Assembly (NCBI GenBank): GCA_963796275.1
Contig: CAWCKY010000004.1
Location: forward strand, 1,312,001 to 1,376,000
From: an uncultured Acidobacteriota bacterium
Lineage (GTDB): Bacteria > Acidobacteriota > Blastocatellia > RBC074
Reading direction: 5' to 3'
DNA: 64,000 bases
The stretch's first letter is position 1. Every line of letters begins with the position of its first letter. Shown here one piece after another: positions 1 to 64,000 of the stretch. The notes beneath the pieces were generated by a model that worked only from the letters and a program-made list of their open reading frames with translations, was not told the DNA's origin and did no database searches. The position numbers and the translations under genes were made by a program.

Positions 1-224
1 AGTAAGCGGCGGACCGAAACGACAATCAGGCCGAGTACAATTACAACAATAAAGATAGGGCGTACCAATCTTTCGCTGCCTGGTAGCATGTCGCCCGGAG
101 AGATGAATCGAGCGATAAGCATGAAGATGAGAACGCTCAGGGCAATGATCAGGACGAGCTTGACCCCCTTGCTGTAGCCTTGAGTGAGCGCCTGTTGATT
201 TTCGACAGAAATGTAGTTCCCCAT
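1..224 (-). CDS. Hypothetical membrane protein, N-terminal part (runs off the window edge)
   Basis: ATG at 224 directly after the TAA of the upstream gene. Manual translation MGNYISVENQQALTQGYSKGVKLVLIIALSVLIFMLIARF...IFIVVIVLGLIVVSVRRL is open to the edge, with two hydrophobic segments. Confidence 0.6.
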   Translation of the reverse strand, partial: MGNYISVENQQALTQGYSKGVKLVLIIALSVLIFMLIARFISPGDMLPGSERLVRPIFIVVIVLGLIVVSVRRL

Positions 225-863
225 TTATTCTGTGTCTGGCCGTAATAACCCGTTTTCAATAACCAGGTCATCCTTGGTGCCTGATTTGCGATCTGGGCCG
301 GCGGAAACCAACCGGTAATTGGTCGCCTTGCCGCGATACCTCAATTCCTTACCCCAGAGATCGAACCGGTGCGGTGTTGGTACGTAGCGCGGCGATAGGA
401 AATCCAGCAATTCTCCCATCTCTTCTGTCTCAACGAACTTCCCGCGGTCGCGCTGATATGCGCTGAGGCCGTCGGCCAGTTCTTTGAGCATGATCGCCGT
501 CCGGCGCACTTTTTCACGACGGACCGCCTCTTCTATCAAATCGAAAGATTCCCATTGCCGGTCGCCCAGCCTGACCTCGGAAACACGCCAATCTCCATTC
601 TCTCGGGTTACGCGAAAGGCCGTCTCGATCCGGGCCTCGACGATCACATCGCCGCCCGTCAGGCTCGGACTCAGGTCTTTTATCTGGACCTGATCTTTAT
701 CGAAGTTCGCTCCGGCGATATGTTGAAGCAACTCGCGCGCCTTGCCTACGCTGAGCGTGTCCCCCGGCGAGGCGAATAATATCAACCCACAGAAAAGCGA
801 ACTTATCCCGACGCTGATAGCAAAACTGAGAATAACTCTGCGGGATTTAAATTGGTTCTCCAT
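225..863 (-). CDS. Exported/membrane-anchored protein with C-terminal type II secretion GspG-like domain
   Basis: N-terminal hydrophobic segment. C-terminal DLWGKELRY...YRLVSAGPDRKSGTKDDL resembles the GspG DPWG..Y...S.GPDG..GT.DD motif. Confidence 0.65.
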   Translation of the reverse strand: MENQFKSRRVILSFAISVGISSLFCGLILFASPGDTLSVGKARELLQHIAGANFDKDQVQIKDLSPSLTGGDVIVEARIETAFRVTRENGDWRVSEVRLGDRQWESFDLIEEAVRREKVRRTAIMLKELADGLSAYQRDRGKFVETEEMGELLDFLSPRYVPTPHRFDLWGKELRYRGKATNYRLVSAGPDRKSGTKDDLVIENGLLRPDTE

Positions 864-917
864 AACGAATTTACGGGAGTTTTCCCGTCAGCGATGTTAG
901 CAAAATACCCCAACAAA

Positions 918-1793
918 CTAAAGCTGGGCATCCGCAGATTTTTGAGCCAATAACAACTCGGTTAATCGCACGACCGCGACCATTTCAGCGACATCATGAA
1001 CGCGTACGATACGAGCACCGCGCATTACGGCTAGCGCGACGAAGAGTGCGGTGCCCGTCAACTTCTCCCCCTCGTCGTTACGATTCCCAGCGCCCAGTAA
1101 ACGGTCAAGCGTTCGTTTAATAAAAGATTTGCGCGAGGGACCGAGCAATACCGGCATTTCAAACTCAGCGACTATGCGGTCGAGTCCGCCGATCAATTGC
1201 AGATTCTGCTCGGGCGTTTTGCCGAAACCTATGCCGGGATCGATGATAATCTTTTCACGCTTCACCCCTCGGCATTTCGCTTCATCGATCGATCTTTGCA
1301 GCCCACCGATCGTCTCAGAAAAGATATCATCGACCGGTGGCAATTTTTGCATAGTTTCGGGCGTTCCGCGTGAGTGCATGAGGACTAACGCCGCGCCGGA
1401 CTCGGCGGCAACATCAGCGATCATCGGATCGAATCGTAGACCGCTGATATCATTGATGATCTCCGCGCCAAGTTCAATCGCTTTACGCGCCACCAGGTTT
1501 TTTGTCGTATCGATTGAGATAGGGATGCGAATATCACCCTGAAGCTTCTCAAGGACCGGCAAGATGCGTCTCAACTCATCGTCGATGCTGACGCCCATCG
1601 ATCCTGGCCTCGTCGATTCCCCGCCGATATCGAGGATCTGAGCTCCTGCGGCCTCGATCTCGAGCGCTCTTTCTACTGCTCGTTCCGGCTCGCAATATTC
1701 CCCGCCATCTGAAAAAGAATCGGGGGTGACGTTGAGCACGCCCATCACTTGAACGCGGGAATTGAGGTCAAGGGTCGATCGAATGAGTTTCAT
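918..1793 (-). CDS. folP: Dihydropteroate synthase
   Basis: MGVLNVTPDSFSDGG, DIGGESTRPG, IDPGIGFGK, SRKSF and IVRVHDV motifs. ATG 1793 preferred over 1832. Confidence 0.97.
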   Translation of the reverse strand: MKLIRSTLDLNSRVQVMGVLNVTPDSFSDGGEYCEPERAVERALEIEAAGAQILDIGGESTRPGSMGVSIDDELRRILPVLEKLQGDIRIPISIDTTKNLVARKAIELGAEIINDISGLRFDPMIADVAAESGAALVLMHSRGTPETMQKLPPVDDIFSETIGGLQRSIDEAKCRGVKREKIIIDPGIGFGKTPEQNLQLIGGLDRIVAEFEMPVLLGPSRKSFIKRTLDRLLGAGNRNDEGEKLTGTALFVALAVMRGARIVRVHDVAEMVAVVRLTELLLAQKSADAQL

Positions 1794-1975
1794 GAAATGG
1801 AAACAAAATGAAGTGAGCTGCCAAAAAGGCAAAAATGATTGCCGGCGTCACATTTTTCACTGTATGAATGGAGCTAACATCAACAGACGATACCGGAAGA
1901 CATGCGATGTTGCTGGCGAATTCGATGCACGGGTCGCTATGCTCCCAGTACTGCACGAATGTTCATTTTTTCGAT

Positions 1976-2785
1976 TTAGCTTTGAGTATCCCGCGAACCT
2001 CGTCTGAGTTCAAGAACAACCTCTTTCCCGACCTGCGCGCCGGCGAACTGCGCCGCCGAGCCGCACCACACGGCGATCTCCCAGTAGCCGGCACTCCCGA
2101 GATAAGCGAATAGTTCTTGCGTGCCAGCCGATGCGGCGAAGTGCCGGTAAAATCTGTTTATCTGGCGATCGGCGAAACCCATCTTGATCTCGGACTGATT
2201 GACTAGATCGAGCGGCAAATCTTCAGCCGTAATATTCGTGACGCAATTTCCGAAACGATCTATATGAATTACGCACCCTTCAATCTTTCCCTGGGTAACC
2301 ATGGGTTTCGGGATTTCCAGCTTGATATAATCCGCGATCTCGTTGCCGAGAGCGTCGGGCGAGAGACCGCACGAGAGCCAGGCTGCGACCGGTGCGAAAA
2401 TATCGCGTCCGTGAAAAGTCGGGCTCACACCTCGGCGATAGAACTGTTCGCTGGTGATATGAATGACTCTGACTATGGATTCGCGCGCATAGATGTAGCT
2501 GAAAACCCCGTTATCCGGGCCCACGAAGAGATGGGCGCCGGTCTCAACGACTATCGCTCGCCTCTCCGAACCGACACCGGGATCTACCACGGCGAGGTGA
2601 ATCGTGTCCCGCGGAAAATCGTTATAACAGGCGGATAGTATGAATGCGGCTGAAGCGATATCGTGCGGGGGTATCTCGTGCGTGATGTCTGCGATCCGGA
2701 CCCCCGGATTGATTGTGTAGATGACACCTTTTACGGCCGGAACGAAATAATCGAGATTGCCGAAATCGGTCAGCAGAGTAATCAT
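1976..2785 (-). CDS. SAM hydroxide adenosyltransferase / chlorinase-fluorinase family (DUF62)
   Basis: ITLLTDFG, VVDPGVGSERR, GPDNG, TFHGRDIFAP and HIDRFGN motifs. Confidence 0.93.
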   Translation of the reverse strand: MITLLTDFGNLDYFVPAVKGVIYTINPGVRIADITHEIPPHDIASAAFILSACYNDFPRDTIHLAVVDPGVGSERRAIVVETGAHLFVGPDNGVFSYIYARESIVRVIHITSEQFYRRGVSPTFHGRDIFAPVAAWLSCGLSPDALGNEIADYIKLEIPKPMVTQGKIEGCVIHIDRFGNCVTNITAEDLPLDLVNQSEIKMGFADRQINRFYRHFAASAGTQELFAYLGSAGYWEIAVWCGSAAQFAGAQVGKEVVLELRRGSRDTQS

Positions 2786-2957
2786 TTGATCGCGGATTGC
2801 GAATCATTCGGACATCCACCACAAAAATCACATAATAAAGACAAAAGGCACGAAGAGTAAGGAAAGAGAAGAATTCCCTTCTCTCAATACTCTTGTGCCT
2901 TTCGCCTCTCTTTTCTGTGACCTTTGTGGCGAACGATCCGCATTCTGCATTCCGTTT

Positions 2958-3983
2958 CTATCTGGCCGGAGCCGCAGTACGAATCAGGATTTCGGTTCCG
3001 GGTTCGAGCGTCAACTCTTTGCCGCCATCGACCAGGACCGAGCCTGCGCCCACGCCTGCGCCGAGAACGGCGCCAATCGCAGCACCCTTACCGCCTCCGG
3101 CGATGCCTCCGATGATAGCGCCGAGAGCGCCCGCGCCGACGCTGCGCACTGCCGTGTCTTTCGTGCGGCTGCCGGTCTGAACGTTACCTTCCTCGTCAAC
3201 TGTCTTGACGTTCTCGCTCTGATAGACCCGCTCTACCTGTGCCGCCATTCTGCCCGTGCGGCCGTCACGGACCTGGAGCGAATCGAATGCCAACGCCATT
3301 TCGGTCTTTCCCGTCGCCTTACCAGATTTAGTCAGCTTGGAAATATGACCTTCAACGACCGCATCGACATAATCGCTGGGATCGAGCACGACGGCGGTGA
3401 AGCGGTCGCCTTCTTTGTTAGTTCGAGTGTCCAGCTGCGTGGTGAGCCGGATCTTCATCTGAACTCCATCTGGCACCCTGAACGAGTAGCGGGTAGGCGG
3501 CGTATTATCTTCGCGACTAGCCTCACGACTATCATCGCTCGCGGAGCGCGCCGGTTCGGCGGCTACATCACCACCACCTTGGGAGGCATTGACTGCGGCG
3601 ATCACAGTTTTACCGAGATTGGTAGGCATTGTGATCGAAAAAGGACGCCCGAGATAACCATCGCCGTACCCCATTTCGAAGCCGATGCGATATGCCTCCT
3701 GAAACTCGAGCCGTGTTCCCAAACTCTCAGAGTAACCCCGATCCGCAGTTCTGTATGATTCACTATTGCCGTAATCCCGCGCTCCATTTTCATTGAAGTC
3801 GCCTTTGCCCTTTACAAACCCGTCTTCGTAGCCGGAACGGTATCCGTGCTGATACGCGTGACGATACGATGATGGGCTGTTGGTTACCACCTTCGGGCGC
3901 GTTTGTTGCGCAAACGTGCCGGATGGCAAGCCTGATAGGCAAAAAAACAATGTAACCAACAATGCTGCTCTGCTAAAATCCAT
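2958..3983 (-). CDS. Secreted hypothetical protein (GY-rich N-terminal repeats, C-terminal glycine zipper)
   Basis: Signal peptide after ATG 3983 with an AGGAGG Shine-Dalgarno. GYRSGYEDG-type repeats. GAGALGAIIGGIAGGGKGAAIGAVLGAG glycine zipper. Confidence 0.75.
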   Translation of the reverse strand: MDFSRAALLVTLFFCLSGLPSGTFAQQTRPKVVTNSPSSYRHAYQHGYRSGYEDGFVKGKGDFNENGARDYGNSESYRTADRGYSESLGTRLEFQEAYRIGFEMGYGDGYLGRPFSITMPTNLGKTVIAAVNASQGGGDVAAEPARSASDDSREASREDNTPPTRYSFRVPDGVQMKIRLTTQLDTRTNKEGDRFTAVVLDPSDYVDAVVEGHISKLTKSGKATGKTEMALAFDSLQVRDGRTGRMAAQVERVYQSENVKTVDEEGNVQTGSRTKDTAVRSVGAGALGAIIGGIAGGGKGAAIGAVLGAGVGAGSVLVDGGKELTLEPGTEILIRTAAPAR

Positions 3984-4127
3984 AAACTGCCTCCTTTTTC
4001 TACTCCAAAAGGGTCTTTGTTCTACAAATAACAAATACTCTAACTACCCAAGAAAGAGTAAGGGGTAATAACTTTCTACCCCAACGCAACACTAAACACA
4101 AGCCGCTGGTTGTTGTATGCTGGTTAT

Positions 4128-5318
4128 ATGACACTAAGAAAAATCTATCTGGATAATAGCGCGACGACGCGTACCGACGATGAGGTAATGAGGACGATGC
4201 TGCCTTATTTCACTGAAGTTTTCGGCAATGCATCGAGCACGCATCAGTGGGGCCAGCACGCGAGACAGGCAGTAGAAGACGCCCGGCAACAGGTGGCTGC
4301 ACTTTTGAATGCCGCCCCGGCTGAGATCACCTTCCTCTCCGGAGGGACAGAAGCCGACAATCTGGCGATCAAAGGCATCGCAGAAGCGCAGAAAGATAGG
4401 GGCCGTCATATTATCACTTCGCAAATCGAACATCCGGCAGTTCTGGCCACATGCGCTCATCTGGAGAGGGAAGGATGGCGTGTCACATATTTACCGGTCT
4501 ACCGTGACGGCATCGTGCGCCTTGACGATGTGCGTTCGGCGCTGAGCGATGAAACCGTATTGATCACAGTCATGCATGTGAATAACGAGATCGGCACCAT
4601 ACAGCCGGTCAAAGAGATAGGGGTTCTCGTCAAGGAGCGTCGAGCGGCTGGGCAGAAGCATCTTTTTCTGCATACGGACGCTGTGCAATCGGTGGGCAAG
4701 ATACCGGTGGACGTCAAAGCTCTGGGCGTTGATCTGCTGGCATTATCAGGGCATAAGATTCATGGGCCGAAAGGTATCGGAGTTCTCTATCTACGCCGCG
4801 GCGTACGCATCGCATCTCAGATGCATGGAGGGCACCACGAACGCGACCGGCGGGCAGGGACCGAGAGCGTTTCAATGATCGCCGGGATGGGCAAAGCCGC
4901 GGAGCTCTCACGACTGCATCTTATTGAACGGATGGAACATACGCGACACTTGCGCGATTATCTGGAAGAAGAGCTATTCAAGCGGATTCCGGATATAACG
5001 CGCAATGGTGACAGCGAAAGGCGCGTCCCGAATATAGCAAATATCAATTTCGATTACGTCGAGGGTGAGGGGCTGCAGATTTCCCTCGATTTGAAGGGTG
5101 TGGCAGTCTCAACCGGCTCAGCGTGTTCATCCGGTTCTACCGAGCCGTCGCACGTACTCGTTGCGATCGGTTTATCGCAGGATACCGGCCACGGCTCATT
5201 ACGCTTCAGTTTCAGTAAAGACAATACGATGGCGGAAGTTGATTATGTGATTGAGACGCTTCCGGCAGTCGTCGCGAAGCTGCGCAAGCTGTCTCCGATG
5301 GCTAAACTTAATAATTGA
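4128..5318 (+). CDS. iscS: Cysteine desulfurase (IscS/NifS type)
   Basis: IYLDNSATT, HTDAVQ, SGHKIHGPKG (PLP lysine) and STGSACSS (catalytic Cys). ATG 4128 preferred. Confidence 0.95.
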   Translation: MTLRKIYLDNSATTRTDDEVMRTMLPYFTEVFGNASSTHQWGQHARQAVEDARQQVAALLNAAPAEITFLSGGTEADNLAIKGIAEAQKDRGRHIITSQIEHPAVLATCAHLEREGWRVTYLPVYRDGIVRLDDVRSALSDETVLITVMHVNNEIGTIQPVKEIGVLVKERRAAGQKHLFLHTDAVQSVGKIPVDVKALGVDLLALSGHKIHGPKGIGVLYLRRGVRIASQMHGGHHERDRRAGTESVSMIAGMGKAAELSRLHLIERMEHTRHLRDYLEEELFKRIPDITRNGDSERRVPNIANINFDYVEGEGLQISLDLKGVAVSTGSACSSGSTEPSHVLVAIGLSQDTGHGSLRFSFSKDNTMAEVDYVIETLPAVVAKLRKLSPMAKLNN

Positions 5319-5444
5319 TAGTTGATAATTGATAATTGATAATTGATAATTCGTATAATTGTTGCAACAGTATTTACGAATTATCGACTATAACTATCAA
5401 ATATAACTATCAAATATAAATCAACTATCAACTATCAACTATCC
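5313..5444. repeat. Hairpin element with TTGATAA / ATCAACT heptamer arms (copy 1)
   Basis: (TTGATAA)n left arm, core GATAATTCGTA...TACGAATTATC, (TATCAAC)n right arm. Related copy at 43782-43871. Confidence 0.75.
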
Positions 5445-5445
5445 G

Positions 5446-5805
5446 ATGTATAGCGAGAAAGTTTTGGAGCATCTGGAAAATCCGCGAAATGTGGGAGAGA
5501 TGGCCGATGCGTCGGGGCGTGGGGAGGCGACCAATCCTGTTTGTGGCGATCTGTTGAGTCTCTACCTCAGGGTGACGGATGGTAAGATTACGGCCGCGAG
5601 TTTCCAGGTCAAGGGTTGTCCGCCGAGCATTGCAGCCGGTTCCGTGTTGACCGAATTGATCACGAATTTGTCAATGGTGGATGCGGGACGGCTGACGCCG
5701 CAGGATATCACTATTGCACTTGCGGGGTTGCCGCGCAATAAAGAGCATTGTTCTGTGCTTGCGATCGATGCGTTGCGTGCAGCGATTGCCGCATGCTCTC
5801 GCTGA
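5446..5805 (+). CDS. iscU: Fe-S cluster scaffold, IscU/NifU N-terminal family
   Basis: YSEKVLEHLENPRNVG, NPVCGD, GCPPSIAAGS and KEHCSVLA: three scaffold Cys. Follows iscS. Confidence 0.9.
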   Translation: MYSEKVLEHLENPRNVGEMADASGRGEATNPVCGDLLSLYLRVTDGKITAASFQVKGCPPSIAAGSVLTELITNLSMVDAGRLTPQDITIALAGLPRNKEHCSVLAIDALRAAIAACSR

Positions 5806-5922
5806 AAGGCGGCAATACGTGATATAAATTGGGGGCCCGAAGAATTTCGTGAGCTCTTTGACGATGTCATAAGCGAATTTGAATGTGACGTTTTATGGCA
5901 TTGTCTCAATATTTGTATCGAA

Positions 5923-7269
5923 ATGATAAATATTCAAAGCATAGAAGCGGCTCCTTACCTCGCTTCATCCCTTGATCAGGTCCTCAACCGAATGTGCGAG
6001 GTGTTTGACGAAGACTGCGTCCAGCTTCGCACGGGCAATCACTTCCGGGTTATCGATGAAGATTATCGGATAGTCGCCTTTCCGGGGACCGTCGAAGAGT
6101 TGAGCGAGATATTGAAACTCGCGTTGAGCGAGCGCTGGCGCGTCATCCCGGCAGGCGCCGGCACCTGGCTTGAAATGGGCAACCGGCCGCCCGAGTTTCA
6201 TCTGATAGTATCGACCGAAAAATTGAATCGCGTTCTCGAATATGAGCCGGCGGATTTGACCGCGACTGTCGAAGCCGGATGCACTCTCAGATCATTCAAC
6301 CAACTCGCTTCGGCTCACGGTCAATTTATTCCGCTCGATCCTTTCGGCGCTTACAACTCTACGATTGGGGGGGTCGTCTCATCGGCGAGCAGCGGCCCGA
6401 TGCGCTGCGCTTATGGCACCCCGCGTGACTGGTTGATCGGCATTCGCGTCGTCAACGCCGAGGGGACCATCTCGAATGCAGGAGGGAAGGTCGTCAAAAA
6501 CGTGGCGGGCTATGATTTGTGTAAGCTCTATTCCGGGAGTTTCGGCACTCTCGCCATCATCGCCGAGATGAGTTTCAAGTTGCGCGCATTGCCTCCGGAC
6601 GAAAAAACCCTGTTATTTTATGCGAGCGAGCCGGATGCTCTGTCGTCCCTCGTCGGACGAATTATCGATTCGGACATTCAACCGACCGCCTGTGAAATGC
6701 TCTCTCCGAGCGATCTATCATTGCCGATTGAAACCGGCAAATACGCGCTCGCCCTTCGGTTCCTAAGCGAACCCGAAGCCATTGATTGGCAAATAACCAG
6801 TGCGTTGCATCTCGGTGATGGGCTGGACGCCACGGTGATGAGCGTCGAAGACGCGCAAAGTTTTTGGCGGTCGTACCAGGAAAGCGAAGTTCTGGATCGA
6901 TGGGCTTATAGTCTGCGGTTGAGCGCCCTGCCTTCGGACCTGAATCGCATAATCGCCGATCTCGATCGCGTTCTGCCCACGGCGCACTGGCGGGCACACG
7001 CGGCCAACGGTGTGGTAAGGGTGCACGCCGATGCTGGATGGCTGGATGAAATCAATAGGCTCGAGCGATACCGGAAACCGGCTGAGTTGAGAAAGTTGTT
7101 GGAGTCGCGTGGCGGGCAGCTGGTGATACAGCGCGCGACTGATGAGATGAAGACGCAACTCGATGTCTGGGGCGATGTCGGATCGACCGCCAGCTTAATG
7201 CTCGCGATCAAAGAGAAATTCGATCCGCAGAAGCTACTCAATATGGGAAGATTTGTGGCCGGGATTTGA
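5923..7269 (+). CDS. glcE: FAD-binding oxidoreductase, glycolate oxidase subunit GlcE-like
   Basis: YEPADLTATVEAG, STIGG and GGKVVKNVAGYDLCKL motifs; C-terminal IKEKFDP..LN.GRF. Adjacent to glcF. Confidence 0.85.
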   Translation: MINIQSIEAAPYLASSLDQVLNRMCEVFDEDCVQLRTGNHFRVIDEDYRIVAFPGTVEELSEILKLALSERWRVIPAGAGTWLEMGNRPPEFHLIVSTEKLNRVLEYEPADLTATVEAGCTLRSFNQLASAHGQFIPLDPFGAYNSTIGGVVSSASSGPMRCAYGTPRDWLIGIRVVNAEGTISNAGGKVVKNVAGYDLCKLYSGSFGTLAIIAEMSFKLRALPPDEKTLLFYASEPDALSSLVGRIIDSDIQPTACEMLSPSDLSLPIETGKYALALRFLSEPEAIDWQITSALHLGDGLDATVMSVEDAQSFWRSYQESEVLDRWAYSLRLSALPSDLNRIIADLDRVLPTAHWRAHAANGVVRVHADAGWLDEINRLERYRKPAELRKLLESRGGQLVIQRATDEMKTQLDVWGDVGSTASLMLAIKEKFDPQKLLNMGRFVAGI

Positions 7270-7346
7270 TGTAGGTTTACCATTGATTGATTACATAACG
7301 TAGGGCCCGAGCATAAATCCAGAGAACAGAACCCGAGAACAGAAAA

Positions 7347-8738
7347 ATGATGGAATCAACCACATCACTTCACACCGCGCTCAACACCGAGATGGATAAA
7401 TTGCTCGGATGCATTCATTGCGGCCTCTGTCTCCCGGCCTGTCCGACCTATCAGCAGGTCGGAAATGAAAATGACAGCCCGCGCGGTCGCATCTATCTGA
7501 TGCGCGCGGTCGCCGAAGGGCGGCTCGACGTCGATTCCACAACCTTCTCGCGGCATATAGATCTGTGTCTCGGCTGCCGCGCGTGTGAAACGGCGTGTCC
7601 TGCCGGGGTGAGATACGGTTTTTTGCTTGAGGCCGCGCGCGCGACGATCCTGGAGCAAAATGATAAGACGAAGACGGGCGGTATTCAGAAGACGATCCTC
7701 CGCTTCGCCCTGCGCCATATCTTTCCGTACCCGCAGCGACTGAGTAAGGTCTTCGCCTTCTCCAGGTGGCTGCGCAGAAGCTTCCTCGTCAAGATCGCAT
7801 TCGAAAAGGGCCTGGTGCGAAAATTCTCATCTAAAGCCGATTTCGCCTTGTCGCTGTTGATGACGACGAAGCCGGCCGGTAGTCCTGCGACCGGAAACGA
7901 AAAATTGATCCCGGGCGAACAGAGCAATCGGGGCAATCGGGGCAGTGAGAGCAGTGGTGGTAAGGGACGTTTGGCCGTTGTCTTCACCGGTTGCGTCATG
8001 GAGGGTTTGTTCAAGCATACGAATGATGCGACGAAACGCGTCCTGGCCATCAACGGATGCTCGCTCGCCGAAGTGCCCAAGCAGGCCTGTTGCGGCGCAC
8101 TGCACGCACACGCGGGCGAGATGGAGACCGCGCGCCAACTCGCGCGCCGCAATATAGACGCGTTCGATCGCTTCCTACGCCAGGAAGTGAGAGGGCAGAA
8201 ACCGCCGACGATCATCATCAATGCCGCAGGTTGCGGCGCCTTGCTCAAGGAGTACGGTGAACTACTGCGGGACGACCCGATTTACGCAGAACGTGCGCAC
8301 GCCTTCAGCGCGCGTGTTAAAGACGTCACGGAATTTCTCGCCGAAGACAGAGTTGAGAGCGGCGCAGCGCTCAATATGCGCGTCACCCTGGATGCGCCAT
8401 GCCACCTCTATCACGCACAACGCGTGATGACCGCACCACAAAAGCTGCTCGCCTCTATCGCCGGCATCGAATACGTTCAACTGGAAGGAATGCAAGACTG
8501 CTGCGGTGGCGCCGGCATTTACAATATGAGCGAGCCCGAAATGTCGGAAAAACTTTTATCGGATAAGATAGGCAAGGTGATGGCGACCGGCGCCGGCGTA
8601 TTGGTTACAGCCAATCCCGGATGTCATATGCAATTAGGTGCAGGAATAAGGATGTTCAAGGCCGAATGCCGGGTTGCGCATATCGTTGAGTTGCTCGATG
8701 AGACTTATCGAAGGGCCGGGTTTTATCAGAAATCCTGA
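7347..8738 (+). CDS. glcF: Glycolate oxidase iron-sulfur subunit GlcF-like
   Basis: CIHCGLCLPACPTY and CLGCRACETACP ferredoxin motifs, two CCG domains, TANPGC. Confidence 0.88.
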   Translation: MMESTTSLHTALNTEMDKLLGCIHCGLCLPACPTYQQVGNENDSPRGRIYLMRAVAEGRLDVDSTTFSRHIDLCLGCRACETACPAGVRYGFLLEAARATILEQNDKTKTGGIQKTILRFALRHIFPYPQRLSKVFAFSRWLRRSFLVKIAFEKGLVRKFSSKADFALSLLMTTKPAGSPATGNEKLIPGEQSNRGNRGSESSGGKGRLAVVFTGCVMEGLFKHTNDATKRVLAINGCSLAEVPKQACCGALHAHAGEMETARQLARRNIDAFDRFLRQEVRGQKPPTIIINAAGCGALLKEYGELLRDDPIYAERAHAFSARVKDVTEFLAEDRVESGAALNMRVTLDAPCHLYHAQRVMTAPQKLLASIAGIEYVQLEGMQDCCGGAGIYNMSEPEMSEKLLSDKIGKVMATGAGVLVTANPGCHMQLGAGIRMFKAECRVAHIVELLDETYRRAGFYQKS

Positions 8739-8815
8739 GCTTTTCCGTAATCTTGGTAGAAGAGAGAATACGAGTTTCGTTGTTCGTATCCTCTCTCCTA
8801 TATCGGCCAATTGCC

Positions 8816-11539
<2,724 letters not shown>

Positions 11540-11766
11540 TGTCCTTGTTGGGTTAAGGGCGTGTCACGCCGGTTAAATTCATTTTAAAAATGATTTTTCG
11601 AATAGATCTACTATAACGTAAACATTGTTAGTAGTCGAAGCAGGGCGTCGAGATGGGGCGGATTATCGAAGTCTCATCAAGTTGCATCCAGATTCTATAA
11701 TACATATTAACAGAAATATTGTGACAGTGCGTCCAGCTTTTAAGAGTTAACTCACGCTTATTCTGC

Positions 11767-12543
11767 TTGGAGTTCCGCCTTCAGGCGGTCAGGAATTATG
11801 CGAAGGAAAAGACCGCGTAAACGCGGAACTCCAAACGCGATCTGCATATTTTAGTTCCGTCTGTAGTGGTCGGTGTTTTCTGCTTGGAGTTCCGCCTTCA
11901 GGCGGTCAGGAATTATGCGAAGGAAAAGACCGCGTAAACGCGGAACTCCAAACGCGATCTGCATATTTTAGTTCCGTCTGTAGTGGTCGGTGTTTTCTGC
12001 TTGGAGTTCCGCCTTCAGGCGGTCAGGAATTATGCGAAAGGAAAAGACCGCGTAAACGCGGAACTCCAAACGCGATCTGCATATTTTAGTTCCGTCTGTA
12101 GTGGTCGGTGTTTTCTCGCTTGGAGTTCCGCCTTCAGGCGGTCAGGAATTATGCGAAAGGAAAAGACCGCGTAAACGCGGAACTCCAAACGCGATCTGCA
12201 TATTTTAGTTCCGTCTGTAGTGGTCGGTGTTTTCTCGCTTGGAGTTCCGCCTTCAGGCGGTCAGGAATTATGCGAAAGGAAAAGACCGCGTAAACGCGGA
12301 ACTCCAAACGCGATCTGCATATTTTAGTTCCGTCTGTAGTGGTCGGTGTTTTCTCGCTTGGAGTTCCGCCTTCAGGCGGTCAGGAATTATGCGAAAGGAA
12401 AAGACCGCGTAAACGCGGAACTCCAAACGCGATCTGCATATTTTAGTTCCGTCTGTAGTGGTCGGTGTTTTCTCGCTTGGAGTTCCGCCTTCAGGCGGTC
12501 AGGAATTATGCGAAAGGAAAAGACCGCGTAAACGCGGAACTCC
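11767..12543. repeat. Tandem REP-doublet (REPIN/BIME-like) array A: 7 units, 117-119 bp period
   Basis: GGAG starts at 11769, 11886, 12003, 12122, 12241, 12360, 12479. Each unit is GGAGTTCCGCCTTCAGGCGGTC...GACCGCGTAAACGCGGAACTCC with near-identical linkers. Confidence 0.92.
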
Positions 12544-12562
12544 GAGTGACTACAGGCGATAA

Positions 12563-15500
12563 TCACCTTTTACCAATGACGTCAAGAACTATGCTGTTCG
12601 ACATCACTCTCAACACTCCGGTCAAGTTTGGCGGCAGACCGCTGATCGTAATATCAGAAGCGATTAAGTCAGTCGAACCGAATGTCACCAGCGTGTAGCT
12701 CTTGCCGGGTGCCAACCCCGCTTCACCTTTGATGAGCAATTGTCGCACTCCGCTATCAACTTTGGTCAAGTTTCCCTTCACGGCAAGCTGACTGGACGTC
12801 GACCCAAGCCTGAAAACCATCAAGCCACCGGCATTCCACTTAACCGACTCCACCTTGACGATCGAACCTGGATCAACATTGCCGAAGATCAATGCCCCGC
12901 CCGGATTCAGGGTCACTGCGCGCTCCCAAGCACCAGTTCCGGTCAACGCCCCACCCGAGGTAATCGTAACATCGGATCCTGGTCCCAGACTCCCGCTCAC
13001 CTCGAGCAACCCGCTGTTGACCATTACCGGTCCACTGAAGGTGTTAGCCGCGCCTAAACGGAGACGGCCGCTGCCGGTCTTGGTGAAGCCTCCAGCGCCG
13101 GTGAGACCTCCGTCGAGCATGATGTCGCGCGCAACATTCGCCGCATCAGCGGCCTTGATCACGATGTTGCCGTTGGCCGGCAGCGTGATCGGCAAGCTCG
13201 TGCTCCAATCTGCCTTCGCCCCCACCAGCCCGCTGATGAAGTTGAGGTTGGTGGAGAGACCGGCGGAGCCGTTCTTCACGATCCCGCCGCTCCCCAGATA
13301 GAGGGTGCCGCCATTGATTGTGATCGTCACCGAACCGGCTGTAACCGTTGGGTCGAAACCGAGGGTGAATTTCTCCACTGTGCTCACTCCGCCCAAAAAA
13401 CTTCCCTGGGAAACATTATTGGGATTGGTGCCCGGATTGCGCGACATGATGATTCCGAACTCCTCATCGATGACTCGGAATTCGCCGCCCGTGACGCGGA
13501 AGGCGCCGCCGCGCCCGCTTGTCATCTGGTAGCCGACAGTGAGAGGGCCGGTCACCTCGAGTGAACCCGATTCTACCGACATAACGCCCCATGAGTTACC
13601 GCTGCCCAGACCAATCGGACCGATTACGGTAGACCCGCCTTGGACCAGGAGGCCGCTGCCGAAATTGATGGTCGCGTCGCTGGTGCGAGGAAAGTTGATA
13701 CTGGCGGCGCTCACATTACCGCCGCGAATACGAAAGATAGCGTCGCGCGTATTGGTGCAGGTGACGCCGCCATCGAAGCGCGCCACGCCAGAATCGATCA
13801 CGATCTCGCTGTTACGCGGCGTCAGCGTAGTCAGGCCGCTGGCGGCGAGCGTTCCGCCCGCAACGTGAAGGGCGGAAATATTGCCGGCGACAGTCAGCGT
13901 CGACGTCGAGAGGCTCCCGCCCGGACCTATCCGCAGAGTGCCACGGCTGACAGTCATTGGTCCGGCAATAGTATTCGGGCGTGTGAGAACGAGTGTGCCC
14001 GTCCCGGCCTTGATCAGGCCGCTGGACCCATTCAGAACCGCATCTATCGTGGCGACAGCCCCGCCGCCGAGCGGATCGACTGTGATCGTCGGACTGCCCG
14101 CGTCAGCCGCGAGATTTAGCGCGTTCATTCCATCATCCTGCAGCCGCCAGCCGGCAATCGTCGCTACGTCCGTGTCACCGAAAACTATATTGCCGAGCAG
14201 TCGCGGCGCGTCGAGATGAACCGTGACATCTTCGGTAATGTCGAGCGAAGCGAAGTCTGCCGTCGCCGACATGCCCGCCGCGATCTGATCCTGTTGCCAG
14301 TTAGGAGCATTGCCCCAAAATTCGCCGGTCTCAGGTGTAATCCAAACTCCGCTCCCGGCTGTGCGTATAGTGTATGTCTGGCCGAGAGTGAAGCCTGCCA
14401 TTGTGACGTTGGCCGCGCCGTCGATGATCCCGGTAGCCCCGGATATCAGATCGAGCCGCAGCGTGCCTTCCCCGCTCACATCAACAACGAGGATGTCGAA
14501 TGCCTGACCGCTCAGAGGCGTGATGGCGGAAATGATGCCCGTGGAGGATCCCGTCGCGGTAAGCAGGAAATCGCTCATATCTACGCCGCTCACCTGCTCG
14601 CTGAAACTAACGCGGAAAGTGAAGCTACTGGCTGTCGTGGCGGCGCTCTGCGGGTTCTGGCGCAGGATCGCGCTGACCGCCGGCGCAACAGTGTCCACCA
14701 ATACTAAAAAGGGCGCAGAAGCCGGACTGCTATTTCCGGAAGAGGCGGTCGCTGTCGCGGAGAATGTGTAAGCTCCTGGCGGCAGCACCGTGGTTGAATA
14801 GTCGAACACCCAGCGGCCGTCCGATGCCACCGGTACAGTGCCCAATGGACCTGCTCCGGTTCGCGCCACCGTAACCGTAGTTCCCGATGGCGCAGTGCCG
14901 CTGAGAATCAGGGTTGTGTCATTGGTGAGCCGGTCGTTCGGCGATTGCCCGGTGTCGTCGCTCACCGAGGAGACTATAGGAGCGGCGATACTCGCGTCGA
15001 CCACGTAAGGCGCGGAGATCGCCCCCATGTTACCGGCTTTATCGGTAGCCACAGCGATGAAGCTGTGCACGCCTGTGTCCAATGTTGTTCCCGCAACACT
15101 CCAGAGCCCGCCTTCGTTTGCCAGGGCGACACCAATGCTGCTACCGCCCACCAGGCCCACCTGGACCTCGGAGCCGGGCTCGCTGATTCCACTGATAAAA
15201 AGTTCGGTCCCCAGGTTCACACTATTGATCATCGGCGCGGCGGGCCCCGTTCGGTCTACCGTTACCATAAATGCCGGGGTGGGCGGATTATTTCCCGATT
15301 CGTCAGTGGCCGTCGCCGTGAATGCGTGAAGCCCTTCGGCCAGCGGTGCAGTGAGATCGAGGGACCAGCCCCCGCTCGCGCCGGCAGCCACCGTGCCGAT
15401 CATCCCTGTACCAAGCCGCGAAACCTTCAATGTGGTTCCGGGTCTTGCGGTCCCCATGAGCGTCAACGAGTCATCTGAAGTAATAGCATCAGTCGAGGAA

Positions 15501-16873
15501 AGCCCGGTATCGTCCGACACGTTCGTTATGAAGACCTCCTGGACGCCGCCGGGCACAAGCGCATTCAAATAGTCTTCCAGATTCGTATAGCCATTGTTAT
15601 CCCCATCACCGTTGTGATCGGCGACGTTCGGGTCGAGACCAACGGCGAGTTCCCACTCATCGGGCATACCATCACTATCCGTATCCGACGGGGCAGCGGC
15701 CGCGGCAGGGGCAGGGGCAGAACCCGCGGGCGAGGACTGCCAGCTCATAGGCGGGTCACTCTCATTGCTGATGATCTGTCCCAAGGTTCCCAGCGAGCTC
15801 ACCTCTTCAATCAATCGTCGATCCACCCGGTCGCGCACGCGCGATGCCCCGGCGTTAGCGACCACTAAACTATAGGCTTCTGCAGCCGGAAGCGCACTTT
15901 GCGACGGATAAGGGAAAGGGGAGCTCATCCAATCGACCGTTGTGTATTCCGATTGCTGTAGGACAGCGCCATCGAGCGAGCCATTTCTGTTAATGTCGCG
16001 GTAGTTATTTGACGCATAGATGTGAAAATTCAGGTTCCCGCGTGTGAATGGTTGGATTCCGGTGCTCGGGCCATCGATAAAGTAATTTTCGATGACGTTG
16101 ACGAATGATTGCCCGGCGGAGTCGCCCAGGATATATCCGCCCCCTGTGCCCCAGTTGTAGACAACGTTGTTGACAAACTCGTTGACGCCTTTCACCTTCG
16201 GATTGCGAGTCGTGTTATCGATGTAGAGGCACCGTATTATGCTGACGCCTCCGCTCGTCTCCATGAGCCCGCCCGCGGAATGTGAATGCAATCCCTGGGC
16301 GATAATAGAATCCTGGACTGTGATGTTGCTGGCCGTGCCGCTGACGGAGAAGGTCTCATCCCGTCCCCATGAGACCGAGACGTGATCGAAGATCATGTTA
16401 TCTCCCTGCGCGACCGTCACGGCGTCGGCACCGCCGTCACCGACCACGCCCATGCGTATGCGCAGATAACGGGTGATCGTATTGTTTGCGTTCGAAAACG
16501 AAATGCCGTTTCCATAGATCGTGATCCCTTCACCGGGCGCAGTCTGACCGGCGATTGTGAGATTCGGCGCCACCTGTATCCGGCTACTGCTCCGGATCAT
16601 TCCTCCGACGGCGAATACGACATAGCGATTAGGCTGGCTTACCGCGTCGCGAAAGGAGCCGGGTCCGCTGTCGTTGAGGTTCGTCACGATATAAACGTTG
16701 CCGCCCCGCCCGCCGGGAGAATTGGCACCAAAACCGGAGGCACCGGGAAAAGCCGGAATCGCGGTTTGCGTCGAAGTGGACGCACTGTGTGCGGCGGCCA
16801 GCACTATGTAACCCGCGAACGCTGCAAACGCGTATTTTGTGAGGCGGCGGTGTGTCAGGCTGAAGATTTTCAT
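12563..16873 (-). CDS. Large secreted pectate lyase (PL1-like) with Ca-binding repeats, Ig-like (Big) domains and autotransporter-associated beta-strand repeats
   Basis: AFPGASGFG...GGRGG, VTNLNDSGPGSFRDA, IFDHVSVSWGRDE and RNPK motifs; DTDSDGMPDEWE; SDDTG..S.D.ITxD repeats; GLIKAGTGTLVL and GFTKTGSGRLRLGAANTFSG repeats. Start ATG 16873 (alternative TTG 16900). Confidence 0.85.
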   Translation of the reverse strand: MKIFSLTHRRLTKYAFAAFAGYIVLAAAHSASTSTQTAIPAFPGASGFGANSPGGRGGNVYIVTNLNDSGPGSFRDAVSQPNRYVVFAVGGMIRSSSRIQVAPNLTIAGQTAPGEGITIYGNGISFSNANNTITRYLRIRMGVVGDGGADAVTVAQGDNMIFDHVSVSWGRDETFSVSGTASNITVQDSIIAQGLHSHSAGGLMETSGGVSIIRCLYIDNTTRNPKVKGVNEFVNNVVYNWGTGGGYILGDSAGQSFVNVIENYFIDGPSTGIQPFTRGNLNFHIYASNNYRDINRNGSLDGAVLQQSEYTTVDWMSSPFPYPSQSALPAAEAYSLVVANAGASRVRDRVDRRLIEEVSSLGTLGQIISNESDPPMSWQSSPAGSAPAPAAAAAPSDTDSDGMPDEWELAVGLDPNVADHNGDGDNNGYTNLEDYLNALVPGGVQEVFITNVSDDTGLSSTDAITSDDSLTLMGTARPGTTLKVSRLGTGMIGTVAAGASGGWSLDLTAPLAEGLHAFTATATDESGNNPPTPAFMVTVDRTGPAAPMINSVNLGTELFISGISEPGSEVQVGLVGGSSIGVALANEGGLWSVAGTTLDTGVHSFIAVATDKAGNMGAISAPYVVDASIAAPIVSSVSDDTGQSPNDRLTNDTTLILSGTAPSGTTVTVARTGAGPLGTVPVASDGRWVFDYSTTVLPPGAYTFSATATASSGNSSPASAPFLVLVDTVAPAVSAILRQNPQSAATTASSFTFRVSFSEQVSGVDMSDFLLTATGSSTGIISAITPLSGQAFDILVVDVSGEGTLRLDLISGATGIIDGAANVTMAGFTLGQTYTIRTAGSGVWITPETGEFWGNAPNWQQDQIAAGMSATADFASLDITEDVTVHLDAPRLLGNIVFGDTDVATIAGWRLQDDGMNALNLAADAGSPTITVDPLGGGAVATIDAVLNGSSGLIKAGTGTLVLTRPNTIAGPMTVSRGTLRIGPGGSLSTSTLTVAGNISALHVAGGTLAASGLTTLTPRNSEIVIDSGVARFDGGVTCTNTRDAIFRIRGGNVSAASINFPRTSDATINFGSGLLVQGGSTVIGPIGLGSGNSWGVMSVESGSLEVTGPLTVGYQMTSGRGGAFRVTGGEFRVIDEEFGIIMSRNPGTNPNNVSQGSFLGGVSTVEKFTLGFDPTVTAGSVTITINGGTLYLGSGGIVKNGSAGLSTNLNFISGLVGAKADWSTSLPITLPANGNIVIKAADAANVARDIMLDGGLTGAGGFTKTGSGRLRLGAANTFSGPVMVNSGLLEVSGSLGPGSDVTITSGGALTGTGAWERAVTLNPGGALIFGNVDPGSIVKVESVKWNAGGLMVFRLGSTSSQLAVKGNLTKVDSGVRQLLIKGEAGLAPGKSYTLVTFGSTDLIASDITISGLPPNLTGVLRVMSNSIVLDVIGKR

Positions 16874-17072
16874 GTGAGGAGTGTTCTCTCTTGTTTTCAA
16901 TGAGTCTTCGTTTGTGAGGTTTTTGCCAACCGGAAATCAGAGCGAGGTATCGTGACGCCGAATCGCCATAGCGGAGCAGCTTTCGCCGATGAATCTCGGA
17001 ATTTTCACCGAAAGCTTCGGTTGAGGCCTGTGCTCCCGCCTCATTCTTCGCGCGTCTGCGATAATTCCTGAG

Positions 17073-18464
17073 TCAAAGCTCAAACTTCTGCAGGTAATCG
17101 GGGATCTCGACGGACCAGCCGAACTGCTCGACTATCTTTCTTCCCAGCGATTCCGCTGCATCCGGCTCGCCGTGAACTAAAAATACCTTCTCAGGCGCGC
17201 GCTTAAATCCGCTCAACCATCGCAATATCTCACGGTAATCGGCATGCGCCGATAGGTTTTCCAATCTTTCGATCTGCGCGCGCACCGGCACCCAGCCACC
17301 GAAGATTTTCACCTCGCTTTCGCCGTCAACCAGGCGGCGCCCACGTGTGCCGGCCGCTTGAAATCCGACAAATATCACCGTATTCCGTTCATCCGGCAAT
17401 CGATTTCGCAGATGATGCAGAATGCGGCCGCCAGTGGCCATCCCGCTGGCCGAAATGACGATCGACGGCTCCTGGCTGGCGGTGATGTTCTTCGATTCTT
17501 GAACCGTTCGTGCCAGGTTGAATCGCTTGGTTGCAAGCGGATTTCTCCGCGCATCCATCAATGTCTGCATTTCGAGATCATGGTCTTCCGTGTGGTTCAA
17601 GTAGAGCTTGGTCGCGCTGACGGCCATGGGGCTATCGACAAAGATTGGCAAAACAGGAATACGTTTCTCATCCTCGAGCTCGCGGATCAAGTAGAGCAAT
17701 TGTTGAGATCGGCCGACGGCGAAGGCCGGAATCAATACGTGACCGCCGCGCGATGCCGTCGCGTTTATGATCTCGGCCAGTCGGTCCTTGACGTCAAAAT
17801 CCGGATGCTCGCGATCGCCGTAGGTCGATTCGAGGACTATGTAATCGGCCTCGTCCACGCTCGCCGGGTCATTGATGATCGGTTCGCCATAGCGGCCGAT
17901 ATCGCCGGTCATTGTCACGCGTTTGCGCCCCCCGCCGGCGCACTCGAGATCGAGGTTGACGAAGCTCGAACCGAGAATGTGTCCGGCCGTGACGAACTCG
18001 AAGGATATTTTCTGAGTCAATTGTACGGACTTGTGATAGTGAACGGGGCGTAGTCGTCCGAGCGTCTCGGTCGCATCTCCCTCCGTGTAGAGGGGTAAAG
18101 CGGGTTTGTGCTTCGATGAACCTTTCTTGTTTGAATAATTCGCCTCTTCTTCCTGCAAGCGTGCGGAATCCGGCAGCAGGATGCGCGCCAATTCATCGGT
18201 CGCCGGAGTGCAATAAACGTCTCCCGCGAAGCCGTCGCGTACTAGCTTCGGGAGAAAGCCGGTATGATCGATGTGAGCGTGCGTGAGAATAACGGAATCG
18301 ACCAGGGCCGGGTCGATGGGAAAAGGATCCCAGTTGCGCAATCGCAATTCCTTGAAGCCCTGAAACAATCCGCAATCCACCAGGACACGATAACCGTCGA
18401 CCTCGAGCAAATGCTTCGATCCGGTGACGGTGCGCGTCGCGCCGAGAAATTGTATGTAGGCCAT
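17073..18464 (-). CDS. MBL-fold metallo-hydrolase, beta-CASP RNA-processing family
   Basis: [35 protein letters not shown] and LVHGE motifs. Confidence 0.93.
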
Positions 18465-18680
18465 TAAATCTCCGGGACACTAGACAGGAATGGGATGGCA
18501 GGAATGGCAATCTCTTATTTCCTGTCTCCCATTTTTTCCTGTTAGCGAAACACACAAATTGAGGCACTGAATTCACCAAACGATACCGCCAGATTCGACA
18601 GGATCGACGCCGTTTGTGTTCGGGCAAACCCGTCCATACCTATCAATCCGTGGTCTCCGATCAGCCGGTCAAATGCTTGT

Positions 18681-19250
18681 TTACTTCTTCTTCAGTATGC
18701 TACAAGCCTGATAGGCGCCTTTCGGATCGATAGCCGTGTTTCCTTCTTCGATGTTGCGAATGATGCCATCTTTGTCGATGACGAAAGTGGCGCGAGCGAG
18801 ATATTTACTAGTGCCGGTTAAGAGCCCGTAATCTTTCACTACCACGCGATCCCAATCGCTCAGCAGCGGAAATTTCACGCCGATCTTCTCCGCAAACGCC
18901 CTGTTTGCCGGAACGCTGTCCATACTAACCCCGAATATCTGGGTATCTGCTTCTTCGAATTTGGCGATATCAGCCTGATACGCCTGCAGTTCTTTGGTTC
19001 AGCCACCGGTGAAGGCGAGCACGTAAAATGCCAGTACGACATTCTTCTTGCCTTTGAAATCGCTCAGTTTGTAATTCTTGCCATCCGTGCCCGACATAGT
19101 GAATTCGGGCGCGGCGTCGCCGACTTTCAAATGGGTCTTCGGCGCAGCGGGCGGTTTCGCCGGATTTGCAGGTTGCTGCTGTGCTTGTTGCGCATATGCG
19201 GACGCGCTCATCACAAGCAACAACCCCAAAACAATAAATTTTTTGATCAT
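18681..19250 (-). CDS. Selenocysteine-containing peroxiredoxin (AhpC/TSA, BCP/AhpE-like), 189 aa with signal peptide; UGA at codon 84
   Basis: ORFs 18999-19250 and 18681-18923 are in frame and joined through TGA 19001-18999: [41 protein letters not shown]. The TGA falls at the peroxidatic TxxC position. Confidence 0.85.
18963..18984 (-). promoter_or_regulatory. Candidate bacterial SECIS hairpin
   Basis: mRNA GGCG-UAUC-AGGCU-GAUA-U-CGCC begins 14 nt after the UGA and has a G-containing apical loop. Confidence 0.65.
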
Positions 19251-19365
19251 TGTTTAATTATCTCCTCAAATATGTCTATTCATCACACGGAGGTCTGCAA
19301 TATTAGAACATCATCGCAGTTCCATCGGCAACGCCTAGCGAGAGGAGAATAATCGCTCGTACAGC

Positions 19366-20301
19366 TCAATGTTTCACGGGCGTCTCAAATTTCTGTACCC
19401 GCCAGTTCTTGATCTCCGCCACATAGATCGCTCCCGTGCTATCCAATGCGATGTTGTGTACGAAGTCGAGCTTGCCTGGAACTTTGCCAAAGCCGCCGAG
19501 CACGCCCAGTATCTTTCCTTCCGCGTCCAATTTCACGATGCGATTGTTCAATCCATCGGCCATATAAAAGCAGTTCTCTTTGCGCGCGTATACCAATCCC
19601 CACGGCGCGCCGATGTCAGTCCACTTGCCCAAAAATTTCCCGTTGCTGTCGAAAATCTGTATTCGTTGATTGGTGCGATCGGCGACGTACACGCGTTCCT
19701 GCGCGTCCAGGCAGACATCATGTGCCAGGTTGAATTCGCCATCACCCGTGCCTTTCTTGCCCCAGTGCGTTATGTATTCGCCGTCGCGGTTATACTTGAT
19801 TACGCGTGAATTCACATATCCGTCGGAGATATAGAGATCGCCGTTTTTGCCGAAAGCTATGCCGGTCGGTTCATTGAACGCATACTTACTGTCATTATCC
19901 CCGGGCGTACCCTGCCGGTTGCCGAGGATCATCAGAACCCGGCCTTCCGTATTGTATTTGATGACGACGTGCCCCTTCACATCGATGCCCCAGATGTTCC
20001 CCTCGGGATCGACATTGATCCCGTGCGCCGATCTGACGACGATATCCGGCCACGCCTGCAAGAATTTTCCATTGCGATCAAATTGTATGACCGGATGCGA
20101 GCCGCGATTGAAGACCCAGACATTGTCCTGCTTATCTATCGCCACTCCTGAACATTCGCCGAAATTCCAGCCCTTGGGCAGCTTCGCCCAATCTTTGACG
20201 GGTTGGTGCGGCAGCGGCTCTCCCGTCTTGAGCTGCGCATAGACCGGACTTAGAACTGTGGTTACAACCAATATCATAAATATTCTGGTTATCGAACACA
20301 T
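19366..20301 (-). CDS. Secreted NHL-repeat beta-propeller (peptidyl-alpha-hydroxyglycine lyase-like)
   Basis: Signal peptide; repeated FNEPTGIAF...YISDGYVNSRV and FNLAHDVCLD...YVADRTNQRIQIF NHL motifs. Confidence 0.88.
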   Translation of the reverse strand: MCSITRIFMILVVTTVLSPVYAQLKTGEPLPHQPVKDWAKLPKGWNFGECSGVAIDKQDNVWVFNRGSHPVIQFDRNGKFLQAWPDIVVRSAHGINVDPEGNIWGIDVKGHVVIKYNTEGRVLMILGNRQGTPGDNDSKYAFNEPTGIAFGKNGDLYISDGYVNSRVIKYNRDGEYITHWGKKGTGDGEFNLAHDVCLDAQERVYVADRTNQRIQIFDSNGKFLGKWTDIGAPWGLVYARKENCFYMADGLNNRIVKLDAEGKILGVLGGFGKVPGKLDFVHNIALDSTGAIYVAEIKNWRVQKFETPVKH

Positions 20302-20445
20302 AGGCGCCTCCTTATTGCTGGTTGATTGATCTGGGGACTATTTTGCGGGTAATGCGCGGTAATAATAAGGTGGCGGGGATTCAAGAGTCTAGAATGTTTC
20401 TGTTATACTGCCCGAGCCACCCCATAAATACTCCAATTCTCTGAT

Positions 20446-20880
20446 ATGTCCAACATTTTTTACCAGGCGAATTTCTGCGCTGAGTGCGGCAACTTGCTTG
20501 AACCCCGCCGGATATGGTTTCCCCGTTATTTCTGCGACGATTGCGCGACGAGCAGAAGACGGCGGGGTTATGTCGCGCCCCTTTCCCTGCTGGCCGGCCT
20601 GCTGGTTATTGCGTTTTTGTTCAGTGAGAGACAACCACCGGCCCTCGAGCGCGCGAATATCATGGCCGCGCCCGCCGCCGTCTCCGCGCGCGATGCCACG
20701 CCGAAACAGTACCTGCTTCCCCAGATCGAACCTCAGGAACGCGTCATATGCGGCGCGCGGACGAAAAAGGGAAAGCCGTGCAGACGTATGGTACTTCCCG
20801 GTCAACGTTGCGCGCAGCATCGCGGGATGCCGTCCATGATCATGCAACCTACCGGGAGACGGGCAACGACGGAGCGATGA
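20446..20880 (+). CDS. Small membrane protein with N-terminal zinc ribbon and C-terminal CxxxTxxGxxC...CxxH domain
   Basis: CAEC...CDDC, one TM segment, then ICGARTKKGKPCRRMVLPGQRCAQH. Confidence 0.7.
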   Translation: MSNIFYQANFCAECGNLLEPRRIWFPRYFCDDCATSRRRRGYVAPLSLLAGLLVIAFLFSERQPPALERANIMAAPAAVSARDATPKQYLLPQIEPQERVICGARTKKGKPCRRMVLPGQRCAQHRGMPSMIMQPTGRRATTER

Positions 20881-21034
20881 AATTCGCCAAGTTATCGTGA
20901 CGGATCGACGGGGTCAACGAGGATAAAATCCTTATAAAATCATCATGAACGAGTTGGATCGCCGCAATCCGTGGTAAATTTATACAGGCTCCGTGGAGAT
21001 GACAGAAAACTCAGGCGAAATGCGACTCAAATTC

Positions 21035-21064
21035 TTGACGCTCATCGGGTACTCAACTTAAGAT
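21035..21064 (+). promoter_or_regulatory. Putative sigma70 promoter of the tRNA gene
   Basis: TTGACG-18 nt-TAAGAT, about 45 nt upstream of the tRNA 5' end. Confidence 0.55.
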
Positions 21065-21107
21065 GTGCCGTGATTATTTGAGGGCTGAGTTCATTTGATC
21101 TTCGCAA

Positions 21108-21570
<463 letters not shown>

Positions 21571-21664
21571 AAAATTAACCGCAATATTGTCGAGAAGAAC
21601 GAAAAGGCGAAAATAACAACCTCAGCATCTTCCGTTGTAATTCCTGGATATTTTGTTCTTTTGA

Positions 21665-23875
21665 TTACCTGGATTGGCTGATAAGGATGATATCCTTGAT
21701 GGTCAAACCGCGATCGAAGGCCAGGTATTTACCATCGCGCGACCAGGCAATGCGAAAAATCTGATCTTCTTTGAAGTGAGTCAATTGTTTCGACTGGCCG
21801 CCGTCGATCGGCTGAAGCCAAATATTTGATACCCCATCCTTCGTAAGAATGTAGGTCAGCGATCGGCCATCCGTCGTCCATCGCATTATTCCCGATGCCG
21901 GCAGCGGCATCTCTTTGAACACTTTGACGGGGTTACCGCCTGTAATTGGAATGATCGCAATGACCATCCGTTTGGACTGTTCATCCCGATACTGGCACGC
22001 GATCAACTTTCCATCGGGAGAGACGGCCGGATATAACGAAACCTGCCGCGTCAATTGTATCGGTTCACCTCCATCGATCGATACTTTCCAGAGCGTCAGG
22101 TTTCCCGACTCATCGAAGGAAGTATAGACCACCCATCGCCCATCAGGCGTGAAGCTGGGCAGATCGTCAAACTTCCCGCTCGTCAATTGTCGCGGATTGC
22201 GGCCATCAATATCCATTCGCCAGAGATAAGACGTGCCTGAGCCTTCCGAGGTATAAACTATATAGCGGCCATCGCTGGAAGCGACGGGATCGACCTCTCG
22301 GCGCGGGTCGTAGGTCAACTGCTTCTGATTGGCTCCGCCGGAATCCATAATCCATATATCGGCGTTACCGCTCGCGTGTGAGCCATATATCAGACGATCG
22401 TCAGGAGTCCAGCAGAGGCCCAATAGTTCGCTGTAATTATCCCCATTTACCGATCTAATCAGGCGGGCGCGGCCGGCATCACCGTCTGGCGCGACCCAGA
22501 GGCGTGAAACTCGATCCGATCGCGCCGTGACGAGTTCATCGGATTGAGTGGCAATGCTGAGCCCCGCATGACTATTCAAATTGTTGGTTATTCTGCTAAC
22601 CTCGCCGGCCGGATAAGAGAGATGCCAGAGTTGATTGGCGATCACCGGCGATTTTTGATGAAAAGCAACAACCACAATGCCGCTTCCATCCTTAATCCAG
22701 CCTGTCGGTCCGACCGAAGTCCACGTCTGAGACCCCAACCTGGCCTCGCTCCCATTCGCCACATCCACCGTGACAACGTACATATTGCTCGAGTCGCCCG
22801 GGCTGAATCTCCCCGCACCCAATGCAATAGTTCTTCCATCCGGAGACCATGCCGGCCCACTCCTTATGAAATAATCGGGTCGTTTGCGCGCCGCCAACTG
22901 TTCCTCTCCGCTGCCATCTGCATTGGCGGTAAAGAGGAAAGTTTCCCTGCTTTCAACGTTTCTACGAACGAAGGCGAACCTTTTGCCATCGGGTGAAAAT
23001 GTAACTGTGCTGTCCACCCACGCGAGGATTTTTCTAGGAGTGCCGCCGAGGACCGGCACTTTATAAAGTGCGCCCCTTGGTTGGTCCTTATCCTGAACGA
23101 CGTAATATATGAAGCTGCCATCCGGCGAAAAGGTAACCCCAAGATAATTCACTTCGGACGGCGATATCACCTGCGTATTCCCGGTCGAATTCACCTGCCC
23201 CATGTAGATGCTCTGCCTGCCAGCTTCGTCAAGAACATAGGCCACATATTTCCCGTCGGGCGAAAGCGCCGGTTGCTGAGCATTGCCGGATGAGGTCAAC
23301 AACCTGATCGACCTCATCTCGGGAGATGCAGCCGACCCGCCTGTCAACGAGTTCCATCGAAGAAAGTAGGAAAAGCCGAAAGCGGTTGTTACGGCAAGAA
23401 CGAGAACGGCCGCCGCAATTAGCGCTTTTTCCTTATAGATACGTTTCTCAGATTGTTGCGCTGGAACGGATGTGCCGTCATCTGCCCTAGGCTCGGTTCT
23501 AACGCTATCGCTTCGGTTGGGGTGCGCCTCAACCTGGCCATCTACTCGTCTGATCTCTGCGACAAAACGGTAACCGCGCTTGGGAATGGTCTCGATATAC
23601 TGTTGTTTGGCAGCACTTTCGCCCAACGCCTTCCGTAACTGGAAGATGATCTGCGTCAGGTTGCTCTCCTCGACGAAACAGTCGGGCCATAGGCGATTCA
23701 TCAGCTCTTCTTTTTCCAGAATGCGTCCGGAGCTCTCAACCATTATGACGAGCGCATCCCATACCTTCGGAGCCACTGGCACGGGCGAGCCATCGCGGAG
23801 CATTTGATGGTTGGCGACATCAATTTTGAATGGACCGAACTCATAAAAGTAATAAATTTGCGCGGGACCTGACAT
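21665..23875 (-). CDS. Transmembrane regulator: OmpR/CadC-type winged HTH, TM segment, TolB-like PD40 beta-propeller
   Basis: YEFGPF...LWPDCFVEESNLTQIIFQLRKALG...IETIPKRGYRF; one TM segment; many SPDG/TPDG repeats. Confidence 0.92.
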   Translation of the reverse strand: MSGPAQIYYFYEFGPFKIDVANHQMLRDGSPVPVAPKVWDALVIMVESSGRILEKEELMNRLWPDCFVEESNLTQIIFQLRKALGESAAKQQYIETIPKRGYRFVAEIRRVDGQVEAHPNRSDSVRTEPRADDGTSVPAQQSEKRIYKEKALIAAAVLVLAVTTAFGFSYFLRWNSLTGGSAASPEMRSIRLLTSSGNAQQPALSPDGKYVAYVLDEAGRQSIYMGQVNSTGNTQVISPSEVNYLGVTFSPDGSFIYYVVQDKDQPRGALYKVPVLGGTPRKILAWVDSTVTFSPDGKRFAFVRRNVESRETFLFTANADGSGEEQLAARKRPDYFIRSGPAWSPDGRTIALGAGRFSPGDSSNMYVVTVDVANGSEARLGSQTWTSVGPTGWIKDGSGIVVVAFHQKSPVIANQLWHLSYPAGEVSRITNNLNSHAGLSIATQSDELVTARSDRVSRLWVAPDGDAGRARLIRSVNGDNYSELLGLCWTPDDRLIYGSHASGNADIWIMDSGGANQKQLTYDPRREVDPVASSDGRYIVYTSEGSGTSYLWRMDIDGRNPRQLTSGKFDDLPSFTPDGRWVVYTSFDESGNLTLWKVSIDGGEPIQLTRQVSLYPAVSPDGKLIACQYRDEQSKRMVIAIIPITGGNPVKVFKEMPLPASGIMRWTTDGRSLTYILTKDGVSNIWLQPIDGGQSKQLTHFKEDQIFRIAWSRDGKYLAFDRGLTIKDIILISQSR

Positions 23876-24052
23876 TTGTGCCCCCTCTCAGCGAATCATA
23901 AGCCATTAATAACAACTTTTTCAGGACAAACGGTATGCGCTCAAACTAAAGTCAGCCAGTATTTACTTAATAAAACTGTAGATACCACACATTCTGTGTC
24001 TGCAGAAAGCAAGTTCATCTTATCAGACTACCGGAGAGGGAGCCGGGTCAAT

Positions 24053-24156
24053 GAGAACGGTAGACAGCAGGCAGTAGGCAGAGAGCAGTTCGCTTCTGCT
24101 GGGATAACAATATATACGGACTGCCTACTGCATACTGCCTGCTGCCTACCGCTCTC
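24053..24156. repeat. Hairpin element with AGGCAGT / ACTGCCT heptamer arms
   Basis: Left arm 24053-24092 and right arm 24117-24156 form an imperfect inverted repeat. A lone related arm lies at 26179-26212. Confidence 0.7.
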
Positions 24157-24169
24157 TGAGGAGAAACTC

Positions 24170-24676
24170 ATGACTGAAAATATAATTACGCCTTCTAGTG
24201 TTAAGTCGCATTCCTTCCAAGATCCGCGCGCATTCGGCGCAATCATTTATGGCGGACTGGCTGTCGGAGTATTGGACGGTATGGCTGCAGTTGTCCTTAC
24301 CATTATTAAAGGCGGAAGCACAATTCGTATGTTTCAGGGTATCGCCAGTGGGTTGCTCGGGCGCGCCTCATTCGAAGGCGGATGGACGACGGCCCTGCTT
24401 GGCGCGTCGCTCCATTTTCTGATCGCATTTATTTGGGCGGCAATTTATTACGGCGCGAGCATAAAGATGCGGGCGCTGATTCGGCGCCCTTTAATATTAG
24501 GGCCGATTTATGGTGTAGCGGTCTATTTCGCCATGCAGATCATCGTACTTCCGCTTTCGGCGATCCAAAAGCCACCGTTCTCATTCGCGGCGCCATTGCA
24601 AGGGATTATCGTACATATTCTCTGCGTCGGACTGCCCATTGCGATCTGCGCGCGACAGTCCGCCAGAATCAAATGA
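24170..24676 (+). CDS. Four-TM membrane protein of unknown function
   Basis: ATG 24170 after GAGGAG. Four hydrophobic segments, including FQGIASGLLG and HFLIAFIWA. The longer 23876 start runs through a repeat. Confidence 0.75.
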   Translation: MTENIITPSSVKSHSFQDPRAFGAIIYGGLAVGVLDGMAAVVLTIIKGGSTIRMFQGIASGLLGRASFEGGWTTALLGASLHFLIAFIWAAIYYGASIKMRALIRRPLILGPIYGVAVYFAMQIIVLPLSAIQKPPFSFAAPLQGIIVHILCVGLPIAICARQSARIK

Positions 24677-24738
24677 ATAGATTAAGTACTCTGTAAACTA
24701 TTATTTGATGTTTAATGGCGATTCAAGTTCGAAAGTTC

Positions 24739-24821
24739 GAATCAGTACCGCGAGCGGTAGCGAGCGTGTCTCAATCAACTGGCTCGGGTACAACGCTCGC
24801 TACCGCTCGCGGTACTGATTC
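24739..24821. repeat. Perfect 29-bp inverted repeat (REP-doublet-like)
   Basis: GAATCAGTACCGCGAGCGGTAGCGAGCGT at 24739-24767 and its exact reverse complement at 24793-24821. Confidence 0.85.
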
Positions 24822-25349
24822 ATCGATTATCAAGAACTTAGTTAACAATAGATTAAGTTTATTGCAAGAATTATTTTTTGGTACGTTCGGCACGTAGAAG
24901 CGTTTATATAAAAGCAGCACCCGGTGGGTGCCAAACTTTTTCATATCTTGCATAGATAAAGTCTTTGCCCTCAATGCCATTGGGAACACGGGTGTCGCGG
25001 ATTTTCACGGATTTCTTGAATGTCCCGTGAAAATCTGCTGCATCCATGTTATCTGCCTTTTATATCTGCCTTCTATAGATAGCTTCGAAGTGGTCGCTTA
25101 AGTATGAAGTTGTTTATAAGTACATTCTATGAATGTACCGGTAGGTTTGTATTAGAGAATGTATCGGGTAGTTAATAAATCACTGGGATTTGATTCAATT
25201 TAGAGATTAATAAGGCATTGCAGAGGACATTTCAGTCTGGTGAAGGTTTAAATGTAGTCAGATGGGCGAGCGACAGCATAAGCCTTGAACTCCCCCAGAG
25301 TTCTGCCTATGGCTTAACCCGGGTATTATGCTGTCGCGCTCTTGAATAG

Positions 25350-26171
25350 TCAGACGAAGGCGATATATCGCTCTTTCATTAATTCCAGCACTTCATCTCC
25401 CGGCCGATCCCAGATAGATTGATTAAAGATTTCAACTTCGATGAAGCCCCAATAACCGGCAGCTTCGACCAGAGAGCGAATGTAGCGAATATCGATGCAG
25501 CCGTCGCCCATCATTCCGCGTCCCAGGTACATATCGGGTGTCGGCACAAGCCAATCGGAGACGTGAAATTCAAGAATGGACCCACGCGCGCGCGCGATTT
25601 CACGTTCGAGCATAGCATCCCACCAGACGTGGTACACATCGACTACGATGCCAACCGTCTTCGAATCGAACTTCTCCGCCAGGTTGTTGGCTTCCTTAAG
25701 CGATGTGATACAGGAACGCTCAGCCGCGAACATCGGGTGCAGCGGTTCGATCCCCAGCTTGACGTTGCGTTCTTGAGCGTAAGGCACCAGTTGTGCGATC
25801 GCGTCCTCTACCATTCGCCGCGCGGCTTTCAGATCGCGGTCCGGCGCCGGGCCGCACACGAGCACGAGCGTCTCGGCATGTAGCTCCGCCGCCTCATCTA
25901 TCGCCCGCCGGTTGTCGGCAATGCGCTCAGCGCGCTCTTCGCGCGTCGCTGCCGGAAACATTCCGCCGCGACAGACGCTGGAAACATGAAGACCTGCGTC
26001 ACGCACCAGCTTGCGGCTGGCCTCCAGCCCGATCTCGGCGATTTTGTTCCGCCAGATTCCGATCGTCGGAATTCCGGCACGGGCGCAACCATCTACCGCC
26101 TCGGGTAAACTCCAGTGGTTAGTCGTAACCTGGTTTAAACTCAAACGGGTGTAATCAGTTAGGTTATCCAT
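25350..26171 (-). CDS. Sugar phosphate isomerase/epimerase (xylose-isomerase-like TIM barrel)
   Basis: LSLNQVTT, IEPLHPM, DVYHVWWD, FHVSDW and EVEIFN motifs. Confidence 0.9.
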   Translation of the reverse strand: MDNLTDYTRLSLNQVTTNHWSLPEAVDGCARAGIPTIGIWRNKIAEIGLEASRKLVRDAGLHVSSVCRGGMFPAATREERAERIADNRRAIDEAAELHAETLVLVCGPAPDRDLKAARRMVEDAIAQLVPYAQERNVKLGIEPLHPMFAAERSCITSLKEANNLAEKFDSKTVGIVVDVYHVWWDAMLEREIARARGSILEFHVSDWLVPTPDMYLGRGMMGDGCIDIRYIRSLVEAAGYWGFIEVEIFNQSIWDRPGDEVLELMKERYIAFV

Positions 26172-26294
26172 AAAATATCAGGCAGTAAGCAGTAGACAGC
26201 AGGCAGTTCGTATTTTTTATGTAATGTGATAGCTATATTACGGATATTGAAATCGCCGACATACCTCCATCTACTGACAATCAATTTAATTTCT

Positions 26295-26600
26295 CGTCTT
26301 AATTACTCGTCCGACTCGCTCCATCAAGACGTTATAACTCGGTCTGATCTTCGAACAGGTAAATCGTCTTTCCACAATTAGAATTAATATTTCAAACTCA
26401 GGCATAGAGCCGCAGTTATCTTCCAGAAACTGCCAGAAACCTATCCATTAGCAATTTTCGAGGATCGAGACCGCGACGAATGACTTGACTGGTTATTCCA
26501 TATAGTTCTTCCCAGCGCAATTGTCCAGTGGATTTCTAAATCACCTCAACCACATACATTGCTTTTTGCCGCGTTATCAAGTCTTTATGATTTTTCCTCT
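26295..26600 (-). pseudogene. Decayed four-helix-bundle protein (23S rRNA IVP family)
   Basis: Manual translation NHKDLITRQKAMYVVEVI*KSTGQLRWEELYGITSQVIRR / AVSI..IANG / FLEDNCGSMPEFEILILIVERR / ERVGRVI follows the family consensus. It has an in-frame TAG at 26538-26536 and frameshifts. Confidence 0.7.
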
Positions 26601-26653
26601 TATTTTTGAATATCGTCGCGATCGATAAAATATATCTTCCGTTGCCGACTGAC

Positions 26654-27805
26654 TTACAATTCGGGCACATCGATCCAGCGCCTTTCAGCCCATGATTGCA
26701 GCCCCAACTCGGCGAGCTGCACGCCGCGCGCACCTTCGAGTAAATCGTGCGGAAACGGATCATTCAAAACCACGTGGCGCAGAAACGATTCCCATTGAAC
26801 CTTAAATGCATTCTCAAAATTCATATTATCGGGGACATCCTGCCAGTGCTCGTAAAAATTGAACGGGTTAGGCAGGTCCGGATTCCAGACGGGTTTGGGC
26901 GTATTGACGCGGTGCTGTATTTTACAACCGCGCAAACCTGCGACTGCGCTACCATTCGTGCCATCGACTTGCAGCTGTAAAAGATCGTCGCGGTAGACGC
27001 GCACCGCCCACGATGAATTCATCTGGGCGAAAATTTTCTCTTCTCCCTCGATCTCGAACGATCCGTATGCCGCGTCTTCAGCGGTGCATCGATACCGCCG
27101 TCCGGCTTCATCGACCCGCTCAGGGATATGCGTCGCTCCGCTGCATTGCACGGATTTGACCTTTCCGAAGGTATGATCCAGAAGATAGCGCCAATGGCAG
27201 AACATATCCACGATGATGCCGCCATCGTCCTCCTTGCGATAATTCCAGGAAGGACGCTGGCTTGGTTGCCAATCTCCTTCAAATACCCAATAACCGAATT
27301 CGCCGCGCACGCTGAGAATGCGGCCGAAGAAACCGCTAGCGACCAACCGCTTCAGTTTTCGTATGCCCGGCAGAAACAGCTTATCCTGAACGACTCCATT
27401 CTTGACCCCGCGATCGCGCGCCAACCGGTACAGCTCGAGCGCTGAAGTGAGATTCGTTGCCACCGGCTTCTCGCAATAGATGTGTTTGCCCGCAGCGATT
27501 GCAGCCCGTACCGCATCGGCACGCCCCCCGGTCGTCTGCGCATCGAAATATATCGCAGCATCGCCGGTCGCTAGACATCGATTGAGGTCCGTTGAGTATT
27601 GCGTCAAGCCGTTGGCTTCGGCGAGACCCTTCAATTTCGCTTCATTTCGTCCCACCAAAATCGGCTCGGGATATATCGCTTCACCGCTCCCGATATCGAT
27701 CCCACCCTGTGCCCGGATCGCGACAATAGAACGAATCAGATGCTGGTTCGTTCCCATCCGCCCGGTGACGCCGTTCATAATGATTCCGATTTTATGCAAA
27801 GACAT
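26654..27805 (-). CDS. Gfo/Idh/MocA family oxidoreductase
   Basis: IIMNGVTGRMG, KHIYCEKP and GGIIVDMFCHW motifs. Confidence 0.92.
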   Translation of the reverse strand: MSLHKIGIIMNGVTGRMGTNQHLIRSIVAIRAQGGIDIGSGEAIYPEPILVGRNEAKLKGLAEANGLTQYSTDLNRCLATGDAAIYFDAQTTGGRADAVRAAIAAGKHIYCEKPVATNLTSALELYRLARDRGVKNGVVQDKLFLPGIRKLKRLVASGFFGRILSVRGEFGYWVFEGDWQPSQRPSWNYRKEDDGGIIVDMFCHWRYLLDHTFGKVKSVQCSGATHIPERVDEAGRRYRCTAEDAAYGSFEIEGEEKIFAQMNSSWAVRVYRDDLLQLQVDGTNGSAVAGLRGCKIQHRVNTPKPVWNPDLPNPFNFYEHWQDVPDNMNFENAFKVQWESFLRHVVLNDPFPHDLLEGARGVQLAELGLQSWAERRWIDVPEL

Positions 27806-27892
27806 TTGTGAGAAATCCTCGGGAATTTTGTGGGGCAGGCTTTCGTGGATCCGGAGTCCTCTTTCTTCTCCTTCGATTGTTGGTTCCGGACT

Positions 27893-28501
27893 CTACTGTC
27901 TCTTATTTTCTTCCGATATCACCCAATAGTAGATCGTGCGTTCCCGGTCCTTGTCGGTGGTAACTTTCAGGACTTTTTCGGGGTTCCATTCACCCATATC
28001 GAAGGCGTGCGAGACCACGCGCGTACCCGGCTTGAGTTCGCGAAACAATTTCGGTCGCAGTCTGCGGTTCATATCGGGGAGCAGATAGAGAGTAACAACC
28101 GTCGCTTCCTTGAGATCGGTCTCAAAAAGGTCCTGCTGTAAAAATTTAACGCGGTCCGTTACTCCGGCCTTCCGCGCATTCTCGTTGCTCTCCTTGATCC
28201 GATCCGCGTTGATGTCCACTCCGACGCCTCTCGCGCCGTATTTCTGCGCGGCTGTGATGACGATGCGCCCATCGCCGCAGCCGAGGTCGTATATCACGTC
28301 GTTCTTACCGACATTTGCCACCTTCAACATCTCTTCAACCACCTCGTTCGGTGTCGGCACATAAGGAACATCGATTAACTGTTTATGCGCTGAAGTTCTA
28401 AAAAAGCCCTCTCGCACACTTTCTATCGTCAAACCGGATGTCAGCGCGATACCCGCCAGAAGCACAAAGAGCCAGAATTTATTGATAGATTGATACCTCA
28501 T
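27893..28501 (-). CDS. Class I SAM-dependent methyltransferase with N-terminal signal/anchor
   Basis: DVPYVPTP, YDLGCGDGRI and LKPGTRVVSH motifs. ATG 28501 preferred because 28540 overlaps the upstream gene. Confidence 0.88.
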   Translation of the reverse strand: MRYQSINKFWLFVLLAGIALTSGLTIESVREGFFRTSAHKQLIDVPYVPTPNEVVEEMLKVANVGKNDVIYDLGCGDGRIVITAAQKYGARGVGVDINADRIKESNENARKAGVTDRVKFLQQDLFETDLKEATVVTLYLLPDMNRRLRPKLFRELKPGTRVVSHAFDMGEWNPEKVLKVTTDKDRERTIYYWVISEENKRQ

Positions 28502-28511
28502 CGATTTCCGC

Positions 28512-29798
28512 TTAATCACTCCCCATTTCCAACCGGGCATGCTTATCTGCCGAACGATTAGCCGTCAGGACAGCAATGGCAGACCGCATCGCCTTTTCGG
28601 GCCCGCAACGGACGGCGGAGCCCGTCCTGATTGCGGAACAGAATTCCGCTATCTCATTTCGGTATGCGATATTCCTCTCCGTCTGAGTCTGGGTCGCCGC
28701 ATTGACAGTGCGTCCGGGCGAATCCGCCGGACGCGTAGCGGACGAATCGGCAACCGGCTCCGAGGTCTTGGGAGAGACTTCCACTCTGGTAGTGCTTCCC
28801 TCACCTTCGGTGAAGAGATAAGCCTCGATCTCTCTCCTCAGGATCAGCGTGCCCTTCGTACCCATATACATTTCATACGCATCCTCGAAGGCATTGGACT
28901 CAATCGATGAAAAAGTTGCCGTGCGTCCGCCCGGGTATTCAAAGGTCGAGTAGACATGATCGAAGACCTCGCGCCCATCTTTGAATCGATCGATGCCGCC
29001 GGTAGTATAGGCAGCGTCGGGAGCCGAATCGAAGAACCAATTGACCGCCGTTATCTGATGGCTTCCCAATTCCGCGACCAAACCTTCCGAATATTTCTTA
29101 TACAACCTCCAGTTCAGCAGGTGCTCCCAATCCGGGTACCCCCATCTGCTCGGGTCGAAATTAGCCGCTGGAGGATCCTCGTTGCGTCGCCAGTTGGCAT
29201 TACGGTGCCAGACCAGCCGAGCGAAGAAGACATCTCCCAACAATCCTGGTTTGACGATGTTTTTGTAGGCGGCCTGATAAATGGGGTTGTAGTACCGCTG
29301 ATAGCCGATCTCTAGAATCCGCTTGTTTCTGCGCATCGCATCGATCATGCGCGAGCATTCGGCCTCGCTCTTGGCCATCATCTTTTCGCAGAGGACGTGT
29401 TTGCCCGCCTCGAGACAACCGACCGAGATGTCGGCATGAGTCCATAAGGGAGTGGCGATGATGACCGCTTCGAGATCCTCCTTTTCAAGCATCGCGCGCC
29501 AATCGTCGTATTGTCCGACCTGCGGCCATCCCGCTCCAGCCATCGTCTCAGCCACCCGCTGCCGGCGTACGGGGTTTATATCGCACAGGGCTTTCAGATC
29601 GATGAACTCTTTCTGGCATTGCGCGATCAAACCTCTTCCCATGCCTCCGGTACCGATCACGGCTGCTTTGACCGGGCCTCCTTTGATCGGGCCGCGAAGG
29701 ACCGCCGCCGTGCCGAGCGCTGCCAGCGCCGGTGTGCCCGCAATTGCCTTCAGGAAATTGCGCCGGCCCTGTTCCATTTGTTCATCTGTCAGATTCAT
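28512..29798 (-). CDS. Gfo/Idh/MocA oxidoreductase with twin-arginine-like leader
   Basis: GRRNFLK; IGTGGMG; KHVLCEK; [18 protein letters not shown]. Confidence 0.9.
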
Positions 29799-30172
29799 TG
29801 TTTAGCCTTTATATTTGACGGTGGGATGGAAATCATCCGGCCTCCAGTTAATTCTCACCCGCCTTTACTACCAGATGATGCCATCAGATACAACTCAATG
29901 CCTAATGCTATGCACACTAAATAGCATAACCTGCCGTGACCGGGTCCGCATTTCAACAAGCTTGCCAATGCTTTCAAGGCAGATTAATGTACTCCGGATT
30001 GTGAGTGAACGGTCTTAGTCGCGGGAAGCCTTGTCATTACGCAGGGCAAGTAGTGCTACGGTGTCATAAAATTCTCGAATTTCCTTGGAAATTCGCATGT
30101 CCGATCTGTGAACCACCGCGTTGGGATGGCGGAGCCTCTGGAGTGCGGTAGCTTGGGATTATACTGGCAAAC

Positions 30173-30528
30173 TCTCCAGCGCCGGAGGCGCTGCGGAATT
30201 TAGCCGGTGGTGGAGCGCAGCGTAACCACCGGAACAGATCAATGAGATTTTCGCGTCCCGGAGGGACGCTGGAGTCCTGCGCCCTTTCAGATTCTGCTGG
30301 CGAATTCGTTTATCCGTGAGCGCCAGAGGCGCGATACGTTTATAGATTTTTTCGTAATAGTGCCCCAGCTCCGGAGCGGCATATAAACGGCATCATCTGT
30401 CGCTCCGGAGCTGGATATAATTACTTGCCATGTTCTATAAACATAACGCTCCTCCGGAGCTAAGAGCCGATAATTTCATTTTCTGAATTCGCCAGCAGAA
30501 TCTTTCAGGGCGCGGATCATTTCCGGTA
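30173..30528. repeat. Cluster of GC-rich REP-like palindromes hosting a MITE
   Basis: AGCGCC-GGA-GGCGCT, CCGGTGGT...ACCACCGG, GCGTCCC-GGA-GGGACGC and the interrupted GCGCCC-TTTCA-GGGCGC. Confidence 0.7.
30290..30502. mobile_element. 213-bp MITE-like element, 18-bp perfect TIRs, 5-bp TSD (TTTCA)
   Basis: GATTCTGCTGGCGAATTC at 30290-30307 and GAATTCGCCAGCAGAATC at 30485-30502, flanked by TTTCA at 30285-30289 and 30503-30507. No ORF. Confidence 0.8.
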
Positions 30529-30605
30529 CTCTAGCAGAAGGATAAACCCTCAGCAACGGACTTGTTCATCGGGGTTTAGCCATTTCTCGAGCGACCAAGA
30601 TATCT

Positions 30606-33600
30606 TTAATGCTGATTTCCCAACACAACGCGCACCAAATGCGTGCCTTCATCCCCGTTGAGCGGAACCCATTTATCCTCCTGCTCCTCTCCATCCAATT
30701 CCACCTTCTCCACTCCTCGAGACACGCCCTTTGGGTTTTCGACGACGATGTGGTAGCGCGCCTCTTGATGTGAATAAAGAATCTCGTACTTCGGCCAACT
30801 AGCCGGAATGCACGGGTCGATCGTAAAATGCAAACCGCGCTGCTTGAATCCGAGGATCGCCTCGATCGCTACCCGGTACATCCAACCCGCTGATCCTGTA
30901 TACCAGCTCCACCCTCCTCGCCCTTCATACGGCGAAACAGCATAGACATCGGCTGCAATTACATATGGCTCGATTTTGTAACGCATCACATCGCCCTCGG
31001 TACTCGTGTGGCACACCGGATTTAACATCCGGAACAGCTCAAACGCGCGGTCGCCTTCACCCTGCAGGGCGAAGGCTAGGATCGTCCAGATGGCAGCGTG
31101 TGTATATTGGCCGCCATTCTCGCGCACGCCGGGGACGTAGCCCTTGATATAACCGGGATCGACCGGAGCCTGGTCGAAAGGCGGAGTGAAAAGCAAAACC
31201 AGCTTTTGATCGCTACGGACGAGCTGCTTTTCGACGGAGGACATCGCGAGGACCGCGCGCTCGCGGCGGGCGGCCCCCGAGATCACGCCCCAGGTCTGCG
31301 CGATCGAATCTATGCGGCATTCATCATTCTGAACGGAACCGAGCGGCGTGCCGTCATCGAAGTATGCCCGCCGATACCACTCGCCGTCCCACGCCTCTTT
31401 CTCCACGGCCCATGACAATTGCTCGGCATGACCGCGGTAGATTCTCGATCTTTCGTGATCTCCACGCCGCTCGGCAAGTTCTGCGAAATCCGTGAGCGTC
31501 GCAATCAGAAACCAGGCCAGCCAGACTGATTCTCCTTTGCCTCCGTAACCGACGCGGTTCATCCCATCGTTCCAATCGCCGGAGCCCATCAACGGCAGCC
31601 CATGCGCGCCGACCGCCAGCCCGCGATCGAGTGCGCGCACACAGTGGTCATAGATCGTCCCCTGCTCGTCGGACGTCGAAGGCATACCGTAATACTCGTC
31701 CTCTTGCGGCTCGAGGGGCCGGCCGTGAAGATAAGGCGCTTTCTCCTCCAGAATGCTCGAATCTCCTGTGATCATCGAATAGAAACAGGTGACGAATGCG
31801 AGCCAATGAAGGTCATCCGAGAATCGCGTGCGTACGCCGCGCCCTGTCGGCGGGTGCCACCAGTGCTGGACGTCGCCCTCGACAAATTGGCGGCCCGCGG
31901 CCCTGATGATCTGCTCGCGCGCCAGTTGCGGCGACGAATAGACGAGAGCCATGACATCCTGCAACTGATCGCGGAAGCCGTAGGCGCCGCCCGATTGGTA
32001 AAACGCCGAGCGCCCCCAGAAGCGGCAGGAGAGAGTCTGATAGAGGAGCCAGCGGTTCACCAACAAGTTCATCTGCGCATCCGGAGTCCGCACTTCGATT
32101 GAGCCGAGGACGCGATCCCAGTGCTCCTCAACCCGGCTGAAGGCATCATCTACTTCCTGCGAGTTGCGGTACCGCCGGATCATCGCATGAACATGATCGA
32201 TCCCGTCACCCTCGCCGAGCATGAAGATGATATCCCTTTCCTCGCCCGGATCGAGATCGATCATGACTTGTAAGGCGGCGCACGGATCCATCCCCGCACC
32301 CGTCTTCCCGGAGAGCTTGGTGCGCTTGAGAGCGGCCGGAGATTCAGGTGTGCCGTTGCGTCCCAGGAACTCGGTGCGGTTTGCCGTCATGCTGCGTCGC
32401 AGATTATTGACATCCGCAAACGCGACTCGCTGCGCAAACTCGTTGTTGTAACGGTTCACGGCTAACAGCGCGCCCGTCTCCGCGTCGATCTCGGTGACTA
32501 TGTAAGGCGCCGACACCTCACGATTCACCCCCAGCACCAGCTCGGCGAAGCTGGTAGCGGATAATTGTCTCCTGCGATCGCTCTCATTTCTGAGACGGAG
32601 GCGATGGATCTTTACCGGATCATCGAGTGGAACGAAGACCAGCAGCTCCTGATTTATCCCGTTGCTCCGTCGCTCGTACACGGAATAACCCTGCCCGTGG
32701 CGGACGAGATATTCTCCGCCTGATCGGACCGGGCGCGGAGTCACCGTCCAGAACTCGCCGGTCTCTTCATCGCGCAGATAAATGGCCTCGCCGCACGGAT
32801 CGGAGACGGCGTCGTTCGACCACGGAGTCAGGCGGTTCTCCCGGCTGTTTTCCGACCATGTGTAGCCCAGGCCCGATTCCGTCGCCAGGAAACCGAAGCG
32901 CGCATTGGCAACAACATTCGCCCATGGCGCCGGCGGGAGTTCGGGAACCGTCTTGCCTTCGCCCAAAATAATTACGTATTCGCGCCCTTCCGACGTGAAG
33001 CCGCCCAGCCCATTGAAAAATTTGAGATTCGAAATGTTCGACTTGAAATCCGAAACGGGAGCCGGGAGTCGTTCGGGAAGACTTCCCGAGGCTGAAAATT
33101 TCGCCGGCGGCAATTGACTGTCGCGCGGCTGGCGGGTCAATTGAAGCGCCAGTTCTCCCCGGCGGCCAACGACGACGGCACGCGCGACGGTCAGCAACAG
33201 ATAGCGGTCATCTTCCGGCATCAGATCGGCGCGGCGTAAAAAGACGCCCCCCGGTTTATCCATCATTATATGTGCGGGACTGGTTCGGATCAGACTGAGC
33301 AGATACTCGTGCAGACCCTGCGCGTAACTGCTCGGATGTTCATTCAAAATAACCAGATCGACCGCCAGTCCCTTCATCCGCCAATATTCGTGAGCGCGCA
33401 GAAGCTGGCGCACGATCTCCGCCTCCTCGGTCTCGGCGATGCGCACCAGGATCACCGGCAGGTCTCCCGATATCCCGTAAGCCCAGAGTCCCGATTGCTG
33501 CTTCGTATTACGCTGCAAGACATCAGGCGGCGGCCGTAGTGAACCCTCCGAGTAGATGGCCTGCGACGCCAATTGCTGGAATATATGCGACTCATCCGCC

Positions 33601-36600
33601 GTGATATTGAGGTGCTGCAATTCGACCTGACTGTGCGTCCAGGCGAGCGCGAGGGCCCGGGTGACCGCACGCAGATCGTGGTACTTGTCGGCGAGCGCGA
33701 GAGCCGCCTCGCGCGTCGCCGCCGCCGCAATGGTGAATGCCACGCGCGCCGTCTCGCCCGGCCTGAGCCGCAGGCTCTGCCGCAGACTGGCGATCGGATC
33801 AAGAACGGCTCCCACAGTCCCCGAAAGCGGTTGCCCGAGAGCAACCATCACCGGGGAAGCGGGCGTGCGTCCGCGGCCGAGAAAACGCGCCCGGTCCGTT
33901 TCAAACTCGATCCCGAGAGCTGCTGGCGATGCCACCGCACCCGGAGTGCCTCCGCCGCCGAGGGCTCGCCCCTGCGAAGCCAGGACGCAGACGGCCCATG
34001 GCGGATATTCATCCGCCGATCGCGATCGTCGTGTGAAGAGCAACGCCACATCTTCGGGTATGAATTCGGACTGGACGAAGAGGTTACTGAAAGCGGGATG
34101 CGCCGCATCGGACGCGGCAGAGGCGAGCACTATTTCGCAATAACTGGTGATCTCCAGGTCGCGCGTCTGGCTGCTGCGATTGGTGATCGTAATGCGCCGC
34201 ACTTCCGCATCGTCCTCGGGCGAAACACCGATCTCGGTGTGGGTCTCAATCCCCGCATCGAGCCTATGAAACTCCGCCTTATCGGTCGAGAACGTGACCA
34301 GGTACGACTTGGGCTGTCGACCGGTGGGCTGAAACGCAGTGGACCAGAACTCGCCGCTGCGCGCGTCGCGCACGTAGCAGAACACACCCCAATCGTCGCG
34401 CGTCGGATCCTCGCGCCAGCGAGTGATTGCCATCCCCTTCCAGCGGCTAAATCCGCCGCCGGCGTTGGTGACCATCACCGTGTAGTTGCCGTTAGACATG
34501 AGATGCGCCTGAGGCGCCGCCGTATGCGGGGTGGTGAACCGTCGCGTGACAGGCGGCGTCAAGAGCCTGACGTTGGGACCAGCCGATACCTCTTCAGCGT
34601 GCGGGTGTGCGAGAGGCGCGTCGCGCGGTATGCGTTCCTGAAGCAGCAGCTCAGCCGACTGCACGAGCGGCTCAGCGTGGAATCGCTTCTGCATCGCATT
34701 GTCGTTGATCAGATTATCGAGCGCGATCAGGCTCATGCCGTGATGGTGTGCCATATAAGTTCTGACCACCGCGCCCGGCACCTGGGAATCGTCGGTCACC
34801 ACCTTCAGAGGCAAACGCGAGCGAGTGTAATCGATCGCATCATAATATCCGTAGCTCCCCTCCAGCCCGGCGGCCGCCAGCCGTTTGAGATTTCTCAATC
34901 CCTCGTGGGGCCGGACCGTCAGCGCGAGAAATGTGGCATATGGCGCAATGACCAGATCATCCGAGAGTCCGCGCTTGAGGCCGAGGCCCGGCACGCCGAA
35001 AGCCTGATACTGATAGTTCAGCGCCACGTCGCGCGCATTATAGGCAGATTCGGAGATTCCCCAGGGGACGCTATGTTGCGCACCGTATTCGATCTGCCGG
35101 TTGACTATGTTCTCGTACGTCTGATCGAGAAGTGTATTTTCATAAGTGCGCATGACGAGGAGCGGCATGAGGTATTCGAACATCGTCGCGGTCCACGAGA
35201 GAAGCGCCCTCCCGCTGCTGGTCGTTGTGAAGGCGCGTCCGAGGCGGAACCAGTGCTGTTGAGGCACCTGGTCGCGCGCGATGGCGACGAAGCTGGCGAG
35301 CCGAGCCTCCGATGCGAGCAGATCGTAATATGAGTTGTCTCGACGACCGTCGACCACGCTGTACCCGATCGAGAAGAGCTGGCGCCGCTCATCGAAGAGA
35401 AAACCGAAGTCCATCTCTTCGCTGAACTGCTGCGCGCGCTCGGCTATCCGCCGGTACTTCTCCGCCAGTCCCGCCGCGGCAGAGGCCGACCGGCGCAGGG
35501 CTCCGGCCAGCGGACTCGACCAGTTATGGCTATCCCGCAAACCTTCCCGGCTCACCAGTTGAGCCAGCGCTTCATCGCAATAATCCGGCATCTCGGCGAG
35601 CGAAGGCACACCGGGCGGCAACGCGAGTTGTTCGATGGGAGATTTGAGAAGAATAGATGCCCAGGGAGCGATGGTCTCCAGGTAGTGCCGGTGGCTCTGC
35701 ACCGCGCGTGTCAACTCCTCCGCCCAGAAGATGGCTTCCACGAAGTCCGACTTCCCTCCCAACGCGCGGACATCTCGCTCGATCCTCGCCGCCTGAACGG
35801 CGATCTCATCGAGCGCTTTGACCCAACCCGGGAGGGAATCCGCCGCAGACCCCATCTTGCGACGCAGCGCCGTGATCTGTTGCCCGAGAGATTTCATTCG
35901 CCCGGCGTCGCTCACATCCTTCGCGCCCGCCAGTTCCCACTCGAGCGACGTGAGCACATCACGCAGCCCTTCGAGAATGTTCGCGCCGATCAGTGGCCCG
36001 GCAATCGTCTCCAGACATCCCTGTTTGAGCGCGATCAGATGCCCGGCGAAGTTTCCGCTGTCGACCGTCGAGATGTATGTCGGCATGAGCGGCCGCAGCG
36101 TGTCAGTCTCATACCAGTTGTAGAAGTGGCCGCGGAACCGTTCGAGCTGCTCCAGCGACGAGCAGGTCTGTTCGATATCTTCGATCAGTTCTGAATGGTT
36201 GAGGTACCCCAGGTCATGCGCCGCGAGCGCCGAGAGCAGATACGTGCTGATATTGGTGGGCGAGGTGCGATGAGCGATGACGGCCTGAGGATCTTCTTGA
36301 AAGTTGTCGGGCGGCAGGTGGTGGTCTTCCGGACCGACGAAGGTTTCGAAGAAACGCCATGTCCTGCGCGAGACTCCGCCGCAGCTCGGCCCGTTCCCTC
36401 TCCGAGAGGATGAACTGGCGCACGGGCAGAGGGCGGCTGACCCAGTAAGCGATCAGCGGCGAGATGAGCCAGACTGTCAGGAACGGCGCCGCGACCGGCA
36501 GTCGCTCCGGAAAACGGAGCGAGACGAGGGCGAGCAAAGCCATCGCTATGGCGGAAGCGGGGCTCATCCATGACCAGAAGCTTTCCAGACTGAGATCGAG

Positions 36601-39378
36601 TTTCTGCTCGGCCTGCGCCGCGGTCACCCATTCCAAACGCCTCTTCTTGGATATCCACATCCGCCAGAGCGTGCGGATGATCGCATCTGCCATCAAATAA
36701 GCCTGGTGCGGCAGAAACGCAATCGTGAGTCCCACCTGATATGTGTTGCGCAGAGCATCTCCCCAGATATTCATGAGATAGCTCGTCCAGGGTACTTGAC
36801 GCGGATGAAGTATCAGAGAATTGCCGATGTGACTGTAGATGGGGAACGCGAGTATCAGAAGGATGAGCAGAGTCCAGAACAACGGCGAGCCCGGCAATAC
36901 TGTCCACGCGCAGGCCAGCGTCATCAGCATCCAGGGCGCCACCAGACTGCGGCGCAGGTTGTCGAATATCTTCCAGTACGATACGAGAGGCAAACGCTTG
37001 AGCAACCAGCCGATGATCTGCCAGTCGCCGCGCACCCAGCGGTATTGCCGCGCCGAGTATGCATGGTAGTGAGATGGGTAGTCATCGAACAATTCGATGT
37101 CGGTGACCAGAGCAGTGCGCGCATACAATCCTTCGAGCAGATCGTGACTGAGGATCGTATTCTCCGGGATCCGGCCCCCGAGCGCCGCCTCGAAAGCGTC
37201 AACGTCGTATATCCCTTTTCCTACATAGTTTCCCTCGCGGAAGATATCCTGATAGACGTCGGAGACGGCTTGTGTATAGGGGTCCACTCCGGTATTCCCG
37301 GAAAAGATGCGCGTAAAGAGCGATCGTCCGGCGCTCACCAGCGTGACGCTCACGCGCGGCTGCAATATGCCGTAGCCCTGTGTCACGCGCCCAGACCTCT
37401 CATCGTACTCCGCCCGGTTGAGCGGGTGAGCTATGGTGGCGATGAGCCGCCGCGCCGAGTCGCGCGGGAGTTGGGTATCGGCATCGAGCGTGATGACGTA
37501 TTTCACAGCACCCAGGATGCTCAGGTCCCCGATCTGCACGGTGTAACTCGATTGTGACGAGCCGCGAAGAAGGTGGTTGAACTCTTCGAGCTTCCCGCGT
37601 TTGCGCTCCCACCCCATCCAGCATTCTTCGCCTCCGTTCCACAACCGCCTTCGGTGGAAGAGATAAAATCGGTCCTGCCGGCCGTTGCCGTAGCGCGCGT
37701 TCAATCCACGCACTCCCTCGATCGCATGCTCGACCAGCACCTCGTCATCCGGCATGTGTTCCTGCGGCGCATCGGCGAAATCGGTCAGGAGGGCGAAATG
37801 GATGTTATCTTCCTGATTGGCGAGATGATGAATCTCCAGATGATCGATCAATTCCCTAACATTTTGCGTGCTCACAAGCATCGCCGGGACGACGACCATC
37901 GTGCGGGATTCTTGCGGGATGCCGTCCTTGAACTCTAACTTGGGCAGCACCTGCGGTTCCGTCGTGAAAGTCAGGTCGCGGTTGGTCGCGCTCACCGCCA
38001 GGTCACTCACCGGGATTATCAGTAGCAATGCCAACAGGACCAGTTCGGTATTACTCGCGCCGTGACCATGGGCGAAATCCAGCAGGAACCACGTGACGAG
38101 CCCAGTCACGAGTGCGATCATCCCGAGATAGAAAAATGCCGGGTATCTGGTCGAAATGCGGTTGGCGAGTTCAAACGGATCAGCCCAGTATCCGGATTCG
38201 GCTTCGAGCCGCGCCCGGCCGGGTCCGATGAGGTAATAACCGACGTGCGACCTGGCCGTATCGATCGAATCACTCGCCTCCCGTGCATATCGAAGCGTTC
38301 TCCCGGCGATCTCCACTTCCTGTAAACCCGTGCGCTTCGCGATCTTCTCGATCACCGAGCGGTAACGATTGCGCGTATCGAAATCCTGCAGAGCGTGAAC
38401 CCCGGCCGGATCATCGCGCAGCGCCAGTTCGACGAGACACGTGCGCTCAAAGAATTCTGCGTAGTCGATCGATGAGAGAAAGCGCATGCTGGTGATGACA
38501 TTTCCGGCCGATACCTGGTTGGCGGCCTGCCGGTGGTGCTCGATGCGCATCATCAGATCGCCGGTAGTCTCTTGCGCCGTCAAGCGTTGCTCCAGCCAGA
38601 GGAGTGCGGGGGTGATGCTCGAGCCCTGATCCCGCAGGCGCTGTAGGATATGAACGGCGAATGGCGTGCTGAGTTGCTCTCCGCCCTGTTGGCGTTCGGC
38701 CAGCATGATGAAGATGTCCCCCGGCCGCCGCTCAGAAGCTGACAATAGCTCATCGGCCCAAAGATCAGCGCGCTTGCGCTCATCCTGAGCCCAGAGCGTC
38801 TGCCTGGCCAGGCGCCGCATATTTTCAACCAGCGCGAGCCGGAGCATAATTGCGACAGCCCAAAGCTCTCCGATCGTTAGCGGAGCGACTTCCTGATATG
38901 CCAATACGAATCGCGCAAGCATCTCGGCGTCGAGCCGGCAGTCGCTTCGCTCGATGAGGGCAATGGCGATGGCGTAAACGCGCGGATAACCCGTATATGG
39001 ACCGCTGGCGAGTTTGGGGAGTTCGCGCAGGTAATGTCGAGGCAAATCCTCGCGGACCTCGCGCAGTTGCTCCTGCACTATGTGGAAGTTGTCCATCAAC
39101 CACTCGGCGGCGGGCGAGATGGTCTGCCCGCGCCGGACGTTTTCGGCAATCGCCCGATAGCAATTGGTCAAATATCGGCCGTTGTCTTCCAGACGATCGA
39201 GGAGCGGGCTGGGTTGTCGCCTGCCCTTCGTCGCCAGCGTATGTTGACTAGCCAACTCCTTCGCATATTGCTCGAGCCTTTCGAGGCTGCAGAGTTCGGC
39301 CCGAATCGGCTCATCGTCTTCCGCTAACTCCGTGTCCTGCCGGCGGCGAGAAGTCAACCCCCAGACTCCCAGGCACAT
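30606..39378 (-). CDS. ndvB: Cyclic beta-1,2-glucan synthase (Cgs/NdvB: GT84, cyclising domain, GH94 phosphorylase), about 2,920 aa, one apparent +1 frameshift near 36376
   Basis: WMGWERKRGKL, ITLDADT, SHDLLEG, RWVRGDWQ, HRTSPTN, YDLLASEARL, QSGGAYGFRDQLQD, GDWNDG and RENGGQYTH motifs. Removing one G in CGGCGGAGTC restores ELRRVSRRTWRFFETF and joins ORFs 36214-39561 and 30606-36086. Start uncertain (39378 or TTG 39357). Confidence 0.9.
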
Positions 39379-39746
39379 AGTGCTAAAACTCAATAACAAA
39401 AGGAAAATATCGAACGATGCGTGATTATCCGCTACAAAAAACGCAAAATAACAATATGCACAAAACGAAAAAATTGCATCGCTCCCTCTTCCGTTTTTTG
39501 TTTTCCCTTCGCTACTCTTGTGATGTATCTTTTCGCTCAAATCGCTCAAAAAATTCGCCAACTTATTTTTTTACAACCCATTAGCGGCTACACTTGTTTT
39601 AAAAGTTGAGTTAGACTTTGCTTAAATGACCAGCCTATCACGCATTCGATTATTATCGAAATAAAACCAATTAAATAATCGATTGTGGGTAGGCTCTTAG
39701 CACATCGGATAATCCATGGGGTGTTCTAGACAGAAGGGAGGATGGT

Positions 39747-42700
39747 ATGGGCGACAACCTTAATGATAGCAGTCCAGATACCGCCGAACAAACGAGGGAA
39801 AAAAAAGATGGACACTTCTTCGTGGTTGGGCTCGGCGCATCTGCTGGAGGAATAAAGTCATTTAAGGAGTTTTTTTCGCACGTGCCTCCCCAGAGCGGAA
39901 TGGCATATGTCGTCATTCTGCACATGTCGCCTTCGCACGAGAGCAAACTGACGGAGATACTGCAACTGGCGACGAGGATTCCGGTGACACAGGTGTTAGA
40001 AACGGTCAAGATCGAACCTGACCACATCTATGTTATTCCGCCGAACCGGAGCCTCTCGATGAGAGACGGCAATTTAACGCTTTCGGAGATGACGCGGATC
40101 GAGGAGCGGCGCTCTCCCGTCGATATTTTTTTCCGCTCGCTCGCCGAGTCGAACGATTCACGAGCAGCCTGCGTTATTCTCTCGGGCACTGGGGCCAATG
40201 GCTCGATGGGTCTGAAACGAATCAAGGAGTTTGGCGGTATAGTTTTCGCTCAGGATCCGGCAGAAGCCGAGTACGACGATATGCCGCGCAATGCGATCGC
40301 CACCGGACTGGTCGACTTCATCTTGCCGGTGGCTCAGATGCCGGAGAAGATAATCGCATATAAGAATAACGTCGGCACGGTCCGCATTTCCAACGAGCCT
40401 TTGGAGCGCCACGAAACGGATGAGGCAGCACTGCGCGATATCTTCACTCAACTGAGGGTGCGGACCGGGCATGATTTCACCAACTATAAGCGGGCGACCA
40501 TGCTCCGCCGGATCGAGCGGCGGATCAACGTTTACGAGCTTTCCAACCTGCAGAGTTATGCCCACCTCATCCATGAGCATCCGGAAGAGGCGAGGTCGCT
40601 CCTCAGGGACTTGCTCATCAGCGTGACCAACTTCTTCCGCGACTCGGAGAGGTTTCAGGCGCTTGAAAAAAATATCATTCCGAAACTCTTTGAGAACAAA
40701 AGGGCCGGGGATAATGTGCGCGTCTGGGTCGCGGGCTGCGCCACTGGCGAAGAAGCCTACTCGATCGCGATGCTGCTGTCCGAATACGCCTCGGGTTCCA
40801 TCGATGCCCCGAACCTGCAAGTATTCGCGACCGACCTCGATGAAGAGTCGATCGCGGCGGCGCGCGAAGGATTCTACACAGATACCGAGGTGGCCGAGGT
40901 TTCGCCCGAGCGGCTGCGCCGGTTTTTTACCAAAGATGGAGAAGGTAACCGGGTGCGCCGGGAATTACGGGATATGGTGCTCTTTGCGGCGCATAACATC
41001 ATTAGAGACCCGCCGTTCTCGCAACTCAACCTCGTCTCCTGCCGCAACCTGCTCATCTATCTCAATCGGCCGGCGCAGGAGAAAGTGATGGAGGTTCTCC
41101 ACTTCGCCCTCCGCCCCGAAGGATATCTTTTCCTCGGGACCTCGGAGTCGATCAATGACGCCGCTCACCTCTTCATCACGACAGATAAAGATCATCGCAT
41201 CTATCAAAGTCGCGCAGTGACATCGCACATGTCATTTCCGCTCCCCAAAATGCCGCTTACCACGAGGATCGATCAGCGCCATAGAGAAGAGCGTGATGAG
41301 ACGCGTGCGCATGAGCGCCTGTCATACCTCGACCTGCATCTACGCCTGCTCGAGCAATTTGGCCCCCCCTCAGTCGTGGTCAATGAAAATTACGATATCG
41401 TACATTTATCGGAGCGGGCGGGTCAGTACATGCAATTCACCGGCGGCGAACCAACACACAACCTTCTCAGAGTCGTGCGCCCCGAACTGCGATTGGATTT
41501 GCGCACTGCTCTCTATCAAGCCGTGCAGAAACGAACCAACGTCGAGGCGCGCGGCTTGTACGTCCGCCTAAACAATCACACGCAGACTGTGAATCTGATA
41601 GTGCGTCCCATCATGCGCGATGACGATCCGGGGCGCGGCTTCATTCTCGTCATATTTGAGGAGGCGGACGAGACGGTGGGGAGTGAAGCCCCTCTCTCCA
41701 TAGAGGAGATCAGCCAGGCCGAACCGGTTGCTCACCAGCTTGAGGAAGAGCTTTTGCGCGTCAAAGCCCAGTTGCACGCGACCATCGAACAATACGAGAT
41801 ACAACATGAAGAATTGAAAGCCTCGAACGAAGAGCTACAGGCGATGAACGAGGAGTTGCGGTCGGCAGCCGAAGAGCTGGAGACGGGCAAAGAAGAGCTC
41901 CAATCGGTAAACGAGGAGTTGGTGACCGTCAATCAGGAGCTGAAGGTCAAGATCGAGGAACTCTCTCAGGCCAACAATGACTTTCAGAATCTGATGGCTT
42001 CGACCGGGATCGGCACCATCTTTCTCGACCGGTCTCTGCGCGTTAAACTCTTCACTCCGCGTGCTTGCGATATTTACAACCTGATCCCGGGCGATATTAA
42101 CCGCCCACTGATGGATATCACCACCAGACTCCTCTATGTCGACCTGATCGATGATGTTGAGCAGGTGCTCGATAAGCTGCATCCGGTCGAGCACGAAGTT
42201 CAGACGCGCGACGGAGGCTGGTATCTGGTGCGCCTGGTCCCTTATCGCACTAAGGAAGACCGCATTGAAGGGGCCGTCATTACTTTCATTGATATCACCT
42301 CGCGTAGGGCGGCGGCAGATACGCTGCGCCGCACGCGGGATGAGTTGGAGGTCCGCGTCAAAGAGCGCACGGGGGATTTGCAGACGGTGAATGATGCCTT
42401 GCAGAGTGAGGTCACTGAGCGCAGGGTCGCCGCGGACCGGGCGCGCGGATTGCTGCGGCGAATCATCACGGCTCAGGAGGATGAGCGTAGCCGCATCGCG
42501 CGCAACCTGCACGATCACCTGGGCCAGCAATTGACCGCGCTCCGGCTGCAGCTCGAAGCGATTAAAGATAAAGACGGCAACCGAAAGGAGCTCAATCAGT
42601 CGATTGAACAAGCGCAAATAATCGCCAAACAACTCGATATAGATGTGGATTTCCTCTCGTGGGAACTTCGTCCCGTTTCACTCGACCGCCTCCCTCTGGT

Positions 42701-43118
42701 GACGGCACTCTCCGATTTCGTGCTTGAGTGGTCGAAACATTTCAATATTCCGGCTGAATTTCATACTTCTGATATGGAGATAGGTCGTTTTCCTGAGAAT
42801 ATTGAAACCAATCTCTACCGCATCGCACAGGAGGCGCTCAATAACATCTATAAACATGCGCAAGCCACACTGGTGGACGTCATCTTCGAACGCAGGGACG
42901 ATCATGTCATGCTCATTATTGAAGATAACGGTCAGGGTTTCGATATGAACAAAGTGGCGGTTCAAGGTGGAGAAGAGAAAGGAATGGGATTGGTCGGCAT
43001 GCGTGAGCGAGTGGCCCTCATCGGAGGCACGCTCGAGGTTGAATCCCGATCGGGAGATGGCACAACCATCATCGTACGCGCACCTCTATCGTTATTAATA
43101 GAAAAACAAGGTGTATGA
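39747..43118 (+). CDS. CheB/CheR fusion with PAS domains and a HisKA_3-type histidine kinase
   Basis: GLGASAGG (CheB); WVAGCATGEEAYS and SCRNLLIY (CheR); NEEL coiled coil; ERSRIARNLHDHLGQ; QEALNN; EDNGQGF. Confidence 0.93.
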   Translation: MGDNLNDSSPDTAEQTREKKDGHFFVVGLGASAGGIKSFKEFFSHVPPQSGMAYVVILHMSPSHESKLTEILQLATRIPVTQVLETVKIEPDHIYVIPPNRSLSMRDGNLTLSEMTRIEERRSPVDIFFRSLAESNDSRAACVILSGTGANGSMGLKRIKEFGGIVFAQDPAEAEYDDMPRNAIATGLVDFILPVAQMPEKIIAYKNNVGTVRISNEPLERHETDEAALRDIFTQLRVRTGHDFTNYKRATMLRRIERRINVYELSNLQSYAHLIHEHPEEARSLLRDLLISVTNFFRDSERFQALEKNIIPKLFENKRAGDNVRVWVAGCATGEEAYSIAMLLSEYASGSIDAPNLQVFATDLDEESIAAAREGFYTDTEVAEVSPERLRRFFTKDGEGNRVRRELRDMVLFAAHNIIRDPPFSQLNLVSCRNLLIYLNRPAQEKVMEVLHFALRPEGYLFLGTSESINDAAHLFITTDKDHRIYQSRAVTSHMSFPLPKMPLTTRIDQRHREERDETRAHERLSYLDLHLRLLEQFGPPSVVVNENYDIVHLSERAGQYMQFTGGEPTHNLLRVVRPELRLDLRTALYQAVQKRTNVEARGLYVRLNNHTQTVNLIVRPIMRDDDPGRGFILVIFEEADETVGSEAPLSIEEISQAEPVAHQLEEELLRVKAQLHATIEQYEIQHEELKASNEELQAMNEELRSAAEELETGKEELQSVNEELVTVNQELKVKIEELSQANNDFQNLMASTGIGTIFLDRSLRVKLFTPRACDIYNLIPGDINRPLMDITTRLLYVDLIDDVEQVLDKLHPVEHEVQTRDGGWYLVRLVPYRTKEDRIEGAVITFIDITSRRAAADTLRRTRDELEVRVKERTGDLQTVNDALQSEVTERRVAADRARGLLRRIITAQEDERSRIARNLHDHLGQQLTALRLQLEAIKDKDGNRKELNQSIEQAQIIAKQLDIDVDFLSWELRPVSLDRLPLVTALSDFVLEWSKHFNIPAEFHTSDMEIGRFPENIETNLYRIAQEALNNIYKHAQATLVDVIFERRDDHVMLIIEDNGQGFDMNKVAVQGGEEKGMGLVGMRERVALIGGTLEVESRSGDGTTIIVRAPLSLLIEKQGV

Positions 43119-43130
43119 ACGAGGATTATC

Positions 43131-43784
43131 ATGCGCAAAATCCGCATCCTCATCGCTGAAGATCACGCAATGGTGCGCGAGGGGCTGAAGCTACTGATCG
43201 ATTCGCAACCGAATATGCAGGTAATCGGAGAGGCCGAGAACGGGCAGATTGCCGTCGCGCAGTCGCGGGAATTGATGCCAGACATCGTCCTGATGGACGT
43301 ATCGATGCCCGAGATGAATGGGTTAAAAGCGACCGAAAAACTCCGGCAGGAGTGCCCTCACATCAAGGTTTTGGCGCTCACCCGTCACCGGGACCAGGGG
43401 TTTTTGCAAGAGGTTATACGCGCCGGGGCTGCCGGCTACGTGCTCAAACAGAACACCGCTGCCGAACTGATCCACGCGATAGACGCGGTCGCTTCGGGGG
43501 GAAATTATCTGGATCCCGCCATCGCCGGAAAACTCATCGAGCGGTACGTCGGAGGACAGTCGAAAAACAACTCTGAGTCGCAGGGAGAGCTGAGTCCGCG
43601 CGAGGCTGAGGTCCTGCGCCTCATCGCATGGGGATACAGCAATAAGGAGATCGCCGGCCGCCTCGACATCAGCATTAAGACGGTCGAAGCGCACAAGGCT
43701 AATTCCAGCCGTAAACTGGGTTTGCATAGCCGAATCGATATAGTCCGTTTCGCCTTTCTGCAAGGCTGGCTGGAGGAGAATTAA
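43131..43784 (+). CDS. NarL/FixJ-family response regulator (REC plus LuxR HTH)
   Basis: AEDH, DIVLMDVSMP and GYVLK; LSPREAEVLRLIAWGYSNKEIA...KTVEAH. Confidence 0.95.
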   Translation: MRKIRILIAEDHAMVREGLKLLIDSQPNMQVIGEAENGQIAVAQSRELMPDIVLMDVSMPEMNGLKATEKLRQECPHIKVLALTRHRDQGFLQEVIRAGAAGYVLKQNTAAELIHAIDAVASGGNYLDPAIAGKLIERYVGGQSKNNSESQGELSPREAEVLRLIAWGYSNKEIAGRLDISIKTVEAHKANSSRKLGLHSRIDIVRFAFLQGWLEEN

Positions 43785-43871
43785 TTGATAATTGATAATG
43801 GATAATGGATAATTCGTATGAATTGTTGTCACTGTGTATACGAATTATCAATTATCACTTATCAATTATCC
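43782..43871. repeat. Hairpin element with TTGATAA heptamer arms (copy 2)
   Basis: Same GATAATTCGTA...TACGAATTATC core as 5313-5444. Confidence 0.75.
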
Positions 43872-43886
43872 ACTCTCTTCTGCCAC

Positions 43887-43915
43887 TGGCATACGAAGAT
43901 AGATCTGTGTAGAAT
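43887..43915 (+). promoter_or_regulatory. Putative sigma70 promoter (extended -10) for the FHA/kinase cluster
   Basis: TGGCAT-17 nt-TAGAAT with a TG-rich stretch just upstream of the -10. Confidence 0.45.
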
Positions 43916-44095
43916 GGCTAGTCGCTTAGCGGGCTTGCACACAACTTGCTGCTGCGAAAGCTGGTTACCGATTCCATCAGGTTTCATTACATCAATGAGT
44001 GCTGACGATCTCAACCGCAGGCAACAGCCGGCGCAGGCCCTGTTCGGAAATTCGAAGACCCCAGAGTTTTCGTGTAAGCGGAGGCTACTATAGCT

Positions 44096-44701
44096 ATGAT
44101 CCGATGTTACCATTGCGGAACCGATAACCTCGACGGTTCCGAGTATTGTGACGAGTGCGGAAAGAAGTTCACAGCTGCGTCGGCGAGAAATTTTTCAACG
44201 GTACCATCGCCCACGCAGACGGCGCCTCCACCTCCCCCCGCATTTACACGTGAATCGGTCCAACCGAAACCGGCGACCCCTTATACACCTGCGCCTCCAC
44301 CCGTTCCGGCTCCTGTCCCGCACGAAGGCCATCGGGTAGATCATCATCCTGAAGAGAATGGAGAGACGCATGTGCGCGCCCGGCTGATCATCCAGCGAGG
44401 CGGCAAGGTCGGCAAAGAATTTCCCATCCAGAGCGATGAATCGCTGATTGGACGATGGGACGCTGATGGAGGCACTTTCCCCGATGTCGACCTTGATCAA
44501 GATGACCCCGAAGCGAAAGTTTCGCGCCGGCATGCGCGGATACACTTTATGAACGAGCAATTTCTGATTGAAGACCTGGGCAGCACCAATGGGACGTTCG
44601 TTAACCGTGGCCCCCGCCTGCTGCCGGGCGACAAGCAACCGCTCAACAACGGTGATGAGATCATCGTCGGCAAAACATTTCTAAAATTTGTCCTGAGTTG
44701 A
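44096..44701 (+). CDS. Zinc ribbon, Pro-rich linker and FHA domain protein
   Basis: CYHCG...YCDECG; IGRWD...VSRRHARI...EDLGSTNGTFVN; GGAGG Shine-Dalgarno. Confidence 0.92.
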   Translation: MIRCYHCGTDNLDGSEYCDECGKKFTAASARNFSTVPSPTQTAPPPPPAFTRESVQPKPATPYTPAPPPVPAPVPHEGHRVDHHPEENGETHVRARLIIQRGGKVGKEFPIQSDESLIGRWDADGGTFPDVDLDQDDPEAKVSRRHARIHFMNEQFLIEDLGSTNGTFVNRGPRLLPGDKQPLNNGDEIIVGKTFLKFVLS

Positions 44702-44716
44702 AATCAAAGTGTTGAT

Positions 44717-46196
44717 ATGCCTTTTTGTCCAGATTGTGGAGCGCCCACGACAGTCGGTGACCCTTTTTGTGGTGAATGTGGCGCAAAGCAGGATAATTCA
44801 ATCACCTCCACGGTCGCCCCGCAGAGAGAGGCGCGCACTGGAGTTATTAGCATGACCGGACCCGGAAATACCCCTGCAGGAATCCAACTTGCCCCAGGAA
44901 CACTACTGGTCGAACGATATAAAATCGTCAAGCGCATCGGAGGCGGTGGTATGGGATCGGTCTACCTGGCCGAAGACCAGAATCTGGCTAACCGTCCGGT
45001 CGCTGTCAAAGAGATGATCGAAATGTTCGCCGATGAGAATGCGCGCGGGAAAGCCATCGAAGACTTCAAACGCGAAGCCGAACTTCTCGCCCGGCTCGAT
45101 CATCCTTCTATTCCGACCATCTATCAGTATTTCTTCGACATCAATCGCGGTCGCTATTACCTCGGTCATGAAATACATCGATGGCGGCGACCTGGTGGCG
45201 CGCCAGCGCGCCGCGGGAGGCAAGGTCGATGAGCCGATCGTCACCAAATGGGGAGTCGATACGTGCGACGTTCTCCAATACATCCACTCGCAGGCTCCGC
45301 CGATCATTTATCGCGACCTGAAACCCGCAAACCTTATGATCGACGCACGCGCCAATCGGGTTATGCTGGTAGATTTCGGGATCGCGCGTTTCGTCACCCC
45401 GACGCAAAAAGGAGTGACTGCCATCGGCACCATGGGTTATGCTCCACCCGAGCTTTTTGCGGGCAATGTCGAGCCACGTTCCGATATTTATTCGCTGGGA
45501 GCGACCATGTTTCATCTCCTGACGGGCCAAGACCCGCAGGACAATCCGCTTCTGATTTTCGATTTCGCCAAGAACCCAAAACCGCGGCAGATCAATCCAT
45601 CCATCTCTCCGCAGATGGAAGAGTTGGTCTGCCGCGCCGTGGAACACAAGCCCGAAAACCGATTTGCATCCGCGAAAGCGTTCGGCCAGGCGCTGCAGGA
45701 ACATCTGCGCCACATCCATAACGGCGACGAGTTCCCGGTCGTCAATGCGTTCGAGATGCAGCCCGCATATGGAGCTTTGTTAGTCTGCATCAACTGCGGG
45801 CGCGAACTGGCCGTTGACGATGTCTTCTGCGCCTATTGCGGATTCAGGCAACCGTCGAAGCGTACGACGGCGCGGCTCATCGTCCTGGGGACCAACGAAA
45901 TGTCCGCCCAGTTTCCGCTCAACAGCGATGGCGATAATCTCATCGGGCGGGTGGATCCTAACCGCGGGATAAGGCCGGAAGTTGATTTATCGAAATATGA
46001 CCCGGCGGCGCGCGTCTCGCGCCGTCACGCCAGGATTGTCGTGCAGGGCACTCAGTTCTTCATCGAAGATCTCGGAAGCGCCAACGGCACGGTCATCAAT
46101 GGCTCGACTAAACTCTCCCAGGGGAGCCGCCATCTTTTGTTGAGCGGTGACGAACTCAAACTCGGAGAGACGACGCTCAAGTTCGTGGTTTCGTAA
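44717..46196 (+). CDS. Soluble Hanks-type Ser/Thr kinase with two zinc ribbons and a C-terminal FHA; apparent +1 frameshift near 45164
   Basis: CPDCG..FCGECG; GGGGMGSVY, VAVKE, YRDLKPAN, DFG, GYAPPE; CINCG..FCAYCG; FHA SRRHA/GSANGT. Removing one G in CTCGGTCATG restores YYLVMKYIDGG. Confidence 0.9.
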
Positions 46197-46353
46197 GACT
46201 TGAAATTGCGAAAATGATTACCCATTCACCACAAAAGTCGCTGAGGGCAAAACAGAGCATAAAAGCAAGGAGCGGATACCGCGCGAATCTCCGCGGCATC
46301 CCCATTTTGTGTTATGTCTTGATTGTGATTTTTGCTGGTATTTCTCAAATTTG

Positions 46354-46869
46354 ATGATGTTTCAAGCGACACAAGAGAGAGGCGAATCTTCGTCCGTCCG
46401 GTCGAAAGCTCAGAGCGGAGGCAGGGGGCAGAAACCCAATTATAGTTATGTCACCCTGGCCAGCCTCGGGTTGCGGACCGGCGCGTTCCTGATCGACTAT
46501 ATTCTCACTATGTTGATATTGGCTATCCCTCTCGTGCTCGCCGTATATCTCAAGCGACGCCTGCTCGCCGTCACCGCTGCAAATATCGTTGTCACCCTTG
46601 GTTATCTCATCACGGCAGGTGCGATTTTATACAATCTGGTTTACTCATGCGCGAAGACCGGACAGAGTCTCGGTAAGAGCTTCATCGGCCTGCGCGTGGT
46701 GCGGCTCGATGGAAAGCCGATGGATTACAAGACTGCGCTTACGCGCCATCTCGTCGGCTATCCCGTCTCCGCTCTCTGCCTGGGTCTGGGAATGTTATGG
46801 ATGTTCTGGGACGGTAAACAGCAAGGCTGGCACGACAAACTGGCGAAGACGATAGTGATTAAGGACTGA
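46354..46869 (+). CDS. RDD family membrane protein
   Basis: RTGAFLID, GQSLGK..GLRVV and QGWHDKLAKT motifs. Confidence 0.92.
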   Translation: MMFQATQERGESSSVRSKAQSGGRGQKPNYSYVTLASLGLRTGAFLIDYILTMLILAIPLVLAVYLKRRLLAVTAANIVVTLGYLITAGAILYNLVYSCAKTGQSLGKSFIGLRVVRLDGKPMDYKTALTRHLVGYPVSALCLGLGMLWMFWDGKQQGWHDKLAKTIVIKD

Positions 46870-46873
46870 TCAT

Positions 46874-48661
46874 ATGACGATTACTTATTGTGGGAAATGT
46901 GGGTCCGCCAATGGAAACAGCGCCCGTTATTGTCGACAATGCGGAGTGGAGTTGAGCAGCCAGTCCGGATTCTCCCCGCAATCGACACCCCTCAATGTGG
47001 AATTTTTCCCGAAACCCGGAACGAGAATTGCTAGAAGAGATGCGCAAAAGAACACTTCCTCATCTCAATCGGAACAGATAGTGATCTCCGCGAAGGGATC
47101 GATCTCCGATGACTCATCCTCGAGCGCCATAGAACCGGGGGATGCGGTGCAGGATCCGGTGGCGATCAGCAAATCATTGCGGCGCGTGCGCGCTTCCGGT
47201 TCGTTGATACTGGAAGTCGCCTCCAAGAAAAAACAGGATGAGATGAACGCTATCATTGCAATGGCGATCGAGGGGTTTGAGAAACAGCCCGAACGACCTG
47301 AGGAGACGCAGCAAGCGCCCACATCGACCCGATCGAATCCGGCCTTTGGCGAGTCGAAACAGCGCCCGCTCCCGGCGGCCGGCGTCCAGGTAAAAATTCC
47401 CAACGCGACGCAACCGCTGGAAATGGTGATTTCAACCTTCCAGGCGGTCTGGCGCAAAGCCGTCGATCTGATGACGACCTCATCGCCCCTTTCGGATTCC
47501 GGCACCACTGCCTCGGGCGGAGGTCCCATATATCCCAACGGTCCCTCTATCGTCCTCGCTCAGGCGTCCGGACTGAATACCAAACGCAACCTCAGTCCCA
47601 AGCTGATAGCCGGATTGATCGTGATCGCGCTGCTGATCAGCGTCGGCTTCTACCAGCTTATTCGAGATCGGCTGCTCTCTCCCGACCAATCTCTTAGTTC
47701 GGAGCGGGAACTGCAGAGTGCGGAAGAACAGAGCGTGAGGTACGTTCAACTCGGCAAGAACGCAAGCGAGAAGGGGCAATACGATGCCGCGATCGCAAAT
47801 TTCAGGACGGCACTCTCGATGACTCCCAACAAGTCGGACCTGGTCTTCATGATCGCGCAGACGCACTCATCAGCCGGCCAGACCGAAGAAGCGTTGAGAA
47901 CATACAAGGCAGTGCTGCGGATCGATCCGGAACATCTGCAGGCGCGTTTGAATGTGGCCCTGATCCATCGAGCTCGGGGAAACTGGAACGCAGCTTATGA
48001 GGAGTTCAAGCGCATCATCGCGCTCGATCAGAACAGCGAGGAAGCGAACGTAGCGTTAACGGCTATCGAAGCATATCAGGCAGACAGCGCGCAACCGCCG
48101 CCGCCCATCGTTACCACTGCGCGGCGTTCACGCGCGACATCGAGGAAAACTCTCGTACTTCCGCCGGCCACCACGGCGCGATCACAGCTAACGTTCTTTT
48201 CACCGGAAGTTCCCGCCACGCAGATCATCCGGCCCCCCGCCGCTTTGGGCAGCGATAACAAGGAAGACAACCCTGACCCGCGGGGCATCGCGGAATCCCG
48301 TAGGAATCTCGGTCTCCGTTTTCTCCAGGTTAGATTATATCGCGCTGCGATCAACGAATTTTTGGCCACGCTCCGGCTGACGCCGGACGATAAAGACATC
48401 TATTATTTCATGGCAACGGCTTTTTCCGGACTCGGGCAGCCTGAACAGGCGCACGATTACTACAAGCGCGTCGACCGAGGCCAGTACCTGCAAATCTCGC
48501 AAACCGGGGCGCGCAAGACCGAGAAGGCGGCGCGCGAAGCAGCGAAGAGGCGCGCAGAAATGTTGAAGAATGACCTCGAGAGCGAACAACAGAGTGAAGT
48601 CAGACAAGTGCCCGGAGGGAGCAATCCCTTCAGTAAAGCGCTCATGAATATCTTTAAATAA
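46874..48661 (+). CDS. Zinc ribbon, single TM and TPR protein
   Basis: CGKCG...YCRQCG; TM segment LIAGLIVIALLISVGFY; several TPRs. Confidence 0.88.
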   Translation: MTITYCGKCGSANGNSARYCRQCGVELSSQSGFSPQSTPLNVEFFPKPGTRIARRDAQKNTSSSQSEQIVISAKGSISDDSSSSAIEPGDAVQDPVAISKSLRRVRASGSLILEVASKKKQDEMNAIIAMAIEGFEKQPERPEETQQAPTSTRSNPAFGESKQRPLPAAGVQVKIPNATQPLEMVISTFQAVWRKAVDLMTTSSPLSDSGTTASGGGPIYPNGPSIVLAQASGLNTKRNLSPKLIAGLIVIALLISVGFYQLIRDRLLSPDQSLSSERELQSAEEQSVRYVQLGKNASEKGQYDAAIANFRTALSMTPNKSDLVFMIAQTHSSAGQTEEALRTYKAVLRIDPEHLQARLNVALIHRARGNWNAAYEEFKRIIALDQNSEEANVALTAIEAYQADSAQPPPPIVTTARRSRATSRKTLVLPPATTARSQLTFFSPEVPATQIIRPPAALGSDNKEDNPDPRGIAESRRNLGLRFLQVRLYRAAINEFLATLRLTPDDKDIYYFMATAFSGLGQPEQAHDYYKRVDRGQYLQISQTGARKTEKAAREAAKRRAEMLKNDLESEQQSEVRQVPGGSNPFSKALMNIFK

Positions 48662-48668
48662 GCGAAAA

Positions 48669-50408
48669 GTGCCACGACTGATTGTCAGAGCTACACCATC
48701 ACACGGCGACTCCGTCGTCGAATTGTCGAGATTGCGAACAACTATTGGCCGCTCGGCGCGCAATGACCTATGCGTGGAAGACCCGTTCGCATCGCGACTC
48801 CACGCGGAGGTGCGGAGACGCGGCGACAATTTCTGGATAAGTGACCTGGGGAGCGCCAACGGCACGACGGTCAACGGAGCGCGTCTGACGAATGTCCCGG
48901 CACAACTCCACGATCGCGATATCGTTAGCATCGGTGAAACCGAGATCGAATATTCTGAACGCGCCGATACCGCCCCGGCACGTGGGCGCACGAGCATACT
49001 CTATTCCGATTCGCCCATCGCCCCCACCCCCGAAGCGACGATCTCGGCGAGTTCCCGCAATTCGGCTGCCAACCTCCTCTCCTCTCTCGAAGTCTCGCAG
49101 CGGACGCAGGTGAGGGCCGCCGGCGCAGTCCACGCCGTCCAGGATGATACGCTAGCGGTCATCAGCGATGTCAGCGTGAAGCTCCTCTCGCCTCTCTCAC
49201 TCGATGAAACTTTGAAACAGGTTCTGGAATACGTCTTCAAGGCTGTGCCCGCTGACCGCGGGTACGTTATGCTGCTCGAAACTCCAGAGAACAACGCAAA
49301 GGCCGAGCCTGAACTGGTCTGTAAGGCGATGAAGACCCGAACGGCGACCACCGAGACGGAGACCGACGTCCAGCTCAGCCGCTCGATCACCGAGCAGGTG
49401 ATAAAACAGGGCATCTCCGTGCTCACCTCTGATGCGCTGCAGGATCCGCGATTTCAGGAGCGCAGTTCGGTCATGCTCAGCGGTATCCATTCAGTAATGG
49501 CCGTGCCGCTAGCAGTCGAGAGCCGTATCTCAGGGATGATCTATGTCGACAATCCGCTGCACACCAATCGCTTCACCAAGCGCGACCTACAATTGCTGAC
49601 CTACATTGCCGGAGTCGCTGCCATCCGCATCGAAAATATGAGGTTGCTCGAAGTACAGCAGGAACAGAAGCGGCTGGCTAACGAGCTGGCCTTGGCCAGT
49701 GAGATCCAACTGCGCCTGCATCCCGAGATCCCGCCGTCGCTTCCCGGCTATGAACTGATCGGCCTAAGTTTCCCCTGCTATGAGGTGGGCGGCGATTATT
49801 ACGACTTCATCGAGCAGCGCGATGGACGCTGCGTAATCGCACTCGGCGATGTCTCCGGCAAAGGAACGGCGGCTGCTCTACTCATGTCATCAGTACACGC
49901 CGCAGTGCGAGCGCACACGAGGACGAGGCTTTCCGCCGGTGAAGTCGTCAGCGAAATCAATCTGTATATCTACGACAATACGCCGGCGAACCGCTTCGTC
50001 ACACTCTTTTACAGCGAACTCGATCCCCGCACGCACCAGTTGACCTATATCAACGCGGGCCATAATTCTCCGCTCCTCGTTCGCGCGAGCGGAGAAGTAA
50101 CGCGTCTCGACATCGGCGGATTCCCTCTGGGGATAACCGAGTTCGGCGATTATCGCGAAGGGTGGGTGGAACTCGAGATGGGAGACGTATTGGTCATATA
50201 CTCCGACGGCGCGAGCGAGAGCCTCAACGAGCAGGGCGAGGAGTTCGGCGAGGCCCGTTTGATCGATCTCGTCCAGAAGAACCGCGGCCGGACAGCCGCC
50301 GGGCTGCGTGATCGCATTGACGAAGCGCTCACCAAATTCGTCGGAAAAGCCAAGACCGTCGATGACCTAACACTCGTGATATTAAAACGAAAGAGCCAGG
50401 ATGAATGA
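48669..50408 (+). CDS. FHA-GAF-SpoIIE (PP2C/RsbU-like) phosphatase
   Basis: IGRS...SRLHA...GSANGT; GAF SVMAVPL..GMIYVD; VGGDYYD, GDVSGKG, NAGH, YSDG and DDLT. Confidence 0.93.
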   Translation: MPRLIVRATPSHGDSVVELSRLRTTIGRSARNDLCVEDPFASRLHAEVRRRGDNFWISDLGSANGTTVNGARLTNVPAQLHDRDIVSIGETEIEYSERADTAPARGRTSILYSDSPIAPTPEATISASSRNSAANLLSSLEVSQRTQVRAAGAVHAVQDDTLAVISDVSVKLLSPLSLDETLKQVLEYVFKAVPADRGYVMLLETPENNAKAEPELVCKAMKTRTATTETETDVQLSRSITEQVIKQGISVLTSDALQDPRFQERSSVMLSGIHSVMAVPLAVESRISGMIYVDNPLHTNRFTKRDLQLLTYIAGVAAIRIENMRLLEVQQEQKRLANELALASEIQLRLHPEIPPSLPGYELIGLSFPCYEVGGDYYDFIEQRDGRCVIALGDVSGKGTAAALLMSSVHAAVRAHTRTRLSAGEVVSEINLYIYDNTPANRFVTLFYSELDPRTHQLTYINAGHNSPLLVRASGEVTRLDIGGFPLGITEFGDYREGWVELEMGDVLVIYSDGASESLNEQGEEFGEARLIDLVQKNRGRTAAGLRDRIDEALTKFVGKAKTVDDLTLVILKRKSQDE

Positions 50409-51636
50409 ACTGAAACAGATCATCTTCATACCGCTCCTCTCACTTCTGCCATGCGTCTTGTGGCTGTGGTATTTCTCGAGCCGCAGTCTGTACAAGCGTC
50501 CATCGATTCGCGTCCTGGGTGTGACATTCATCCTCGGAGCGGTGGCCACGGTCCCTGCTCTCTTTCTCAACCTGGAAGGCCAGAAGTTTTTCCGCGAGCA
50601 TCTCGGCGAAAGCCAGCTCTCGCATATTCTCGTGCTTTTATTCATCGTCGGGCCGGTGGAAGAGCTGGTCAAACTTCTGGTGGTTTATCTCTACGCTTAT
50701 CGAAAGCCTCAATTCGACGAACCGCTCGATGGTGTAATCTTCAGCGCCACCGCGGCGCTGGGATTCGCTGCGGTAGAGAATGTGGTCTATCTGGGACAGC
50801 ACGATCCAATGCTCGTTCTGTTGCGCGGCCCGCTTTCGAACCCGGGTCACGCGCTCTTTTCGGCGCTCTGGGGATTGAGCCTGAGCCGTGCGAAGGCGGC
50901 GCCCAATCTGGTGCGCACGCGTTTCCCGATCATCGCCGGCGGTCTGCTGCTTGCTTCGGTGCTTCATTCTCTCTTCGATATCCTACTTATTGCATCATCG
51001 AGATGGAGCATCGTCTTTTTCGGAATACTCGTGGCGGTAATGGCAGGCCTCTTCTTCTGGGTGCGTTCTCGCATCAGATTCCATACGGAAACATCGCCGC
51101 ACCGGGAAGGGACGCTCCTGATGCCGCTCTGGCGCTATTGCCAGGAATGTGGGGCGAGGGGAACGGCTGGCATGCGCTGCACGAAATGCGGCGGCTTCAT
51201 CCCGGAGCCCGACGAATTGCAGCTCTGTCCTGTCTGTTCGACAATGCAGCGACCGGGCGCAAAATTCTGTTCGCACTGCGGAGCCAACATCAAACTACCG
51301 GTCAGGGAGAACCTGGCCACGCGCCCCCACTTCGTCTCGGTCACGCCTGAAGGGCAAGAGCGCATCGCCTACATCATCAACCATAGCGATATAATGATCG
51401 GCCGCACCTTGAATAACGGGTTCGTCATCGAACACCCATCCGTCTCCAAGCGACACGCCCGCATCGTCGTCGAAAATAACGACTACGCGCTCTACGATCT
51501 GGGAAGCAGCAACGGCACGTTCGTCAACGGAAAAAGGATTATGGAGACGAAGCTGCAGGATGGATGCGAGGTGCGGTTCGGCCGCGCACATTATGTCTAT
51601 CGATCACACAAGAGCATGGCGGAAAAAACTGCCTAA
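50401..51636 (+). CDS. PrsW-family intramembrane protease fused to a double zinc ribbon and FHA
   Basis: GPVEELVK, GFAAVEN, PGHALFS and LHSLFD (PrsW motifs); four CxxC pairs; IGR...SKRHA...GSSNGT. Overlaps the upstream stop. Confidence 0.9.
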   Translation: MNELKQIIFIPLLSLLPCVLWLWYFSSRSLYKRPSIRVLGVTFILGAVATVPALFLNLEGQKFFREHLGESQLSHILVLLFIVGPVEELVKLLVVYLYAYRKPQFDEPLDGVIFSATAALGFAAVENVVYLGQHDPMLVLLRGPLSNPGHALFSALWGLSLSRAKAAPNLVRTRFPIIAGGLLLASVLHSLFDILLIASSRWSIVFFGILVAVMAGLFFWVRSRIRFHTETSPHREGTLLMPLWRYCQECGARGTAGMRCTKCGGFIPEPDELQLCPVCSTMQRPGAKFCSHCGANIKLPVRENLATRPHFVSVTPEGQERIAYIINHSDIMIGRTLNNGFVIEHPSVSKRHARIVVENNDYALYDLGSSNGTFVNGKRIMETKLQDGCEVRFGRAHYVYRSHKSMAEKTA

Positions 51637-51687
51637 CCGGAATTCGCCCACAAGAAAAATAAATTAAAAAAAGAAGAGTTTCTGCGT

Positions 51688-52024
51688 TTGGAGTTCCGCG
51701 TTTACGCGGTCTTTCCTCTCCGCACTTGATTTTCCTGACCACCGGAAGGCGCAACTCCCAACATTGAGATCGCGTTCGGAGTTCCGCGTTTACGCGGTCT
51801 TTCCTCTCCGCACTTGATTTTCCTGACTGCCGGAAGGCGCAACTCCCAACATTGAGATCGCGTTCGGAGTTCCGCGTTTACGCGGTCTTTCATCTCCGCA
51901 CTTGATTTTCCTGATCGCCGGAAGGCGCAACTCCCAACATTGAGATCGAGTTCGGAGTTCCGCGTTTACGCGGTCTTTCATCTCCGCACTTGATTTTCCT
52001 GACTGCCGGAAGGCGAACACCCAA
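51688..52024. repeat. Tandem REP-doublet array B: 4 units, 88 bp period
   Basis: GGAGTTCCGCGTTTACGCGGTC at 51690, 51778, 51866, 51954. The partner REP is degenerate (GCCGGAAGGCGCAACTCC). Confidence 0.9.
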
Positions 52025-52147
52025 CTCTCTCGCCTTCGCCTTTTGATTTCTCCTCTACTCTGTTTTACTATCGCGGCATCGTTAATCAGCTGACGACGGC
52101 CACCCCTAGCAGATTCATTTACGGCCATCCCACCTCTGAGGAAACCA

Positions 52148-55100
52148 ATGAACAGTTCTACCATATTGCTGTGCCTATCTCTGTTCTTCTGTCACCTGGA
52201 CGACCTAGATCACGCCAGCTTCGAGGGTTTAGTGACCGAATCTTCAAACAATGCCATCGTCGGAGCGCGTGTGACGCTGCACCACATCGGTAACAACAGC
52301 GAGCGATCGGTGATCACCGATCGGGAAGGCCATTATCGCTTCCCGAAGCTCGCCGCGGGAACATATGTCCTGCGCGTCGAAGCGACGGGATTTCAGAGCG
52401 TGCGATACGAAGGGATCGAGACGATCGCGGGGGTCACACAGCGCCGCGACTTTCGTCTGCAGCCGGCGGTCATCGAAGCTCAGATCACTATCGATGCCTC
52501 GACCGATACATCGATGATCGACACATCGCGGACGGTCGTTGGAGGGACCATTACCGCACAAGAGATCGAGGTGCTTCCCGTTGAAACACGCAACCCGCTC
52601 GACCTCGTCTACGCGTTGGCAGGCACATCGCCGCCGGCGTTCAGCGACCGCGATCTGGCGGAAGGAGACCAATCGGATAACTTCCAGCAAACGCCCGAAG
52701 AGGCCGGCGTATTTTCGCTCAACGGAGGGACGCCTTTTTCCAACAACATAACCATCGAGGGTATGGACAATAACGATGACCGCGGCGCTCGAGAGAGAAT
52801 CAATCTCTCTTCGCATTCCGTCGAAGAGGTACAGGTGATAACCAACCAGTTTTCATCCGAATACGGAAGGGCCTCGGGCGGGCGCGTCAACCTGCGAATA
52901 CGCGGAGGATCGAATAATCTCCGCGGTGAAGCCTTCTATTACTTGCGCGAAGAAAGCCTCAATGCCAATGACTTCAGACGCAATGCCGATCCGGCGCGCG
53001 GCGTTCGCCTCCCCTATCAAAACCATAACCCGGGCGCCAAAATCGGCGGGCCGATCATTCCTGACAGACTTTTTCTCTTCGGCGCTTATGAGTATGACTA
53101 CATCTACGACCGCGCGGAGATCTCGGCACTCCTTCCCGTCGAGACCAACCCCATATTTCCGCTGCCCAGACCTACCGGCGCCAATCTGGGGAGCACCTCG
53201 CATAACAGGATGGGCATCCCTGTCGATGTAAATGGAGGCGCGGCCGTCGGTCTCTACGACCTGCAGGTCACGACGCCACGCACGGCACACACTTTCCAAT
53301 CGCGAGCCGATTTCAAACCGGGAGCGCAGCATGACATATTCGCGATCTACACGCTGGCGCGCAATGTCGATGAGCGCGGCTTCCCCGGCGGGCGGCGCAC
53401 GCTGGACACAATCAGGCGGACCGGCAGAAGCAGCCAATCCATCGCATTTTCAGGGACCTCGGTCGTCACATCCTGGCTGATCAATAGCGCAAAATTTCAA
53501 TTCTCACGGCTAGCACCTGCCGACGCCCCTTCGGATAATGGCCCTGTCATCCTGATCGAGACAGACGATCCGCGCGATGTGGTCGGGCAATCTAGCGCGA
53601 ATCCCTTCACCAGGAGCGGGAGATTGACGGCGGGATCGAGCACGCTCGGCGGAACCGACCGCCGCGAAGAGCGCTATCAGATACAGGAGACGCTTAATTA
53701 CATCCGCGGTGGCCATACCTGGCGCCTCGGCGGAGACTTCCAGAAGATCCGCTCGCGCTTTATAGATATCTCCGATGCGACCGGAACCTTCTCATTCGCG
53801 ACTCCGGCCGATTTTCTCGCCAGCACGCCATCTCGGTACCAGCACCGTTTCAACACCGGTTCGGAACTGCGTAATAGCTATACCGCCATATTTCTGCAGG
53901 ATGATTGGCGGGTTCGCCCACATCTCACTCTCTCGTTGGGGTTACGCTGGGACAATGAAACTATCCTCAAAGACCGCAACAATTTCGGCCCCCGGGTATC
54001 ATTCGCCTGGGATCCCTTCCATACCAGCAGAACCGTGGTGCGCGGAGGTTTTGGGATTTTTTATAACAGAGTTTTGCTGCGCACGCTCGACGATTTTCTT
54101 TTGACCTCGAACACGATCGCGATCGATACGAACAACGAAGCAGCGGAACACCTCTTGACCGAATTGCAATTTCCGAATGCGCTTGCGGCGGATGACCCGA
54201 GAGTCGGCCAGTTGGGAGTGCGTGAATCCGGATTTCTGCGCCGCATTGGCGAAGGCTTCCGCATTCCTGAAAGTTACCAGGCCGCCCTCGGCTTTGAACG
54301 CGAATTCGGAGGCGAATACAAAATAGGGTTAAATTATGTATTCAGTCGCGGTCTTCATTTGTGGCGCGAGATCAATGCGAATGCGCCGCGTCTGCCCGTG
54401 GGATACCGCGATTTCACCGAATATTTGACCGCTCGCGAATTTGATAACACGCGCGACCCGATAACCCGCCGCCGTCCGATCACGGCGACGGGGAACGCCG
54501 ATACCGTACGGTTCAGCCTCAGCCAGGCCCCGAGCCAGGTCGTCAACGAAAACGGCAAGAGGATCGTAGTTATAGGCTTGAACAATACATCGACCAGCAA
54601 CCAATCGATATCGACCGCGGGAGCCCGCGCCGCCATCCGCAATCTCCGCCCTGATCCCACGGTAACTCAGGTAGAGGAACTGCAATCGCGCGGCAACAGC
54701 TACTATCACGGGCTGAATATCGAATTGCAGCGGCGGTTCATCGACCGGGTTTTCTTCCGAGCTTCATACACTCTCAGTAAGTTGATCGACGATGGAGTGG
54801 TCAATACATCCTCACCGCTAGTAAGCGGAAACTTCGTCCGCGAGAGAGCGCCGAGCCTGATGGACGCACGCCATCGGGTTACATTCAGCGGCAGTTATCT
54901 GATCCCACGATATTTCGGCGGAATCAATCTATCGGGGACTTTCACACTTTATTCGGCGCGCCCATTCTCGATCGGGATCAATGGAAATGACAGAAATCTC
55001 GATGACGTGAATAATGACCGGCCGATTTTTGGGGGCGAGGCGGATGAGATCATCTGGAGAGGCACCAGCGAGCCGCTTGACCAGGCTTTAGTCAACGGAT

Positions 55101-55381
55101 TTTCGCTACCTGTGATCGGCACGTCCGGCAATCTGCCGCGGAATGCGGGACGAGGGCCGAGGTCATACACACTCAATTTACGCCTATCGCGCGAGTTCGT
55201 CTTCACTGAAACCCGGACCGCCGAGATACAGGTGGAGGCATTCAATCCATTCAATACGACGGTTTATAGTTTCGGCAGCGAGTTTGTCGATTACACGCCC
55301 GCGAGACTGGGAGACTTCCTGACGCCTCCGCGAACGGTGAAACCGAGAACGATGCGAGTGGGATTGAAGGTGAAGTTTTAA
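52148..55381 (+). CDS. Oar-like TonB-dependent receptor with N-terminal carboxypeptidase-regulatory-like domain
   Basis: Signal peptide; GHYRF..L..GTY.L.VEA.GF; VQVITNQFSSEYGRASGG; FLQDDWRV..LTL.LGLRWD; terminal VKF. Confidence 0.92.
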   Translation: MNSSTILLCLSLFFCHLDDLDHASFEGLVTESSNNAIVGARVTLHHIGNNSERSVITDREGHYRFPKLAAGTYVLRVEATGFQSVRYEGIETIAGVTQRRDFRLQPAVIEAQITIDASTDTSMIDTSRTVVGGTITAQEIEVLPVETRNPLDLVYALAGTSPPAFSDRDLAEGDQSDNFQQTPEEAGVFSLNGGTPFSNNITIEGMDNNDDRGARERINLSSHSVEEVQVITNQFSSEYGRASGGRVNLRIRGGSNNLRGEAFYYLREESLNANDFRRNADPARGVRLPYQNHNPGAKIGGPIIPDRLFLFGAYEYDYIYDRAEISALLPVETNPIFPLPRPTGANLGSTSHNRMGIPVDVNGGAAVGLYDLQVTTPRTAHTFQSRADFKPGAQHDIFAIYTLARNVDERGFPGGRRTLDTIRRTGRSSQSIAFSGTSVVTSWLINSAKFQFSRLAPADAPSDNGPVILIETDDPRDVVGQSSANPFTRSGRLTAGSSTLGGTDRREERYQIQETLNYIRGGHTWRLGGDFQKIRSRFIDISDATGTFSFATPADFLASTPSRYQHRFNTGSELRNSYTAIFLQDDWRVRPHLTLSLGLRWDNETILKDRNNFGPRVSFAWDPFHTSRTVVRGGFGIFYNRVLLRTLDDFLLTSNTIAIDTNNEAAEHLLTELQFPNALAADDPRVGQLGVRESGFLRRIGEGFRIPESYQAALGFEREFGGEYKIGLNYVFSRGLHLWREINANAPRLPVGYRDFTEYLTAREFDNTRDPITRRRPITATGNADTVRFSLSQAPSQVVNENGKRIVVIGLNNTSTSNQSISTAGARAAIRNLRPDPTVTQVEELQSRGNSYYHGLNIELQRRFIDRVFFRASYTLSKLIDDGVVNTSSPLVSGNFVRERAPSLMDARHRVTFSGSYLIPRYFGGINLSGTFTLYSARPFSIGINGNDRNLDDVNNDRPIFGGEADEIIWRGTSEPLDQALVNGFSLPVIGTSGNLPRNAGRGPRSYTLNLRLSREFVFTETRTAEIQVEAFNPFNTTVYSFGSEFVDYTPARLGDFLTPPRTVKPRTMRVGLKVKF

Positions 55382-55471
55382 ACGGGGTGACCAAACTAAG
55401 CCGTAAGCGGTCAATTCCCGGCACTTCTACCCCGGGAACTGACCATAATCACAGCCGCGTAGCTTTAATGT

Positions 55472-56332
55472 TTGGAGTTCCGCGTTTACACTGTCTTTAT
55501 CATTTCGGAAGATTACCGGACCGCCTGAAGGCGGAACTCCGAACTTCGCGTTTGGAGTTCCGCGTTTACGCGGTCTTTATCATTCAGAAGATTTCCGGAC
55601 CGCCTGAAGGCGGAACTCCGAACTTCGCGTTTGGAGTTCCGCGTTTACGCGGTCTTTATCATTTCGGAAGATTTCCGGACCGCCTGAAGGCGGAACTCCG
55701 AACTTCGCGTTTGGAGTTCCGCGTTTACGCGGTCTTTATCATTCAGAAGATTTCCGGACCGCCTGAAGGCGGAACTCCGAACTTCGCGTTTGGAGTTCCG
55801 CGTTTACGCGGTCTTTATCATTCAGAAGATTTCCGGACCGCCTGAAGGTGGAACTCCGAACTTCGCGTTTGGAGTTCCGCGTTTACGCGGTCTTTATCAT
55901 TTCGGAAGATTTCCGGACCGCCTGAAGGCGGAACTCCGAACTTCGCGTTTGGAGTTCCGCGTTTACGCGGTCTTTATCATTCAGAAGATTTCCGGACCGC
56001 CTGAAGGTGGAACTCCGAACTTCGCGTTTGGAGTTCCGCGTTTACGCGGTCTTTATCATTCGGAAGATTTCCGGACCGCCTGAAGGCGGAACTCCGAACT
56101 TCGCGTTTGGAGTTCCGCGTTTACGCGGTCTTTATCATTCAGAAGATTTCCGGACCGCCTGAAGGTGGAACTCCGAACTTCGCGTTTGGAGTTCCGCGTT
56201 TACGCGGTCTTTATCATTTCGGAAGATTTCCGGACCGCCTGAAGGCGGAACTCCGAACTTCGCGTTTGGAGTTCCGCGTTTACGCGGTCTTTATCATTCG
56301 GAAGATTTCCGGACCGCCAAAAGCGGTACTCG
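55472..56332. repeat. Tandem REP-doublet array C: 11 units, 79-80 bp period
   Basis: GGAG starts at 55474, 55554, 55633, 55713, 55792, 55871, 55951, 56030, 56109, 56188, 56268. The first and last units are degenerate. Lies between convergent genes. Confidence 0.92.
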
Positions 56333-56361
56333 CGTCCCAAAGGAATTGGCCACAAAACTCA

Positions 56362-58917
56362 CTACCTCGATATGGATAAATCAACACCGCGGTTTCTTCT
56401 AATCAATTGATCCAATTCGTGGGCTAATTTGGAGTTTCTATTCTCCAATATCTTCTGATTCTGTACTGCCGCTGCGAGATCTCCATCCCAAAGGTACAAT
56501 AATGCCAGTTTGAACCGCTCGTACTCTTTTTCCGGATGTGTACCCAGGTTTTTCTCAACCTCCTGGATAGCCTCTTTCGCTTCCCGCAGTTCGTAAATCG
56601 AACGGGACAGATTTTCAGATGCCACAGCACAGCTCTTATCCCAGTCACTCGCGGAACAAATACTAACAGCCTTGGACAAATGCTTCTTTGCATCGCGCCA
56701 TTCCTTATTTGCGACATGAACGAGACCGATATTATAGAGTGGCCCGAAACTCTCTTTGATCAAGAGCGCCCTGTTCGATGCCATTAGGCACAAATCGTAA
56801 TTCCCCAAGCTGTAATGGGCAAAACCGAGTTGTTGCCATGCCAGGTCGAGTCGGGAGTCGGTATCGACTGATTGCTGAAGTGGTATGATCGCTTCCGCGA
56901 ATTTCCCCTCATCCACGAGACTCGCGCCCAGATTATAAAATCCTATCGCCTCGCTTGAGATATCCGTTGGATAGACAATTTTTTTCCGCGATAGCTTATC
57001 CATTGGTATTGGCTGTTCTAGTGCATTTGGTTGCGCCTCGATGCTCGGTGATATCCGCTCACGCGTGGTTACAGGCTGGTTTCGTAATCCTGGCTGCTCC
57101 GATCCCCTCAGCCGAAAATACGAGCCTATAAAAAACCCGATGAGCAGGATCAATATCACAACCCGCCGGCTGTTTTTCCTGGTCGCAACTTCCCAATCTT
57201 TCGTCGCCTGTGCGAAGGATTGCTTCTCGCTCATCAATGAAGGAAGAAGACGCTGGCGGCTGTCTTCGATCTGACTCTTGACGCGGTTCAGATAAAATGC
57301 GCCGCTGCTTAATTCGAGCTCAAGCCGATGGCGCAACTCGTCGATCTCTTTTTCAACGGAGATGCGCGCCCGGTGCGTCACGCCATCGCCATTCGCTTCG
57401 AGAGTATCGAGCCGCGATTGGCGCATTTGAGGGATCCTTTCGTATGTCTCTTTCCGGTTCTGCAGTTCAACGAACTTGTCGATAAATCGTTCATCGGTAG
57501 CCTCCTCTTTCCATTTCTTTTCCAATTCGCGAACATTTTCATCAGCCTCGCGCATGACTGTCTGAATCTTGGCGACGATCGGGCTGTGAACTTTCGAACT
57601 CTTGAATCGGAAAAATCGCCATCCCTTATTTCTGGCGATACCCGCTACCACAACCCCAGCCAGCGCCAGTGTAAAGATGGAAGCCGTCGTAACCCCGATG
57701 GCGAATCCGGCGATTACCGCGATAACTAGAGCGAGAATCATGAATTTCGATCTCTCGCGCACAGCCTTCCACCCCAGATTGGAAGGTTCCAGCAATTCAT
57801 GTGAGACCGTGCGTACCGATGGAGTTGCCGGCGGAGGGCTTATCGATGAAATCTCTTGCCAGACCTCATCGAGCTTGAAGTGCACGCGCTTCCGCGCCTT
57901 CCCGTTTAGCGGGAAATTGAAGAGCCGTATCCTCGCGCCCGTTTCAATCCCGCACCAGGGACACTCGGGTAATTCCCGGAAATAATGATGCCCGCTGTGA
58001 AGACCGCATTTCTTCAGAGAAGTCGCCAATGACTCGAGCGGCGCGATCCATTCTTGTGGTTTGGGGCGCTCGTCGGCAATCGCCGATAAAAAAGCGCGGC
58101 GGAACAGTTCCGCGATCGGCTCGGGAATCGCATCCATCGACAAGGCGCCAGGCGGCTGCTTCATATCCCTCGATCCGGAATCGGCTCCGTATGCGAACCG
58201 GTGTTCCCTGATCGCCCTCAGCAACGACATCTCTCCTTCGCCCAAATAAAGGCCCGAGAATGGATGCCTGCCAAGGAAGAGAAGTTGGAATACCGCCACC
58301 GCCAGACCAAAAGAATCGTGAGCAGGTACGCGATTGACCTCACCGAGTGCTATTCCTTGCAACTCCGGCGGAGTGTATTCGGGGAAGCCTCCCTCACATC
58401 GATAAAATTTGCGGCCGGCCGACACCTGAAAACTGTCACAGTCGAGCAGAAAAATGGTCGCTCTCCTGGTGACGAGAATATTTTTGGGATTGACGTCCCC
58501 GATGACGAAACCGTGTTCGTGGACGTTGGCGATTGCCCGCACGATGTTTGCGGCCACGTATATCAGGAACTCCCAAGAGGCTTCGGGGAACGACTGCAGC
58601 CTGCTCTTTGGACTGTGGAGGGCGTGGACTTCTTTCCCCTCGTTGATCCTCTTCATCACAAACCCGACCACATCGCCTCCGGGGCGAGCGCGCAATATAT
58701 CGACGGGCCAGGCGGAGAGTTTGATTAACCTTCCCGTTCCGAGGCGCGAAAGCGTGATGAGCTTCTCGGACTTCTCCGGCGTTATCGGTCCGTGGTAAAT
58801 CTTGGCTGCGAGATCGCATCTGCCTTGAACTTCAAAAACCGCCCCCTCGCCGCCCGCGCCTAGAGGCTCTCCAGTTCGAACGATTTCCCCATCGGAGTTG
58901 TAAAAATTCTTATTCAT
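56362..58917 (-). CDS. TerY-associated (YegI-like) membrane Ser/Thr kinase with C-terminal TPRs
   Basis: GAGGEGAV, AAKIY, IGDVNPKN, LLDCDSF and EYTPPE; C...H....CPWC zinc site; TM segments; coiled coil; TPRs. Confidence 0.88.
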   Translation of the reverse strand: MNKNFYNSDGEIVRTGEPLGAGGEGAVFEVQGRCDLAAKIYHGPITPEKSEKLITLSRLGTGRLIKLSAWPVDILRARPGGDVVGFVMKRINEGKEVHALHSPKSRLQSFPEASWEFLIYVAANIVRAIANVHEHGFVIGDVNPKNILVTRRATIFLLDCDSFQVSAGRKFYRCEGGFPEYTPPELQGIALGEVNRVPAHDSFGLAVAVFQLLFLGRHPFSGLYLGEGEMSLLRAIREHRFAYGADSGSRDMKQPPGALSMDAIPEPIAELFRRAFLSAIADERPKPQEWIAPLESLATSLKKCGLHSGHHYFRELPECPWCGIETGARIRLFNFPLNGKARKRVHFKLDEVWQEISSISPPPATPSVRTVSHELLEPSNLGWKAVRERSKFMILALVIAVIAGFAIGVTTASIFTLALAGVVVAGIARNKGWRFFRFKSSKVHSPIVAKIQTVMREADENVRELEKKWKEEATDERFIDKFVELQNRKETYERIPQMRQSRLDTLEANGDGVTHRARISVEKEIDELRHRLELELSSGAFYLNRVKSQIEDSRQRLLPSLMSEKQSFAQATKDWEVATRKNSRRVVILILLIGFFIGSYFRLRGSEQPGLRNQPVTTRERISPSIEAQPNALEQPIPMDKLSRKKIVYPTDISSEAIGFYNLGASLVDEGKFAEAIIPLQQSVDTDSRLDLAWQQLGFAHYSLGNYDLCLMASNRALLIKESFGPLYNIGLVHVANKEWRDAKKHLSKAVSICSASDWDKSCAVASENLSRSIYELREAKEAIQEVEKNLGTHPEKEYERFKLALLYLWDGDLAAAVQNQKILENRNSKLAHELDQLIRRNRGVDLSISR

Positions 58918-58944
58918 GGCTTTAGGGTTTCATGGCTTCTGTTT

Positions 58945-59700
58945 TTATCTTCTGGTCGCCAGGATCAGTGTCTTGTCATCATCCGTCCTCCCGTTGATCC
59001 TGTCAGAATTCAAATATTCGACCAGTGAATCCGAGAGCTCTCTTGAATATCCAATGCGGCGCGGCCGCAGCCAGGCGAACATCGATGCGAAGTATGGCGC
59101 ATATGCCTTCCGGGTGCGGTAGTCTAACACCAGATTTTGAATCCCATCCGTGAAAAGCGCGACCTCGTCGATACCAGAGGTATTCATCTCACAGTAAATC
59201 TTATCCGCAGCATCGTCATCGGTCAAAAAATTGGTCGAATTGGCATATTCGCCCTGTTGCGGCCAGCAAACGCAACGATATTCGTCTTCTCCGGCGGAGG
59301 CGACGATCGCGCCGTCACCGATTTGAAAATATGCCGCCTGTTCCCTTCCCACAACCGCCGCCAGCAGTGTGCAGGCGTATTCCCTGGGCGATTCGCCAGC
59401 CCATCTCGCGGCTATACTTTGAAACCTGCCGATCCAGCCGTGAATGAAATCATCGACGAGCTGTTCCCAGGTTTTTCCTCCATCAAAATGTGACTTGACA
59501 TCTGCGACCAACAGATCACAAGCCAGAATCGAGCCCAGATTGGCACGAACCGCGCTGCCAGCGCCATCCGATGCAACAGCCAGCAGAATTTCTTCTCCCT
59601 GTGGCCCGTTAAAAACCTCGGCTCGACACGAGTCCTGACAAGTCATCGCGGATTTGTTATGTGATGTACCGGCGACCGAGGCTAATCCATATTTCCACAT
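58945..59700 (-). CDS. TerY-associated PP2C phosphatase (YegK-like)
   Basis: GTSH...CQD, ASDGAGS, QIGDG, LFTDG and DDKTL motifs. Confidence 0.92.
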   Translation of the reverse strand: MWKYGLASVAGTSHNKSAMTCQDSCRAEVFNGPQGEEILLAVASDGAGSAVRANLGSILACDLLVADVKSHFDGGKTWEQLVDDFIHGWIGRFQSIAARWAGESPREYACTLLAAVVGREQAAYFQIGDGAIVASAGEDEYRCVCWPQQGEYANSTNFLTDDDAADKIYCEMNTSGIDEVALFTDGIQNLVLDYRTRKAYAPYFASMFAWLRPRRIGYSRELSDSLVEYLNSDRINGRTDDDKTLILATRR

Positions 59701-59751
59701 AAACAGTTTTTAGTTTTCAGGCGCAGATACCGGAAATCCGGAGTCAAAAAC

Positions 59752-60501
59752 TCATAATGAAGCCCAGCCATCGGGTGACACAGGATTCTTGAGTTCGACG
59801 TCGTCTCCGGGACTTGAGCGTGATACGTAGGCCAGCGAAGACGAGAGCCACATAAACATCTCCCGAAAACGCATGCCGGTGAGTTTGAGCGGCTGCCGGA
59901 CTGAAATATTCCGGAGTAAGTCGAAATTAGCGCCCTCAACCCCGACGGCGAAAAAAGCGAACGCCTTTGAGTCCTCTCCTGCCCGGACAAGATCGGCCGC
60001 GCGTTCCCAATTGTCGGTCGGCTCACCATCGCTGATCAAAAAAATCCACGGCCGGTAGTAGGATATCCCGTTTTGCCGATAGGCGGCCTTTCGCTCATTC
60101 ACTATTTCAATGGCCTTTTCGATCGCGGTTCCCATCGGTGTGTCACCTTCAGCGCCTAGCGTGGGAGGGCTGAATAGATCGGGAGACTGAAATTCCGTAA
60201 TTCGCTTGACCGGGCCAAAGGTCATCAATGACAGCTCGACCCGTTTGATCGCCAGCCCATCGGTCAACAGAGCGGTCCTGAAAGCCATGAGGCCCGCGTT
60301 CAGCTCATCGATCGGCCTCACTCTTCTGATGGATATCGAATCGTTGAGTATCTTCTGGACAGGCGAGAGCGACGGCGAAACGGCCTTCACATGATTCATT
60401 GACCCCGAAGTATCCAGGAGGAGGACGCACGGACAGCGCGGCTCCGGGTTATCGACGAATTCGGGATCGGGAAACGGGACCTGGTCTTGAAATTCGTTCA
60501 C
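59752..60501 (-). CDS. TerY/YegL-like vWA domain protein
   Basis: [38 protein letters not shown] and F.WLSSS. GTG 60501 follows a GGGAG Shine-Dalgarno. Confidence 0.92.
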
Positions 60502-60832
60502 GTATAGATTACTCCCAGTAAGTAAGAGCCACAGCAAACTTTTTTTCAAACACTATCTTCCTTATCCCTGCTCATATCCCTGCAATTGCTGCTGTGGATT
60601 CTATCATCGAAAAGACGCCAAAACACCACCGGCGGTTCCCAAATGTATGAATGGTTCTCTGTAAATACTACGATTGGTGCATAAATCATCGTTATTTATC
60701 TGAGGAGTGTTCAAAATTAATCTCCAACATAATCTATTTTCACGCAGCTCACGCCCGGGTGCACCTTACAATCGTTGACGTTTGCCCCCCTCAATTTAGT
60801 CGCACGACTAATTTGCTAGACGCGAATTTTTG

Positions 60833-61462
60833 TCATTTTGCGACTTTTTTGGTTCTCTCAGAGTTTTCGCTCGATTTCTTATGATTATCTACGGACTTCA
60901 ACACCTCTAGCTCGAAGATAATCTCCTTGCCCCGCACGATCGCGTTAACATACTGCTCCCAGAACTTGCGAAAGAACCTCAAGCTGGGATACGAATTATC
61001 GAGATTTATCAACAATTCAAATCCAAATGGCTTCCAAAGGTTCAGTACGGTCACACGGGTCCGGCGCTCACGAAATCGAACCTCGGTATAAAAAGGAAAA
61101 ACTTCGCGCCCTTCGATCAAATTGCGGAACGAATAACTGTTGAGATGGTTGCGGTGTGTCAGGTCAGTAGCAAAATCGGGATTTGTCCAATGAGGTGCGA
61201 TAAGCTTGACCAATCCGCCGGGCCGCGTGATGCGGTGTAATTCCATCACTACTGCCAATGGATCACGGACATGTTCGATAACGTGGCGGCCGATTACTTC
61301 ATCGAACTGGTTATCGGGGAAAGGATAGGGTATATCGTCGAGATCGTGGATCACGTCGGCAGCACTGCGCTGGTTGACATCCATACCGATTGCGCCGGGA
61401 ATCTTGTTGGTTCCGCAGCCGATGTCGAGCACGCGAGGGCTTGCCTCATAGCTTCGGCTCAT
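60833..61462 (-). CDS. Class I SAM-dependent methyltransferase (type 11-like)
   Basis: VLDIGCG, PFPDNQFD..HVIEH and ELHRITRPGG motifs. Confidence 0.85.
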   Translation of the reverse strand: MSRSYEASPRVLDIGCGTNKIPGAIGMDVNQRSAADVIHDLDDIPYPFPDNQFDEVIGRHVIEHVRDPLAVVMELHRITRPGGLVKLIAPHWTNPDFATDLTHRNHLNSYSFRNLIEGREVFPFYTEVRFRERRTRVTVLNLWKPFGFELLINLDNSYPSLRFFRKFWEQYVNAIVRGKEIIFELEVLKSVDNHKKSSENSERTKKVAK

Positions 61463-61584
61463 TACTTTAGACTTCCTTACTCTGGAACATCTGCTTCGCT
61501 GCTACAGCAAACAAGAAGTCGTAGTTTAGCACAGCCTTCATTTGTGTTTTTGTCTTATTGTGTTTTTTGTGGTCAGTCCCATTC

Positions 61585-64000
61585 TCAATCAGGCTGATAA
61601 TTCAGATTCGGCGCGAGCCATCGCTCGATTTCGCCTGTATCCATGCCTTTGCGGCGAGCGTAATCTTCAACCTGATCGCGCTCGATCTTGCCGAGGGCGA
61701 AGTATTTAGCTTCAGGATGTGCGAGGTAGAGGCCGCTGATAGAGCTCGCGGGAATCATTGCAAATGACTCTGTCAGTGTGATTCCGATACTATTTTCAGT
61801 ATTCAGCAAATCGAACAACAAGCGCTTCTCGGTGTGATCTGGCTGAGCCGGATAGCCCGGAGCCGGCCGTATCCCACGATATTTTTCTTTGATCAGTTCT
61901 TCGATGCTGAGGTCTTCATCGAGACCGTACCCCCATTCTTCGCGCGCCCGCTTGTGCAACAACTCGGCAAAGGCCTCGGCCAGACGGTCTGCCAGCGCCT
62001 TCGCCATAATCGAGCTGTAATCGTCGAGATCACTCTCGAACTGAGCGCAAAGTTCGGAGAGACCGAAGCCCGTCGTAAGGGCGAATCCCCCGATGTAATC
62101 GGCCCGGCCCGATGATCTGGGCGCGATGAAATCGGCGAGCGCGTGATTGAATTGCCCCTCACGCTTCTCACCCTGCTGGCGCAAGGTATGAAACGTGGTG
62201 AGGATAGTCGCGCGCGCTTCGCCGGGATAGACTTCGATGTCATCACCGAAAGCGTTGGCCGGCCAGAAGCCGTATACGGCGTGGGCCTTGAGCTCTCTTC
62301 GGTTGACGATGCGCGCGAGCAAATTCTGCGCATCTTCGTATAACTTGCGGGCCTGCGCTCCGCTGGACGGGTCATCGAGTATGCGCGGGAATATCCCTTT
62401 CAACTCCCACGCGTGAAAGAATGGCGACCAATCGATGAATGGCGTTATTTGCTCGAGCGGATAATTTTTCAGAAGCCTGACGCCCGTGAATTCAGGTTTG
62501 GCGATCTCGGTCGTCGCCCAATCAATCGGCGTCCGGTTGGCGCGCGCCTTTTCGAGCGTGAGCAATGGCCGCTGGTCCCGCCTGGCTTCATAGAGTTCCC
62601 GGTCGCGATTCTGCTCGCTGAGGTTCTTCAAAGCGAAACGGCTGCGCGTCTCGGCGTTGACCAGAGCCCCGACCACCGGAACGGCGCGTGATGCGTCGAG
62701 AACGTGAACGACGGGCGGTTCGTAGTTCGGCGCGATCTTAACAGCCGTATGCACACGGCTGGTCGTCGCGCCGCCGATCAGCAATGGAGTAGTGAAGCCC
62801 TCGCGCTGCATCTCGCGCGCGACGTGAACCATCTCGTCGAGGGATGGGGTGATGAGCCCGCTCAATCCGATGATGTCTACCTTCTCTTCGTGCGCGACTC
62901 TCAACAGCTTCTCGCAAGGTACCATCACGCCCAGGTCGATGACCTGGTAGTTGTTACATGCCAGCACGACCCCCACTATGTTTTTGCCTATGTCGTGTAC
63001 GTCGCCCTTGACGGTGGCCATCAGAATTTTGCCCTGGGCCCGTCCATTTCCATGCGCCGCCTTCTCTTCGTCCATGAAAGGTTCCAGATAAGCGACTGCC
63101 TTCTTCATGACGCGGGCGGATTTCACCACCTGCGGCAAAAACATCTTGCCCGAACCGAAGAGATCGCCGACCACATTCATTCCGTCCATCAACGGCCCTT
63201 CGATGACGGCCAGCGGTCTGCCATATTTCTGCCGTGCTTCCTCGGCATCCGCCTCGATGAAATCGGCGTTGCCCTTGACCAGCGCATGCGACAAACGTTC
63301 TTCCACCGTACCTGTGCGCCACTCCTCTTCTTTCGCTTCTACCTTGTCCTGCTTTTTGACCGTTTCGGCAAAGGCGATCAGTCTTTCAGTCGAATCCGGC
63401 CGCCGATTGAGCAGGACATCTTCGACCAGTTCAAGCAGGTTTTGGGGATCTCATCATAGACGGTGAGCTGGCCGGCGTTGACGATGCCCATGTCCATCCC
63501 GGCCTTGATCGCGTGATAGAGGAAAGCCGAATGCATCGCCTCGCGCACGGTATTGTTGCCGCGGAACGAAAACGAAATGTTGCTCACGCCTCCACTGACT
63601 TTCGCCAAAGGCAGATTTTCTTTGATCCACTTGGTCGCGCGGATGAAATCGACCGCGTAATTGTTGTGTTCATCCATCCCAGTCGCGACGGTCAGGATAT
63701 TCGGGTCGAAGATGATGTCCTGCGGCGGAAAACCTATTTCGTCGGCCAAAATGCGATAGGCGCGCCCGCATATCTCTATCCGGCGTTCTAAATTATCCGC
63801 CTGCCCCTTCTCGTCAAATGCCATCACGATGACCGCCGCGCCGTAACGGCGGATCAGACTCGCCTGCTCTCTGAATTTTTCTTCGCCTTCCTTGAGCGAG
63901 ATGGAATTGACTACGGCCTTGCCCTGCACACATCTAAGACCCGCCTCGATAACCGACCATTTGGAAGAGTCGATCACCAGCGGCACGCGGGCGATATCGG
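61585..64000 (-). CDS. metH: Cobalamin-dependent methionine synthase (5' part outside the window); apparent -1 frameshift near 63441
   Basis: [54 protein letters not shown] and RPAPGYPA. Adding one base at CCCAAAACC restores [20 protein letters not shown]. Confidence 0.96.

Follow-up and report, generated by a model that had tools for sequence, protein, structure and literature searches.

Six adjacent genes (g1 to g6; Table 1) of a soil-type acidobacterium form a real, bounded unit whose composition and order are conserved among its relatives. The products combine a Hanks-type kinase, a SpoIIE-type phosphatase and phosphothreonine-reading FHA domains with a PrsW-family intramembrane protease and an RDD membrane protein. 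We propose, with confidence that stands evenly balanced, that this is a vertically inherited operon of Blastocatellia-type Acidobacteriota encoding a membrane-tethered phosphothreonine signalling complex that would work by the mechanism set out below. All coordinates refer to the window, the 64,000-nt stretch of DNA that was analysed.

Table 1. The six genes and their flanking elements, numbered on the window
Feature	Position	Strand	Description	Basis
Upstream region	43785..44095	+	Non-coding, ~310 bp	Promoter scan, TRF
g1	44096..44701	+	Zinc ribbon, Pro/Thr-rich linker, FHA adaptor; 201 aa	Pfam
g2	44717..46196	+	Zinc ribbon, Hanks-type Ser/Thr kinase, zinc ribbon, FHA; split in two ORFs	Pfam, DNA, orthologue alignment
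g3	46309..46869	+	RDD-family integral membrane protein; 186 aa (GTG 46309) or 171 aa (ATG 46354)	Pfam
g4	46874..48661	+	Zinc ribbon, ~200-aa Ser/Thr-rich linker, motif, single TM helix, two TPR blocks; 595 aa	Pfam, TM prediction
g5	48669..50408	+	FHA, GAF, SpoIIE-type PP2C phosphatase; 579 aa	Pfam
g6	50401..51636	+	PrsW-family intramembrane protease, SPHREGT linker, double zinc ribbon (8 Cys), FHA; 411 aa	Pfam
3' repeat	51684..52025	+	88-bp tandem repeat, 3.9 copies, directly 3' of the g6 stop	TRF, 95% matches

Layout and borders of the cluster

The ORF check placed all six genes on the plus strand, with the opposite strand gene-free across the cluster. The intergenic gaps measure 15 bp, 112 bp (GTG start of g3) or 157 bp (ATG start), 4 bp and 7 bp, and are followed by an 8-bp overlap between g5 and g6. 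The coordinates, gaps and overlap given in the original prediction therefore stand, except that g2 is not one open frame. Every domain call of that prediction was borne out by Pfam, including its totals of four FHA domains and six zinc ribbons, which accompany the kinase, RDD, TPR, GAF-SpoIIE and PrsW domains.

A consensus scan of the upstream region returned a sigma-70-like promoter match (TTGATA-17-GATAAT, 43785-43813) that agrees with the consensus at 10 of 12 positions, and TRF found 4.7 copies of the 7-bp repeat TAATTGA at 43782-43814. A 91-aa open frame at 43818-44093 had no Pfam or NCBIfam match and a Cys-rich, odd translation; it is probably spurious and not a gene. At the other border, a T-rich run follows a GC hairpin in each 88-bp repeat unit, and terminator-like consensus matches fall at 51696, 51784, 51872 and 51960. 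This terminator-like repeat is probably the 3' end of the operon. A separate vWA-PP2C-kinase module lies 5 kb downstream of the cluster on the other strand (56362-60549), and includes a Pkinase-TPR gene at 56362-58917.

Conservation among relatives

We compared the cluster with Acidobacteriota/Blastocatellia loci, each from a species-level genome, and counted full gene order in the 53 that had at least 8 kb of upstream sequence. All five partner genes g1 to g5 were found in the same order 5' of g6 in 48 of the 53, an arrangement far beyond chance. Identity of g6 among the relatives ranged from 45 to 83%. All 53 carried the RDD gene and g1 held its position in 52, while a single locus lacked both g1 and g2 beside the cluster. 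Where at least 2.4 kb of upstream sequence was available, 65 of 67 loci had g5 directly 5' of g6; in the other two it was not beside g6. The conserved core thus comprises five genes, encoding the zinc ribbon-FHA adaptor, the zinc ribbon-kinase-zinc ribbon-FHA protein, the RDD protein, the FHA-GAF-PP2C phosphatase and the PrsW-double zinc ribbon-FHA protease. The sixth, the zinc ribbon-TM-TPR gene g4, is present in most lineages. Across orthologues, the catalytic and phosphothreonine-binding residues of the kinase, FHA, PP2C and PrsW modules are conserved.

The commonest flanking gene family occurred in at most 13 of 40 loci upstream and at most 11 of 59 downstream, and an outer-membrane protein gene lay 3' of the cluster in only 13 of 52. 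Response-regulator or histidine-kinase homologues were found within 9 kb upstream in none of the 53 loci. Conservation of the neighbourhood, the check proposed with the original prediction, thus held for g1 to g6 and stopped at their borders.

This distribution bears on the idea of an anti-phage or conflict system, with the Ser/Thr kinase as sensor of infection and the protease as executor of the response, which we regard as very improbable. The kinase pieces do match the PADLOC kinase models PD-T4-6 and mad6 (E-values down to 8.4e-38), and PrsW domains are found in polymorphic toxin systems (PMC3482391). However, only the generic kinase domain was matched; the other five proteins hit no PADLOC family, and the full protein set of any PADLOC-DB defence system was not matched among g1 to g6. 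A stable vertical arrangement in 48 of 53 species-level genomes is unlike the patchy occurrence of defence islands, and g6 carries no fused toxin domain detectable by Pfam. The 2012 account of PrsW domains likewise sets the FHA and zinc-ribbon forms apart from the toxin-linked ones, in its passage on these proteins (PMC3482391).

The kinase gene is interrupted in the window

Hanks-type kinases are recognised by a Gly-rich loop, the VAIK lysine, an HRD-type catalytic loop, and the DFG and APE motifs. The corresponding GGGGMGSVY, VAVKEM, YRDLKPAN, DFG and GYAPPE are all present in g2, with conservation of 95% or more across 56 orthologues, so its catalytic domain is of the Hanks type (PF00069). 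It is nevertheless distributed over two frames: 44717-45232 (frame 2) encodes the first zinc ribbon and the kinase N-lobe, and 45033-46196 (frame 0) encodes the C-lobe, the second zinc ribbon and the FHA domain (Pfam, 4.3e-14). The window reads CTCGGTC at the break point where six relatives read CTGGTC, which indicates a one-base insertion near 45162-45165. When aligned with the 56 intact orthologues (~494 aa), the halves abut exactly at ...GRYYL / VMKYIDGGDL..., with no residue lost and no further lesion in either half; the two pieces match positions 1-69 and 74-257 of the Pkinase profile.

The "writer" in the window therefore either reflects an error of sequencing or is no longer a functional gene, and the system as a whole is either intact with an error in the sequence or very recently disabled. 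If the frameshift is real, the window's genome would hold a recently inactivated remnant, its writer lost and the other genes drifting or placed under another kinase, for which the downstream Pkinase-TPR gene is a candidate. The insertion itself and the proximity of a second kinase/PP2C/vWA module speak for such a remnant, which we nonetheless judge rather unlikely. The clean junction and lack of other lesions argue against it, as do the five other intact genes and the fact that 56 of 57 related loci encode the kinase in a single frame. A split kinase occurs in just one further locus, at another break point and together with a split g4, which has the look of indel errors made in assembling long contigs. 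At 1.64 Mb, the contig that contains the window is presumably typical of long-read assemblies.

Predicted readers and eraser of phosphothreonine

FHA domains contact phosphothreonine through loops carrying Gly-Arg, Ser-x-x-His and Asn-Gly. All four domains of the cluster belong to the FHA family (PF00498; 4.3e-14 to 1.6e-20) and have the GR, S(R/K)RH or SRLH, and NGT loops, which are conserved across orthologues. We therefore predict, from fold and loop residues, that all four bind phosphothreonine. Their best NCBIfam matches were OdhI, FhaB and TagH, all below cut-off. In the adaptor g1 (FHA, 3e-16; Zn_Ribbon_1, 2.6e-4), the FHA half is conserved over 56 sequences, as are the Cys residues of the zinc ribbon. 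The linkers are enriched in Ser and Thr, at fractions of 0.16-0.24 against 0.13 overall.

The phosphatase g5 matched SpoIIE (PF07228) at 6.6e-50 (170.2 bits; cut-off 25), in addition to FHA (3.7e-20) and GAF (4.2e-14). Its GGDYYDF, GDVSGKG, SDG and DD(L)T motifs, within which SpoIIE/PP2C domains carry their metal-binding aspartates, are conserved in 67 g5 sequences and place it in the SpoIIE subfamily of PP2C. SpoIIE-family phosphatases are best known from partner-switching on STAS proteins, not from acting on the substrates of Hanks kinases. A partner-switching module of the RsbU/SpoIIE kind would encode a STAS-domain substrate and an RsbW-type HATPase anti-sigma kinase with the phosphatase; neither a STAS nor an RsbW-like domain was found in g1 to g6 by Pfam, or in the flanking families common to the relatives. 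The writer/reader/eraser scheme of the original prediction is thus upheld in that kinase, FHA domains and phosphatase keep their key residues, and qualified in that the window's writer is frameshifted.

The protease and the other membrane proteins

PrsW proteins share EExxK, His and HxxxD-type motifs. With 135.9 bits to PrsW-protease (PF13367; 1.7e-39, cut-off 23.5) and seven predicted TM helices, g6 is a member of this family, and E87, E88, K91, E126, N127, H150 and H189 show no variation among 61 orthologues or among 16 shorter PrsW-double zinc ribbon relatives. D193 is at least 90% conserved in the 61. These relatives are part of a wider family of short proteins (~290 aa) that lack the FHA domain; by contrast, FHA is fused to the protease in all 79 full-length g6 orthologues recovered. 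The g6 linker, within SPHREGT, has S232, P233, H234 and T238 invariant in 61 of 61 sequences. The domains behind it matched DZR (3.3e-5) and FHA (1.6e-20). In the AF2 model (pLDDT 81.3), the C-terminal domain resembles the solved FHA domains of GarA, FhaA and OdhI (E about 1e-7), with TM-scores to target of 0.72-0.87 against phosphopeptide-bound FHA structures. On the NCBIfam equivalog for the RsiW site-1 protease (NF033739), g6 scored 104.4 bits against a cut-off of 225, and so is not an orthologue of Bacillus subtilis PrsW.

The RDD protein g3 (PF06271, 2.3e-26; 93.2 bits, cut-off 24.1) has predicted hydrophobic segments and an AF2 model with pLDDT 87.4. R41, D48 and D161, the Arg and two Asp that characterise the family, are invariant in 61 sequences. 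The original prediction had listed g3 without a role, whereas it is a core gene found in all 53 loci and has a precedent in the RDD protein SppI, which binds the membrane protease SppA and inhibits it (PMC7568657). Elsewhere, an RDD protein is reported as a cation/proton antiporter (PMC5996927).

In g4, Pfam found a zinc ribbon and TPR families, one TM helix is predicted at residues 238-265, and the TPR blocks are probably periplasmic. Its linker has an S+T fraction of 0.22 against 0.13 overall. The only invariant stretch of the protein is xLAxASGL (VLAQASGL at aa 226-233 in the window). It occurs in 58 of 58 orthologues, 3-12 aa N-terminal of the helix; of 3309 other ORFs, 4 contain it. Because this juxtamembrane motif is its only invariant stretch, g4 is, where encoded, the best candidate substrate of the protease. 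It had been put forward as sensor or substrate; its absence from four distant loci among the 53, where a zinc ribbon-RDD protein is found instead, means that it cannot be a universal one.

The same membrane proteins could be read differently, in that the kinase/phosphatase/FHA operon is genuine and has an output other than proteolysis. PrsW and RDD would then be mainly membrane anchors or targets, the output an envelope or transport process effected by RDD or by unlinked proteins, and the FHA domains would work as in actinobacterial FhaA/FhaB-PstP-PknB. The ubiquity of RDD, with its reported activities both as an antiporter and as a protease inhibitor, fits this account, as do the sub-threshold NCBIfam matches to OdhI, FhaB and TagH, which are non-proteolytic regulators, and the cluster encodes no substrate. 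We find it unlikely, since the invariance of the PrsW catalytic residues, extending to the 16 relatives at 27-36% identity, points to a working protease and not to a scaffold, and since FHA is joined to the protease itself in the 79 full-length orthologues.

Pfam identified no sigma factor, anti-sigma factor, DNA-binding output or protease substrate within g1 to g6. The original description of the circuit as self-contained, with regulated proteolysis as its output, was to this extent overstated; proteolysis enters our model as something that we infer.

Comparison with known systems

The actinobacterial FhaA-FhaB(FipA)-PstP-RodA-PbpA-PknA-PknB cluster is likewise an operon of a Hanks kinase, a PP2C and several FHA proteins, and there the FHA proteins are drawn to phosphothreonines close to the membrane; in structure, the g6 FHA model resembles FhaA and GarA, and FhaB is among the best NCBIfam matches, below cut-off. 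However, no PASTA-domain kinase, RodA/FtsW or PBP was found in g1 to g6 or the adjacent genes. The kinase here is soluble, the phosphatase is SpoIIE-type with a GAF domain, and the PrsW protease, the RDD protein and six zinc ribbons are additional. The threonine phosphorylation pathway of the T6SS, PpkA-PppA-Fha1, is a compact operon in which kinase, PP2C and FHA reader form a switch. A similarly compact switch is the Deinococcus radiodurans operon of vWA, Ser/Thr kinase, FHA and FHA-PP2C genes (DRA0331-0334; 10.64898/2026.01.23.701218), whose phosphatase, like g5, carries a fused FHA domain. Unlike these two, g1 to g6 include no vWA protein or T6SS gene, and their output would be tied to a protease.

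In the SppA-SppI pair of B. subtilis, an RDD membrane protein also goes with a membrane protease, which there is the serine protease SppA and not PrsW; kinase, phosphatase and FHA take no part there, and g3 and g6 are paired by gene linkage (53 of 53 loci). The PrsW-RsiW-sigma W system of the same species shares with g6 the PrsW-protease domain and its Glu-Glu-x-x-Lys and His residues. Like RsiW, the neighbouring g4 is bitopic, its N-terminus presumably in the cytoplasm and its C-terminal domain probably outside it, and its only conserved motif contains an invariant Ala-Ser, the pair between which RsiW is cut (Ala168/Ser169; PMC8767453). That cut is extracytoplasmic (PMC8767453), whereas xLAxASGL is presumed to lie on the cytoplasmic side of the helix, a point against the mechanism proposed below. 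B. subtilis PrsW also lacks the double zinc ribbon and FHA of g6, no ECF sigma or anti-sigma domain occurs within g1 to g6, and the trigger, antimicrobial peptides in B. subtilis, would here be phosphorylation.

We found no description of the g1 to g6 operon in the literature, in keeping with the original claim of novelty. That claim has to be narrowed, as the fusion seen in g6 was already in print: PrsW-zinc ribbon and PrsW-FHA proteins were proposed as "signaling peptidases" by Zhang, de Souza, Anantharaman, Iyer and Aravind in 2012 (PMC3482391). Their account consists of one sentence, which mentions neither an operon nor a partner of the kinase, phosphatase, RDD or TPR type.

Proposed mechanism

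Each step of our model is drawn from domains and conservation. The soluble kinase would phosphorylate Thr/Ser of the linkers that follow the zinc ribbons in g1, g4 and its own N-terminus, which are long, disordered and rich in Ser, Thr and Pro, and the invariant SPHREGT segment of g6 is a possible further target. The four FHA domains would read these marks, so that the kinase, the adaptor and the phosphatase gather at PrsW and RDD in the membrane, and occupancy of the PrsW-fused FHA may switch protease activity or select a substrate. By analogy with SppI-SppA, the RDD protein could pair with the protease in the membrane or restrain it. Where encoded, the TPR protein would bring in periplasmic input, and it is the best candidate for cleavage. 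The GAF-regulated PP2C would then remove the marks and reset the system. The combination of kinase, phosphatase, four FHA domains and a membrane protease in one conserved operon suggests that, in these bacteria, intramembrane cutting is switched by phosphorylation.

Gene content and surroundings of the cluster

The phosphothreonine, FHA and zinc-ribbon (ZnR) cluster had been predicted as six co-oriented genes (g1-g6) occupying 44096-51636 on the plus strand. All six were present, and Pfam upheld each domain call, as it did the count of four FHA domains and six zinc ribbons. The genes are separated by 15, 112 or 157 (according to the start taken for g3), 4 and 7 bp, and the last two overlap by 8 bp. 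An NCBIfam scan returned no equivalog-level name for any of g1-g6.

Features of the cluster and of its surroundings in the window
Feature	Position	Strand	Content	Basis
GH94 protein	30606-36086	minus	1826 aa, cyclic-glucan/cellobionic-type phosphorylase-like	
1115-aa ORF	36214-39561	minus	no Pfam family at E <= 1e-5	Pfam
CheB-CheR/LuxR region	39747-43784	+	1123-aa CheB methylesterase-CheR methyltransferase-PAS-HisKA_3-HATPase fusion, then LuxR-type response regulator	
7-bp repeat	43782-43814		TAATTGA x 4.7	
Region treated as promoter	43785-44095			
91-aa ORF, rejected	43818-44093			
g1	44096-44701	+	zinc ribbon, FHA	Pfam
g2	44717-46196	+	zinc ribbon, protein kinase, zinc ribbon, FHA	Pfam
g2, N-terminal piece	44717-45232	+		
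g2, C-terminal piece	45033-46196	+		
g2, inserted base	near 45162-45165			
g3	46309 or 46354-46869	+	RDD	Pfam
g4	46874-48661	+	zinc ribbon, one hydrophobic helix (residues 238-265), TPR repeats	Pfam
g5	48669-50408	+	FHA, GAF, SpoIIE-type PP2C	Pfam
g6	50401-51636	+	PrsW protease, double zinc ribbon, FHA	Pfam
Tandem array	51684-52025		88 bp x 3.9	
Outer-membrane gene	52148-55381		TonB-like	
152-aa ORF, probably not a gene	55387-55845			
Tandem array	55470-56318		79 bp x 10.7	
Second Ser/Thr module	56362-60549	minus	three genes below	
Kinase gene	56362-58917	minus	Pkinase-TPR, 851 aa	
Phosphatase gene	58945-59700	minus	PP2C_2, 251 aa	
vWA gene	59752-60549	minus	vWA protein, 265 aa	

Upstream of g1, an AT-rich region containing both a sigma-70-like match and a 7-bp repeat was treated as the promoter region of the operon. 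A 91-aa ORF within it was not accepted as a gene, given the lack of a family match, an odd, Cys-rich translation and the repeat- or promoter-like surroundings. The TAATTGA array overlaps the best sigma-70-like promoter match 5' of g1 and may be a regulator binding array. The CheB-CheR/LuxR region ends 312 bp before g1; farther 5', the GH94 phosphorylase-like gene adjoins the 1115-aa ORF.

Directly 3' of the g6 stop is an 88-bp tandem repeat in which every unit combines a GC hairpin with a T-rich run. It is related to the 79-bp array; both are intergenic, with 95-96% matches among their own copies, and they flank the TonB-like gene. Their common core consists of the hairpin CCGCGTTTACGCGG followed by TCTTT, plus a longer inverted pair, GGAGTTCCGC ... 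GCGGAACTCC. The 152-aa ORF inside the 79-bp array matched no family and is probably not a gene. An Rfam scan of 43000-56500 gave just two sub-threshold matches, to plant miRNAs (28 bits against 80-95), which we took as chance. The minus-strand module beyond the second array is separate from the cluster and resembles vWA-kinase-PP2C operons.

Conservation and limits of the unit

Searches with g6 identified 642 relatives at E <= 0.001 in a set clustered at 90%. Among the matches listed (120 of 642), all combined PrsW with FHA, most also with a double zinc ribbon, at 64-100% identity to g6, and those that were named came from Acidobacteria, Blastocatellia or Chloracidobacterium MAGs; one Chloracidobacterium MAG protein, P0105, has 67% identity to g6. 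In a library clustered at 50%, only two other representatives, P0122 (59%) and P0123 (46%), covered g6 over its whole length; they were followed by many FHA-less proteins of ~290 aa with PrsW and a double zinc ribbon, at 30-40% identity.

An alignment of eight full-length proteins (A1) was then used to scan a single genome for each species, and the best 80 of 198 relatives were kept as loci. By title, 67 of these belong to Acidobacteria(ota), Blastocatellia or Blastocatellales, 12 to Heliobacteriaceae or Heliomicrobium, and one is named 'bacterium' only. The twelve loci titled 'uncultured Heliobacteriaceae' or 'Heliomicrobium sp.' (L004, L009, L013, L018, L019, L022, L023, L030, L060, L064, L066 and L068) encode a g6 that is 52-77% identical to that of the window, keep the same gene order and fall amid Blastocatellia sequences; these titles look like taxonomy label errors.

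The window's proteins served as tblastn and ORF-level blastp queries for counting gene neighborhoods. Where 2.4 kb or more of 5' sequence was available (67 loci), the phosphatase gene g5 lay directly 5' of g6 in 65; where 8 kb or more was available (53 loci), g1, both kinase halves, g3, g4 and g5 occurred in the same order in 48. Besides L074, with its split kinase and g4 (below), the exceptions were these. One locus (L042) keeps g3-g6, with DUF11 and unknown genes in place of g1 and g2; two (L035 and L038) have a ClpA/B-like and an HYR-domain gene 5' of g6; and four (L076 and L078-L080), with a g6 of 45-47% identity, have no g4 and carry a zinc ribbon at the start of the RDD protein. At L076, the kinase and ZnR-RDD genes are separated by three unrelated genes (3620-6416), which encode a putative endonuclease of the Uma2 family, a membrane protein without a family and a product that weakly matches BD-FAE. 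The next gene after g6 there is, by eye, methyltransferase-like.

Flanking genes were not widely shared. The window's 5' CheB-CheR-PAS histidine kinase and LuxR-type response regulator had no homologue within 9 kb upstream in any of 53 loci and were excluded as members on this count. The TonB-like gene, found after g6 in just 13 of 52 loci, was excluded as well. When all flank ORFs were clustered, families reached at most 13 of 40 loci on the upstream side and 11 of 59 on the downstream side; the commonest were a pseudopilin-like protein, a TPR protein, Lnt and an ABC ATPase. With the unit bounded in this way and g4 missing from some loci, five genes make up the conserved core, g4 being a sixth, clade-specific member, and no other gene belongs to the unit. 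Co-conservation is strong, with a core one gene smaller than the six proposed.

A frameshift in the kinase gene

The original prediction read g2 as a single kinase gene, overlooking a single-base insertion; in the window it is not one open frame. Its two pieces lie in different frames and abut exactly at ...GRYYL / VMKYIDGGDL..., with zero residues lost relative to 56 intact orthologues of ~494 aa, and the window has CTCGGTC in place of the CTGGTC of six relatives. The kinase halves share one frame in 56 of 57 related loci. The only other broken copy, in the long-contig MAG at L074, is split at a different place, and g4 is split there too, which suggests indel errors in that assembly. Programmed frameshifting was rejected, given the single frame of 56 of the 57 relatives and the different position of the other break. 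The clean break, the five intact companion genes, the in-frame relatives and the other broken copy, which is split elsewhere and lies on another long contig with a split g4, point to an indel from sequencing or assembly, or to a very recent mutation. That g2 is a real pseudogene we consider unlikely.

Conserved residues of the kinase, phosphatase, FHA and PrsW proteins

The kinase has its Gly-rich loop, VAVK, YRDLKPAN, DFG and GYAPPE motifs, all at least 95% conserved, and the phosphatase motifs GGDYYDF, GDVSGKG, SDG and DD(L)T are conserved across 67 sequences. All four FHA domains keep GR, S-x-x-H and NG, which we take to be the phosphothreonine-contacting loops. The linkers behind the zinc ribbons are enriched in Ser and Thr (0.16-0.24, against 0.13 in all proteins), that of g1 also in Pro, and are otherwise poorly conserved.

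Across 61 orthologues of the PrsW protein, E87, E88, K91, E126, N127, H150 and H189 do not vary, nor do they in 16 shorter relatives with PrsW and a double zinc ribbon; the eight zinc-ribbon cysteines of g6 are invariant too. Between the last helix and the ribbons sits an SPHREGT segment, of which S232, P233, H234 and T238 are invariant (61 sequences); the FHA-less shorter relatives have SPFR at this position. The AlphaFold model of g6 (mean pLDDT 81.3) comprises seven long helices, two small ribbons and a beta-sandwich that matches the solved FHA domains of GarA, FhaA, OdhI and DgcB (E ~1e-7, TM-score to target 0.72-0.87). Among the matches listed in a PDB fold search with the whole model, all were to FHA domains and none to the membrane domain. 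Against the NCBIfam PrsW equivalog, g6 scored 104 bits (cut-off 225), and it is not an equivalog of B. subtilis PrsW.

The RDD protein g3 was modeled with confidence (pLDDT 87.4). Its model matched nothing in the PDB at E <= 0.001, the best match being peroxisomal ubiquitin-ligase membrane subunits (E 0.024), and therefore gave no structural lead. An uncontrolled complex prediction for the g6 PrsW domain (1-240) with g3 RDD (28-171) scored 0.07 and 0.03 against a mark of 0.32, which counts neither for nor against their pairing.

Judged by these residues, the kinase, phosphatase and protease are apparently active and accompanied by four phosphothreonine readers in a compact, conserved gene set. 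The set has two integral membrane proteins, or three with g4.

An invariant juxtamembrane motif in the TPR protein

The sole invariant stretch of g4 outside the TPRs is the motif [LV]-[AVM]-x-[AT]-S-G-[LF] (VLAQASGL in the window, residues 226-233), which stands 3-12 residues before the membrane helix across sequences. All 58 sequences carry it, even those with an overall identity of just 24-26%; of the 3309 other ORFs at these loci, 4 contain it. A strict pattern matched 48 of the 58, the other 10 having Val or Met at one position; the widened pattern matched all. The N-terminal module of g4 (residues 1-285) has only 34 relatives, all of them TPR proteins and, where named, from Blastocatellia or Acidobacteria; an ESM Atlas search with the same residues gave no usable match.

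An Ala-Ser pair lies within the motif. PrsW cleaves RsiW between Ala168 and Ser169, at an extracytoplasmic site (PMC8767453). The g4 motif lies on what is presumed to be the cytoplasmic side, so the likeness is only a lead to a candidate PrsW cut site.

Discussion

The cluster resembles several known systems and is a member of none of them. It would act as a Hanks kinase/PP2C/FHA switch like that of the actinobacterial Fha-PstP-Pkn cluster but lacks PASTA, RodA and PBP; like that of the type VI secretion (T6SS) threonine phosphorylation pathway, but without T6SS genes in the unit; and like that of the Deinococcus vWA-kinase-FHA-PP2C operon, but without vWA in the unit. The same unit encodes a PrsW-type protease, the enzyme type of the sigma W pathway, but no sigma or anti-sigma factor. 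With the g1-g6 proteins, PADLOC matched a generic kinase domain alone. We found no description of the operon in the literature searched, subscription journals aside, and among the papers listed met PrsW with FHA only in PMC3482391.

How might these proteins work together? The soluble kinase would phosphorylate the disordered Ser/Thr-rich stalks, FHA domains would gather the proteins at PrsW/RDD, and the FHA on PrsW would tie phosphorylation to proteolysis. The GAF-PP2C would reset the system on a cytoplasmic ligand, and the periplasmic TPR domain would add an outside input. The original interpretation is partly supported: co-conservation is strong, the core comprises five genes in place of six, and a proteolytic output, the TPR protein as substrate and a self-contained circuit are inferences.

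A more specific version, phosphothreonine-gated intramembrane proteolysis, would be a novel mode of control for bacterial regulated proteolysis, but seems to us improbable as a whole. The kinase would mark the ZnR-TM-TPR protein on its disordered cytoplasmic stalk or, in lineages lacking that protein, the ZnR-RDD protein. The FHA fused to PrsW would capture the mark and position the substrate, and PrsW would cut the invariant juxtamembrane xLAxA/SGL between A and S, freeing a zinc-ribbon fragment with an Ala-rich, degron-like tail. The RDD protein would restrain PrsW until phosphorylation, the GAF-PP2C would set the threshold, and the six zinc ribbons would form a docking code common to the complex.

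SpoIIE-type phosphatases are classically partner-switching enzymes, which counts against a protease-centred reading. So do the lack of an encoded substrate or transcriptional output in the unit, the sub-cut-off score of g6 as a PrsW equivalog, the dispensability of g4 in some lineages and the broken kinase of the window sequence. The protease-centred reading is supported by two precedents. Zhang et al. (2012) already noted PrsW fused to FHA and Zn-ribbon domains and proposed such fusions as signalling peptidases that act on signals which the fused domains sense (PMC3482391), and the RDD protein SppI inhibits the protease SppA, with which it forms a complex in the membrane (PMC7568657).

The invariant xLAxASGL and SPHREGT segments offer precise residues for mutation. 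Bacterial regulated intramembrane proteolysis is triggered by ligand binding, envelope damage or a preceding site-1 cut, and Ser/Thr kinase-PP2C-FHA modules control enzymes, secretion and cell-wall synthesis. A phosphothreonine reader fused to a protease, with its own kinase and phosphatase, would directly join both signalling logics, and would give the PrsW-zinc-ribbon and RDD proteins, very common but unexplained, a role that can be tested. Acidobacteriota are an abundant soil phylum in which, to our knowledge, almost no regulatory pathways have been studied by experiment; the unit would offer a handle on their signalling.
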